Source of the DNA: Hyaloraphidium curvatum SAG 235-1
Lineage: Eukaryota; Fungi; Monoblepharomycota
Length of the DNA stretch: 64,000 nucleotides
Direction of reading: 5' to 3'
Assembly: GCA_025558095.1 (NCBI GenBank)
Contig: JAIVFI010000035.1
Location: 124,001-188,000 of the forward strand
The notes below the pieces were generated by a model. That model was not told the origin of the DNA and searched no databases. It saw only the letters and a list, made by a program, of their open reading frames with translations. Position 1 is the stretch's first letter. Each line of letters starts with the position of its first letter. Shown here piece after piece: positions 1 through 64,000 of this stretch. Made by a program: the position numbers and the translations under genes.

Positions 1-244
1 GTTCATGCGAGGAGTGCCCGGTCCCGTTGTCGTCACTGCGCCCATCAGGCCTCCACCGGAGGCTGCCTGAGACTCTCAATGGAGTTTGGACCGCTGTTGT
101 AACCTGCTGTCAGGAATCGACGCTTTTGTGCAACAATGCAATGACCCGTTGCTGTCCGCGCCCAAACTGCCGCGGCCGTCGCGGTAATCAACGGTCGGAA
201 GGAGGACGTGATCGATGTCGTGAGACTCGTCAGCGTTTTTGCGA

Positions 245-976
245 TCAAAACCTGCGCACCCCCGCTTTGCCGCCTGCGAGCGCTACAACCAAGCCATCGG
301 GCATCCTCGCCGGCACCGTCTCCCACGGACTCGCACCCTCGTCCCACGTCCACACAACCTCCTCGCCGCCCGCTCCCACGTATCCCGCGGGAGGCACTAC
401 CACCCAACCGCCAGCATTCCTCCACTGCACCTCCACCACTTCGCCATCCACCTTGTACCTTCTCGCCGAAGCCTGCATTTTCGCAAGACGCAGATCGTAC
501 TCAAACAGCACCACCCGCCCCTGCGGCCCCGACGCAGTCACCGTCGCCAGACCCCGCACGCCGCCAATCCCGCACTTGGCGAGCAGCGTCTCCAGTCCGC
601 CTTTGTCGTCGCCGCACTCCAACGCCACGACGCCTCCAACGGCGCCCGTCGCAAGCCCCACGGCGTTGTGCTGCGGCAGCACCCGGTGCTCCGCCTCGGG
701 CTTGTGCCAATTCAGCGGGAGAGACACCCTCTCCGCCCCGGTGCGCGCATTCCAACCGATGCACACGGGGAAGGCCATGTAGCCCAGTTCCCTGTACGCG
801 CGAACGGCGTCGGCGACGGTGAGCTGTCCTTCCGACTTGGTGCCGATCGTAAAGCGCCTCTGCACCGGCCCCTTCGCACGATCCGCCGCCGGCAACGCAC
901 TCTCCAGCGCCTGCTCGCCGTCGACGACAGTGTCCGACACGGGCCTGAGTCCTTCGGGGGTTGCCATCAACGACAT
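245..976 (-). CDS. Prim-Pol (bifunctional DNA primase/polymerase N-terminal, AEP-fold) protein, probably catalytically inactive
   Basis: C-terminal part of ORF 245..1666 from ATG 976 (MSLMATPEG). Family-like blocks: AVRAYRELGYMAFPV, NAVGLATGAVGGVVALE, TVTASGPQGRVVLFEY, VQWRNAGGWVVVPP, WTWDEGASPWETVPARMPDGL. Confidence 0.75.
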   Translation of the reverse strand: MSLMATPEGLRPVSDTVVDGEQALESALPAADRAKGPVQRRFTIGTKSEGQLTVADAVRAYRELGYMAFPVCIGWNARTGAERVSLPLNWHKPEAEHRVLPQHNAVGLATGAVGGVVALECGDDKGGLETLLAKCGIGGVRGLATVTASGPQGRVVLFEYDLRLAKMQASARRYKVDGEVVEVQWRNAGGWVVVPPAGYVGAGGEEVVWTWDEGASPWETVPARMPDGLVVALAGGKAGVRRF

Positions 977-1097
977 TTGAACGGAGCTGCGAGGATTCGA
1001 CTTGCGTCCAACAGACGCGCACCCCGTCCATTGGCCACAATCTGTTTTCGCGGCGACCACCCCAGTAGGTGGTGACCACCGGTGCAGATCAATCGCC

Positions 1098-1505
1098 ATG
1101 CACGCCGCAGAGCCACCGTCCACGCCCATCTGCGGCACCGACGCCGCCGACATCACCGACGCGACGAGCGCCTCATCCGCGCTGACTCGCCCGCAAAGGC
1201 GCAGGCGGAACGCCCACCTCCTTTTTGAGACCATCGTCCGGAATCTGGACGTCAGAGACGATGACGTGCTCCTCGTCACCCGATCGGTGGTTCTTGACCA
1301 CATCCGACGTCTCGCTCGCTGGGAGGTCGACAAATACGCCAAATCGGCTGTCCTCATGAAACAGCTCCAGACCGCCGCTGCCCTCATGTACGGAGACACA
1401 CACAGCGTCACCTTGATGAAAGTGAACGGACAAAGCGGCAGTTTGGTCTTGGTCGCGCCTTTGAACGCTGTGCGCGCTGCCGCGACAGTTGAAGCGAGCG
1501 CGTGA
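1098..1505 (+). CDS. hypothetical protein in the virus-like cassette
   Basis: ATG at 1098; intronless 135-aa ORF with globular-looking composition, divergent from the Prim-Pol gene; no recognised motif. Confidence 0.45.
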   Translation: MHAAEPPSTPICGTDAADITDATSASSALTRPQRRRRNAHLLFETIVRNLDVRDDDVLLVTRSVVLDHIRRLARWEVDKYAKSAVLMKQLQTAAALMYGDTHSVTLMKVNGQSGSLVLVAPLNAVRAAATVEASA

Positions 1506-1646
1506 TCAACCGGGCAGCACGCGCCCAACGGCGACGAACGACGTCCAACAGCGCCAACTGCGCTTGTCGCGGGCGACAATGCCTCGTCGCGGCCAGGGCC
1601 TCCATCATTTTCGTTGCATCGTGGATCAACGTGGATTGACGAAAGG

Positions 1647-2366
1647 ATGGGTGCTGCGGTGAGCACTCAGATTTCGGAGACGACAAGCGAGATCCTGACC
1701 AACATCCTGATTCAAAACAGCTCAGAATGCTCTGCTCTTTCGGAACAGCGTGCCCGGATTGAGCTCAAAGCAAAGGGCCCGATCATTTTACCAGGGGGTG
1801 CAAGGATCTCTCAAGACGCCAATGTGAGCCTCCAGTGCGTGTTAGAGTCGACAAACGACGCAAAGATCAGATCGCAACTGGAGTCCAAGTTGCGACAGGC
1901 GGTGAAATCAGAGCTTGAAGGGCTCAACCTCTTCCAAGTCAGTGTTTCCACCAACATTTCGAAGCAGATCGCCCGGGTTGCATCGACGATAGACCTGAAG
2001 GACATCAAAAGGCAAATTGCCGCTTCCATTCAGGAGGCCGAAATCAAGTACGAATCGACAGATGATCGCATTGAAATGAAGGACGCAATCATCGACCAAG
2101 ACGCGACGATCCTTGTCAAGGCGATTTCCAAAACGGTCAACAACACCGAAGCCGTCGGCGAGCTCCAGAATCTGGTTGATCAAGAAACCACACAAAAGCT
2201 GGTCGGAATAATGACCGCAGCCGGGCTCGTCGTCGTCCTTGTCGTGGTCGCAATTGCATACCTCTGGATGAACCGCAAAAGCGACGACGACGATGGCAAG
2301 GGAGTCAAGGAGGACTTCACAGCGAGGCGCTCTCCTTCCAGACCGGCGCTTCGCCGCTGGCGTTGA
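1647..2366 (+). CDS. NCLDV-type myristoylated virion membrane protein (poxvirus L1/F9, iridovirus lipid membrane protein family)
   Basis: Starts MGAAVS (N-myristoylation MGxxxS); Ser/Thr/Gln/Asn-rich body with NSSECSA and SLQCV; single C-terminal TM helix (AAGLVVVLVVVAIAYLW) and charged tail; about 240 aa; no introns. Confidence 0.75.
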   Translation: MGAAVSTQISETTSEILTNILIQNSSECSALSEQRARIELKAKGPIILPGGARISQDANVSLQCVLESTNDAKIRSQLESKLRQAVKSELEGLNLFQVSVSTNISKQIARVASTIDLKDIKRQIAASIQEAEIKYESTDDRIEMKDAIIDQDATILVKAISKTVNNTEAVGELQNLVDQETTQKLVGIMTAAGLVVVLVVVAIAYLWMNRKSDDDDGKGVKEDFTARRSPSRPALRRWR

Positions 2367-3036
2367 GCACGAATGCCCGGCCGCTGGCCACGTGAACAAA
2401 CTGAAACAACCTCTCCGACGTCTGCAACCGCCAGTAGTCCGAAGCAAAGCGCAGCTCATTGGGTCGTTTGTCGTGGTAGTGTTTCGCCCCGCCCCCGATC
2501 AGATGTGTGAACTTGGAATTGCTCAAATAGAAGCGCGATCCGGTCAGCCGTGCCTCCCAAACACATTGCTCTCCGTTCACCCCGATGGCCCACGTGTAAA
2601 ACGCGAAACTGTCGGGATGCTTCGCCAATCCGGTCTTTTCCCCGTCCACAATCCTTGCCTTGACCTCCTGGCTCCCCGGAAGCAGCTCAATCACCTCCCC
2701 GGTGAATCGGTTGACAAACTGGAACTCGTCGCGGTTTGCAATCCACCTCCAGCTGCCAAAGTTGAGCGTGTCGTCTCCGGACGTTTGCAGCGGTCCGGGG
2801 CCCTTGTTGGGGATCCCGCCGTCGCTGTCCTTGTCGTCCACCGGCTCCCCGTCCCCGTCATCGGCGCCCAGCCCGCCCGCCTCCTCATCCTCCTCCTCCT
2901 CCTCTTCTTCCTCTTCCTTCTTGCCCTTCCCCTTTGGCAACGTCAACCACAGCACCACGCCGATGACGCCTCCAACGATCAGCAGCGCCAAAAGCACGAC
3001 GACGGCCATCCCAGCGCCGGTGCTCCCGCGCGCCAT
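2317..3036 (-). CDS. type II membrane protein with acidic linker and three beta-rich repeats (putative virion protein)
   Basis: N-terminal TM ending VLWLTLPKG; poly-Glu tract; repeats LNFGSWRW..FQFVNRFTG / FAFYTWAI..VWEARLTG / LRFASDYWRL..FQFVHVASG. Confidence 0.65.
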   Translation of the reverse strand: MARGSTGAGMAVVVLLALLIVGGVIGVVLWLTLPKGKGKKEEEEEEEEEDEEAGGLGADDGDGEPVDDKDSDGGIPNKGPGPLQTSGDDTLNFGSWRWIANRDEFQFVNRFTGEVIELLPGSQEVKARIVDGEKTGLAKHPDSFAFYTWAIGVNGEQCVWEARLTGSRFYLSNSKFTHLIGGGAKHYHDKRPNELRFASDYWRLQTSERLFQFVHVASGRAFVLNASGEAPVWKESASL

Positions 3037-3058
3037 TGACGATTGAAGCCCCGCACGG

Positions 3059-3070
3059 CGAAAAAACGCG
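3059..3070 (-). promoter_or_regulatory. shared upstream motif CGCGTTTTTTCG, copy 1
   Basis: Exact 12-mer 22 nt upstream of ATG 3036; identical copy at 3739-3750. Confidence 0.45.
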
Positions 3071-3090
3071 ATGACGGTCGCCTGCCGCGT

Positions 3091-3720
3091 TCAGAGCGGT
3101 GGTGCTCGTGGGGGAGGATAGAGGGGCGGCGGTCTTCCCGGTGGTCCGTAGACGCGCCGGGAGGGATCATGGAACTCAATCGTGGTGGCATCGGAACCGA
3201 CCAGGATGGAGCTCTGGTTAATGCCGTTGGCGCCAAAGAAGCCGGTCATTGCAACAGCGAGACCATTCGTGTCCCGGGCGACGTAGACGATGTTCGGCTG
3301 CCAACGCACCCTGTCTCCCACTTCGACGACGTTGAACTGCACTTTTGGAACAAACTGAGGAAAACGGCCCATTTCGACCGACAGCATGTGGTGCGCCCTG
3401 GAGACGGGGAGCCCCAAGGCTGCCTTGGCGACACGGTTCAGGTAGCGGAAAGCGCCGGCCCGGTCGCTAGGGATGTTCTCTTCGAAATACGGCGAGGGCA
3501 GCGGCGGGGGCGGTGCGAGCGAAGGCGGAAACAGAGGTTCGGGCCCGAACGGAGGCAGGAGCTCTTGTCGAATTGGGTACGGGGGCACGACGGCGGGCAA
3601 AGGCCGCTTGTCGCCACCATCGTTCTCCCCTTTCGGCAAGGCCAACCAGACAACAAGGCCGACGACAGCTGCGATGGCCACCGCTCCAATGACGATGAAC
3701 ACGATGGTTCTTTGCTCCAT
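3091..3720 (-). CDS. type II membrane protein, Pro-rich (putative virion protein)
   Basis: N-terminal TM ending VVWLALPKG, similar to the neighbour's; Pro-rich stalk; intronless. Confidence 0.65.
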   Translation of the reverse strand: MEQRTIVFIVIGAVAIAAVVGLVVWLALPKGENDGGDKRPLPAVVPPYPIRQELLPPFGPEPLFPPSLAPPPPLPSPYFEENIPSDRAGAFRYLNRVAKAALGLPVSRAHHMLSVEMGRFPQFVPKVQFNVVEVGDRVRWQPNIVYVARDTNGLAVAMTGFFGANGINQSSILVGSDATTIEFHDPSRRVYGPPGRPPPLYPPPRAPPL

Positions 3721-3738
3721 CGCTTCGGGTCAGGGCGT

Positions 3739-3750
3739 CGAAAAAACGCG
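3739..3750 (-). promoter_or_regulatory. shared upstream motif CGCGTTTTTTCG, copy 2
   Basis: Exact 12-mer 18 nt upstream of ATG 3720. Confidence 0.45.
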
Positions 3751-4174
3751 TCCGACGGAGCGGAGCGCGAACCCGCCCCAACGTGGCTCTCGGTGGGGCG
3801 GACGGTGAAGGCAAACGAACGCGGAGGAGAGGAGAGCGAAGCTCCTTTTGCCGCTTCTGCCATTGTGATGTTTTCTTGTTTGGAGTGCACCATGTTCAGT
3901 GTTACATCGAACCGGCAATCTGGGAAGGTGCCTGGGGTGTTTTGCAAAGTCGGTCGACCGGGACCGGCGTCCCATCCCGAACACTGAAAAGTTGGGGGTG
4001 TCGCGTCGGTTTGTTTACCCGGTCTGCAAGCTTTGCATTTTCGGTCCATGGGGGGTCTCTATCTGCCTGGTCTATGTAACACTGAAAAGTTCTGAAAAAC
4101 AAGTGTTTTGTTGTTGTGAGTGTGCACAGAAGACCGGTGGTGATCGGATCGTCGTCAGATTTCCTTGCCCTCCA

Positions 4175-4888
4175 ATGAGTTCAAAAATGCACGCACTCAA
4201 CACCGCCATCATCGTTGCCGTTCTCCTTCTCCTTGCGTTCCAGCTCTGGCTCGACAAACGCCCCACGCCGCCTCGCACGCCTCCGACCCTGTCTTTCTCG
4301 CTCATGCCTCCTTCCCCCGAGATGCAAGCCACCTGGCGCAGACAGTCGCTCGTCGCCGCTCCCAACTTTCTGCTGACACCCATCTTCCTCAAACTCGCCG
4401 GCGAATGCTTGGCGCTGGTGCAGAGCGCAGCGGCCAAGCGATCCCCGGCCCAAGTCGCCGCTCTGCGCAGCGGCGTCAGCGTGCCGGCGTCGCACCTGCA
4501 AGGCACCCTCGCCGAGGCGCTCTACGCCAGCTGCCAGCTGCGCGACTGGCTGCGCACGGCCACGGGCAACCCGAGGATGGACGTCGTACGCACAGACGAT
4601 CCAACGCGCATGACGCTCATCGCGTACGATCGACCCGGGGATTCGATCGCCTGGCACGTGGACGGGAATCACACCGCCGGCCAGCGCGTGACGATGCTGA
4701 TTTGTCTTGCCAACCGGGGTCGCGAAGGAGGGGTCTCCTGTGGCAAGCTGCAGTACATGCACGCTGATGGGCACCGGAAGACGGTCGACCTGGTGGAAAA
4801 CAGCATGGTGGCCTTTGATTGCAACGCCGTCGAACCACTGGAACCACCCTCACGTCTATCAATCTCACTTTCCTGCGCAGGAAGCTAA
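4175..4888 (+). pseudogene. membrane-anchored 2OG-Fe(II) oxygenase, C-terminally truncated
   Basis: N-terminal hydrophobic anchor; LIAYDRPGDSIAWHVD (HxD); VTMLICL and GKLQY strands. After SMVAFD the distal His and 2OG-binding Arg are not seen. Confidence 0.65.
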
Positions 4889-4899
4889 CCAGCAACGTC

Positions 4900-5680
4900 A
4901 TGGCAAAGGCGTATGATGGAGGTGACGATGGACTGCAGTCTTTCTTTCAGATCAACATCACCGTCAACAACTTCTTCTTCGGGGGATCCGAACCCGAGAG
5001 GCCCCCAGCGACACCCATCGACTTCAGCCTGGTCGACTTTGTGCCCGCCCCTCTGGATTCTATGCGCCTCGACGTTGTGATCGCAAAGTACGACCCGAGT
5101 GCTTGCCTGAACAACCAGCCGGTGCTGGTGAGATATCTGAACAACTATGTTGCACGGTACACCGGGGAGAAGGCGGGAGAAACCTTCTACTACAGACGGA
5201 TGCCCGCTGCCCGCTGGATGCAGCGAACCTGCCGACAGTCGATCGGTGGAGATCTCATGCCGTTTTGGCCACCTGCAGAGTCTGATCGGGACGGCGGTCG
5301 GGACCGGGATGTGGACTTGCTGAACGTCTTTCTTCGAAGCACGGATCGTAGGGAGTTCAAGGAAGTTTGCTACGATCCCAGTCACAAAGGCGACAACGGG
5401 CGGACGCTCAACCTGTTCAGCGGATTGGCCGCGCGCATTCTGCCTAAAGAAAAGGTGGACGAAACGAAGTTCAAGCGCATGAATGATCACTACGAGCAAA
5501 TCATCTGTTCGAATGATAGGACGCTCTCGAATGAACTCTTCAACTGGATGGCCTACATTGTGCAGGAACGGGACAAAACGGGCGTGGCAACTGCTTTCAT
5601 CGGTGCGCCCGGTGCCGGGAAGAACATCGCAGCCGACTTCTTCCGTTTGAAGGTGATCGGAGAAGCAAATTCGCGTGAGG
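4900..5680 (+). pseudogene. D5-like / DUF5906-type primase-helicase fragment, cut just after Walker A
   Basis: RREFKEVCYDP...NLFSGL...DHYEQIICSND...NWMAYIVQ...KTGVATAFIGAPGAGKN. No Walker B follows; the ORF runs into unrelated-looking sequence to 5961. Confidence 0.75.
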
Positions 5681-5998
5681 TGGCTTCCAGACGAGCGCGT
5701 GGATCCGGGGTGCCTTGGGTAGTCCTACAGCAAAATCGATCAACAAGGTGCCGGGTTCTTTGTCGCGTCCGGCGGTCTATGAAGCGTCCATCTTCAATGC
5801 GGCGAAGTCGGCGGCGAGGACTGTCCACGCTTTGCGGTGAAAAATTGATGTTCAATCGGATGGTGCGACGTGCCGGCAGCGCGACACGTGGCCCTCTCGA
5901 AAGACACCGTTCTCATATGGTTATGCGTACTCCCAGGTGCATGTCGGCGAGTCGTGCTTGAGACGTGTTGCGTCGGTACAGGCCGAGCCCGACGCTCA

Positions 5999-6550
5999 TC
6001 AGCGAGCGGTTCGCCGAAACGCCTCACGCTGGGTACCAAACTCCCGGCTGCTATTGTCGGAGGCGACTTCGGATGCACTGTTCGCACTGCCTAAACTGGG
6101 CAGAGCGCACTGCGCGGGTCTGGGTCCAACCGAGGACCTCGTAGACACTCGGGGGGACTTCGTGACCTGTATCCCGGAGCCTTGGCTCTCGCAGTCTTCG
6201 GAGGAGTCCCCATCTGAATCATCTAAGGCGTAGAGCGCCGAGTACGCCTCAGAGCAGGGCCTGCACAACGCGCCGCGGGCGACGCCATGCACGCACATGG
6301 CTACGCCGTGACCGCCACGGTGCGGCTGAGGAAACATGTCTGCAAGGGGTGTGCGGCCAACATCAGCACCGTTGTTGCTGCGGGGGGGCAGAGATTGCGA
6401 GGCGAGCACGCGGAAGTCCTCTACGGCCTGGCGAGAGCCTGTGGCCGGGAGGGAAAGTACGGCTGCAAGGGCGGCCGCTCGGGGTTCGGCGTGCTGAGGC
6501 GCCGGTAGCGTCAGTTGGCGCTCAGACGAATCAAGGCGAGAAATCGACAT
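5999..6550 (-). CDS. small CxH-x7-CxxC + acidic-tail protein, copy 1 (divergent)
   Basis: FRVLASQSLPPRSNNGADVGRT...CVHGVARGALCRPC...LDDSDGD aligns with 7051..7530 and 10744..11142. Confidence 0.6.
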   Translation of the reverse strand: MSISRLDSSERQLTLPAPQHAEPRAAALAAVLSLPATGSRQAVEDFRVLASQSLPPRSNNGADVGRTPLADMFPQPHRGGHGVAMCVHGVARGALCRPCSEAYSALYALDDSDGDSSEDCESQGSGIQVTKSPRVSTRSSVGPRPAQCALPSLGSANSASEVASDNSSREFGTQREAFRRTAR

Positions 6551-7050
6551 GGCTTCTGTCTCCGGAAAGTGGATCCGGTGGCGAGAGGTCGGAGTGGCTT
6601 ACCAAGATCGAAATTTAGCCGCCCCATAGCGAGAACCCCGGGAACGCTTGCTGTGGAATGGCGTTGGGGCATGCGATTCGGGAATCATGAGGCTAGACTC
6701 AAGGTTGCCACGGGAATACGTTCGACGAGTCCGATTTTGTGTTTGCTAGAACCAGCCGGCAACCGGCCTTCAGCTGGCCTAGACCGGCCTACGCCTGGAA
6801 GCCTGAGGTGCCTCCTTCAGTGCAAGGGACGTCAGGCGGGCCTGTCTGTTTTCCCCGGACTGTGCTACCGTGGTTTATCCCGCCATTTGCATGCAAATGG
6901 CGCGACCGGCGCTGCCTTCGATGTGTTCCCGGTGAAGAGTGCATTGGGTGTCCCGCCTGAAACTCAAAAACGATTCCCGCCTTCCCCTTTGGGGGCTCAC
7001 TCGCTAAATCCCACAACGCAACGCAAAAACTAGAATCGTGGGCCTCCAGC

Positions 7051-7530
7051 ATGTTGCCCGATGCGCAAACTCTCTACCCCGCGGGGCACCACGACACCGC
7101 CGCATCCGCGCGGTCCGCGCCGCTGGCGTCTATCCTCTCCTGCCGAACCGTGCCTGCGTACGCCGATCCCTCCTTCCACACACTTGCCTGCGCTTCGGTG
7201 CCAGCACTGCGCCGCAATGGCACCGACGTGCTGCGGACGCTCTTTGCTACTGCGTTACCCGACGCGCACCGCCCCGACGCGCGGCCTTGCCCGCACGGCG
7301 TTGCCGGCAGGCGGGAGATCTGCGCGGACTGTCACGCCGCGTACGCCGCGGACATTTGCGACTCGGACTGCGAGGACGACGTCTCCCCACTCGTACGCCA
7401 CTCGGGTGACCCGCATTCGGAGTCGGAGTCGTCGAAGGCTGTGCCCCACATTGATGAAAAGCGGCATTGTACGGGGCGAAGTGCGACGGCGCTGAGTGCT
7501 GATCCTTGCTGTAGATCGATTCGACCGTGA
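7051..7530 (+). CDS. small CxH-x8-CxxC + acidic-tail protein, copy 2
   Basis: FHTLACASVPALRRNGTDVLRTLFATALPDAHRPDARPCPHGVAGRREICADCH...DICDSDCEDD. Confidence 0.65.
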   Translation: MLPDAQTLYPAGHHDTAASARSAPLASILSCRTVPAYADPSFHTLACASVPALRRNGTDVLRTLFATALPDAHRPDARPCPHGVAGRREICADCHAAYAADICDSDCEDDVSPLVRHSGDPHSESESSKAVPHIDEKRHCTGRSATALSADPCCRSIRP

Positions 7531-7715
7531 GGAAACGTCGAATCTACGTGTCGTTTCGCCGCCGTCTATCATTGCCATTGCTTCCAATGCCATCGGGTCC
7601 TGGTCCGTTCTGCCTCACCGTGCCGGACTCGGAGTCTGACTTGAAGGTCCTCACAAACGCCGGTCCGGATTGGCAGACAGATGCCGTTTCTTAGCGAACT
7701 GTATCCGATGGGTTC

Positions 7716-10136
7716 GTGGGAAGGCGGAAGTGGCGCAGGCAGACCCTTCCAGCCGGATTCCGAAGGCAAGCCCCTCGACAGCCGCAGGTCTGTCTGCTTG
7801 ATTGCCTCGCAAACCGGACGGAGGCGCCCATTGTGACATGGCAAGTGCGGACGCTGTCGCGCCTGTGCCGGGCCCGCAGCATGTGCCGTCGTCGGCCTGG
7901 CGAGTGCCACCATCGTTCACGCCCCCCTGAGCTTCCTCTGAACTAAGCCGGTAGCGTGTCATGCTGGAAGGACCGCAAGAAGTGCCTCTTCCCGCCGGGT
8001 GCCATGGCATGCGAGCGGTGTCAGAAGCTGCAGCGCGCGTGCGAGCGGCGGCAAGCGCGGCGCACAAGGGCCGGGTCGGCCCCTGTCTTGCCGTCGAGCG
8101 GTTTGGAGTCGGATAGCCCGGAAAGCGACTCGGACCTGCCGCATGTGCTGTTGCTCAAGACAGATAACAGGACCCGGCTACCAAAGGAGGTGCGGGACAG
8201 GGCCCTGCGCGACTCTGGTGGGCTCGCTGGTGATTTCCAAGTGTATCTCTCCCATTCCCCTCGCCTAACCTGCTCCTGTTCCCGGTTCAACCCCGCTCCG
8301 AACTAACGACCACTTCCTCCCTGGGTCCAGCCTCCGCGAACCTTGGTTTGGCCACCTTTTGGGAGGACTTGCACCCGACCATCCCCATTGTGCACAAAAC
8401 GACTTTCGAAGCTGCCCTGGGTTCCCCATCGTGCCCTATCTACCGTCAACCCCCGCAGGCCTTAGCCTTTGCCATGGCAGCGTGTGGCATTCTGTACTGC
8501 CACACGCTGCCCAATGACGACCGCATTGTGCGCTCGGCCTCGCTCAGTGACGCCGCCTACACCCTCGTCTCTTCGTCCTACGACCCGGCCACCCCTGCTT
8601 CGGGCATAACGGACCTAGAAGCCGCGCAGGTTTTTGTCCTACTGGTGCATGCTCTGGCGCCACGCGGGGACGCGTGCGACACTGGGGCTCTGTTACGCAA
8701 GGCGGTAGCAGCCGCGGAGAGGATGTTGCCCCAGCCCCTGCACGGCACGCTGAGGTTCGCGCACCTGTCGTTGCCGACAGGGGCTGCGGAGTGGGTGCAG
8801 GCCGAGATGATGCTGCGGACGTACATACTCGTAGCTTCGTTGGACGTGTTGGTGGACTGACTTCCGCGGCTGGCGGCGAACGGGTGTCCTGACGGTCCGT
8901 ACCGTCAATGCAGATCCTTGGCCCTTCAAGCGCACCGCTGCCCGCACGCGACGTACTTTGGCGACAGCTATATACCCCTCCCGCACCACGACTCGCTCTT
9001 CGACCACCCTGATCGGCAGCTCGCTCACTCTTGTCTCACTCTCCCCCCGGCCGCTGTTCGCCCCGCGTCTTTCCTACTAGACCCCCGGCCCGAGGCGTGT
9101 CCTGCACTGGTTCTACAGTTCGTAGGCCCAGCTCTCTCTCGCCGCGCATCACACCTTGCCCTCCGGATGCTCGCGACTTTTGTTGGCGTGCTCTGCGCCC
9201 GTACGACAGGATTTGCGCGTGCGCAGGGGCTTGATCCGTTGCACGTGGCAGCACTGCCCGACGACAAGCGTCACGCGGACGAGCGGACGCTCGCTGCCCA
9301 TATCGCCCTCCTCACTGCCCTCGGCCGATCGATCCCGGCGTCATTCCCACGGCTGTACGCCTTCGCGCTGGAGCGCGGCGACGCATCGCCGTTCCTAGCT
9401 GATGCTCAGCTTCACTTTTCTCACCCCGCTCACGCGGCCGGGTTTCTCGCCTCGGTGGCGTGCGCGGCAACGGGATGCATGCACGCTGTCCTGGTGGGGT
9501 GCCGCCCCGAGTCACACACCGACCCGCACCTCTGGACCGCACCGGAGTTCACCGCCATCCTTGCCGATGCCGCGTTATTCATGCGCATGCTGCGTTCTAC
9601 AGGAGGAAATGGTTTTGGCTGCGACGCAGTGCCACACGTCGTGCGGGCCGGCGCGCTGGCGTTGGCAGGAAGGAAGCTGCTGGTGCGGGCAGGCAGTGCG
9701 GAAGGGGATCCGGGACATTTCGTGGCGGATATCAGGACGGCTGAAGAGTTCCTGAAGATGTGGGGCTCCAGATATGGTGGTCTCGGTGGGTAGCATGCCG
9801 TTGCTACATGGAACTGCGCGGTTTGACACCCCTAAAGCCCGCCTGGTGGCCGACGATTTCCACGCCGCCGCTAGCGAGCTCCTTCACACAGTGCCCCCAT
9901 CCTCCTTTCCCCCTGCCTTTCCGCGCTCCCCATACACAATGTTACCTAACCCCGCCGCCTCAGTCTCTCCTAGATTGGGCCTCTCCGCTTCCAGCATCGT
10001 CTCAGTGCAAGAGGAGGCCCAGTATCCAATGGGCCTCCGCACGGCGTTGGTGCAGTGGGACGACGCGAAACAGGCGCAGAGCTTCCTGGACGTGCAGGCG
10101 GCAGCGGACAGATTGCTCGCAGCATGGGCGTGTTGA
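7716..10136 (+). CDS. Zn2Cys6 transcription factor with fungal TF middle-homology region, copy A (spliced; start uncertain)
   Basis: C-VSCWKDRKKCLFPPGAMACERCQKLQRAC after removing intron 7841-7954; FWEDLHPTIPIVHKTTF; LAFAMAACG; MLRTYILVASLD; paralogous to copy B throughout. Confidence 0.8.
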
Positions 10137-10743
10137 ATCACAGACCCAGCTGAGCGTCCTGCTGCTCCTCTGCGATGGCTGCGGCAAGCGAGGCGTCGCG
10201 TGCGACTGGCCCCCGCCAGCAATTGCCGGCCCCGGATCCGCGGGTGCAAGCGTAACCCCGAGCTTTAGCGCGTCGCCGATGCTCACCGCGCCGCCCTTCG
10301 TCAATTCCATCTCGCTACGCAACGCAGGTCGCCCTTGCAATCGGTGGTCGTCACGCGGGTGCTTGAAGACCGACCCGAGAATAGAGTCTATGGATCCAGC
10401 CGGGCTTTTGCAATTGAAACCATCCCGCCTGTTGTCTTACAAAGCAAGCAGGATCAGAGATCGGTCGGGCCCAGAAGGGCCTAGGCGGCGGGAATTGAAC
10501 CACCGGCCCAGGCCCTGGCCGCAGCTCCTACTAAGAACGCCTCTGGCGCCGGACCAACTTTCGCGGGGATCATCGGTCAGTCCGGAATCCGCTTCCCAAT
10601 GAAGGGCATGTTGGCTCTGGTCTTTGAGGGATGCGCGACAGAGATTGCAAAGGGCGACATCCGATCGCCCAAGTGTGTGGTTTCCGTTTTGCCGCTTCAC
10701 TCCCCGGTGCACCCAACCCGCAGAAACCGAAGGATCGAAACAA

Positions 10744-11142
10744 ATGCGGGACGCCGGACCGGCAGCGGAAGCAGCCCCCACGTCGGCTCCAGTCGTCGCA
10801 ACCCATTCTCCCGAGCGCCCTTCCGCCTTCACGGTAGCGTCCCTCCCGACCTTCCGCGCCTCGCCGCCGGCCGTGCAGCCTTCATTCCACGCCCTGGCGA
10901 GCACCACACTACCGCCGTTCCGCCGCAACGGTACGGACGTTCTGCGGACGTTCTTCGCCGACGCGCTGCCGGATGCGCACCGCCCGGACGCCGCGCCATG
11001 CCCCCATGGTGTTACGGGCAAAAGGCAGATTTGCCCCGCCTGTCACCTCACCTTCGCTACGGACATATGGATTGACTCGGACGTCGAAGACGACGCTTTG
11101 CTATCCTGCTCAGGAGATCTGCGTTCGAACAGCTGCCTTTGA
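10744..11142 (+). CDS. small CxH-x8-CxxC + acidic-tail protein, copy 3
   Basis: FHALASTTLPPFRRNGTDVLRTFFADALPDAHRPDAAPCPHGVTGKRQICPACH...DIWIDSDVEDD. Confidence 0.65.
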   Translation: MRDAGPAAEAAPTSAPVVATHSPERPSAFTVASLPTFRASPPAVQPSFHALASTTLPPFRRNGTDVLRTFFADALPDAHRPDAAPCPHGVTGKRQICPACHLTFATDIWIDSDVEDDALLSCSGDLRSNSCL

Positions 11143-11455
11143 AGGCGCCGTTCAGAAACCTGGAACGAAGAATAGGGCCGCTGTACTCCAATCACTCTTC
11201 TCGGGGCTTTAACCTGCGCCCCACACGATTATTGTTGGGAGGAAAGGAAGAAGGAGGAAGCGAAGCAAACACCAGGGCAGCATAGACTAGTTGTAAATCC
11301 GCGGCCGACCTCCTCACAGAGTCATGTGCTTCGTCATTCATTGACACACGAGATGTTCGTGCCTACCTTTTGAGATTCGTGGAGCAACCTCAGTATGACG
11401 GGCCACTTTGATAGTGTTTCCAAGGCTGCGCATCCGGTATCAAGGTAGGGTTGTC

Positions 11456-13652
11456 ATGCGCCACCCAAAACCGCCCGACATGAGCGACGCACACTCAACA
11501 AAGCTGTCCGGCTCGCCCAGGGCTACGTCGTCAGCCTGGTCCGTACCGCCAGCGTTCCCGTCCCGTCTTTCTCTGAACGGTTGTGGCAGCATCTCATGTC
11601 GGAAACACCGCAAGAAGTGCGTGTTTATCGCGGGCGCGACCAAGTGCGCACGGTGTCAGACGCTGCAGCGCCGTTGCGAGCTGCGAAAGCACGCGCAGGA
11701 TTCAAAGGACCATGGACACCAGGCAATGTCTTCGACGGAGTCGGCCGAGTTGGAGGACAAGGTCGCTGGCGGTCCGGTGCCACCGCTTGCCGCGCTACAC
11801 ACGCAGGATGAGCCGCTTAGCGCCCCGGGTGACGAGCTTGCCGGTAGGACTACTGCCTTGCTGACGGGCCTCCATCCCTTTAATCTCCGCGCTGCAATTT
11901 GAATCGACTACACTCGCTGCGACTCAGTCTCCATGGATATCGGCCTCGCCACCTTCTGGGAGAGACTGCACCCGACGATCCCCATCGTGCACAGGACAAC
12001 ATTCAACGCCGCCATGGCCTCCTCAACCTGCCCCATCTACCACCAACGACCGCGGGCCCTCGCCTTTGCCATGGCCTCCTGCGGTATCCTTTACTGCTCC
12101 GCGTTACCAAGCGACGACCGCGTTTTGCGCTCTACGGCACTCAGCGACGCAGCCTCCGATGTCATCGCCTCCGCCTACGACCGGGCGGCCCCGATCTCGG
12201 GCATGACGAACCTTGAAGCCGCGCAGGCTGCGGCCTTGCTGGTGCAAGCACTAGCGCCACAAGGCCATGCGCACCGCGCAGGGCTCCTGCTACGCACCGC
12301 AGTGGGAGCGGTAGAGCGCATGTTGCCGCGGCATTCGTGGGGTACGCCCAGGTTCGCGCACTTGGCAACTTCAACGGGGACCGTCGAGTGGGTGGAACAT
12401 GAAATGACACTTCGGACCTACATCCTCGTGGCTTCGCTTGACGTGTCGGTAGACCCATTGTTCCTAGATGGGGCTGTTGCATTGCTGACGTTCCCGCAGG
12501 TCCTTCTCAATTCAGGCGCACCGCCATTCATACGCGACGTACTTCGACACTGGCTATATGCCCCTCCCGCGACACGACTCTCTCTTCGACCAACCCGACC
12601 CCCTCTACAGGTGTACCATCCCACCCCTTCCTCCGGCATTCGTCGACCCAGCCCCTCTTCTACGTAAGCCCCGGCCAGAGACGTTCACTGCGCTCATCGC
12701 CCAGTTCGTGGGCCCGGCCCTTTCTTATCGCGCGTCACACTTTGCACTACGACTGCTCACAGTGCTTTGCAGTGTGCTCTGCGCCCAATTGACAGGTTTT
12801 GCACGTTCAAATGGGGTCGATCCGCTGCGCGCTGTCGCGCTACCCGACAGTGACCGCGACACACACGAGAGCGCGTTCGCCTCCCATGCTGCTCTCCTGG
12901 TAGCCCTCGGCAGAGCAATTGCATCCACCTTTCCCGATTCTTACGGGACCGCGCTTGCCCGTGGCGACGCAACGACCTTCCTTGCCGATGAGGGCCGGTA
13001 CTTTTCTCACCACGCGCACGCGACCGCCTTCCTTGCCTCTGCGGCTGGCGCGGCGGCGGGAAGCATGAACACGCTCCTAGTGGGATGCGACCGCGCCTCG
13101 GGCACCGACCAGCGGCTCTGGACAGCCCCGGTGTTCGCTTCCATTCTCGCCGACGCCGCGCTGTTCATGCGTACACTGCGGTCGGCAGGAGGCGAACTCT
13201 TCGGGCTTTTCGACTTGGTGCCACACGTCGTGCGGGCCGGGGCGTTGGCGCTAGCGGGCAGGAGGCTGGTATGGGGAGCATGTGACAGAGCAGGTCAGGC
13301 GGACAACAGTGATCCAGGCGATTTCGTGGCCGACATCAGGACAGCGGAGGGGTTTTTGGAAGCTTCGGCGGTGAGCCACGGTGGCGTTGGTGAATGACTC
13401 GTAGCCGTGACTTGGGCGAGCATGCTGACTGTCCTTCCTCCAGCTCGCCTGGTGGCCGACGAATTCCGCGCCGCCGCTAATGAGCTCCTTCGGCTGCAGT
13501 CCTCAAACTCTGCGAGCACATTTGATGAAGTCGAACCACTGCCACTAGGTATTCGCTTGGCGCTGGCACGGTGGGACGATGCGAAGCAGGGGCAGAGCTT
13601 CCTGGAGGTGCAGGCGGCTGCAGATTGGTTGCTCTTCGCGTGGGCTTGTTGA
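11456..13652 (+). CDS. Zn2Cys6 transcription factor with fungal TF middle-homology region, copy B (spliced)
   Basis: C-ISCRKHRKKCVFIAGATKCARCQTLQRRC after intron 11539-11589; FWERLHPTIPIVHRTTF; ends WDDAKQGQSFLEVQAAADWLLFAWAC like copy A. Confidence 0.8.
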
Positions 13653-13691
13653 ACTACGGGGGGCCAACCCGTCCTGGACCTCAAATTGGAA

Positions 13692-13900
13692 GCGGCCTTG
13701 CCTCATGAGCCGCCTACTCGGGCTCCGGACCTTGAAGCCACTCGCCGACCAGCGCGGTCACACGAGACTCGCAGGATGAGACCTGCGCGGAGTGTCACAA
13801 CGCCTATGCCGCCGACATTTGCATCGACTCGGACGGCGAGGACGACGCTCTGCTGCCAGTAGCCGCCACGGGCGACCTGCAATCGGACACTTCTGCTTCG
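13692..13900 (+). pseudogene. 3' remnant of the small CxH-CxxC gene, copy 4
   Basis: Encodes ETCAECHNAYAADICIDSDGEDDALL; the 5' part is missing or disrupted. Confidence 0.6.
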
Positions 13901-14015
13901 TCCAGGGGTTCTTCCAACCAGGCCCCACGGTGATAAATGACAGGGGATGGGTGGGCGGACTCCAACACGCCGGAGAAAGACGCCTTGACAGGAAGACAAG
14001 AATAGATTGAATAGA

Positions 14016-16451
14016 TTACCAGAAGGCCCTCAAATTGGGCAGGTTCCCTTGCTCCCCCATATTAATCATGTCCACCAGGGTAAGCGACGGCCGGCGCTCA
14101 GTGGATGCTGCCTCCAGCTCCGGATCGAAAGGCGCAAGCTGCGACCGCGCAGGGTACTGTTCCTTGCTATAGGTCAGCTCCACGGTGACGACGGGATCAA
14201 ACGTGACGCGCTTGTGGCGTACATCCCCCTCCCCCTTGTCCGTCAGCCTCATCTGCCTCGTATCGTCCGGCAGCCGCGCCAAGGGGTCGGGATCGTCCTC
14301 CTCCACCATTCCCGTCCCAGACTCCGAAGCCGTTGCAGTGCCCGAGTCGCTCGCTGTGGTGCAGATCCAGCAGTGCCCGCTATCGGCCACGTTGCCATGC
14401 GGGCACCGCTGTGCCATCTTGCGCGCAAGCTTCAGCATTTCCAAGTCTGCCAGGGAAAGGCGGCATTCCTCCCCGCTCACGAGGGCACGCAGAAGTACGC
14501 GAACGGCCTGGTGAGATTCACCGCCGCAGACTTCAATATACCGAAGGCAGTCCTCGACATCGCGGACGAGCGACGAGTGCACCTCGGCCGCGCGGGCAAG
14601 ATCTGCGGGGGAAGCGCCCGCGAGAAGCTCGCGGAAGCGGCCTAAAACGAGTATGTGCACCCAGGCCGCCTGGGTGGCCGAATAGAGAAGACCAGCGTTG
14701 AGGATGTTGGCGCTTAACTCCTCGGGGGTGCATGCGGCGACAAAAGCGCGGACGATGGAGGCGATGCTTGTGGCGGTGGCCGAGGCCGAGGAGAAAGCTC
14801 GGGAGCCCAGCCAGAGGTCGAACTCGAACCTTGACGACAAATGCGATGTGGCGTTCTCCTGCACGCTGATTGCCGAGTGGGCGACGTCTGTGCTGGGTTC
14901 CGGTATGATGACGCTCATGCCGCTGGTCCGGCCGACGCACACAAAGCCAAAGATCAGCATTACGGCGCCCCTGGGCAGATGAGGGAATTCGATGCACAGC
15001 TCGCCGAGGTCGCCTCTGTTGATGGCCGCGGCGACTTTGGGCGGCAGCGCAGCGTCGATTGCACAGACTGCCTCAACGATGAATGCCTGTCTGCGCTTCG
15101 CCTCTTCAAGGTTCGGGTTGCGCATTACGCGGGTGTTGAAGTCGTCCGACATGACGTCGCGCGCGATCGTGCCGGCTTGAATTCCGTCGGCGATGATCAG
15201 GTCGATGGGCGTAAGATCACATTCATCTTTGAGCCACCAACGGAAAGCGGTGCTCTTCGACCCCATGTAGAGCATGAGAGTGCCGAGGAAAATCATGCTG
15301 TTTTCGCGGATGCCCGTGACGAATCGTTGCAATACAGGTACACGTTCTGCCGGGTCCGGGAGCGGTTGGGCTGTGGCGTCAAAGCCACGGAAGAACTGTG
15401 CGCACGTCAGGGGGGCGGCCTTCGCCAGGAGCCAGTTGGGCAAGGCCGAGGCGCGCCGACGGTCTTGCGGCGGGCCTAGTGCGATTATCCACTCCACAGG
15501 CGCGGGCATGGGTGCGTTCGGGAAGTCAAGGTGCGGCTCAACGGATGGGATCCCGTCCATCTGCATAGCGAGCCAGCTGTCTAGCATGCTGGCGTTCCAG
15601 CAGGCGCTGATGAACACCTGATCCAACGTCCATTGGTCCTGGTCCACCGTCGAGGCTGACGCCGGGATCCCTGTGCGGCGGTAGATGTTGAATATCTGCC
15701 GCAGATACGAGCGGGCCACTGGAACTCTGGCCATCATCAAGTCGGCAAAATTGGCCGCCACGAACAATGAGTCGACGATTGCGGTGGTGCGTATGGTTCG
15801 CACGTCCTCGCCCCGGTCAGCGCGCAGCCAGAAATCACGCAGGGAACTGCGCAGCGTACGGTCGTACTGTGCCTCCAGCTTGTCTGCCAGCTCGCCGAGA
15901 GAGATATCCGGATGGTACGATGCGTCTGCCGGATCGGCGCCCCGCAGGAGTGGGCCCCGGGTGCCAATCCACTCTACGGCGGCAGTCCAAATCGAGGAGG
16001 CGTACAACTGCGCGAAGCGCGGGTCGACGTGGGCGGAAGAACCTCCCAGTCGTCCCCCGATGGCGGCCACCACGGTGCGCGGGTGCGCCGTGATGCCGGC
16101 GGGCATCGCGGCAAACACAAATTCAACCGCGCGGACAAGTCTAGACGACGTCAAATGGACGTCTTCACCGACGCCCGCGACTACCGGCGGTAGCGAGAGG
16201 TCCCGGTCACGCGGCCGACCCCGCGACCGTGCCCGCGACCGCGCCCGTTCCGCCGCGCGTTGGTCGCCATGACTACACGTGCCCGGGCTCGCCAGCTCCT
16301 GGAAACCGCGGTAGTGCCCCTCCGGCGGCGCGGCCCCGTCCATCAGAAAGCCGAGGTGGTTTCCGGACCAGCGCATCCGGACCCTCCAGGTCGGATTATC
16401 CCCATCCCTAATACGGCCAACCCGAAAGGCCCATGGAAGTCCGGAAAGCAC
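14016..16451 (-). CDS. fungal TF MHR-like protein with C-terminal CxH-x8-CxxC knuckle and RVxF motif (start uncertain)
   Basis: About 800-aa open frame; ISACWNASMLDSWLAMQMDGIP...DFPNAPMP resembles the MHR W...D...G.P...lP block; CPHGNVADSGHCWIC; KRVTFDPVVTVELTYSKEQY. Confidence 0.6.
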   Translation of the reverse strand: MLSGLPWAFRVGRIRDGDNPTWRVRMRWSGNHLGFLMDGAAPPEGHYRGFQELASPGTCSHGDQRAAERARSRARSRGRPRDRDLSLPPVVAGVGEDVHLTSSRLVRAVEFVFAAMPAGITAHPRTVVAAIGGRLGGSSAHVDPRFAQLYASSIWTAAVEWIGTRGPLLRGADPADASYHPDISLGELADKLEAQYDRTLRSSLRDFWLRADRGEDVRTIRTTAIVDSLFVAANFADLMMARVPVARSYLRQIFNIYRRTGIPASASTVDQDQWTLDQVFISACWNASMLDSWLAMQMDGIPSVEPHLDFPNAPMPAPVEWIIALGPPQDRRRASALPNWLLAKAAPLTCAQFFRGFDATAQPLPDPAERVPVLQRFVTGIRENSMIFLGTLMLYMGSKSTAFRWWLKDECDLTPIDLIIADGIQAGTIARDVMSDDFNTRVMRNPNLEEAKRRQAFIVEAVCAIDAALPPKVAAAINRGDLGELCIEFPHLPRGAVMLIFGFVCVGRTSGMSVIIPEPSTDVAHSAISVQENATSHLSSRFEFDLWLGSRAFSSASATATSIASIVRAFVAACTPEELSANILNAGLLYSATQAAWVHILVLGRFRELLAGASPADLARAAEVHSSLVRDVEDCLRYIEVCGGESHQAVRVLLRALVSGEECRLSLADLEMLKLARKMAQRCPHGNVADSGHCWICTTASDSGTATASESGTGMVEEDDPDPLARLPDDTRQMRLTDKGEGDVRHKRVTFDPVVTVELTYSKEQYPARSQLAPFDPELEAASTERRPSLTLVDMINMGEQGNLPNLRAFW

Positions 16452-16752
16452 AGATGTGCCGATAGTCTATCTGAGTGAGGACAATGCTGCGCTGGGAGAT
16501 GCCGGAAACAACATGGTACACGCGCGAGACGTGCGCCGGCGCCCCATCGGCTTTCGTATGCGCAAACACCGAGTACTGGAGCAACTGTCGAGACCACAGG
16601 CGGATTCGAGGTCGCTCTTTCCAAACGGCTCGTCGGTGACACCTTCTTCCCAGGTGGGTAGCCACAATCAACAGTATCGCCTTCGCAGTGCACAGGCTGG
16701 GGGTTCCTATGGTAGCCTCCCACGGCGCAATCGGGTACGGCGGGAGGGGAAG

Positions 16753-17438
16753 CTACACTATCTGCTGGTGGATTACAGCTGCGTTGGCCTGCCGGCGGGG
16801 TCGGGGTGGCTGTCGCGGCGTAAGAGTACCGCCGGGGCAGTACTCCATGACCTTGGTAAAGGGCGACCTTGTTTCAAAGCACTCAAAGAGGCGAACCAGA
16901 TGTGGGTGTCCAGCGTGCGAGCGCACGGCCGCGAAGAGGGCCCGCATATAGCGCTCCATGACGTCCACGGACTCAAGCGAGAACTGGAGGTTGCCGCCGG
17001 CGAGGTGCAGGCTGGCCTGTGGTGCTTTAGGGCGCGCCTTGAAGATAGATTTGACGGCGACGCATTCTCCCCACGGGCTGACACACAGCCGCACGGTGCC
17101 CTCTGCGCCAGCGCCGAGCACGTGGATGTCCCTGAACTCCTTTTTGCAGATTTCGGCGCGTTTTTTGGTGCGGGGAGCGGTAGCCAATGGTGGGATGTTT
17201 GCGCCTTCAGCGTGGGCAACCAGCCAGGGACAAGTCGCACCTTGCGCCTCCGTCGCCCGTGCTCGTAAACTCTATCCCGCTGATCAGGCGATAGCGAAAC
17301 GCCGTTTGCCGCCGTGACCGACCCGCGGCCCCCGAGGCCGGTGGGCACGGACCCCCGCCGCCCCGGCTGGGGAAGCTCCCCGTCGCCGGGCGCGCGATCG
17401 TTGTTGTCCGCGCCTCCGTTAATCGCGCAGAGCGCCAT
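16753..17438 (-). pseudogene. truncated Ser/Thr kinase (N-lobe only), paralogue of 17812..19131
   Basis: LGAGAEGTV, VAVK, HPHLVRLFECFET, VMEYCPGGTL, then similarity stops; no HRD or DFG. Confidence 0.75.
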
Positions 17439-17811
17439 GTCATCGCCGTGTCAGCGGCATTCCGTTTCTGTGTGAAGGGCCTTTCAACTGGGTCCAGACC
17501 ATCAGTCCAGAATTGTCTATCAGAGGGTTCAACCGCGGTCTGCAGACCCTGCCTGGGTTGCGATCTGCACGCTGGCCGGCGATTTCCATCAGTTCCAAGA
17601 AAGGCTCGTGGACATGTAAATGCCATGAACTGTAGGCAACAGGCCGCGGAAATGGTGGCCGTACGGCTTGAGCCAGTCCCCTGGAATACCTGCGGCTTCT
17701 GGCAGGAAGGGGTATCCTGCCTCCCAACTCCAACTAGCGCAGGGACGCCGCATGTCGGTGGAATGGCAACGATGCCGTGCACGATGAAGAGCCGGCGATG
17801 AAGGGACCGCA

Positions 17812-19131
17812 ATGGAAGGGAGCGTGTGCGACCGACCTGGTGCTGCCAGCGTTGGAGCCCTTTCCCCGCCTTCGCGGCCGGGGTCCGTGGCCTACGCGCC
17901 CGGGCTGGGAGGGTCCGTGGCCACGGCGCTTGACACTTGTTTATCGTCTGATCAACGGAGACAACTCTACCGCCACGGGCGCTGGAGACGCAAGGTGTGT
18001 GTCCAGCCTGCCCCTTTGCGCCTCCTGGATCTGTCATTTCCGCACAAACATGGACCCGGCCCTCCGCAGGAATTCAGAGACGTCGGTGTGCTAGGGGCCG
18101 GCGGAGAGGCGACGGTGCTGCTGTGTGTCAGCCCCTGGGGGGCCCTCGTGGCTCTCAAGTGCAGTCCCAAGTCGCGCTCCGGCAACTACTATTCATCGGC
18201 GGATCCGAGCGACGCCTTCGAGCGCGAAATGCGGGCCCGCTTTGTCGCCGTCCGCGCCCACGCCGGACACCCGCACCTCATTCGATACATTGAGTGCTTT
18301 GAGACAAAGTCGCGCTTTTACAACGTGATGGAACATTGCCCCGGTGGTACCCTGGCCACATACACCGCCGCAAGGAATGGCAAACTATCCGAGTGTGAGG
18401 CGCAAAGCGCGTGCCGAGTCTTGATGGCCACTGTGGCGTACCTGCACTTGCATGGTATCGTCCACCGCGACATAAAGCCCCAAAATGTGCTTTTGCGGCG
18501 GGAAGGCGACCTGGGATCAATGGTTCTGGCTGATTTCGACAGTTCGCACGTAAGCGAAGATCGAGCGCGGGCTCTGCTAGGCGCCAAGGACTTGGAAGGG
18601 TCGGTCAATAGCGGGGAGGGCCTGGAACATTCGACCGTTCCGAAGATCGCGGAACTCCCTCGCAACACCTCGCAGGACTATACGATGCGCACTATCCGTG
18701 GCACTCCTTTCGTGAGTTTCTCCCCACCAGTTTTCGTTGATGCTGACGTCACATCTATCCTTTCGCAGTATCTCGCACCGGAGGTCGCGCGTGGCTTGCC
18801 CTACAACTCCGCAGTTGACGTCTGGGCCATCGGCTGCATCGCCTACGAACTCCTGCTCGGCGAGCCACCCTTCGCGTCGGCCGCTTCCATAGCCGAGCTC
18901 TTCTCTCGCATCACCGCCGTACAACTCCCACCTCCCGTACCGGGCGTGACCAATTTGGCCGCCGACTTCGTGCAACAGCTTCTCCGACCTGAGCCCGGAG
19001 ACAGGCCTACCGCCGCGGAGGCGCGGCGTCACTTGTGGCTCCGTCTGGGGGCTCATGGTAGGAAGAGATCAGGCGTGGAAGTCTTTTTACGAGAGGAGTC
19101 AGGGGAGTTGGAGGTGCTCCCAACAGACTGA
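17812..19131 (+). CDS. CAMK-like Ser/Thr protein kinase (likely in-frame introns 17995-18069 and about 18712-18768)
   Basis: GAGGEATV, VALK, HRDIKPQN, ADFD, GTPF/YLAPE, DVWAIG, RPTA. Confidence 0.88.
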   Translation: MEGSVCDRPGAASVGALSPPSRPGSVAYAPGLGGSVATALDTCLSSDQRRQLYRHGRWRRKVCVQPAPLRLLDLSFPHKHGPGPPQEFRDVGVLGAGGEATVLLCVSPWGALVALKCSPKSRSGNYYSSADPSDAFEREMRARFVAVRAHAGHPHLIRYIECFETKSRFYNVMEHCPGGTLATYTAARNGKLSECEAQSACRVLMATVAYLHLHGIVHRDIKPQNVLLRREGDLGSMVLADFDSSHVSEDRARALLGAKDLEGSVNSGEGLEHSTVPKIAELPRNTSQDYTMRTIRGTPFVSFSPPVFVDADVTSILSQYLAPEVARGLPYNSAVDVWAIGCIAYELLLGEPPFASAASIAELFSRITAVQLPPPVPGVTNLAADFVQQLLRPEPGDRPTAAEARRHLWLRLGAHGRKRSGVEVFLREESGELEVLPTD

Positions 19132-19228
19132 GCGCATGGTTTTGCAACTTCGGCCTTGCCTTGTCAGAGCACATCTCCGGCTTTTGCTGCAACCTGACAT
19201 GTATGCGGCGTGAAGGACGATTCGCGCT

Positions 19229-19927
19229 GTGGTCAGGTCCGCTGCGCACCGTCGGCTACGTCGAATTGATTCGCCCGAGGCGGCGGCAGAAACGATTCTG
19301 TGCGCGGTGTGGAGCGCTGTTGACGAACAGGAGTTCTATGACTTGCGTCACGGGCGTCATCGCCCAGGGACACGTTCCTGTCCTGGTCTTTGTGGGCCCG
19401 CCACCGCTGTCGGAGCCGACGGACATTGCCGTGCTGCCCGCCGCCGGCTACGCCGCCGCGGCGGCGCTGAAGGACGCGACCGCACCTGGGACGCCCGCCG
19501 TCCTCGCCCCCGCTCCACCCGGGCCCGCCACACGCGAACACGGACCCCGCAGCGGGCAGGTGGCGCTCACGGCGCAGGGGACGGGGCACGCGCCAGAGGC
19601 GCCCGACACGGTGCGCCGCCTTCGGGCAATGCCACCATCGACCCCATCCTGTTGCGTGGGTGGTCTGAGTGCGGAGAGTGCGCGCACGCGCCCAGTGATC
19701 ACGGGACTCACATGGTGTGCGGGCGGCATTTGGGTTGCGCCTCGGCGGTGCGACGCGCACTCAACCTCGCGCTCTGTCGGGTGGCTGAAAACCCCCCGGC
19801 GACCGGGTCCCCCGGTCGCTTCATCCGCACGGTGCGCGAAACTGCACGATTCGGAATGAAGTGGGCCAACATTGTGGGCGCCCCGGGCGGTGCGACCCGG
19901 CGGGTATATAAGTGCATGCCGGCATAG
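19229..19927 (+). CDS. hypothetical Cys/His-containing protein
   Basis: Open frame with CGECAH...HMVCGRHLGC; no family recognised; start unclear. Confidence 0.25.
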   Translation: MVRSAAHRRLRRIDSPEAAAETILCAVWSAVDEQEFYDLRHGRHRPGTRSCPGLCGPATAVGADGHCRAARRRLRRRGGAEGRDRTWDARRPRPRSTRARHTRTRTPQRAGGAHGAGDGARARGARHGAPPSGNATIDPILLRGWSECGECAHAPSDHGTHMVCGRHLGCASAVRRALNLALCRVAENPPATGSPGRFIRTVRETARFGMKWANIVGAPGGATRRVYKCMPA

Positions 19928-20052
19928 CATGGACTGTGTGTGGGTCACCCGGCCCTATCAAAGACACACACGCGCGCCCGAGTGCTGTCACCAAACCACA
20001 GTGAGAACAACATCCGCGTCGTCGGTACACTCGGCGCCTGACGGTGAACTAG

Positions 20053-20595
20053 ATGGATGCACTCCTGCGGCGCGCGGTCCAAGCCGCCTCCCACGTTGCC
20101 GCCCGAAACGAACCACCAGGGACCAAAAGAGTGGACATCTTGCGATGCGTTGGACAGGTGCTGAAGTCCCTGGACAACGGGTCGGGGGGCTACCAGGAGC
20201 TCTACAATAGCATGTTCCAAGGCCAAGCTCAGGCCGTCTTGGTGGACACGCTGGGGCTTCACTGGGACGAACTTCCGGACACCCAGTTCTCCCCGAGCGA
20301 GCTTGTGTTTGCAGTTGATGGGCACTACCCACATGCCGACGACTTTCTCCGCGCAGTTGCGCCAGTCGTACCCAACCGCCCCGCATACGTTCGGCACTTT
20401 GTCTACATCTGCCACTTACTGTTCGGCACTGGGGGTTCGCTGCGAGCGACGAGGGAAAGTCTGTTGCTGTGCGTTCAACGTGCCGGGCTCTGGGGCGCGA
20501 CCGCCGAGGTGCTTGATTCCATGACGGCGCTTGCATCCGACGAAGACTTCTTGGCCATGCTTTCCAGATACGGTGATGCCGATGACGCCGTTTGA
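20053..20595 (+). CDS. hypothetical helical protein
   Basis: ATG-initiated intronless 180-aa ORF with natural amino-acid composition. Confidence 0.55.
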   Translation: MDALLRRAVQAASHVAARNEPPGTKRVDILRCVGQVLKSLDNGSGGYQELYNSMFQGQAQAVLVDTLGLHWDELPDTQFSPSELVFAVDGHYPHADDFLRAVAPVVPNRPAYVRHFVYICHLLFGTGGSLRATRESLLLCVQRAGLWGATAEVLDSMTALASDEDFLAMLSRYGDADDAV

Positions 20596-21077
20596 GGGTG
20601 GAGCATAGTCTAGTGCATGTTCTATGTACGTTGCTACCGAAACCGATCTTCTCGTCAACAACCCGGGCTTTGTGCGCGACTTTCGCGGCAGCGTGCAGCT
20701 GCTCACGCGGTTGATCCTGGAGTTGTCTTTGCCGACAATGGCGGCATTGCACAATTTACACGTGCTACCTTCGTGACACGATGTGGCATCCGTCGCCTGC
20801 CCAGTCGCATCTCACCCCCGCGTCCAGTTCGACCGCTTCTCCTCTCCCGAAGCTTGGCGCTCATTTCGCAAACGTTGCACTCTAGAGGCTGTAGTTGTTC
20901 CAAGTGAGATTCACAGCTCGAATAGCTGCGAAGTGCCCAGAACCTTGAACTGAGAGGCCTGTCGGGCTGCCAGTGCGAAAACAGGTTTGCCCAGACTCGC
21001 TGTGCACTACACGAAGTCGCCACAGCCCAAGTGGACGAGCACAGGGCAACAAGCCCATCTCTGCTCGCCCAGTCGAG

Positions 21078-22445
21078 ATGAACTACGACCAGGGACCACA
21101 CGAAGGAGGGGAAGCCGAGCACACTGCCGCATTGGTGCCTGTGACCGCCCACGACCGAGTTGCCGCGGCATTCGGCAAGCTATCGGACGCACTCAGGGAG
21201 TTCGCGTCCATCGATCCAGATGCTTTGCCGGATGCCCAAATGTGCTATCTTCTGCTGCGGAGCAAGGATGTGTCAAGGGACGACCTGAGTGCCGCGTCCC
21301 GCATTCTGTCTCTTGTCCACGCAATGCTACCATCGTTCAAGATTGACTTCACTGCAGATAAAGACACACGCGTTGAGCAAATCAAGGCGTTTCTTCGCAA
21401 GGATGCGCGTGTGAGCATCGGGACTTTGAGGAGAAACTCAAACTACAAGTCGCTCATCGCGGCACTGTCGAATGAGGAGGTACCAGGATTGCAGATGGTA
21501 TCGGACATCATGGACAGGTCGTTCAGAGGCAGATCACCCAACTATGTTCTGAATGCGTTCCATCTCAACGAAGAGCGCATCCTGTTTGCCAGCGCTGATG
21601 GTCGGAGCTCAGACGAGATTTGGCGAGACCCGGAAACGCCGCCGAGCGACAAGTTGCGACACACTGATCACCTTTCAAAGCTCTACGAACTGCTTCGTGA
21701 CCCCATTGGTGCCTTCCCGAAGGCGCCGGACAGGCACGACTTCATGCCGACCATTGTGTACTGCAAGAAGCTCCCGGGGCCGGGAAACGAAAGGAAATGG
21801 TTCTCCGAGGGCAAAATGATCGACCCCGAAACGTTCTCCATTGTGGGGCACGAAAACGATCCGAAGCCGTTTCATGCCATCATGCAAACTGACCATTGGA
21901 CGAAAGTGATCAACAACGACCTCGAAGGCTTCTTGAAACCACTTGCTGCCAAGGGAGACGAAAAGGCTCAACTCGAAAACGTTGTTTACTACTACGTTGT
22001 GGATCATCCCTGTGTTCCTCAACACTGGACGGCAAAAAGCCGCTTACAGGGCTACGTCGGGAAAGCAACGAACATGTGCATTCGGGGGCCACAGACTGGC
22101 TCAAGTCGGTGGCTACAGCACTTGGACAAGGCCAGAGCGGTGTACAGCAGTGTTTTGTCGAACGTCGACAACAAGACAATGGCCCTTGTCGCGGGGCGGG
22201 GAAGCCAGCTGGTTCAAGAGACTCTTGCCATCATGCGCGCGCTGAAGCCAGACGGAACAAAACCGGGCGGGATCGTGTTCGTAATTGGCAAGTTTGGTAG
22301 CATCACCAAAGCGGAAAAGATGGAGAGCAGGATACTCAATGAGGGGAGTCTGAATCTGAAGAAGTTCCATCTCAATGGAAAGCTGGAGAAGGAAGACCTG
22401 TCTGTGGAAGACGAATCGCAGGCACCCCAAAGCCAAGCATTGTGA
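21078..22445 (+). CDS. protein with C-terminal GIY-YIG endonuclease domain
   Basis: VVYYYVV...GYVGKATN...RWLQH...AEKMESRI...HLN gives Y / YxG / R / H / E / N in GIY-YIG order; intronless; visibly lower GC than the flanks. Confidence 0.65.
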   Translation: MNYDQGPHEGGEAEHTAALVPVTAHDRVAAAFGKLSDALREFASIDPDALPDAQMCYLLLRSKDVSRDDLSAASRILSLVHAMLPSFKIDFTADKDTRVEQIKAFLRKDARVSIGTLRRNSNYKSLIAALSNEEVPGLQMVSDIMDRSFRGRSPNYVLNAFHLNEERILFASADGRSSDEIWRDPETPPSDKLRHTDHLSKLYELLRDPIGAFPKAPDRHDFMPTIVYCKKLPGPGNERKWFSEGKMIDPETFSIVGHENDPKPFHAIMQTDHWTKVINNDLEGFLKPLAAKGDEKAQLENVVYYYVVDHPCVPQHWTAKSRLQGYVGKATNMCIRGPQTGSSRWLQHLDKARAVYSSVLSNVDNKTMALVAGRGSQLVQETLAIMRALKPDGTKPGGIVFVIGKFGSITKAEKMESRILNEGSLNLKKFHLNGKLEKEDLSVEDESQAPQSQAL

Positions 22446-22586
22446 TGCCTGCACATTTGCTGCATCTCAGAGACTTCGAACTTCGGGTGTCCTAAGCAAG
22501 AATGAAACACATGCGCTCCCAGATGCGTGAGCCCAGTGCGCTTGCGGAGGCACTGTCATTGGCCATATCTTCGCACGCTGTCGCCA

Positions 22587-22670
22587 ATGCCCACATTGAT
22601 CCAGCTGCCCACCGAACTTGTTGAGACAATTGCATCGCAATCGGTCGCCGACCGCACAACTGTCCTTCCA
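22587..22670 (+). pseudogene. possible F-box fragment
   Basis: MPTLIQLPTELVETIAS matches LxxLPxELxxxI; nothing recognisable downstream. Confidence 0.3.
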
Positions 22671-22920
22671 GAAGCGCGCTGCCGGCGCTGCTGGCTAAAG
22701 CCCCGCCCAAGCGTCATGTCCCGCGCCACCAACGCACGAAGCGCAAAGAGCGCGGCGGGAGTCGCGTCAGAGGGACTGTGAGGCGCGCATCGCCGAATCG
22801 AATTGCCAGTTCGCTCCGTCTTGCATCTTCAGACGACGAAGTCGGCGGCTGGCGTCACTGGATGTAGGTGGGCGGCTTGGTTGCTGAGATGATTGCGTCC
22901 GCCACACAGGGCGCGCAACC

Positions 22921-24072
22921 ATGGAAGACACCTCGTCCGCGCCCGCGCCCGCGCCGGCGCCCGCGCCGCGCCCTAAACGCCGAAAAGAGAGCAAAGAGCT
23001 GATCGAATCGCGCGCGGCCACTGCACGTGCCGCCGTCGACACGGCGAGGCGCGCATTCGTGCGTCGGTTTGCGCGGCACGACGTGACCCTCGGCAAAGGA
23101 GGCTACGCCAAGGTCGTTCTGGCCCATGACACGGTGCAGAACACCCAGGTCGCGCTCAAGATCGCACGGACGCGCGACATGCTGCCGGACAGCTCAACGT
23201 TGAAGGAGGCCGCCATCCTCCGCGCTCTGGGGCCTCATTCTGCCGTCGTTCGCCTGATTGAGGAGGCCCACTGGCCGGTGGACGAGCGTGGGTCGTCCGC
23301 CCCGTCTTGCCTGGCCCTGGAGCTTGGAAGTTGCTCGCTACAGGACGCCATCTACGGGGTGGAGGCCGATTCCGAGCCGGGCGCCCCGCCCGATGAGTGG
23401 TGCCCCGTTCCGGGCGCCGGCCCTATTGCGTGGACGCTTGCCAAAGTGCGGACGGTGATGTCGCAGCTTTTGGAGGGCCTGCAGTTCATTCACGGAAAGG
23501 GCTTCCTCCACCGCGACATCAAGCCCGCGAACGTTCTCCTCTTTCCCAGGGGCGTCGTCAAGTATGGCGACTTTGGCATTGCATGCCCTGCCCCGAACCC
23601 CTTCTTTGCTGGGCGGATGTGCACGGATGTCGTCACGCTCTGGTACAGGGCGCCGGAGCTGTTTCTGGGGACGGAGGAGCACAGCTACGGCGTCGACGTT
23701 TGGTCACTGGGCTGTGTCCTCGGCGAACTGCTCTTTCACCGCCCGCTGTTCCAGGCGTCGACGACAGGCGACATGCTGAAAGCGATGGCCGCGTTTGCTG
23801 GCCCGGTGCCCGCGTCAAGCAATCTTTGCCGGCTGCCGAGCTTCGCGCGCTACGAGGGGGCGCTGACTACGGCCGCCTCGCCCGTGGACGATCAGCCGCC
23901 GTTTCCCCTTGCAACGGGAGAGCGGCCGGCGTTTGATGCGGCGGTCGCGCTGCTTCGGGTTCTACTGGCATGGGACCCGGACGACCGCGCCGACATTGGG
24001 AAGATGCGGATGTGGGACGACACTGCGCCGATTTCGGACGAGCGGCCGTCAAAGAGGAGGAACCGGGGCTGA
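22921..24072 (+). CDS. intronless CDK-like (CMGC) kinase
   Basis: GKGGYAKV, VALK, DSSTLKE, HRDIKPANVL, DFG, VVTLWYRAPEL, DVWSLGC. Confidence 0.9.
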   Translation: MEDTSSAPAPAPAPAPRPKRRKESKELIESRAATARAAVDTARRAFVRRFARHDVTLGKGGYAKVVLAHDTVQNTQVALKIARTRDMLPDSSTLKEAAILRALGPHSAVVRLIEEAHWPVDERGSSAPSCLALELGSCSLQDAIYGVEADSEPGAPPDEWCPVPGAGPIAWTLAKVRTVMSQLLEGLQFIHGKGFLHRDIKPANVLLFPRGVVKYGDFGIACPAPNPFFAGRMCTDVVTLWYRAPELFLGTEEHSYGVDVWSLGCVLGELLFHRPLFQASTTGDMLKAMAAFAGPVPASSNLCRLPSFARYEGALTTAASPVDDQPPFPLATGERPAFDAAVALLRVLLAWDPDDRADIGKMRMWDDTAPISDERPSKRRNRG

Positions 24073-24542
24073 GTAGATGAGATTTGTCCGCCTGCCAGCC
24101 GACCACGGAGGCCCCGCCTTGCCCACCACGCGCATGTCCGGTCCCGCCCCGCAACCGCATGCTCCTGTGCCGCTGCCCGCAGGCCGTAGCCGCGCCACCA
24201 CGCGACGAAGGCATTGCACGCGTCCGTCAAGCGCCCGATCGTTGGTCGTTTCGGTGGTTGCGTCGCGTTACGGCGAACGCTCCCCGATGCGATAGACGTA
24301 GATTCGCCGGTCTGAAGCCTCCGGATCCTCTCTCCACCAACCGCCAGCAACCTCATCACACCACGCCGCCCCGCTCCGGCCCGTCTGGAGGCCTTCCGGC
24401 GCGCTTTCCGCAGCGGTGGCAGCGTTTTGGACGTGGGGGTCAGGCTTCCCCCTGTTTGGGGTCCACTAAATGGCCCAGATTCCGGATTCAATTGTAAAGG
24501 GGCACACAACCCCCTATACGGTGTCAGTTTTGAACCGCCTGC

Positions 24543-26551
24543 GGGCGTACATACCGCCGACGCCAACGCAGGACATAGTCACGCAGGACGAGATGTGGTC
24601 GAGGTTCTCAGGGATTGTGGCTGGGTGCGACATGCCGATCGTGATCGGGGACCTGAACGCACATGTGGGGATAAGCGAGGCAAACAGCGACGTGCGTGGC
24701 ACGAGCTTCGGAAAGCGTGTAATCCGGTCGGAGCAGCGCACGGATCGGAGGGGGAAACAGCTACTTGCACTGTGCCACGAGGAGGAGCTGGTGATCCTGA
24801 ATGGGCGCCTCGAGCCGGGGGCAACAACTCGCGCAGGAAAGGATGGCGAGCGGGACAGCACCTTGGACTACGCAATCGTGCCGCAGAGCCGCTACGGGAC
24901 GGTCACCCAGCTTGCATTTGTGAAGGAAGGCTGGGTTGTCACCTCAGACCACATGGCCCTGAGCCTGACCATCAAGGCCAACCTCGTGCGACCAGCTGCG
25001 AAGGAGAACAAGCCGCACTGCAAGCCCGTGCCGTGCGACTTCCACTTCCTCGCAATAATGCGAAACCTCTACGACGAGCCCTGGGTCAAGGAGGCAATGC
25101 AAGAGTACGAGCAACTTCAAGCTGGATCCGACAAGTGCAACCGGCTCATCCAGATCATGGCAGCGGTGAACAAGGTCGCAAAGAAGAAGTACGACAAGGT
25201 CAGCGTACACGAAGAGGCGGACAAGTTCCTCAACGGCTTTGCGGACTCGGCAGAGAGGGCCGAGATCGATCGGAAGCTGTCACGCCTTCTTGAGCTGCGA
25301 TCCCTCATGGAGAAGGACGAGTGGAAGAAGGAGTACCAGGGGAAGACGCGGGAGCTGGAGAAGGAGCGGAAGAAGTTGGAGAAGAGGATGCGGAGGGTTG
25401 CTGAGCGAGAGAACTCCAAGCTGCTAGAGCGACTCTTCAGGCGAGAGCCTAAGGGGTACTACCAGCTGCTTGGAAAGGCTCACGCAAGGCGCAAGGGCAA
25501 CCCCGTGCCCTTTGCAGAGCTGGTGCGCCACATGGAGATGGTCGCCAGCGCCGAATACGTGACCAAGATCGAGGAGGATCCAAGGCTCACGTTTCCACCA
25601 CTTCCCAAGGCCACGATCACGCCTTCTGGAGACCTGCTGCGCCCCATCACCCTCAAGGAGCTGGAGAGGGTCTTGAAGAAGGCCCCCAACGGCAAGGCAA
25701 AGGACGAGGATGGGATCCGGCTCGAGTTCGTCAAGTACGGGACTGCAGTACTGAAGCAAGCTGTTGTCAACCTCCTCAACGACGTGCTCAATGGCGTCAA
25801 GATGGATGACTGGGGCCAGACACTGCTGGTGATGCTGCACAAGAAGGGGCCCAAGAACGTGGCTGGCAACTACCGAGGCATCAGCATAGAGAGGACGCTG
25901 GAGAAGGTCTTCTCCCTGGTCTGGAACGCTCGGCTAGCTCCCTGGGCTGAGTGCAACAAGCTGCTGGAAGGCTCGCAGTTTGGATTCCGTGCACGGAGAT
26001 CGACCCTTCATGCAGTGTTCCTTGCCGAGGCACTCTTCTCCCTGGCCAAGGCACGCAAGGAGAAGCTGATCATGGTCTTTGTAGACTTCACAAAGGCTTT
26101 TGACACGGTGGAGCGCCCCAGGTTATGGCAGAAACTGGAGGAGATGGGTGTACCCAAACAGGTTGTTGACATGTTCGAGATGGCGTTCGGGCGCGTGTGG
26201 GGACGGCTCCGGGATGAAGACGGGACCAAGTCAGACTTCATCAAGTTCCTGACCGGAGTGAAGCAGGGGGACCCTCTCTCATCGCTGTTCTTCGTCTTGT
26301 TCATCAACGACATCACTGCTTTCATGGAGGCCAATGGTGCAAAAGGGATGGATCTGGGCATGGTGTCTGAGGAGGAAGAGGATCAGGAGAGGATGGTCAG
26401 CTTGCTAGCTCTGTTCTTTGCAGACGACACCACTTTGATCTCGAAGACGGTGAAGGATGCCAAGATGCAGCTGGATCTTCTGTCTGCATATGCCAGTGCC
26501 AATGGGCTGGAGATCAACGTCAGCAAGACAGAGTGGATGGCCAGGCGGATA
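24543..26551 (+). mobile_element. LINE (APE-RT), outer copy, left part; 5'-truncated within the endonuclease
   Basis: GDLNAH, TLDY and SDH (APE); NYRGIS, QFGFR, FVDFTKAFDTV, GVKQGDPLS, FADD (RT). Breaks at MARRI and resumes at 34927. Confidence 0.95.
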
Positions 26552-28891
26552 GAATAGAATAGTATTGGTGACCCGGACCTGCCCCTGGCTTGGCCGCTGT
26601 TACACCATGAGTTTGCTGCTAATTGCAAAGTTCATCGGCTGTTACACCATGAGTTTGCTGCTAATTGCAAAGTTCATCGTCGTCGTGTGTCTTTTTCATT
26701 TTCCCAGTTTTCCTGTCCTTCATGGACTTTGAGATGAAGCTGGCAATGGAGTTGAGGGCCTTCTCCTTCTGCCGCCTCGCTTTGATCGTGGGCTCGAACT
26801 CCTTGATGCTAAGAGCCCAGAGCCAGGTCTCCATGTTCCACTCGCGGCCTAGTGCTTCCAATCTAGTCTGCAGCTTCTGGCGCCGCTCCACATTTGCTGA
26901 ACAGTGAAACAGAAAGTGTTGTTCGTCTCCAATGTGCTCAGGGTCATGCTTGCACGTTCTCTGCTGCACCTCAAGTCCTTGGTGCCTGCCTGTCTCCACC
27001 TCCAGGTCGTGGGTAGAGCACAGCAACTTTTGGACATCCCTCCGGTGCTTCTCCACCCGGATCAAGGATGGTCCGATGTGGCCAAAGGTCATGTCACACA
27101 TCCTCCAAAAGTGCAGTTTGTCGTTGTCCTTGAGCCTCTGGGCATTGATCTCCCTGAACTTGCCCTTCACAAGATTCTCCACAGTCTCCTTGGGCCATGA
27201 GACAGTGTCCTTCTCCCACATCTCCTTCCCATCTTCGCCGCCATAGTATACAAGCAGTTCCCTCAGGAAGGCAGCCCAGTTCCAGGACCCCTTCAGTGCC
27301 TCGATCTTGAGCTCTTTGTAAAGTAGGTACAGCGCAGGATCCGCTGTTTTGATGCGCATGAGGAACTTGAGTGCCGACTAGTGGTCATGAACTGCAAGGG
27401 GGTACTGGCCAATGATCGCATACAGACAGGCCAGGGAGGTAGACTTGGGCAGATGAGTGACGGCACGAAGAGCCATGCATGTCACTTTGTCCCTGGTGCT
27501 TTCCCCGGCAAGGTACTCCTCCTTCGGCATCTCAACAATGAATGGGTTCCCATATTGGCCCACTGCCTTGACCTTTGTGTTGTAGAGCTTGAGCTGGAGG
27601 TCAGGACTCATCCCAGGCTGCTCCCTGATGTCACGGAGCCAGAGCCCATAAGCAGCGTTCATCTTGGCCTCTCTGCCATGCACATGGTCCTTGCTCCGGC
27701 CGGTTGAGGTCAGCTGATACCCCAGAAGCTTGAAGCTGTCAACCCTCTTCAGCTCCTGGTCCCTGTACATGAGCTTTACACGGTGAGGTATCCGCCTGGC
27801 CATCCACTCTGTCTTGCTGACGTTGATCTCCAGCCCATTGGCACTGGCATATGCAGACAGAAGATCCAGCTGCATCTTGGCATCCTTCACCGTCTTCGAG
27901 ATCAAAGTGGTGTCGTCTGCAAAGAACAGAGCTAGCAAGCTGACCATCCTCTCCTGATCCTCTTCCTCCTCAGACACCATGCCCAGATCCATCCCTTTTG
28001 CACCATTGGCCTCCATGAAAGCAGTGATGTCGTTGATGAACAAGATGAAGAACAGCGACGAGAGAGGGTCCCCCTGCTTCACTCCGGTCAGGAACTTGAT
28101 GAAGTCTGACTTGGTCCCGTCTTCATCCCGGAGCCGTCCCCACACGCGCCTGAACGCCATCTCGAACATGTCAACAACCTGTTTGGGTACACCCATCTCC
28201 TCCAGTTTCTGCCATAACCTGGGGTGTTCCACCGTGTCAAAAGCCTTTGTGAAATCTACAAAGACCATGATCAGCTTCTCCTTGCGTGCCTTGGCCAGGG
28301 AGAAGAGTGCCTCGGCAAGGAACACTGCATGAAGGGTCGATCTCCGTGCACGGAATCCAAACTGCGAGCCTTCCAGCAGCTTGTTGCACTCAGCCCAGGG
28401 AGCTAGCCGAGCGTTCCAGACCAGGGAGAAGACCTTCTCCAGCGTCCTCTCTATGCTGATGCCTCGGTAGTTGCCAGCCACGTTCTTGGGCCCCTTCTTG
28501 TGCAGCATCACCAGCAGTGTCTGGCCCCAGTCATCCATCTTGACGCCATTGAGCACGTCGTTGAGGAGGTTGACAACAGCTTGCTTCAGTACTGCAGTCC
28601 CGTACTTGACGAACTCGAGCCGGATCCCATCCTCGTCCTTTGCCTTGCCGTTGGGGGCCTTCTTCAAGACCCTCTCCAGCTCCTTGAGGGTGATGGGGCG
28701 CAGCAGGTCTCCAGAAGGCGTGATCGTGGCCTTGGGAAGTGGTGGAAACGTGAGCCTTGGATCCTCCTCGATCTTGGTCACGTATTCGGCGCTGGCGACC
28801 ATCTCCATGTGGCGCACCAGCTCTGCAAAGGGCACGGGGTTGCCCTTGCGCCTTGCGTGAGCCTTTCCAAGCAGCTGGTAGTACCCCTTAG

Positions 28892-29107
28892 TGTTGCTGG
28901 CGATGGATGGATGTGTTTGGAGCCGTTGGATCGAGTTGGAGTTGGCCTTGGAGTTGGATGTTGGACTTGGATGGATGGGTGGATCTTGGCTAGACAATAA
29001 CCTAGGAGGGCGGCTCTAAGAAAAGGGAGAATAACACAACAAACACCAGGAACGCCACCTGCTTCATCCGCACCTGTCTCTGGGCGCCTGTGACCAGGGG
29101 TCTTTGA
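28892..29107 (+). repeat. 5' LTR
   Basis: TGTTGCTGGC...GGTCTTTGA; identical by eye to 32021-32236. Confidence 0.95.
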
Positions 29108-29121
29108 GATTAAGAGTCTCA
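29108..29121 (+). promoter_or_regulatory. primer-binding site complementary to the tRNA-Lys(CUU) anticodon arm
   Basis: GATTAAGAGTCTCA is the reverse complement of TGAGA-CT-CTT-AA-TC and starts directly after the LTR. Confidence 0.75.
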
Positions 29122-29168
29122 CCTGCTCTGACACGTACCTGCTACCCCTGGAAGCCCGCCCGCGACAG

Positions 29169-30473
29169 GATGACAGCCAATGATGCCGACAAGCCCATCC
29201 TGCTCAACACCGGTGATAACATGGTCCAGTGGGACCGCAAGGCCCCCATCTACCTCAACAAGCTCGGGGTGTACGAGTACGTCGTCAACAACGTCCTCAG
29301 CCTCGACTGGCAGCTCGAGCAGGCTCGCAAGCGGGCCGCTGAGCGCGGCAACGCTCCAGGGCTGACCGACCGGCAGAGGGATGCCATCCTTATCGAGGAA
29401 GAGAAGGCCGCGCACGCGACCCTCACGGAACACAAGTTCAGGACGACGGCCGAAAAGGCCTACGGCGAGCTCATGTTGATGCTCGACGACGTCCTCCAGG
29501 AAGCATTCGACGAGCCCAAGACGGCCTACGACCTCTGGATCGCGATTCACAAGAAGTTCAAGGTTGGAAAGGCGCCCTGGTACACGCGTCCCAGGTCCGC
29601 GTAAACAAGTGGCAGTGGGACGCTTCAAAGACTGTGGACCAGAACTTCAACGAGCTGCTCAGCATCAAGTCAGAGAGGGCTGCGCACAAGAAACCGCTCT
29701 CAGACTACGACGTGGCCCTGATGGTGACATTCACCGAAGGTTTTCCGTTCGCGGAGCTCCAAGGATTCTGGGGCCGAATCATTGACGAGGACGGACACTT
29801 CGACCAAGATGGCAAGAGCGAGAGTATAACGTTCTCGTTCAATGGCATGCGGGATGCGGCTAACACGGCCCAAGGAAACAAGAAACCGGATGCACCTGTC
29901 AAGATGACAGTCCCGGCGACGCTCCCGCCCCCTGCTGGATTTGGACCCGGTTTCGCTGCCTATCAGCCGCACCAACAAGTTCCCCGTGGTGGTGGCAACC
30001 CCAGTCGGCCTCCGCAGCGCCCCTGGTACGAGCACGGTCGCTACGCTCCGTACCCCAGCTACAGGCCGAGCGGCATGGCTCCTATCCAAGGCCAGGGCCA
30101 TGATCCTCGGATGCGCGGCCGCGGGTTGGCACGTGGCGGAGGCCGCGGCTACTACCCCGCACCGAGGCCGATGGGCGGCCCAAGCTACCGCCCGGCTGGC
30201 GCTGCCGTTTGGAGGCCGGCTCCGGTGACCAGTGAGATCACCTGCCGCGAATGCGGCAAGCCGGGACACGTGGCATCGGCGTGCCCCGACAAGAAGTGCC
30301 ACAATTGCAACGGCAAGGGGCACGTACAGCGCGAGTGCCCGTCACCGCCCCAGCAGCCGTACGCCATGCTGGCAGATGCCCAGATGGAACACAGCGAGGG
30401 TGAGAATCGGGGGGGGATCCTGGGCCAAGGTGCCCGCGCCGCGAAGGGGCCGCGGTGCTCGGCGCTTGGTTGA
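29169..30473 (+). pseudogene. Copia gag, frameshifted near 29575
   Basis: LNTGDNMVQW...LNKLGVYEYV; TAYDLWIAIHKKF; zinc knuckles CRECGKPGHVASAC and CHNCNGKGHVQREC. Confidence 0.85.
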
Positions 30474-30521
30474 AAAGGAGGGCCGCGGGCTCCGCGTCGC
30501 GAAGGGCCGAGGGCCATACGC

Positions 30522-31757
30522 TTGAAGAAGAGGCTCTATGGATTACGGCAAGCGATGCGCTTGTTCCTTGCAATGCTTGATCATTTCCTCCGCCAGGCTG
30601 GATTCGTGAAGCTGGCCTCCGAGAGCTGTCTCTACGTGCGCTTCGCGGCCGGCCGCATTATGATCATCTTTGTCTACGTCGACGACTTGCTGGTTGCTGC
30701 CACCTCACAACTGGAGATTGACGAGTTGTTTGGCAGCCTCAAGCAGCATTTCAACATCAACTCGCTGGGCTCTGTCACTTACTGCTTGGGCGTGCACATC
30801 CGTCGCGACACCGGCACCGGTACAATCTCGTTGTCGCAGACGGCGTACATCGACCGCGTCCTCCGCGAGTTTGGATTCACGCGTGATGTTCCCAGCAAGG
30901 AGACGAAGTCTGCTCTCACGCCGATGCGACCGGATGCACTCCAGACGCTGCGCCCATTTGATCCCGCGGTGTTTGACAGCCTGCCAACGAAGATCCAAGA
31001 CGACGTCAAAAGTTTCAACTACAAGGGCCTGGTTGGATCTCTACTTTGGATTGCCATCACGACACGGCCAGATATTGCCTTTGCCGTGATCTTTCTTTCT
31101 CGCTTTGCCAACAGCTTCGGACCTCTTCACATCAAGGCGCTTCGAGATGTCTTACGCTACCTCCGCCGCACCCGTACCTATGGACTTGTTCTTGGCCGTC
31201 GTCCTGCGTCTGGCGATTGCTTGGATCTCTGTGCTTATGCAGATGCCGATTTTGCTGGCTGTGTGATGACCCGCAAGTCGACCACGGGTCTCGTCATCCT
31301 CATGGGTGCTTCCAGTATTGCTTGGCTGACCAAGCGGCAATCCATCGTTGCACAGTCTACTACGGAAGCCGAGTATGTTGCTATGGCGCATGCAGTTCGC
31401 AACATTCTCTGGCTGCGCTCCATCCTGCAGGAACTTGGCTTTGCGTGGACGACACCTACGCGACTTTTCGAGGACAACATGTCTGCTGAACAACTCGCTC
31501 GTGATCCTAAGTTTCACGAGCGGACGAAGCACATCGATATCAAGTACCACCTGGTTCGCGACACTGTGCAAAATGGAACGATTGAGACTGCACGGGTGGT
31601 GTCAGACGACAACCTTGGGGACGGCTTTACCAAGCCTCTAGCTCCGGCCCTTTTTGAACTTTTCCGTGCGCGCATTGGTGTTGTTGACCTTGATACGGGT
31701 TCGGCTGAGGCCAGCGTTCTCTGCGAGCCGGACCCTGCCGGGAATCTCTGCCAGTGA
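30522..31757 (+). pseudogene. Copia RT (C-half) and RNase H
   Basis: LKKRLYGLRQA, YVDDLL, TRPDIAFAV, YADADFAG, RKSTTG, STTEAEY, HERTKHIDIKYH. Confidence 0.93.
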
Positions 31758-32009
31758 TGAGCCTGAGGCTAGCGGGCAGCCGTTCCTTGGCTTCTGGGGG
31801 AGTCTCCCCTACGTGTACCTCTGGATTGTATTGTTTCTTGTACTTTCTTTGCATGTATGGTCTCTGGGGGAGCTTTTTGTACGGCGATTGGATCGCCCGG
31901 TCTTGGGGGGAGGTGTCATCAGGGAGCCTGGCCTAGGCAGCCCAAGGAGCTCAATCCCGGGGCGTGGAGGAGCATGCGGTGGGGGACTCCACTCGATCCA
32001 CTCGCCTCC

Positions 32010-32020
32010 AAATGGGGGAG
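32010..32020 (+). promoter_or_regulatory. polypurine tract
   Basis: AAATGGGGGAG immediately before the 3' LTR. Confidence 0.8.
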
Positions 32021-32236
32021 TGTTGCTGGCGATGGATGGATGTGTTTGGAGCCGTTGGATCGAGTTGGAGTTGGCCTTGGAGTTGGATGTTGGACTTGGA
32101 TGGATGGGTGGATCTTGGCTAGACAATAACCTAGGAGGGCGGCTCTAAGAAAAGGGAGAATAACACAACAAACACCAGGAACGCCACCTGCTTCATCCGC
32201 ACCTGTCTCTGGGCGCCTGTGACCAGGGGTCTTTGA
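32021..32236 (+). repeat. 3' LTR
   Basis: Identical to the 5' LTR; followed by the TSD CTTAG. Confidence 0.95.
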
Positions 32237-33514
32237 CTTAGGCTCTCGCCTGAAGAGTCGCTCTAGCAGCTTGGAGTTCTCTCCCTCAGCAACCCTCCGC
32301 ATCCTCTTCTCCAACTTCTTCCGCTCCTTCTCCAGCTCCCGCGTCTTCCCCTGGTACTCCTTCTTCCACTCGTCCTTCTCCATGAGGGATCGCAGCTCAA
32401 GAAGGCGTGACAGCTTCCGATCGATCTCGGCCCTCTCTGCCGAGTCCGCAAAGCCGTTGAGGAACTTGTCCGCCTCTTCGTGTACGCTGACCTTGTCGTA
32501 CTTCTTCTTTGCGACCTTGTTCACCGCTGCCATGATCTGGATGAGCCGGTTGCACTTGTCGGATCCAGCTTGAAGTTGCTCGTACTCTTGCATTGCCTCC
32601 TTGACCCAGGGCTCGTCGTAGAGGTTTCGCATTATTGCGAGGAAGTGGAAGTCGCACGGCACGGGCTTGCAGTGCGGCTTGTTCTCCTTCGCAGCTGGTC
32701 GCACGAGGTTGGCCTTGATGGTCAGGCTCAGGGCCATGTGGTCTGAGGTGACAACCCAGCCTTCCTTCACAAATGCAAGCTGGGTGACCGTCCCGTAGCG
32801 GCTCTGCGGCACGATTGCGTAGTCCAAGGTGCTGTCCCGCTCGCCATCCTTTCCTGCGCGAGTTGTTGCCCCCGGCTCGAGGCGCCCATTCAGGATCACC
32901 AGCTCCTCCTCGTGGCACAGTGCAAGTAGCTGTTTCCCCCTCCGATCCGTGCGCTGCTCCGACCGGATTACACGCTTTCCGAAGCTCGTGCCACGCACGT
33001 CGCTGTTTGCCTCGCTTATCCCCACATGTGCGTTCAGGTCCCCGATCACGATCGGCATGTCGCACCCAGCCACAATCCCTGAGAACCTCGACCACATCTC
33101 GTCCTGCGTGACTATGTCCTGCGTTGGCGTCGGCGGTATGTACGCCCCCAGCACGTTCACTCCGCCGACTTGGATCTGCACGACGTCCAGGATCGGGTCC
33201 AAGTCTGTCCGTACGGTGTGCGGTAGCTCCTTTCGCACAAAGACCGTCAACCCTCCTCCACCATGCTCCGAGCAGCTCTTCTCATAAACCTCGAACGTTT
33301 CCAGTACCGCGGCAACCTCTGCGCGGATGTCGTTGTTGCTCATATGCTCCTCCCAAGTCCGCTTCTTGCCTTTGCCCGTCCACCTTGCTTCAGCGAAAAC
33401 GACGATATCGTACTCTACAATGTGTAGCAGCAGCTCACGTATAAAGAGGCTCTTCTCGAGCTTCCGCTCGACGTTTTGGTACAGTATCTTGAGGCATGTC
33501 CGAGTCTCGCTTTC

Positions 33515-34889
33515 CTAGCCGCGCGCAAGACGCTCTCCAGCGTTCGCGCGTGCAGTCTGGCGCGTCTCCCAAAGCTCACGCGACTTTGCTTCAATCTTTT
33601 CCATGGTGAGCGTCGTTTCCAGGCCTGTTTCCGGCGGCGTGTAGACGATCTTCGGGCCGTCGCGGCGGAAGGGAATCCCATCCTTCTCCATCTGTTGGAC
33701 CAGGTGGTACTGCGCAGTAGACCGGTTCTTCTGCATCCACGTCTTCTCGCGGCTCGCGTACGCAGCCAGGTGCTTCAGGGCTCCAGCCTCGTTGAGCCGA
33801 ATGAGCGTCTCCCGGTCCTCCTTGGTCGAGAACGTGAGCTGGTCAAGAGGTCAAAGGTGCGATTTCCCGTGAGGTACCACTTGTCCACCACGATCTCCTT
33901 GAGCGGAGCGCATCGGTCCGCTGAACGAGCGCCTCACGGTCCTTGTGGTCGTGCGGCAGGTCGAGGGCGCAGCGCTTGAGGAGGTCACGGGCGCCTTCTC
34001 CGGTCTTCGCACTTTCGGGCGCCCGGCGGATCCTCCCTTTGCACACGAGCGTCTCCTTTATGGCACGCTCTTGATCGCGCTCTTCGGGCGTTTGTGGTCC
34101 GACGGCCCAAGGGTCCGGCTCAGCGATAGGAGCGGCGGTAGTCGGCCTCCGCGGGCCCCTCTTCCGAGTTGTGGTCCACCCCGTTCCCGCGGGCGCTTCT
34201 TCGGCGAGCAGAAGCGCTTCCTCGATCTTTTTCGTCTCGATCGCGGCCCACTGCGTGTTATCGGCGTGAACCTTGGCCATGTCGGCGAGTGCCTTCATCG
34301 CGTCCAGCTTGCGGTCGAGGCGGACCTCCGACTCGCGGTTGGCCTTCTCCAGCTCGCTTATCCGCGCTTCTTGCGCGCGAATCGTTGCCATCGCGTCTAG
34401 AAGCTGCGCGCTCTGGGCTCCAATGAGCGCTTCCTGAGCGTCCAGGCGAGACCGCATGTCGCGCATCCCGTCCGCGAGCTTCGCGATTTGATCCGCTCCT
34501 CCATTCTCGACGGGAGTGACGCTCAGCCTTTGAACATAAGTGCGGACGGTCGGCCGCCGAGCGGAGCCGGGTAGTTGAGGGGAGATTCGGGGCGGTTGGT
34601 TGTTTGGCCCCGCAACCGCCGTCGTGTTGTCGACCCGAATCTCGGCACAACCGGCGGGCGTTGGCCCCGCTGTTGCCCGCGGTGGTCCGCCGATACGTTT
34701 GGTGGGTGGTATAGGGGGTTGCGAGGGTTCCCGGGGGGGCGGTGTGTCTGGCGCTGGGGTCTTCGCGCCAGACTCGCTCGCGGGGTCACGCTGAGAAGCA
34801 CGAGACCTCGCAGCGCCCAGAGGTTGCTCCAAGACTCTCAAGCGGCCCAATGAGCCGCTTTGGAGGTTCTGGAGCTCCCTCAGAGCCAT
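33515..34889 (-). pseudogene. inner LINE ORF1 (Pro-rich N-terminus, coiled coil, basic C-terminus) with two small frameshifting duplications
   Basis: ATG 34889 (MALRELQ); heptad-like IAKLADGMRDMRSRLDAQE...ISELEKAN; the frame is restored by removing the duplications at 33901-33910 and 33841-33854. Confidence 0.75.
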
Positions 34890-34926
34890 GATCTTCGGGG
34901 TGGATGTGTTTGGTGAGGAATAGTTT

Positions 34927-36170
34927 GGATACCTCACCGTGTAAAGCTCATGTACAGGGACCAGGAGCTGAAGAGGGTTGACAGCTTCAAGCTTCTGGGG
35001 TATCAGCTGACCTCAACCGGCCGGAGCAAGGACCATGTGCATGGCAGAGAGGCCAAGATGAACGCTGCTTATGGCTCTGGCTCCGTGACATCAGGGAGCA
35101 GCCTGGGATGAGTCCTGACCTCCAGCTCAAGCTCTACAACACAAAGGTCAAGGCAGTGGGCCAATATGGGAACCCATTCATTGTTGAGATGCCGAAGGAG
35201 GAGTACCTTGCCGGGGAAAGCACCAGGGACAAAGTGACATGCATGGCTCTTCGTGCCGTCACTCATCTGCCCAAGTCTACCTCCCTGGCCTGTCTGTATG
35301 CGATCACTGGCCAGTACCCCCTTGCAGTTCATGACCACGAGTCGGCACTCAAGTTCCTCATGCGCATCAAAACAGCGGATCCTGCGCTGTACCTACTTTA
35401 CAAAGAGCTCAAGATCGAGGCACTGAAGGGGTCCTGGAACTGGGCTGCCTTCCTGAGGGAACTACTTGTATACTATGGTGGCGAAGATGGGAAGGAGATG
35501 TGGGAGAAGGACACTGTCTCATGGCCCAAGGAGACTGTGGAGAATCTTGTGAAGGGCAAGTTCAGGGAGATCAATGCCCAGAGGCTCAAGGACAACGACA
35601 AACTGCACTTTTGGAGGATGTGTGACATGACCTTTGGCCACATCGGACCATCCTTGATCCGGGTGGAGAAGCACCGGAGGGATGTCCAAAAATTGCTGTG
35701 CTCTACCCACGACCTGGAGGTGGAGACAGGCAGGCACCAAGGACTTGAGGTGCAGCAGAGAACGTGCAAGCATGACCCTGAGCACATTGGAGACGAACAA
35801 CACTTTCTGTTTCACTGTTCAGCAAATGCGGAGCGGCGCCAGAAGCTGCAGACTAGATTGGACGCACTAGGCCGGGAGTGGAACATGGAGACCTGGCTCT
35901 GGGCTCTTAGCATCAAGGAGTTCGAGCCCACGATCAAAGCGAGGCGGCAGAAGGAGAAGGCCCTCAACTCCATTGCCAGCTTCATCTCAAAGTCCATGAA
36001 GGACAGGAAAACTGGGAAAATGAAAAAGACACACGACGACGATGAACTTTGCAATTAGCAGCAAACTCATGGTGTAACAGCCGATGAACTTTGCAATTAG
36101 CAGCAAACTCATGGTGTAACAGCGGCCAAGCCAGGGGCAGGTCCGGGTCACCAATACTATTCTATTCTAT
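34927..36170 (+). mobile_element. LINE outer copy, right part with 3' UTR and (CTATT)n tail
   Basis: Continues IPHRVKLMY; stop at 36058; 42-bp tandem duplication at 36040-36123; ends CTATTCTATTCTAT. Confidence 0.95.
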
Positions 36171-36714
36171 GGGTCATCTAGGGACTTGTCATCGCAAGGG
36201 AATGGACAACGGGTCAACGTGAAACTGTTGCTCTCCCCATCCCGTCCATCTGAGTTCAGACCTGGTTCAGACCACTGGGGCTACGTCTTCCCCACGCCCC
36301 ATAGCCACTCCAACATGCGGAATATTTTGGACCTGCAGGCGCGGTGCATTGGGCTGGCACTATACCCAAGGGGGCATCCCCGTGCCGGCCAGGCCATTAA
36401 GCTGACTGACCCCGAGTGGATGAATGCCATGGTGATTACACTGATGAGCAACCTGGCCAAGCAAGGAGGCCTACAACATGGATGCTGCTGTTGCCTACGC
36501 TTTGCGTACCGGCAAAACCCTCCACCTGATCACCTGATCAAGGCAGTTGACAGCCCCACCAAGCCAGGGAAATCCAAAACAAACCCCAATCCATAGCCGA
36601 GCTGTTCCGAGCCGCGCTCTGACGGCTCTGACATTAGCGGACAAGAAGCAGCTGCTTGCATTGCCGGACAGCAGCTTCAAGTACAGGTCCGGTTACCTTC
36701 CATGAGTTGAGGGC

Positions 36715-37146
36715 ATCAATGCCCAGAAGCTCAAGGACAGTGACAAGCTGCACTTCTGGAGGATGTGCGACTTGACCTTTGGTCACATTGCACCGTCGCT
36801 GATCGGGTGGAGAAGCACCGGAGGGACGTCCAGAAGCTGCTCTGCTCTACCCACGACCTGGAGGTGGAGACAGGCAGGCACCAAGGACTTGAGGTGCAGC
36901 AGAGGATGTGCAAACATGACCCTGAGCACATTGGAGATGATCAACATTTTCTGTTCAGCAAATGCAGAGCGGTGCCAGAAGCTGCAGACCAGACTGGAAG
37001 CACTGGGCCGCAAGTGGAACATGGAGACCTTGCTCTGGACTCTCAGCATAAAGGAGTTCGAGCCCACAATCAAAGTGAGGCGGCAAAAGGAGAAGGCCCT
37101 CAACTCCATTGCCAGCTTCATCCAAAAGTCCATGAAGGACAGAAAA
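36715..37146 (+). mobile_element. older degraded 3' fragment of the same LINE family
   Basis: Matches 35570-36011 with substitutions and frameshifts; lacks the UTR and tail. Confidence 0.9.
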
Positions 37147-37148
37147 CG

Positions 37149-37702
37149 GCCATTGCGGAGGTGGAGCGTTGCTGGCCGACGGCACTGTTGTTGGTCGGTC
37201 CCCCCGTTGCCCCGCTGCAGAGTGAAAGGGTCCGGCAGGCCTTCAGCACGAGCCTGGTGAGTGCCGATGCGTTGCCCGGCAAGTTCGGGGTTTTGTGGTG
37301 CGGTTCAACCATCGTGATTTGGGGACCTCCGGGGGCCTTTTGCTCGGTGTTGTGCACCATACTCCAGCCACGTTGCGAGATCGCCTTATGCACCACCCGG
37401 TGCCACCCACCCCCATAAAGGCCGGCCCGGGCCCTGTCCCAGGCAGTCCCGCTGGGAAGAGAGCGCTGGGTCTTACTGTAGCAGAAATGATGCAGGATGG
37501 AAACAACTAGAACCTGGCTCATCCGTTTTCCTGCCATCCGAAAGGCAAAGATTTTTGGGGCAAACGGGCAGCCATTGTCCATGGCACAATGTAAGGCTGC
37601 TTCCAGAAGCATATGACCAAGCAGTCTCCAGCAGCAACTTGCCAAGCAGTGTCCGCTAACAAGGGCTGGAGCCGAATCATGGCAGAACGTCATGCTTCGT
37701 GC
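37149..37702. repeat. about 550-bp inverted repeat, copy 1 (partner 48271-48825)
   Basis: Reverse-complement match seen in the DNA and in shared spurious ORF translations. Confidence 0.92.
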
Positions 37703-37959
37703 TAATGATTGGAGTTTGATGAGATCATCATAGTTTGGTTCCTTGGTTCATAGAGCTTTGGCCTGCTTACATTGCAATTTATGCTTGCCTTGCCAAGGAA
37801 GGCAGCAGGTTATAGTTGTCCTACACGCACCAACCGTGCAAGAATTTGTCAACGGTCCATCTCCCCATGGAAACGACAAGAAAGCATGGCATTGACTTAG
37901 CATTCACATTGGTACTTGGGGTATCAACAGGCAAACCTGTTCACATCGGAAAACTCAGC

Positions 37960-39729
37960 CTAGCTTGCAGAAGATGCAGGAGCTGTCAATCTGACACGGA
38001 ATTGCAAACACGGCCCTTTGGCTGGGGATGCACTGCCATGCCCCTTTTCACAGCCCTGATGATGCACAATCAGAGTGCTCAACGACACTGACCAGCAGGT
38101 TGACGTACTGGGCAATTGGACAGCACATCGTGAACAAAAAGATCACAATCCAAGCAGAACCAATTGAGGCACTTTGGGCATTCGAACCTGCCACTTGTTG
38201 CCTGGAGAAGATTGCTAGGTCGGCTAGCAGGTTGGGTGCCTCCAACACCCGACGATGAAGTGGCGCCCCTGTTCTGTGATGACTGTTGCAACGGCGCTTT
38301 TGGCGCAGTCACAAGCAAATCAAAGGGCTGTCCACATCCAGAACAAGACGTGGGAGACTGGGATGTCACGCTGAACAAACGTAAACGGATCGCAAGGGGA
38401 AACATCAAGCACGCAGCACCTTGAAAGGGCAACCTCCTGATAGTTCCCAACAGGAAAAAGGTGATGGTAGCTTCGCGCCAGGTGAGGGCTCGATACCAAG
38501 GTGAGTCCACATATGGGACAATCCATGGGCACTTCGCAAACTTTGGCAAGGCACCTCGGGCATATGTAGCCGTGCCTTGTGGGTTGATTGTGGCTGCAAA
38601 GCTCATCATCAGCCTAGAAACTGGCGCTCAGCAACACTGGCTCACGCACTCCATGCACAACGACACGCTGTCCTCCTCGACCCTGTTGGGAAAGCCCATC
38701 ACCATCATGTTGGAGCCGTACATCTGCTGCAGTTGTTCGGTGACAGGCGGAGGGGGCACAAGGTCGAGCATCAAATCTTTCAGGTGGGCCTCATGCAAAG
38801 CCACGGCAAAGGTCCCTGCAGCATCCCGAAAGTCAGGTGCCTTTTCTAGGCCGAGCGGGACGGTCCAACCTCCCGTGTCCTTGGCAAGCACCTTGCACAC
38901 ATGGACCTCGGCTGCAAGCCCGATGACTGAGCAGCGAATGCCATCCCGCCGAAAGTGTGCTACCGTCTCGTAGATGTCTCCAGGATCGCACGAAGTCAGG
39001 GAACCCATGATCACCAAAACCTCTCGGAGACCTTGGGACGGCGTCCGGCTAGAGTTCGGAACAACAATCCGTCGGCTGACCGCAGCGGAGCAGCCGCAGA
39101 GCTTACAGAAAACTGCCGCGAGCGAGCTCCAACGCGTTTTGCAGCGACGGCTCTCCTCGCACTTCTTTGTTCGCCTTGTTCCTCAGCGCCGCGATGTGCT
39201 CCGTCGCGTTCCCTAGAATGCCACAAAGAACTGCGCTCAGGAAGTTGTCCACGGAAGTGCCATGGACCCTCGCGCACCGCCCAGGTCGGTCAACTTCTCC
39301 GCCAGGCCGTCCCGAGTGACGATAATCCCCAGCTGACTGATCGGATTCTGGTCGAAGAACTCGTTGACAAACTGCTCCGCCAATGCAAAGACCAGGTCGA
39401 TACGCGTCGGCTTCAGATCCGGTTCCAGCATGGAGCGGGAGACGTCAATGACCAGGTAGAGGTGCCGAACGATCCCGCGCTGGATTGCCTTTGTGTCCCT
39501 GAGCCTGTCGCGCCGCCGCATCAGACATCACAGCTTCTCGGCCTGCATGTGGTGCTCGCCTTCGACGCTTCAGCTGTTGCTGCAGCTGAGCGACGACGCC
39601 CCGGAGCGAGCCCGATTCGTCCTCCTGGAGCACCTCCCAGCTTCTCCGGTACTCATCCTCCCAGCTGTAGCCTCCCGCAAGTCCGGCATTGAGCCCCCCT
39701 TCATCATCGTCGCCCAGCCCCCGGTTCAT
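37960..39729 (-). CDS. SSL1: TFIIH subunit Ssl1/p44 (spliced)
   Basis: [12 protein letters not shown]; [14 protein letters not shown]; [12 protein letters not shown]; [11 protein letters not shown]; [23 protein letters not shown]; [17 protein letters not shown]. Confidence 0.95.
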
Positions 39730-39815
39730 CGCGAACCAGGGGGCAGCACGGCCGTCGGCGGAATAATGCGCGTTTGATCGACGCGCAGATCGACAACCGA
39801 AACAACGACCACACC

Positions 39816-42340
39816 ATGGGCGCCAAGCGCCCGCCCGGGCCCGGAGCCCTGGCTGGGCGCCGGAAACGCCCTAAGCAGGCCCCAACCGACATTGTCGAGG
39901 AGCTCGTGGAGGCGGACATGGACCGTTGGGGCTGGCAAAAGGTCCAGATCCCGGCGGCCGCCAATGCCGCCGACGAAGACTTGGGCGGACTGTTCATGCT
40001 GGAGGAGCTCGATGGCGTGGACGTTCAGCTTCGACACGGCGATCATGGGACTGCGACGTCCCTTACCTTTCGGAGGGTGGGGAAGTCAAAGAAGGGAAGC
40101 GCCGCACGCGAGACCGGCGCCGGGCTTGAGGCAGACCCCGTGGCCGGCCTCGACTTCATAAACATCGATGACTTTAAGGAGGATGGTCGCTCGGGGCCTG
40201 GTGGTGGCAAGAAGAAGAACCGTGGTTTGGTCAGCGAGGGGGAGCAGGGACGGGCGGACAAAGCCACGGCGGGCAAGAAGCGGTCCCGCGAGAGACCACC
40301 CGAGAAGGATATGCCTACGTCTGCCGCGCCTACCGACTCTGAGGACGTCGAGGCGCCTCTCGCCGCCGCCAGTGAAGAGGCAACCAGCGAGGAGGTAGTT
40401 GTTCCGCCGGAATGGGCCCCTTTCAAGCTGTCGGACTTGGTTGTTCGGGGCCTTCTCGACCTGGGTTTTTCCAAGCCGACCCCGATTCAGGCAAAGTGCC
40501 TGCCCGTAGCCATGCAGTGGAAGCGGGATGTCGTGGGAACCGCCGAGACGGGTTCCGGCAAGACTTTGGCGTTTGGCCTGCCCATCATCGATTACCTGGC
40601 ACGTCAGGAGGATGCGGGCAGGAGACAGGCCACTGCGGCACTCATTCTAACCCCCACCCGGGAGCTTGCGTTGCAAGTTTCGGACCACCTCGGCAGAGTC
40701 AGCAGGCACGCGAACGCGAGGGTGGGTGTGGTCACCAAGTGGGCTGCGAGTACGGCTGACTGCGCACTGTGGGTTCAGATCGCCGTCGTGGTTGGCGGCA
40801 TGTCGGAGCAGAAGCAGCAGCGGTTGCTACATGCTGTGCCTGACGTTGTGGTTGCAACCCCTGGTCGGCTCTGGGAACTGGTGTCTGGCTCCGATGAACT
40901 GCTCGCTCAGCTTCGGAACGTGCGGTACCTTGTGCTGGACGAGGCCGATCGCATGCTGGAATTTGGGCACTTTGCGGAGCTCTCATCGATCCTCAAGGCG
41001 ATTGCAAGGAGGTGTGTGTGTCTGCACGCCGCTCGGCTGGATGAGGGGACCTGATGTAAGGCAACAGCCCCGCGCAGGACTCGCAGGACTCTTCCGTGCC
41101 CCAGCGACAGACTTTTGTCTTCTCGGCGACCTTGGCAAAGGCCGATTTCGCCAACAAGAACGCTGCCCGGTCAGCAAAGACGAGGGAAAAGGGAGTAACG
41201 ATGGGTTGGTGGAAGCCGCCGAGACGGGTACCTTTCATCTGACGTCTGGGCTGCTAGCGGAGCTGCTGCGGAGGATTGATTTTGGGCCGGAAAAGCCTGT
41301 GCGGATTGACCTCACGCGGGAACGGCTGGTCGCATCCGGTCTGAAGGAGCTGCAGATCCACTGCCTTCCGAAGAACAAGGTTGGTCCACGCACTCGGAAC
41401 CATGCACGTAGCCGCCGAACTGACTCACTCAGGATGCATACCTCTACTACTCTCTGCTGGAGTTCCCGGGCAGGACCCTGGTGTTTGTCGCGAGCATAGA
41501 CTCGGTCAGCCGATTGGCTGGATGGCTCAAGATGCTCCGGATCGCCTGCTTCCCGCTGCACGGGAAGCTGCAGCAGCGCCAGCGCCTCAAGAACCTCGAC
41601 AGGTTCGTCGTGGATGGCAGCAAAGTGTGGGCTTGTTTGCTGACGGCGTGGTTAGGTTCAAGACCAGCGCCCGGGGCGTCCTCATTGCAACGGACGTTGC
41701 GGCACGCGGCTTGGACATTTCCGGGGTGCAACACGTGGTCCACTACCATGTGGCTCGCAACGCACAGGTGCGTGTCTGGCTGGTTGTTTGGCCGCGTGCT
41801 TCTCACGTGAGCCTCGCCAGACGTACGTGCACCGCTCTGGCCGGACTGCCCGCGCTGGGAACGAAGGCACGAGCGTGTCCTTGGTGGCTCCGGAGGAGGT
41901 CAAGACCTTCAACGACATGTGCCACACGCTCAAGAAAGGCGGGATGCCGGAGTTTCCCGTCGACAGGGTGCGGTTAGCGGCTCTTCAAAAGCGGGTCGTT
42001 CTCGCGGTCTTTATTGAGAAGGCGGAACATTCTTTGCAGCAGGTGCGCATTCGAAGAATGATGACGTCTGGGCGTCGCACGCTAACGTTTGCGGCCATGC
42101 AGGACGCCAGCAACAAATCGTGGGTGGAAAAGATGGCGCAAGAGATGGACATCGAGCTCGACGATAGCTTGTGGGTCGCATTTGCCGTGCCGATCGCATC
42201 CGTGTTCCTAACTCCAAGGCACGCGCTCATTCAGGAAGGCAAAAGAGGACGAAGAGGGCGGTCGCCAGGGCAAGGGCAAGAAGAAGCAGCAGGCACAGAT
42301 CAAGGCCATGAAGAGCGAGCTCGCTGCCCTTATGGCCTAA
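39816..42340 (+). CDS. MAK5: DEAD-box RNA helicase Mak5/DDX24 (spliced)
   Basis: [59 protein letters not shown]; N-terminal LEELDGVDV. Confidence 0.9.
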
Positions 42341-43128
42341 GTACCGCTGCGGCGTGCTCTTTTTCTCGGTGGCGGTCGAGGTGCAATTTCTGCGTGACCT
42401 TCGGGCGAAGCCGATCTTGAATCGCGGACCTTTTCCGCAGCACGCTGGCGGCGGCTCCTTTTCCGTTCGGATCGCTCCTTGTCGGAGATATCCGCTTCTC
42501 CTACGCCGGTCTCTATCGCGCCGCGAACGGCCTGGCGCCAACCGTGGTCAGCGATGTGCAGGTCCCTCTCTAACAACGTTATGTGCTTGCAAGGACGGAT
42601 TTTGCCCCTGACGCGGAAGTCGATGCACTCGCAGGATGCTTTGGAATCGGTGAAGCTGACGATGTAGTGGTTCCCGGTGCTGCCAATGACCACGAACTCG
42701 ACTCTCGAATCGGGCCCCTCCTCAATGTAGTCTACGAGGCCCCCGAGTCCGAGCTCTCCGAGCTTTTGCTCCAAGTCGTACGGGGCCTTTGTTGACAACG
42801 TCCGTTTCGCGGTCGCCGGCTTCTCTGTCTCCACGTCCTCTGGCTCGTGGACCGCGCACGAACTGTGGTCCCCTTCTTCGGCTGGCTTCAGGCAAGTCGG
42901 GCAGAACTCGGGGCTTTCCTTCCTTATGCGCCGCGAGCTCCGCCGTGCCTCCTCCGGGACCTCTGTCGGCTGCCGCTGCACTCGCGGTCGCGGCGGCTTG
43001 TGCGGCTTCTCGGGCGTCGGAACGGAAACGGCAGGGGCCCAGGAGTCGCGCTCAATTCCGAGGTTCCGGAGGATCTGGCGGTTGCGCTCGATGATGGCCG
43101 CACGCCGGACTTCGTAGTCCGAAAGCAT
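42337..43128 (-). CDS. SWIM zinc-finger protein
   Basis: [13 protein letters not shown]...SCECIDF...PCKHI; N-terminal [23 protein letters not shown]. Confidence 0.8.
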
Positions 43129-43406
43129 GGCGCGGACTGGAAGGTCAGTTAGAGCGGGCGCCAGGTGCGGTCGATCAACGGGTGGATCAGCGAATTGGAG
43201 CGCCGGAGGGCGCTTCACAGATTCCATCCTTATTGTAGCTTTGGCAAGACCATCATCCATCCATCGTGGTTTTCGAATGGGGTGGGAGGGTTCTCCGTGG
43301 CCCAATGGCCATGGCCGGTCGCAAATCCCGACAATTTTCAAGAGTCACGAAACAACCGAAACGACGACAGCGCCCGTAACTACAACCGCGTTGCGGGACA
43401 AGCCAG

Positions 43407-44727
43407 CTAAAACCCATATCTCTCCTTCAAAAACCCGTCGAAAAAGCTCTTCACTTTGTCTGGCTGCTCCATGTGTAGCCAGTGTCCTGCCTCGGGCACA
43501 TGCAAGTGACGAAGATCCGGCACCTTCTTTTGCATGCGCTCAATGATTCCGTCCTCGAAGCACACGTCTGTCCTGCACGTGGTGTGTGTGTGGATTGCAG
43601 CCATCAGTGCTTTGCGGGAAGCTATGTGCAAGCTACACTACTCACGACGTGATCAGTGCGACGGGTACTTGGAGGAGCTTGTTGGCAATGTCCCTTTCTT
43701 GGTGGTAGTTCTGCTTGTCCTTGCGGTACCTAGATTTCGTTTTTGCCCCATCTCCAGCGCCAAATGGATGGAGTACAGCGGCACTTGGGACTCACCAGGT
43801 GAAGCCCGGGTTGAAACCGGTCATCTTGAAGGCTGTGATGTAGGCATCCAAGACTTCCTGTGGGATCAATCCACCCCTGAAATGGTCCCATCCAAGTTCC
43901 TTGAAACTCTTCACAGGCTGCCTATTTATGCCGACGTCCTCGATTAGATGGACAAGATTACGCAGGGTTGGTTGGGCCGTAGAGTTCTCCTCCACGGTTG
44001 CAAAAATGGCCTTGAAGAACCTTTCGGGGTCCTGATCACAGGCATCTTGGAATTCCTTAACGCAGAAGAGGAGCTGGTAGGAGAGATTGGGATGCTCCTT
44101 GACTCGTTCCTCCACTAAGCAAGACCAACCACTGAGAAACCATGCGTAGCGGGTAGGTACCGAGACACGTACAAGGTTTGAACTCTCCTTCCTGTGGTGA
44201 CCACGGAGCTGCAAAGGGAACAGAAAGACCCATAATGCCCTTGACCCGATTTGGGTACCACAGCGCAAATCGGTAGGTGAGGACGGTGCCCCAATCATGG
44301 CACAGGAACAATGCCGATTCCACATCGAACGCTTCGCGGAACAAGACTTCCAGGTCGGCGCAGAGAAACTTAGTGCCACAGCGCTCCAGCTGACGTTCCT
44401 CCTCCTTGTCGTCAAAGGGGACATACGGAGCTGGGCTCTCGCCGAACCCGCGCTGGTCGAGAACGATGGCGCGGAAGCCCTTTGCCAGGAGCCATGGAAG
44501 CATATCGTGGCCCCAGTCAGTCCTACGAGAGGGAGGAGGATGTGACACCTATGCAAGCAACGTTGGAAAACGTACGTCGCTTACCAGCCACAATCAGGGA
44601 ACCCGTGGATGACCACGACCGTCTCCACGGGCTTTTCGACGCTGCATTCGTCCAGGTAGTGGTAGCGCTGGCCGTTGGCGATGTGGTATTTGTGGTTGAG
44701 GCGTGTGGCCCCGTAATCGATGGGCAT
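43407..44727 (-). CDS. alpha/beta hydrolase, soluble epoxide hydrolase-like (spliced)
   Basis: HGFPD, DQRGFGES, HDWG nucleophile elbow, AGHWLHMEQP. Confidence 0.9.
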
Positions 44728-44836
44728 CGTGTTGCGCAGCCAATAGCGCGTTTCAGACCGAGTGTGGGGTGTGTGGACGGAGTTGTGGCAAGTGGACCCG
44801 GAGCAGTAACGGGTTGCAGCGAACGGATGTCTCACG

Positions 44837-46029
44837 ATGTGGAAACCGGCCAGAGAGATCCAGGCCATCAGCTCATCATCTGTACTGCTGCTTCATTCCT
44901 CCCCGTCGTCGCAGTGCCTGACGACGCGCCTGGCAGGCCCTGGATCTCAAGGCTGAGGTCGTCAAGGAGAAGCAGCAGTTCCAAAAGGAAAAGGCCGCGC
45001 AGTCGTCCGTCGGCCCCGTCGTTTCGGGGAAAAAGTTCCAGAGGCCGAAGCCGCCGCCTCCCCCGGCGAACCGCGGTGTCGAGGAACGGAGCAGGCGGGA
45101 CCTGGAGGATGTCGCCGTGACGCCCACCGTGGAACAGAGCTGGGTCGCCCTTCAGAGGAAAGCGGAGCTCTACGAGCAGCTGAAGCGGGACGGAGGCTTG
45201 GACCTCACCGAGAAGAAGGAGGAAGAGGTTCTCGTGGACTTTGTGAGAAAGGCGTTCGAAGCCAAGGTCGAGGACGGAGGAGAGGCGCGAGGCCGCGCCA
45301 AGTCGGACCTTGGGGCTGACGCCGATCCCTGGGTCGAGTACGTGGACGAGTTTGGCAGGACGCGCATTGCTCGGAAGAGCCAGCTGCCGGACATGCCCCC
45401 GCCGCCGCGACAGGCTTTGGCAAAGTGAGCGCGGTCCGCCCTGAAGCTCTTGGCGGCTCTGACGCGCGCTGGAAAGCGGTTTCGTCAAGGCCGGATCGAC
45501 CGCCAAGACGTCCGACGAGACGTCGCTCCTGTCCAAGGACATGCTGGTGGAGCAGGAACGGCTGGAGTGGGAGCGCAACGCTCGGGAGGAAGTCGGGAAC
45601 GATGGGACCCCGGCGCACTACGATTCCAAGCGGGAGGTCCGCAACCTCGGCGTGGGCTTCTACCAGCTGTCCCAGGACGAAGCGGAGCGCCAGGAGCAGC
45701 TCGGCAAACTGAAGGAGCTGAGGACTCAGACGACCGCGGCCCGGACCACGGAGCTCGCACGGAAGAACAAGCGGAAAGAGAGGCTCGAAGCGCGGAGGAA
45801 GCTCATCGTCGCCAAGGCGAAGAGGAGGAAGGGGGAAGATGCTGGTTCCGGGGACGAGGACAACCAGGACGTGCAGGATGTGGCCGTGGATGAGCCGGAG
45901 GCGGCCCCGAGCGAGGACAAGCTCAAGCTAGTGGACGAGTTCTTGCAGAGCGTGCGACATCAGGTCGAGCGGTCTTCGGGCGCGTCGAGGAAAGCAGCAC
46001 TTTTTGGCGACCTCTTGGACGACACTTGA
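44837..46029 (+). CDS. CCDC174-like (DUF4078) protein (spliced)
   Basis: LQRKAELYEQL; WVEYVDEFGRTR; HYDSKREVRNLGVGFYQLSQDEAER. Confidence 0.85.
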
Positions 46030-46036
46030 GCCGTGC

Positions 46037-46751
46037 TCAGACGTTTCTCCACGCCCAAACGAGTCTCTGCAGCGTCGTTGCAATGACCAGCACCGCAAAC
46101 GCGGGGTACGACCACCGGATGTGCCGCGGAAAGAGGAGGAAGGCGTAATATGCCGCCACGGTCTCCGCCCTTTGGGATGCAATGCCCCCCGTCAGGGACA
46201 TTCACGACGCGAAAACGCGGCTCCCACCCCTCGATCATGCCGCTCGGCAGATGCAGCGCTGTCTTACGGGCAGGCTTCTTCGAGCCGGAAGCCGCTGCGG
46301 CTCCCTTCTGCTCGACCAGCCCTCCCAACATCAGCAGAACTCCGATATTCACGTAGAATGACGCCAGCATGAAGGCTGTGGCATAGAGCTCCAGGATCGT
46401 CTCTTCCGCACGCTGCATGCTCCGATTTCCCTCGACGATCCCAATGGGAACGGTCGCATACGCGACCAGATCGCAGGAAATGTCCAGCAGGCCTCCAAAG
46501 GAGGACTCGGTCCGCGTCAGCCTCGCGACCGGGCCGTCAAGGCCGTCCAACGTCCGATTCAAGGTCCAGAGTGCCACCGCGATCCAATTGGGGAGGCCTT
46601 CCGATCGACGCGTGGCGAGGGATGCAGCGCACAGGAGACCGGCGGCCAAGGCGAGGAGCGACAGCTGGTTTGCGGACAGCGAACCTGCCACAGAGCGAGC
46701 GAGCGGGAGAAGCGTCCTGTCCTTGACATCGCGCAGGAAGTCATCTATCAT
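46037..46751 (-). CDS. CDP-alcohol phosphatidyltransferase family protein (one likely intron)
   Basis: DGLDGPVAR...SSFGGLLDISCD signature; several TM helices. Confidence 0.88.
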
Positions 46752-46830
46752 GTTCCGCGCGTAGAGAATTCCGGTCGTGGAGGGGAAGGGGCGACTCCAT
46801 CATTCCAAAACCAGCAAGCACTATAATCTA

Positions 46831-48058
46831 TCACTTTTTCTCGTATTCGTAGAAGCCCCTGCCAACCTTCTTGCCTGGAGCGCATGGTCAGCCACATTGA
46901 GCGTTCGCCGCACGAAGCAGAACGTCCTACCTAGGTAGCCTGCCTGGACAAGGTTGACCAGCAGAGGACACGGCCGGTACTTGGGGTCGCCGAATCCGTC
47001 GTGGAGCACCCGCAAGATCGCCAGGCACGTGTCCAGGCCGATAAAGTCGGCGAGCGTGAGGGGACCCATTGGAACGTTCGTTCCCAGTTTCATGGTCGTG
47101 TCAATGTCCTCCTTGGTCCCGACACCCTGTGGAAACGCGTTGGTCAAAAGACCTATGGTGTGAACTCAGGTGCTCGAACGCCCACCTCCATCAATGCGAA
47201 GCATGCCTCGTTGATGTAGGGCATGAGGATGCGGTTCGCTATGAAACCTGGGTAATCCGCGCTGTGCGTGCACGTCTTGCCCATCGCCTGTGCCAGCGCC
47301 TGGGTCTCGGCGGTGGTCTGGGCGCTCGTCGCCGTCCCCGAGATGATCTCGACCAGCTTCATCACCGGGACGGGGTTCATGAAGTGCATCCCGATGACGC
47401 TCTCAGGGCGCTTCGTCGCTGATGCTATCTTGGTGATGGAAATGGAGGACGTGTTGGAGGCGAGGATGGCCGTCGGGGGCGCCACCTGGTCCAGCGATTG
47501 GAAGATGGTGTGCTTGAGCTGCGGATTCTCCGTTGCGGCCTGATGCACGTCGGGACGAACAGTCCACGGTGTCAGCCGGCGATAACGGTGCCTTCCAGGG
47601 GCCCCACTTCGATGATGAGCTCTGCCGAGCTAAAGTCGCTCATGGAGCTCGTGCCCCTGACGCGAGACTTGACCTCGGCGCCCTCGGCTTCGGTCATCCT
47701 CCCCTTGCCAATCTCCTTCTTCACGAGCGAATCTGTCGGCCCGGCGATTCAGGCCTTGCTGCACGAGCGCCGTGGAAGGCTCGCGCCCACCAATGAACTG
47801 GAGGCCCTTTTCCACCTGGGCGGCATTGGTGTCCAGGAGCAGAACTTCGCGCTTCGCCACGGCAGCGGTCACGTAGGCGATGCCGACGCCCATCTGGCCG
47901 CTGCCAATGACCCCGACCTGCTTGAAACGCGACAGGTCCGGTGCTGATGCCGCCATCGCGGCGGCGGACGCGTGGAAGCCGCGTGCGGCCGCATGCGATT
48001 CCGCCTGAGCGGCCACCTGGCCGGCCGCCCGCAGGAGAGGCGCGACACGCGAGGCCAT
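46831..48058 (-). CDS. 3-hydroxybutyryl/3-hydroxyacyl-CoA dehydrogenase, likely mitochondrial (spliced)
   Basis: [50 protein letters not shown]; Arg/Ala-rich presequence. Confidence 0.93.
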
Positions 48059-48270
48059 CGTGACGTTGGAATTGCTTTGCCACACCGCCCACTTCTGGCG
48101 CCTCGCTTGCAAATGATCCCCCAGGCCCGCATCAGACTACAACCATGGCCTGCTTGCAGATCTTTAGGCAGATAGATAAGTTTATGGACAAGGGTGAACA
48201 GCTGGGTCTTGGTATTCCCAGAGTCCGAACCCCAAGGCTTGATCGCATTATGGTAGATCGTCCGTAGTTG

Positions 48271-48825
48271 GCACGAAGCATGACGTTTTGCCATGATTCG
48301 GCTCCAGCCCTTGTTAGCGGACACTGCTTGGCAAGTTGCTGCTGGAGACTGCTTGGTCATATGCTTCTGGAAGCAGCCTTACATGGTGCCATGGACAATG
48401 GCTGCCCGTTTGCCCCAAAAATCTTTGCCTTTCGGATGGCAGGAAAACGGATGAGCCAGGTTCTAGTTGTTTCCATCCTGCATCATTTCTGCTACAGTAA
48501 GACCCAGCGCTCTCTTCCCAGCGGGACTGCCTGGGACAGGGCCCGGGCCGGCCTTTATGGGGGTGGGTGGCACCGGGTGGTGCATAAGGCGATCTCGCAA
48601 TGTGGCTGGAGTATGGTGCACAACACCGCAGCAAAAGGCCCCCGGAGGTCCCCAAATCACGATGGTTGAACCGCACCACGAAACCCCGAACTTGCCGGGC
48701 AACGCATCGGCACTCACCAGGCTCGTGCTGAAGGCCCGCCGGACCCTTTCACTCGGCAGCGGGGCAACGGGGGGACCGACCAACAACAGCGCCGTCGGCC
48801 AGCAACGCTCCGCCTCCGCGATGGC
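48271..48825. repeat. about 550-bp inverted repeat, copy 2
   Basis: Intergenic region reaching the ATG at 48821; reverse complement of 37149-37702. Confidence 0.92.
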
Positions 48826-49795
48826 ACCGACCCAGTCGGCAAAGCAGCCCTCGGCTGTCAAGCGATGGCGGCGATCTTCGGTCGTCGCTCCGGAAGCGCA
48901 CACGCGGCCACTGCGGCTCAAGTCGCTCCCGGTCGAGCTCCTGTTTTCGCTCGGCCGCACTGCCGGCGACATCGCCGCCCTCATGGACTCGGACGCGGTG
49001 TCGATCGAGTTTGAGCCAGCCAAGCACGACAGCCGGCGGCAGTTTGTCTTCGGGTACGGCAGCCTGCTGAATGAGCACTCCAGACGGAGGACGGTGCCTG
49101 CCAGCAGCACGGCCTTTCCCTGCCTGCTGAAGGGCTATACGAGATCGTGGAACTACGATTGCCGCAGCACGTACACCGCCGTCGGCCTTCTGCCTGACCC
49201 TGCCGGCGTCGTGAACGGAGTTTTGATCCCCCTGGAGGAGGCCGACTTGGCCCATTTGGACCAACGGGAGTGCGACTACGAAAGGGTGGTCTTGAACCCC
49301 CGGTCGCTGTGCCTCATTGACGATGGGCGATCCCCGCTGCCGGTTGCTTCGGCCCACGGCGCCACGATCCACACCTACGTGTCGCGGGACCCCTCGCACA
49401 AACCCTCTTCCACGATCCCCATCGCGCAAAGCTACGTGGACTGCATAATGCAGGGAGCCACGGCCACCCTGGGAGACGAATTTGCCCGGATGTTCGCGCG
49501 CCTGACTCGGGATTGGGCTTCGTTGGACTCGGACGGGCCGGCTTGGGTGGACGATCGCCCAGGGGCAATCCAGGACGTCATCAATGGGGAGGAGCACCAC
49601 GTTTCCGGTCGCACAAGCCCCGCAAACAACGGGGCGATGAACACCTTCCCCCCCGCGAGGAGCTCGAGCCCCACACGTCGGAGGTATGGCGGATCGGAGA
49701 TCGATTCTGCGGATACGCGCTGGATCGACCGCATCCTGGCCGAAGAGCTCGGTGCGGGCGTCCTGGCAGCGCGAGTGCCCGACCCCGGATTCTAG
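48821..49795 (+). CDS. gamma-glutamylcyclotransferase-like protein
   Basis: FVFGYGSLLN; VNGVLI...LDQRECDYER; PIAQSYVD. Confidence 0.85.
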   Translation: MAPTQSAKQPSAVKRWRRSSVVAPEAHTRPLRLKSLPVELLFSLGRTAGDIAALMDSDAVSIEFEPAKHDSRRQFVFGYGSLLNEHSRRRTVPASSTAFPCLLKGYTRSWNYDCRSTYTAVGLLPDPAGVVNGVLIPLEEADLAHLDQRECDYERVVLNPRSLCLIDDGRSPLPVASAHGATIHTYVSRDPSHKPSSTIPIAQSYVDCIMQGATATLGDEFARMFARLTRDWASLDSDGPAWVDDRPGAIQDVINGEEHHVSGRTSPANNGAMNTFPPARSSSPTRRRYGGSEIDSADTRWIDRILAEELGAGVLAARVPDPGF

Positions 49796-49893
49796 CCACG
49801 AACACTTTCCAGCACTGCAATACCAGATGCAAATAGTTCAAACACGTCCACTTGTAATCAGGAGCACCGTGCAAAGAGACATCTCACACCATT

Positions 49894-52800
49894 TCACACA
49901 ACCACCGTGCCCAACCTGCTGTCACTCGAGACCCTGACCGAGCTGTTGCTGGCTCTCTCGGACCCCACCCTGTCCTGAGACGCTCTAATCTTCTCGTACC
50001 CTGTCGTTGATTCGTTCAACGGACTCAGCCCTTTGCTCTCTGCATACTGCACGAGATCCGACGGAATGTGGCGGAACGCATCCTTGGTCATTTCAAACGG
50101 GCTTTTTGCCAAGTAGTCGCTAAAGAGGCCGTCAGCACAGAGTCGCGCGGCGTGCCAGGGACACCCACTTGTAGTTTATGAGTCGCAGCACCTGGCGCTC
50201 GAAGCCCGGTGCTTCGTTCGCAGGAGCGGCGGCGGCAGTTCCGGCGGTCTCCGTCGCCGCGGGCGGCGAGCCCACCGTCGGCGGCGAACCAACGGTCGGC
50301 GGCGAACCCACGGTGGGCGGCGAAGAAGGGGAGCCGACAGGAGGCACCGAGAGGAGCGCTTCACTCTGCTGCTGGGTCCACGAGAGCGACCCCAGCTGTT
50401 TCAGATCCGCAAAGAGGTCGGGCTCGCCCACGAAGATGACGACAAAGGAAACGGGAAGGCCCTGGCATTGCTGCAAAATCGGGGCCAGGGCGGGGATGTC
50501 CGTCACATTGCCGTCGGTGATGATGACGCACACCGTGTAGCGCTCAAGCACGCCTCGCTTGAGGAAGAACGATTCGATCTCCATCGATGCGCTGTGCGGC
50601 CAGCCTGTTAACGCGAACGATCTCACAGGGCAGCCAGCGGACCCACTCCCGAACGCGCTCGAGGACAGGGGCCAGGCGCACGGGGCCCCAGAACGCGACA
50701 GAGTCGCGCGCCAGGGAGTAGGCGTTCATAAGGCCGTACGTCCCCGCGCATAGCGGGTTCTCGGCATCGCCGTTCATGTTGAAGAGGTTGGAGAGCGTGA
50801 GCTCGTTGTTGAGGTCCGGGATGCGGGCGCCGAAACCGTAGCCGACGACGATGTTGGAATCGTCGTACGACTGCATGCTGCGCCCGACGGCGATCATGAT
50901 CTTCTCGTACACGTTGAGCGTCTCGGGGTCCTTGATGTTGCGCCGCGGGTGGTGAAAATGGCGGGAAGTGGGGTCGGCAGGGTGCCCGTTGCTCAGGCCA
51001 AAGTCGACGGCAAAGCACAGGCCGAGCTGCGTGCCTTGAACCATGAAGGACGTAAAGGTGCGCTCGATCCCGCTCAGCTGTACCGATTCAAAGACAAACA
51101 CGCCCGAGTTGGAGTAGCGCCCGAGGCCGTACATGAGCTTCTTCCGCGGGTTGATGAGCTCGCGCGTCGCGGCGGTCCCGTAGATGTCTGCAAGCGACAC
51201 GTAGGCGATCCCCACCAGGTCGTGGTGCGAGACCTTGTCGTGGTCCCAGACCTCGACCTTGAGCTGCTTGTTGTACTGGCCCCCGCACAGCTGCTCCAGG
51301 CCGACGGTGAAGCCCGCCCACTCGGGATCGTTGCTGCTGAAGATGACCTCGGATTTGTACACGGGCTTCCAGTGTTTCGCAGTGTCCGTGTTCATGTCCA
51401 CGATCCCCGACGTGATGGCCTTGGAGACGACAAAGTACGGATCGGCCTGTCCCCAGATGTCCATGTCATCAAGGTTCTCCGCGCGGCAAAACATTGTGAC
51501 CATGGCGTCCTTGGGATACTGCTCAATGATGCTGGAGGACCGGGTCACGAGGCAGGGGGTCGATTGGCGCGCTGCACCGGCCGCAGCGGCCGCCTTCAGG
51601 TGGATGGTCACGGAAGGGGAGAGCGTGAGGCCGGGCATGTCGGGGGGCAGGGAGAGGTTGAGCTCGTGCGATGGCGATTCCCACATGCGGTTGAAGCACA
51701 GGTCCGACAGGTTGATGTCGACCCAGCCGATGACCTTGTCGTCCCCTAACGGCCCCTTGCCTGGAGCCGGGCCGGTTTCGTCGCCCTCGGCATCCTGCGC
51801 ATACGTGTCCGCCGTCTCGGCCACGACAAACCGCAGGGTCTGGACGTCGCCGAGGACGAACTCGAGCCGCACATTCTTCTGGTAGTGCGGCGAGAGGTCG
51901 TAGTGAAGCCTTTCCGTGACCATCTTCTTTGTCCACCGCGGCGGCCTCGGCGAGTGGCCCGAGGAACCCGAACTTGAGGTCATGCTACGGAAGGCTTTTT
52001 TGACCTTATCCGAGACGGCGCCGCCAGACCGTGCAGATTGGTCCAGGGTATCCTCCTGCGGGGCGGCCGCCGCCTCGGGATCGTAATTCGGCGTCGTGAT
52101 CGACAGCATGCTGAGGATCCCGGTGCTGCCAAAGATGCTGCCCAGCCGCTGCCGCGCCGAAGTCGCCCTCCGCGTCGCCGCGGGCCGTTCCTGCTGACCG
52201 TCAGCGACAAAGGCACCCGTCGTTGCCGACCGCGAGGCGAGTGCGGGCTCCGAGCCTCCGAAGGTCGGCATTTGTGGCCGCAAAAAGGTGCCATCGTCGT
52301 CAGAGACGGCAAAAGTCGTCCGCGCCGGCTGCGATGTGGCGGAGACCCCGAGCGTCTTCCGGCTGTCAGGCGTGGGAGCGGTCGGTGACGGCTGCGACAG
52401 CGGCAAGCTCATCGGCGGCTCAAGACGAGCCGTCGAAGAGGGTGTTGTCCTCGTAGGCTCAGGTCCCACCGCGGTCGTGGGTGTCGGCCGCGGTTTGGCG
52501 CCTTCTACCTCGGGTGCGATCGAGGAGACCGGGGACGCCTGTGCAGGCGAGATGGCGATGGGGGAGCTGCCGCCGGATGAGGATGTGCCGCCTGTAGGCG
52601 AGCCCGGACCGAGGTCGGCCAGTGACAGGTCCCCCTTGCTGGACGACGGCGAATCGAGCACCGCTGCCAGTGTCACCATGGGCCCGCGATCGCCCATGGC
52701 CACCGATGCTCGCCGCGAAACCGCCGGATCGGGCACAAAAAGCCGTTTGAGCGTCGACGAGCTGCCGAAGACGCGCGACATGGTCGCGCCGAAAGGGCCA

Positions 52801-53387
52801 ACGAGGGGTCGCGCGTGTCGCGGCGGCGGCGCCGGCCCCTCAGGCTCGGGCGGGTCGTCCGTGGCCGCGACAATGCCCGAGCTTGCGCTTGCGAGCCACG
52901 TGCCGAAGCGTGCTGCCGGTAGCAGCGCCGAGGCGGCCGACGGCTCGGGCACCGGCGGCACGGCGACCGAAGGCGGCGGGCGGCGCGCGGGATCGGGCGG
53001 CATGTGGGGCCGCAGAGCGTCGACAAAGACGTGCACGCGCGTGACGGCGGCATAGCGGTCGCCCGGCAAGTCGCGGCACGATAGCTGCACGGCCAGCGAG
53101 AAAGCGTCGCCTCGCGCGTACCGCACCCGCGGCGCCCCATCGACGCCCGCGCGGTACCCGCGGCCGTGCGGCACGCCCGGCGGCGGCGAGGAGGCGACCG
53201 CCTCGCCGTCGCCCGGTACGGAGAGTAACACCATCGCATCGGTCGTGTAGTCTTCCCACTTGCCCGGCGAAGACGCGGTCAGGGCGAACTTCACGCGCCG
53301 CCAGAACGTCGACAATTGCACGCCCACGCGCCGTAGCCACGAAGTAAAATAGTACAATCCAACAGTGGCATCTTCTTGTAGTGTCAC
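49894..53387 (-). CDS. copine-like protein (C2 domains + vWA) with a long low-complexity insert (spliced; start uncertain)
   Basis: ADPYFVV; YKSEVI..SNDPEW; VWDHD; AVDFGLSNG; YGFGA; IITDGNVTD; PVSFVVIFVG; IPSDLVQY. Confidence 0.85.
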
Positions 53388-53971
53388 TATTGCTTGTGTT
53401 AGCCGTTTTCAGCGACACGAGGAGCGAATGCACGCACTGGGAAAGAATGGCTCAGTCTCCGGAGCACGGTCGATTCTCTAAGGGTACGACATCCAGACAC
53501 GACAGGGTCCGATGTGAAGGGCTGCGCTCCAAGAAAACGCGAGTAAGTCGGGGGATCGGTGTCAAGGGGGCGGGCGGGAGACTGAGCGCAGAGCCAAGGA
53601 GGAGGGAATCGCACGCCGCGCGGTGACGTCGAAAGTAGACAAAGGCCGCCGAATAGCGCCCTGCGAACCAGGGCTAAAGCACCCCGGCCGACGGGGATCG
53701 GTGCGAAAGGGGGCGCGAAGCGGAAGAGACCCTGAGTTGAGAAACCGAATCGCCGAGCAGGTGCGTAGAAGGTCGAGAGAAACACGCAAAGGTTGCGGAG
53801 TAGCCCCCCACAAAGCAGGGCGCGAGCCCGCGGCCCGAGGACTCGCGGCGGAAGGAGACGACGCGTGGGGGCGCGATCGGAGTAGGGTGGGCGCGAACGC
53901 TGATCGAGGCGGCATGCGCCGCCCACGACGCCACGAAAACAAACGCCCGCCGCGAGCCCGGCAGCGCGGCG

Positions 53972-55400
53972 ATGCTAACGCGAGCCGGCGTCGCGGCGCG
54001 GCGGTGCGCGGCGGCGGTGACGCGCGTGCCGCGGCGCAGCGCGGCGTCCGCGCGGCCGCCCCCGAGCGCGGTGCCGAGCGCGGCGGCGCCCCCCGCGGTG
54101 AGGAGGCCGCGGTCGCCCGAGCGGCGCAAGGCGGAGCCGGACTTCCCCCGCTTCCACGCCGTGCCGCTCCCCGAGTCCGCGCCCTCATCGGCCGCCCCGC
54201 CCGCCAAGCAGGCCGCACCGCGCCCGGACGCCCCGCCGGCAGCCACCGCTGCACGCGGCAGCAAGAAGCTCAAGGGTGTGCGCAGCGTCAAGGCGGAGCC
54301 CGGCCCACAGCCGCCGTCGGCGATCGCAGGCGCAACGGACCGCGAGCGCGCCCTGGCAAAGGCCTTCTGCACCGCCGACAAGTACGATCTGGGCGTGCTC
54401 AAGCCGCTGCTGCAGAGGCACTTTGTGCTCAACCCGTATCTGGCCGAGGACGTGTACCACGTGAAGCTCGTGACGAGGCAGGAGGAGGACTGGCACAAGC
54501 ACGCCCCTGCGGGCGCCGACGCCGCGGCGGACGAGGCCTTCATCTCGCCGGCCGAGGCCTTCATCTTCGACAACGGCAGCTTCGTCACGTGGGGCGCGAC
54601 CGCGGCGCAGCAGCAGCAGATCCGCGAGATCGTCAAGGAGGCCGAGGTCGACGCCTACGACTTTCTCGAGAACGAGGAGTTCGACTACGTGCGGGACGAG
54701 AAGTGGGTGGCCGCGACTTCTGTGTGACTCCGCCTGACCTCCTTGGCCCGGTTTACCCAGGCCGAGCTCGCTCGCCGGCGATGTGATCCTGTTGGGCAAC
54801 GACATGCCGCTGGCGCAGTCGGAGCTTGCCTTTTCCGCCGGCCTGTCCCGGTCCGTGAAGCTGGCGAGCCTGGAGGAGCTGCTGGACCGCTTCCTGGACT
54901 CGAACCGCCACATCCCCGAGGTTCTCCGCGCGGGCAAGCCGCTGCGCCTGTCGCGCGCCGAGGTCCTCAAGCAGCTCGGCACGCTGCTCTCCTTCCGCGG
55001 CATCATCAACATCCACGCCGAGCTGCTGGACGACCCGGATTTCGTGTGGTCCAACAAGGGCATGGAGAACTGCTTCGTCGAGGTGTCGCGCAACCTCGAC
55101 ATCCGGCGACGCATCGCCACCTTCAACAAGAAGCTCGACTACGCCAACGAGCTCGCCGCGTTCCTCTCGGACCACCTGAACCAGCGGCACGGGACCAAGC
55201 TGGAGTGGATCATCATCTGGCTGATCGCCGTTGAAGTGGTCTCGGAGGTGATCCACTACGCGGAGCGGCTCGGCTGGGTCAACCTGGACACCTTTGCCCG
55301 CAAGGTGGAGGAGGAACTGGAGGACGGCGTCGAGCCGGCATCCAATAACGGTTCCGGTGGCGTGCTGGTGGGCTGGCGGAAACAAGGCTCCGGTTTCTAG
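53972..55400 (+). CDS. RMND1/Rmd1/Sif2 (DUF155) family protein (spliced)
   Basis: FCTADKYDL; FIFDNGSFVTWG; SRSVKL; LLDDPDFVW; LDIRRRIATFNKKL; LEWIIIWLIAVEV. Confidence 0.9.
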
Positions 55401-56651
55401 AGCCGAGGGGTCCCGGGATGCCGCACCCAGGCTTTGGCTTGAACCGCGACTAGCGCGGCCCGCGGGCACCGCCTGCGGGCAACGCACACGCTATCTTTGT
55501 CACCTTAGAGCTGCTGCTGATACCAGATGGGAATTGAATCACTGAAGCACAAGCAGAATATCTAAACTGATCAAATGCTACCCGCGCCCCGCGGGCCACC
55601 AGCACAACCAGTGGATATATAGGACGTGCGCACAATTCCTAGCCTGTCAGCTGCAGAGTGCACTTCGCACAGAGAGATAGAACGAGCAACAAATCCTGTT
55701 TTCACAGGCCTAACTGACGAAAGAACGAGCAATCGTGTTCACAGGCCTAACGGACGACACTGTCAAACACTGCAGGGGCTTGACTGCCGTTGCCTTCTTC
55801 TGGCAGCAGGTTGCATTGTGTGTAGAGGCAGGTTAGCTGCAGATAGAGCTCTTACATCTAGATCCACATCTTCATTCATTGCCCGCTGTCTTTCGTGCCA
55901 GCGGGCGCCGAGGAGGTCCCCCCGCTCGTGTTCGCGCCCTTCGACCGGTCCTCGCCGTCATCCAATCCACGTCCTGGCGGCTCCTCGGCGTCCCTGCGCG
56001 CGCGTTGGGTGCGGCCCATCCTTGTCCGCCGCCTCGGTCTCCACCGCCCAGCCGCCCGCCCACCCCCGCTCAGCCGCGCCCGCGCCGTCCAACTTGCCGT
56101 CCTCCATCGTGCCTGCGCCGCCCCGCCCGCGCAGCGCAATGGAGCGCGTCCTCCGAGCCACGTCGGGGGTTTGCGTGCCTCGGACGCGGTCGGTCTGTGG
56201 GGGCTGCCCCTCGGGGTTTTGGGCGTGCGCACCGCCCTCCTCAACGCTCCCCGGCCATCACAACGGGCAGTGGGTATTTTTGAAATCTGACACCACTTTT
56301 GGCGTGGAATAGACCCCCTGCGGTCACGTTGCGGGGTCGTCCGGGCCCGTACGATGCGTTGCGGCCGAGAAATGGGCGATGTCCGAAACCCCGAGCTAGC
56401 ATGGGCGGCGGCGGGCCGGGACTCCCGTCCCGGCCCCGCCCCGCCGTTCCCCGCCCCGCCGTTTCCCGCCGAGCTCCGCGACACCTCCGGCCCGCCTCCC
56501 GCACTTCCCGCGGCGATTTGCATCGCACCGTTTGCCTCGCTGCCGCTCGGGGCGCGCTCCGCGCGAAGCTAGCTGGCAGGTGGCGGCGGGGGAACGTGCC
56601 TGCCTTCGGCGTGGGTACGTGCCCGCTGGCGCGGGGCTCGCTCGCGCTCGC

Positions 56652-56773
56652 GGGGCCGCTCCGCGGCAAAGCTAGCAAGGGAGCCAGCGCCGGGGACGCG
56701 GATAGGACTTCCGCCACACAAGTTAGGGTCAGCGTCCGTTCGCGCACCGGTGTAGAGTCACAGCGGTGCCAGC
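56652..56773. repeat. about 120-bp repeat, copy 1 (inverted partner 62828-62947)
   Basis: Minus strand reads GCTGGCACCGCTGTGACTCTACACCGGTGCGCGAACGGAC...TAGCTTTGCCGCGGAGCGGCCC. Confidence 0.85.
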
Positions 56774-58075
56774 TACCACGACGCAACGTCCTCGACATCC
56801 TCGTCAAGCATGATGAAGATCGTCTCGCGGCCATCCTCATGCGATCTGCCCGGCCCCTCCACCGCCGGCCACACAGGCTCCGCACGGTCCGCGAACGAGG
56901 CACCTGCACCCTCGGCATCCCCGTCCACATCGACGGCTTCCTCGAGAGATTCTTCCACGCCAAACTCGTTCATCTCCCGCCCGACCACGTAGCCGAGGTA
57001 CAGGAACATGGCGAGCCCGATCCCGCCAAACAGCACCAGCACGACGACCTTTCCGGGCGTCGTCGCGCCAATGTCCGCGAGGTCCTTGACGGTGCTCCCC
57101 AGGTACACGTGCACGATCAGCTTGGGCAGCGCGATGGCCGTGGAAAAGACGTAGGAGAGCATGGGGATGGATTTCATTGTCGCGAGGATGACGTTCATGA
57201 TGGAGTAGGGGTAAGGGGCGAGGCGGATGAGGATCAGGAGGCGCAGGCCGCGCTTGTGGATCGCGCGCTCCATGAGGCCCCACTGGGGGTACGCCCGCTT
57301 GATCGACTCGCCGTAGTCGTTCCCGAGCACGATCCGCGTGAGGATCCAGCAGAGGATGGCGCCGCTCAGGGCGCCGCAGTACGAGGGGATGATGCCCCAG
57401 ATGCCAAAGATGAAGCCCGATACGTAGTTCAGCGTCCCGTACCCGATCATCGGCGGCAGAGCGGATATCATGATGACGAGGGCCATGCAGACCATGCCCA
57501 GCGCGCCCAGATCTCGGATCGTGTTCGCGGCCCTGGCCATTCGATGGGTCAGTTATGGGTTCGAGGTGCGCAAAACCGCAGACGCACCTGACAAAGAAAG
57601 GGAAAACCTCGCCCCCAAAGAGGATGAGGATGAAGACCGCGACGGTGCTTATCGCCAGCACGATCCAGAGCCACCTCAGGGGCGAGTTGATGACGTGCTT
57701 GACGTAAAACTCCTTCTGCTCCGCCAGGGTCGGGATGCGGTTCGGGAAGTTGCGCGCGATGAGCCCGTTCCAGAACTGGTAGAGCGTCTCCGGAGGCGGT
57801 GGTTCCGCGCTCCGCTTGAAAGTCCGCGGTTCGGCGAGGCGGTCCAGGATCCGCGCGGCCGCTGGGGACACGTCCGCAGATCCCGGAGCGGACGGCGCCG
57901 TGTCGGTCCCCTCCGCATCCACATCCGCGTCATTGTCCTCCAGCAGCCTGATCTTCGCGTCGGGAAGCTCGGGCGGGTGCGCCGCGGACGGAGACGCGAT
58001 CGCGCCGCCCTCCAGAACACGAAAACCGCGCGGGCCCGATCCCGTCGGCGTCCGGGGAGTCGAGGGCGGAGCCAT
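56773..58075 (-). CDS. Tvp38/TMEM64 (VTT/SNARE-associated) membrane protein (spliced)
   Basis: PPMIGYG; GFIFG; LIRLAPYPYSIMN; PKLIVHVYLG. Confidence 0.88.
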
Positions 58076-58081
58076 CGCGAT

Positions 58082-58270
58082 CTAACGCGTGCCGTCCCGC
58101 CTTTGTCCTCCGTCAGGTTCCGGATCCTTCGGAGCTTCTTCCTTCAGCACGTCTTCGACCCGAACGATCGGCTTCTGCTGGGTCTTCTCGCGGAACACGG
58201 TGTAGAGCCCCAGCGCAGCACCGATGCCAAACCAGAATGGTGAGAAGAAAGATCGCTTCGGCGTGTTCAT
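58082..58270 (-). CDS. small single-TM protein
   Basis: 62 aa with FWFGIGAALGLYTVF followed by a charged tail. Confidence 0.4.
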   Translation of the reverse strand: MNTPKRSFFSPFWFGIGAALGLYTVFREKTQQKPIVRVEDVLKEEAPKDPEPDGGQRRDGTR

Positions 58271-59216
58271 CGACCCATTAACGTCGGGGTAGCGTGCTCA
58301 GGGCAGCCGAATCGACGACGTTGGACGGTATGCGGCACAGCACATGGCCACCCTACACCCTTCGCCCCGCATTTGCGCATCAAAACCGATCATCGATTGC
58401 AGGATAGCACTACACTAAACGAGATCATAAAGCGCGATACAACGAATGATCGACCGTGTCATAAGCCTCCGCACGCCACCTGTGCCGTCACGTCCGAAGC
58501 ATCCTGCGAAGGCGCCGCATTTTCCACGCCTGCGGCATAGGGTTTCATCAGAGACGTGGAAAGAGATGGCACCAGAAGGAACTCGCCTCTGCCCACCGGC
58601 CCATGATGTTGGTGCCCGGTGTCGGTGCTCTTCGTATCCCCTCCTGTTCCGGATTCAATGATTGCCGGATCAAGACACTTATCCAATAGAGAACGGGTAT
58701 CAAGTGCACGAGAACGAGGATCTCGATCAGATAGGTCCCAACGCCTGCCCTTTCTGGCTCCAGCTTCTCGGCCTCCTCGGAACCGGGGAGACGGAGATTC
58801 GCCAGCCGCTCCGAGGAGTTGACGTGCAGCTCAAGAAGTTCGGAGCGGTTCAGTTTCAAGTTCGGCATCGTCACAGGCGGCAAAATGGGCCAAAGACCGT
58901 CGCAAAGACTGCCGTTGACGCGTCACCGCGTGACCGCGTCACAGGAGAGGGCGAGTCGGGGAGGCCAAGATCCACCAAAGCCGAAGCACCGAACAGGACG
59001 ACCAGATAAAGCAGCGATCGATAAGCAAGCTGATTTTCGCGCCGCTTCGCTGGGCCGGCGGCCGGCGGGGTGTGAGCGATAGACACCTCGAGAGCCAATG
59101 TCCGATCACCGGCTGTGGCGGCTTGGATCGCGTCGCTCGCCATCGAGCAGACGCCACCGACTCCAGCTGGAGCCGCGTTACCTTCCGGAAAAGACGACAC
59201 AAGTTACCCACGCCCG

Positions 59217-60437
59217 ATGGACGCAAACCGGGTTTCCTCCGAGTCGCACCGGATCCCTGTGCTCAGCCTGTCGCACCTCACTTCCCCCGATCCTGCCGTT
59301 CGGGAGCGCTTCATCCGCGACTACCGCGATGCGCTGCTGGATCTGGGCTTTTTCTATCTCAAGGACCATGGAGTGCCTCCCGCAGTCGTGTCGGCCACAT
59401 TTGACGCTGCCCGCCGCTTCTTCGCCCTTCCTGAAAGCGTGAAGCGGACCGTGGAGATGGTGAACGCTCCAAACTACGTCGGCTGGGCACCGCTGGCAAA
59501 CGAGACGACGAACCACGCCACCGACTTCCGAGAGCTCTTTGACATCGGCAGCGATCCGCGAGGGCCGCTTCCGGGGGAGCCCATCTGGAGTGCCATGCTT
59601 GGGCCGAACCAGTGGCCACCCGAGGAAGCCTGCCCAGGGTTCCGTTCGGCGCTTGTCGAGTACCGTGGACATTTGCGCCGCGTGGGCCTGACATTGCTAA
59701 AAGCGATGGCGGTCACCCTCGGACTCGAGGAGAACTACTTCCTGCCTTACTTCGTCCACGAGAGGATCGCGGATCGGATGAAGCTTCTACAGTACCCGAC
59801 TATCGATCAGCTTCGTCGGCCCGGTGTGGACGAGGACCCGACCGTCGATCAGCCTCGTCGGCCCGGTGTGGACGGGGACGCCGACCAGCTCGGGCAACGT
59901 GGTGTGGACGCCGACCTTAGCCAAGGCGTCGGCGCGCACAGAGATAATGGGTTCCTTACGATGATATCGCAGGACGACGTGGGCGGCTTGGAGGTGCAGC
60001 TGCACGACGGACAGTGGCTCGCCGTGCCGCCTATCCCGGGCACCATCGTCTGTAACCTCGGCGAAATGGCCCAGCGGGTCACGAACGGCCTCTGCATCGC
60101 CGGTACCCATCGCGTTCGCAACAACGACTCGGGACGGACCCGCTACTCGGTGCCTTTCTTCCTGTCGCCTCACCTCGAGGCTCGGATGTCGCCGATCCCC
60201 CGCGAGCTCCTTCTCCCGGAGCTGGCTGCGAGGATCCCCAAAAGTGTTGTCACCGATATCGATGAGCACAGCGCCAAGATTTACGGGGCCTATGCGGTGA
60301 ATTTCATGAAAGGCAGATTCCGATCGCACCCCGATGTGACGGCTCGCTGGTGGTCGCACATACGCCCCGAGGACCTCGATGCGCTGGATCGCGGTGAGGG
60401 TGTAAAGGCAACTGCCGCCCCGTCGGCTTTGCTGTAG
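59217..60437 (+). CDS. isopenicillin-N-synthase-like 2OG-Fe(II) dioxygenase, intronless
   Basis: GFFYLKDHGV; GPNQWP; GAHRD (HxD); NLGEM; THRV; RYSVPFF. Confidence 0.92.
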   Translation: MDANRVSSESHRIPVLSLSHLTSPDPAVRERFIRDYRDALLDLGFFYLKDHGVPPAVVSATFDAARRFFALPESVKRTVEMVNAPNYVGWAPLANETTNHATDFRELFDIGSDPRGPLPGEPIWSAMLGPNQWPPEEACPGFRSALVEYRGHLRRVGLTLLKAMAVTLGLEENYFLPYFVHERIADRMKLLQYPTIDQLRRPGVDEDPTVDQPRRPGVDGDADQLGQRGVDADLSQGVGAHRDNGFLTMISQDDVGGLEVQLHDGQWLAVPPIPGTIVCNLGEMAQRVTNGLCIAGTHRVRNNDSGRTRYSVPFFLSPHLEARMSPIPRELLLPELAARIPKSVVTDIDEHSAKIYGAYAVNFMKGRFRSHPDVTARWWSHIRPEDLDALDRGEGVKATAAPSALL

Positions 60438-60877
60438 TTTGTACTAGAAGCTCTCGTGATGGAGGATCATGGGGAGATGCAACAGCCCATCGGCTGTGCT
60501 GCTTTAATCCATGTAACAGTCTGATACCGCGAAGCTAGCTGTGGAGTTTCTCTGGAGCCGATCGGCGTCTCCCAGGTCCGGGTTCAGGGTTCGAGGTCGG
60601 TTCATTCGCTTCGGCCGCGGCCCGGGCGCGTGCCGAACATCGACAACATTCGGCCCTCAACACACGACATGTCCCCCGGCCGCTCCGTTATCGGTTGGTG
60701 TTTTCGGATGATGGCGCTCCACGCCTTGCGGCCGGGCGTCGCCCGGCCGTCGCGCGGCTCCCCCGATGCCGCGAGCGTTCGCTCACACGACTGTCCTGTA
60801 GCCCGCACTCGGTGACCCCCGCGCCCGCAAGAAGGAGCCGCCTCTTCATCAGAGCCGGAATCGGCCTTCTCACCGCC

Positions 60878-62805
60878 ATGGCCGCCGCCCCGCCGCCGCC
60901 GTCGGACTACACGGCGGTCTTCCACAGTCACTACGACCAGATCCGGCAGCTGCAGCGCGAGCTGCACTCGGCGCTCTCGGCGCACGCCAAGGGCCGCAGG
61001 CGCCACGCCGATGCCGAGCCGGACGCCGCGGACCCGCTCGGCGCCGTGCAGCTGTCCCGCCGCGAGCTCGAGGTCTACAACAGGCTGCTGAACGACGAGG
61101 GTGCGTGGCCGCCGCCGCCCATTGGCACCGCCTAACCCCGTTCTTCCCGCAGTGCTGCTGCTGCGCTTCCTCAAGAAGCACAAGTTCCAGCTCCCCGCGG
61201 CCCGCGCCGCTTTCCTCGCCCACGTGCGCTTCCGGCTGCAGACGCAGCTGGACACGCAGTCCCTCTCGACCTTCCTCGCCTCCTCGAAGTGCCCCGAATC
61301 CCTCTTCCGCTTTCTGCCGCAGACCGACTCGCAGGGTCGCCCCGTCGGCCTCCTCTCGCTCAAGGATGCGGCCGGTCTGTCGCAGGATGAACTGCTCCGG
61401 TTCTTTACCGTGATGCTGGAGGTTGCGCGCCGCTGGCTCAAGGATATCAACGAGTCGCGTTGGATCGCCGAGGTGGACGGGCTGATCGAGGAAGAAGAGG
61501 CCGAAGCCGGCGCCGGCGGCGATGCTTCCGTGTTGTCGGGCGCAGGCCCGGCAGAGCCTGTCATGCCCGCCGCCGACGGGGCCGATGCCACCGACGACGG
61601 AGACTGGCGCGTGCTCGCGGGCTCCAAGCCGCCGCTGCCCAGGGTCGTCGAACCGCAGGACTCTGCCGCGACCGTCGTCGTCGACGCCGTGGACGCGGAT
61701 TTCCTGGTCGCCGCGGACCGCAGGCCGCGCTCGGTCTCGGGCTCCTCGTTTTCCCCCGCCTTTGGACCATCGGTCGCCGTTGCGCGCCGCGTCCTTTCCG
61801 ACGAGGACGTGCTGCGCCGCACCGTCGTTGCCCAGATCTCTCTCGTAGTGGACCTTGATGGCGTTGGCGTGTCCAACGTCAACGCAGGCTTGCCGCAGCC
61901 GCTCATGCACCTCATGTCGGCACACTTTCCGTCGATGCTGGCGCACTGCTACGTGCTCAACTTCCGATGGGTGCACCAGGGACTCTGGACCGTTGTCAAG
62001 AACGTCCTGCCGAGCGGGGCAACGTCGCGGATCACCTTTGCCGGCAGCGTGGACGAGCTTGCCAGCTCGCTTGGGATACCAAAGGAGGCGATTGTCGACG
62101 GTGAGGTTTTTTTGGCGCCCGGGACTCGGAGCTGGAGTCTGATCACTGTCATGCCCCGCAGCTCCCGTTCCGTCTCGATGCCGCGTTTTCCGCCGGCTCA
62201 TGCGCCCCGCAATCCAGCTGCCGAGGTCGACGTGGGAAAACTACGTCGGCGACCTGTCCGGCTCCATGGACGAGGGCTACCACGAGCGTTCGGCTTCCGA
62301 CACGGACACTGCCAGCCACGGCGAGGTGGAGGAAGAGGAGGACGACATGTTCTTCGACGCGAGGTCCGAGGTCAGCGAGGCTTCCACCCATTCGCGTCTG
62401 ACGTCGTCGCGGGCGAGCCTGTCGCGCTCCGTATCGACACTTTCGGCTTCGGCAGCGTACGCTGCGGCCGCGCACGCTGCGCTTCCGTCGCATCTGGCCA
62501 ACTCGCGAGTCGTGCAGATCATTCGCCAGATTCTGAGCCTCCCTCTGCGCGCGTTCGACAGTGCGCTCGTGGCATTGGCTCGGCAGACCTTCACCTCGAT
62601 TGCTCGTCGGGCGGCCGCCGCGCTTGTGTGCTTCGTCGCCGTGCTCCTCGTCGGCACAGGCCGCAGCGAGTGGCTTCAGCGCTTCTTCCTCTCCTCCTTC
62701 GTCGGACCCGTGCTCGGACTGTCGCCATCGTCCGTGAGCGGACCGCGGCGATTCCTTCCGTGGGACGACAGCTGGGCTTCGACGCTCATGCCGGCTTCGA
62801 TCTAA
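60878..62805 (+). CDS. CRAL-TRIO (Sec14-like) domain protein (spliced)
   Basis: LLRFLKKHKF; DSQGRPV; VVDLDGVG; HFPSML..CYVLN; WTVVKNVLP...SRITF; hydrophobic C-terminal segment. Confidence 0.8.
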
Positions 62806-62827
62806 CCGACAGTATTGGGCGTGCGTC

Positions 62828-62947
62828 GCTGGCACCGCTGTGACTCTACATTGGTGCGCGAACGGACACTGACTCTAAATGCGCGCCGGAAGTCTGATCC
62901 GCGTTACCGCCGCTGTTTCCCATGTAGCTTTGCCGCGGAGCGGCCCT
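62828..62947. repeat. about 120-bp repeat, copy 2
   Basis: GCTGGCACCGCTGTGACTCTACATTGGTGCGCGAACGGAC...TAGCTTTGCCGCGGAGCGGCCC. Confidence 0.85.
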
Positions 62948-63088
62948 GTGCGAGGGGAGAATCTTTGTCAAGGCGCGGCGATTGGAAAGCGGGCTGTGAA
63001 GTGTATGCTGGGGGGGCCGTCACGTAGTTCTTTGCTATACCTGTGGGACTGTCTGGGAATGAACACGGTTGTTCTTTTGCATTTGGCA

Positions 63089-64000
63089 TCAGGCCGACAG
63101 CCTGTCCCATCCGTATATGACGATCCGGGAAACCATGAGACCCGCAAAAATGCCGACAGAGACTTCCATTACGGCCCGCAGCATGGTGCTCGGCTCGACG
63201 CCGCCACCACGCCCGAAGAGTCCGACAACGCCGCGCAGCGCGAGTGCGCCCGGTGCGATCAGAGACACGCCGATCCGAACCGTAGGATAGGGCGATGGCG
63301 TGAACCCCATGCGAGCGTAGAGATTCGCAAGGGCGCCAATCGAGAAGGTGCCGACGAACGCGGTGGCGGCTGGAGCGCGGAAACGTCAGCACGAAGAGGA
63401 ATCCTATGGCGGCCGTCAGAGCCACGAACCGTAGTCGTTGATCGCGCTGGCAGCCTCGTAGACGGCAAAGCCAACAGACGCCACAAGCGTCATCCACACC
63501 CAGTTGCGCAGGCTGAGCCCTTCGCCCTTGTTCATCACGATCTCGGCCAGGGCAGCGACGACTGCAAGCACTCCAAGGAATCCGGGCGACCCAGTCGGCT
63601 GGCACTTGTCGTCGTGCGGAAACCAGATCGATGCGAGGGAGCTGCCGAGGCTGATGCCAAAAGAGACGAGAATGACATTGATGGCCGCGGCCCCGAACCG
63701 TGCTGCGCCCGTCACGATGTCTCCGGTAGCAATCTCCGTAAAGGCAAAAACCACGTCCGTGCCGGGCAAAGTGCGAGCGATCGGGGCCAGAACGAGCGTT
63801 GGGTAGCACAGCGTGGGGATCCACCAGCTCGAAACGGCGGCGAAGAAGGAAGCGACGAATCCGGAGACGAACGGCACGAGATTGCGCAGGTCCTTGGACA
63901 TCCTCCGCTCCATGGGGAAGCCCTTGAGTCCGCTGATCGCGAGGGCCGGAGGCAGCACGAACAGGCCGGCGAGCGCTCCCTCCGAAAAAGATGATTGCGG
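63089..64000 (-). CDS. ThrE/Prm10-like multi-TM exporter, 3' part (runs off the window)
   Basis: LPGTDVVFAFTEIATGDIVTGAAR; LIAPGALALRG; multiple TM helices. Confidence 0.7.

What the first reader, a model, noticed from the sequence alone, without database searches (positions are those of the whole stretch)
245..5680. Compact endogenous large-DNA-virus cassette (entry protein, membrane proteins, Prim-Pol, D5-like helicase) in a fungal chromosome
Seen: seven packed intronless ORFs in 5.5 kb; the structural-looking genes are intact while the two rightmost are truncated. Known: L1/F9-type myristoylated proteins are Nucleocytoviricota virion entry proteins, and D5-like helicases and Prim-Pols are replication genes of DNA viruses and related elements. 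Inference: this is the eroded right edge of an integrated virus. The actinobacterial/phage-style Prim-Pol with a DUF5906-type helicase next to an L1/F9 gene may mark a poorly described fungal virus lineage.
Basis: partly seen in the sequence, partly recalled or inferred. Interest (0 to 1): 0.85.

Follow-up and report, generated by a model that had tools for sequence, protein, structure and literature searches.

The report
Transcribed giant-virus remnant in a fungus
Seven tightly packed genes in a fungal chromosome are likely the broken end of an integrated large DNA virus: one encodes a relative of the membrane protein that such viruses use to build particles and enter cells, the helicase gene beside it is cut off mid-domain, and the intact membrane-protein genes likely still make RNA, which is unusual for such remnants.

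Summary
Largely confirmed. Seven ORFs fill 85% of 245-5680. ORF 1647-2366 belongs to the F9/L1 (NCVOG0211) virion membrane family by transitive evidence: no direct Pfam hit, but 168 relatives whose profile hits iridovirus VP88 (E 7e-34), and its model matches virion proteins of large DNA viruses. It sits in a supported clade of unnamed, mostly metagenomic proteins with two cysteines only. ORF 4900- is an NrS-1/DUF5906-type helicase cut just after Walker A (about 5670). Corrections: the Prim-Pol (about 976-245, minus) is a marginal, stand-alone domain whose three catalytic motifs are replaced; the 2OG-Fe gene is not clearly truncated; composition equals the host's. New: one run, RNA by its spliced host introns and low repeat depth, holds 626-4067 as one unspliced contig, and a second contig bridges the junction, so misassembly is unlikely. 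Four ORFs share an upstream TTTTCG motif (weak). Integrated giant viruses in early-diverging fungi are published (Mycodnaviridae). Lineage, size and left end remain unknown: no genome is held and no capsid, ATPase or polymerase gene was found among the ORFs scanned. New member of a known kind.

The parts
245..976 (-). Stand-alone Prim-Pol (PF09250) domain protein, predicted catalytically inactive; likely start near 976 although the frame is open from 1387
   Evidence: PF09250 24.1 bits against cut-off 22.8 for 248-850, 22.7 for the whole frame; DxD, His and D/E motifs kept in 11 of 11 viral-contig and phage homologues, read ECG, V, Q here; codon score
1098..1505 (+). 135-aa ORF without known family; coding-like; TTTTCG 48 nt upstream
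   Evidence: inside the X1 contig 626-4067
1647..2366 (+). F9/L1-family (NCVOG0211; VP88, pE248R, L1 relatives) virion membrane protein, 239 aa: MGAAVS myristoylation motif, two cysteines (C28, C64), C-terminal transmembrane helix from about residue 185
   Evidence: 168 relatives; their profile hits SGIV VP88 E 6.7e-34; BFVD fold matches; VIA top hit 8hif_y4 Z 7.6, rmsd 3.2, 112 aligned; clade 97/95; hydropathy
2317..3036 (-). 239-aa protein with N-terminal transmembrane anchor, acidic linker and an unassigned C-terminal domain; overlaps the L1 gene's 3' end by 50 nt
   Evidence: single-sequence fold unusable, pLDDT 37.5; in NCBI as a singleton cluster
3091..3720 (-). 209-aa protein with N-terminal transmembrane anchor and proline-rich parts; shares the anchor end WLxLPKG with 2317-3036
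3059..3070 (-). CGCGTTTTTTCG, 22 nt before the 3036 start; candidate promoter motif
   Evidence: exact match only here and at 3739-3750 in 64 kb
3739..3750 (-). CGCGTTTTTTCG, 18 nt before the 3720 start; candidate promoter motif
   Evidence: chance of a shared 12-mer among 7 upstream regions 12 of 3000 (shuffled) to 77 of 3000 (random window stretches)
3980..4091 (+). Two exact copies of a 14-mer (3980-3993, 4078-4091) in the gap between the divergent gene groups; the X1 contig ends at 4067
   Evidence: meaning untested
4175..4888 (+). 2OG-Fe(II) dioxygenase-like protein with an N-terminal hydrophobic stretch; HxD at residue 161 and RxS near 227, no His seen at the expected third ligand position (by eye)
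   Evidence: PF23169 E 4e-5 and PF13640 E 2e-4, both below cut-off; residue positions
4900..5670 (+). NrS-1/DUF5906-type superfamily 3 helicase, 5' part only: collar region and Walker A, no Walker B or motif C, no primase domain in front
   Evidence: NrS-1 6k9e E 2.9e-4; 42 phage records; profile E 1.2e-18; alignment; codon signal falls at about 5660
5660..5680 (.). Right break of the viral block; not a natural terminus (falls inside the helicase domain)
   Evidence: bridged by X1 contig 5405-7898
626..4067 (.). Stretch held as one unspliced contig in run X1 (likely RNA; strand unknown)
5999..14000 (.). Host flank: two tandem, spliced fungal transcription-factor-like genes (period about 3.6 kb) and an inverted partial copy at 5999-6550

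Best explanation
The block 245-5670 is likely the surviving right-hand part of an integrated Nucleocytoviricota-related virus in an early-diverging fungus: its helicase gene is cut after Walker A, its Prim-Pol lacks the catalytic motifs, and its intact F9/L1-family and membrane-protein genes are likely still transcribed. Inferred history: a provirus entered the chromosome; a later rearrangement removed everything right of about 5670 and left the helicase stub against a locally duplicated host transcription-factor region. Inferred function of the parts in the source virus: the 239-aa protein would be myristoylated on Gly2, anchored by its C-terminal helix in the virion inner membrane, and serve in membrane recruitment during assembly (as VP88) or fusion during entry (as pE248R and L1); the two N-anchored proteins would be companion virion membrane proteins expressed with it from a shared late-type motif; the helicase would have unwound the viral genome; the Prim-Pol would have kept at most a DNA-binding role. 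This part cannot replicate on its own. The RNA most likely comes from host polymerase II, by read-through or from the viral motif.
For: Shown: family identity by profile and fold; in the three fetched loci that carry a relative, one lies beside a major capsid protein and VLTF3 (L002) and one is a GVMAG contig (L001); a 90% cluster-mate of clade member P0005 lies on a 146,636-nt contig; no match in prokaryote genomes or phages; gene packing 85%; helicase break; junction bridged with 265 nt on the viral side by a contig that is also spliced in the host part; X1 shows 7 skips in 1-14000, 6 of them GT..AG, and its depth on the LINE repeat is about 4 times that on the cassette against about 2000 times in X2, so genomic DNA cannot account for the cassette contig. 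From papers: F9/L1 is widespread in Nucleocytoviricota, rare outside, mostly late-expressed and in virions (PMC10100723); VP88 is an inner-membrane anchor (PMC10090177); capsid genes occur in 2 Monoblephidomycota genomes (PMC13533422).
Against: No direct PF02442 hit, only 4 of 100 aligned relatives hit it and 0 of the 8 clade members; Foldseek against PDB gave nothing at E<=0.001 and the VIA score ties with an unrelated helical protein; the cysteine pair said to be conserved between helices 4 and 5 is missing. No capsid, packaging ATPase, PolB, integrase or A16/G9/J5 family hit among the ORFs scanned. GC, GC3 and CpG match the host, so there is no compositional sign of a recent insertion. The best helicase relative among 26 rows is a contig with a virophage- or polinton-like gene set (L009). 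The Prim-Pol call is marginal (6.9 bits against an 11-sequence profile). The RNA evidence is one run, contigs only, no strand, its RNA status inferred, and it covers nearly everything from 5405 to 24093 including gaps between genes; the run was found with this very stretch.
Confidence: 0.72

Rival explanations
1. The block comes from a small (15-75 kb) eukaryotic DNA virus or element with a virophage-, polinton- or mriyavirus-like replication module that also carries an F9/L1 membrane gene.
For: Best helicase match is L009 (42% over 76 aa), a 14.4-kb contig with PriCT_2 plus DUF5906, a serine recombinase, a phospholipase A2-like gene and an ATPase. DUF5906 helicases typify mavirus-related elements of protists and fungi (PMC13215967). 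Inactivated primase domains typify mriyaviruses (PMC11253617). F9/L1 occurs in the 70-74 kb Mininucleoviridae.
Against: The helicase tree gives no supported group for the window's protein. A clade relative of the L1 protein lies on a 146.6-kb contig. F9/L1 did not appear in the passages read on mriyaviruses or polinton-like viruses. Here Prim-Pol and helicase are separate and point apart.
Confidence: 0.13
2. A small island of virus-derived genes that the fungus has kept and uses: the membrane proteins act at host membranes (fusion or interference with incoming virus) while the replication genes decay.
For: The four non-enzyme ORFs are intact, share an upstream motif and lie in the RNA contig, whereas all three enzymes look disabled; codon use and GC match the host; positions 1-245 show no clear coding frame. 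Published Allomyces proviruses are almost silent except at their flanks.
Against: No cellular orthologue seen: of 20 of the 150 listed relatives looked up, none carried a eukaryote's name. Flank expression is exactly what the Allomyces data show, and this is a flank. RNA cover is near-continuous in this region.
Confidence: 0.1
3. Assembly artefact or a co-sequenced virus joined to a host contig.
For: No long read was seen; X2 contigs are short and none shown bridges 5670; the left end is not visible.
Against: A separately assembled X1 contig runs 5405-7898 without a difference and is spliced further on; both runs, from two studies, hold the stretch; X2 depth is alike on both sides (about 3-4 against 1-5; a weak sign only).
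Confidence: 0.05

Closest known systems
F9/L1 family (NCVOG0211, PF02442): SGIV VP88 (PDB 8hif_y4), ASFV pE248R, vaccinia L1
   Same: MG myristoylation motif, about 185-aa ectodomain of helices with two strand pairs, C-terminal membrane helix; profile E 6.7e-34 to VP88, E 1.4-2.1 to L1/M1R; fold matches
   Different: One predicted disulfide only (C28-C64), as in 8 of 8 clade members; short form without VP88's crown domain; at most 34% identical to any relative; no direct Pfam hit; no A16/G9/J5 partner seen in the window
Mycodnaviridae proviruses of zoosporic fungi (PMC13533422)
   Same: Integrated, gene-dense viral DNA in an early-diverging fungus; D5-like helicase named among their genes; capsid genes reported in two Monoblephidomycota genomes
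   Different: None of their marker genes is in this window, so membership is open; their text mentions no myristoylated protein; their proviruses are mostly silent, have terminal repeats and reach 350 kb; composition here equals the host's
NrS-1 polymerase-helicase and phage Prim-Pol-PriCT-DUF5906 proteins
   Same: Helicase collar and Walker A region; Prim-Pol fold residues
   Different: Here the two domains are separate genes 4 kb apart on opposite strands, the Prim-Pol lacks its catalytic motifs and the helicase stops after Walker A
Mriyaviricetes and mavirus-related elements (PMC11253617, PMC13215967)
   Same: Superfamily 3 helicase of phage-like type; disabled primase domain
   Different: Their primase is fused to the helicase; HUH endonuclease, pPolB, RVE integrase and their capsids are not seen here; F9/L1 not noted for them in the passages read

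Membership tests
F9/L1 (NCVOG0211) | N-terminal MG myristoylation motif | tested here: met
   MGAAVS; M1 and G2 nearly invariant in 100 aligned sequences
F9/L1 (NCVOG0211) | Sequence similarity to named members | tested here: met
   Profile of 100 sequences hits VP88 E 6.7e-34; 4 of 100 members hit PF02442, best 1e-17; the protein alone does not
F9/L1 (NCVOG0211) | Helix-strand-strand-helices-strand-strand-helix ectodomain and C-terminal membrane helix | tested here: met
   Model pLDDT 72 with that order; 12 BFVD matches at E<=0.001, the named ones all from large DNA viruses; hydropathy 2.93 at residue 185
F9/L1 (NCVOG0211) | Cysteine pair linking helices 4 and 5 (described as conserved, PMC10100723) | tested here: not met
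   Only C28 and C64, also in 8 of 8 clade members; 53 of 142 other relatives also have only two cysteines in the first 180 aa
F9/L1 (NCVOG0211) | Co-occurrence with A16/G9/J5 | not testable with these tools
   No such hit among the 7 ORFs; DNA left of the window not held
Nucleocytoviricota provirus / Mycodnaviridae | Major capsid protein, A32 ATPase, PolB, VLTF3 and tree placement | not testable with these tools
   None among 13 plus 25 window ORFs scanned; no genome
Nucleocytoviricota provirus / Mycodnaviridae | Physical join to host chromosome | tested here: met
   Contig 5405-8229 bridges the break and is spliced in the host part
Nucleocytoviricota provirus / Mycodnaviridae | GC or intron density different from host | tested here: inconclusive
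   No intron in 626-4067 against 7 skips in 7.9-13.4 kb; GC, GC3, CpG within host range
Nucleocytoviricota provirus / Mycodnaviridae | Terminal inverted repeats, integrase | tested here: inconclusive
   No long repeat touches 245-5680, but the right end is lost and the left end unseen
Active Prim-Pol (PF09250) | Catalytic motifs DxD, His, D/E | tested here: not met
   Kept in 11 of 11 homologues, replaced in the window; alignment is at low identity
Complete SF3 / DUF5906 helicase | Walker A, Walker B, motif C | tested here: not met
   Walker A at residues 235-241; nothing further in any frame; the fragment itself has no PF19263 hit
Mriyaviricetes / polinton-like / mavirus-related elements | Own capsid and ATPase, HUH or pPolB, RVE or recombinase, 15-45 kb with terminal repeats | not testable with these tools
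   None in the window; left flank not held

The most novel reading that the evidence does not exclude
The block is the edge of an undescribed lineage of fungal DNA viruses, distinct from Mycodnaviridae, that pairs a one-disulfide F9/L1 membrane protein with a virophage- or phage-type helicase and a disabled Prim-Pol, and whose virion membrane genes are still expressed from their own late-type promoter in the host, as a leaky provirus or as co-opted membrane genes.
Probability: 0.25. Interest if true: 0.8.

Novelty: new member of a known kind. Interest (0 to 1): 0.5.

Why it matters
F9/L1 proteins are tied to viruses of animals and amoebae and are absent from isolated algal giant viruses (PMC10100723); a copy in a cultured fungus gives a host to an otherwise anonymous metagenomic clade and hints that a fungal virus used the same membrane machinery. 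If the RNA is sense and translated, it would be a rare case of giant-virus structural genes expressed in a fungus, testable in culture. If not, it is one more eroded provirus of a kind already reported.

Tried and rejected
Word-index protein searches found no relative of the L1 protein, only the window's own gene model for the helicase and only P0006 for the 5-sequence profile. Locus searches with single proteins found no relative for L1, no usable locus for the Prim-Pol and one tailed-phage contig for the helicase; two wider alignments were too divergent to search with. L001-L003 are outside the window's clade, so no neighbourhood of a close relative was seen. The protein atlas gave no answer for three proteins. 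The fold of 2317-2850 was unusable and not searched. PHROGs and NCBIfam gave nothing useful. PDB sequence searches with the Prim-Pol and 2OG ORFs found no credible relative; a 5-row Prim-Pol profile that includes the window reached pRN1 ORF904 at E 0.033 only. No listed run is on record as RNA. X1 has no contig over 1-625 and 4068-5404; a hole in contigs proves nothing, so silence of the 2OG and helicase genes is not claimed. TTTTCG is not enriched in the window (28 found, 30 expected), the motif was picked after seeing the data, and the two genes with the 12-mer may share it by duplication of their 5' ends. The frame 245-1387 as a whole, the frame 5671-5961 and the fused model P0001 were rejected as genes on codon score and domain content. 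An HNH-like string read by eye at about 84-240 (minus) was not supported by codon score and not followed. No complex was predicted, as no binding is claimed. Earlier scan notes held nothing.
Full report
Scope. No genome is held for this window, so nothing left of position 1 could be read. A database label names the source as Hyaloraphidium curvatum on a 551,499-nt contig; that it is a monoblepharid, early-diverging fungus is recalled, not looked up.

Observation. Seven ORFs lie in 245-5680. Under a codon model trained on 11 host ORFs of the window, all 7 score positive (0.13 to 0.25), 5 of 5 overlapping alternative frames score negative, and coding cover is 85%. The frame 245-1387 is coding-like only to about 976. 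GC, GC3 and CpG lie in the host range. Right of about 6000 the DNA is host: two tandem, spliced transcription-factor-like genes (PF04082 at 11933; period about 3.6 kb), an inverted partial copy at 5999-6550, then kinases, LINE and copia elements and housekeeping genes (14 of 25 ORFs scanned had a Pfam hit, none a viral structural family).

The membrane protein 1647-2366. Alone it has no Pfam, PHROG or credible PDB hit. A full HMMER search found 168 relatives at E<=0.001, best 33% identical. I aligned the window protein with 99 of the 150 listed, leaving out mainly the long and partial ones: 4 of 100 rows match PF02442, and the profile hits iridovirus VP88 at E 6.7e-34 and vaccinia L1 and mpox M1R weakly over the same span (E 1.4 to 2.1). 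The model (pLDDT 72) has the family's order of helices and strands (as described in PMC10100723); 12 BFVD matches pass E 0.001, and pE248R and L1R follow just below. Against PDB, Foldseek had no match at E<=0.001, with L1-family chains at ranks 2-4; VIA put VP88 first (Z 7.6, rmsd 3.2, 112 aligned), tied in Z with an unrelated dynamin. In a FastTree of 154 rows and an IQ-TREE of 43 chosen rows the protein falls in the same 9-row clade (99; 97/95), flagged for odd composition in the second. All 8 clade-mates are unnamed or 'hypothetical', from ENA, Logan, JGI or NCBI, and have two cysteines in the first 180 aa. One 90% cluster-mate is on a 146,636-nt contig. Three loci with more distant relatives were fetched: L002 carries a major capsid protein and VLTF3, L001 is a GVMAG contig. 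No relative was found in prokaryote genomes or phages.

The enzymes. The helicase matches NrS-1 (E 2.9e-4), 42 phage records and a 4-protein profile (E 1.2e-18). Homology ends at about residue 254-257, after Walker A, and the codon signal drops at the same place; none of the other 1533 stop-to-stop segments of the window matched. The best of 26 relatives is L009 (42% over 76 aa), whose genes (PriCT_2, DUF5906, serine recombinase, phospholipase A2-like, ATPase) look virophage- or polinton-like by recall; the tree does not support that pairing. The Prim-Pol passes the Pfam cut-off narrowly (24.1 against 22.8); DxD, His and D/E are kept in 11 of 11 homologues and read ECG, V and Q here, so it is predicted inactive. 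Loss of all three motifs in an open frame suggests the change is older than the insertion (inference). The 2OG-Fe ORF matches two families below cut-off and spans the profile to its end; no third His ligand is seen by eye.

Runs. Two runs hold the stretch. In X1 one contig covers 626-4067 with no gap or difference, and another covers 5405-7898 and 7954-8229, bridging the break. X1 is unlabelled; it skips 7 stretches in host genes of 1-14000, 6 with GT..AG ends. On the LINE repeat its depth is 864 against 222 on the cassette, while X2 has 8136 against about 4, so DNA carry-over cannot explain the cassette contig. Limits: contigs give no strand, start or level; X1 covers nearly all of 5405-24093, gaps between genes included; the run was found with this stretch; it may be the same strain as the assembly.

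Motif. CGCGTTTTTTCG occurs exactly twice in 64 kb, about 20 nt before the two N-anchored membrane genes. TTTTCG lies within 60 nt upstream of 4 of 7 cassette genes, the four non-enzymes, and of 1 of 19 host starts; nulls gave 27 and 72 of 3000. It was chosen after the fact and the two genes share their 5' ends, so this is a lead only.

Mechanism. Shown: gene content, breaks, join to host DNA. Likely: transcription of 626-4067. Inferred: integration of a Nucleocytoviricota-related provirus, loss of its right part through the helicase, host polymerase II transcription of the edge, and a role of the 239-aa protein at the virion inner membrane. Confidence 0.72; small virus or element 0.13; co-opted island 0.10; artefact 0.05.

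Literature, and what I saw. PMC13533422: abstract, part 1 of 2 of Results, section 8, Discussion, supplement legends, passages; 6 of 10 supplements, Table S1 among them, were pictures or unreadable, and they may list this organism. PMC12247965: passages and one supplement. PMC10100723: abstract, sections 5, 8, 9, passages. Passages only: PMC11253617, PMC10090177, PMC10640383, PMC13215967, PMC9611036, bioRxiv 2025.04.19.649669 and 2026.06.19.733378; bioRxiv supplements are closed. PMC7017919: term search, no hit. Ten library searches showed no description of this locus; that is no proof of absence.

Verdict. A real, integrated viral remnant of a published kind, with an unusual gene mix, an unnamed F9/L1 clade and likely RNA from its structural genes. 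New member of a known kind; interest 0.5.

Noticed in passing
window 6878-6905 and 5999-7530: A 28-nt near-perfect palindrome lies between the host ORF 7051-7530 and its inverted partial copy 5999-6550, right beside the viral break; it may mark the rearrangement that cut the helicase.
   Followed up: partly
window 24470-36170: Nest of a LINE-type retroelement in several 99% identical inverted pieces with a copia-type element inside; very deep in run X2, about 2000 times single-copy DNA in one bin.
   Followed up: partly
window 21078-22445 (+): 455-aa intronless ORF with lower GC (54%) and no Pfam or NCBIfam hit, inside an unspliced X1 contig 20053-24093; origin unexplained.
   Followed up: partly
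window 6240-6420, 7280-7425, 10990-11130, about 13770-13900: A short cysteine motif (CPHG..C..C followed by acidic residues) recurs four times, at the ends of otherwise different host ORFs including 14016-16376.
   Followed up: no
window 4175-5790: The public gene model P0001 joins the 2OG-Fe ORF and the helicase stub into one 484-aa protein through predicted introns; the L1-family ORF was not found in the protein collection as an exact sequence.
   Followed up: yes
L009 483-7861: Small-virus-like contig (primase-helicase, serine recombinase, phospholipase A2-like gene, ATPase) filed in IMG/VR; no capsid gene recognised in the 8.1 of 14.4 kb fetched.
   Followed up: partly
window 37149-37705 and 48268-48825; 56723-56776 and 62825-62878: Further inverted repeat pairs, 91-97% complementary, likely non-autonomous transposons.
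   Followed up: no
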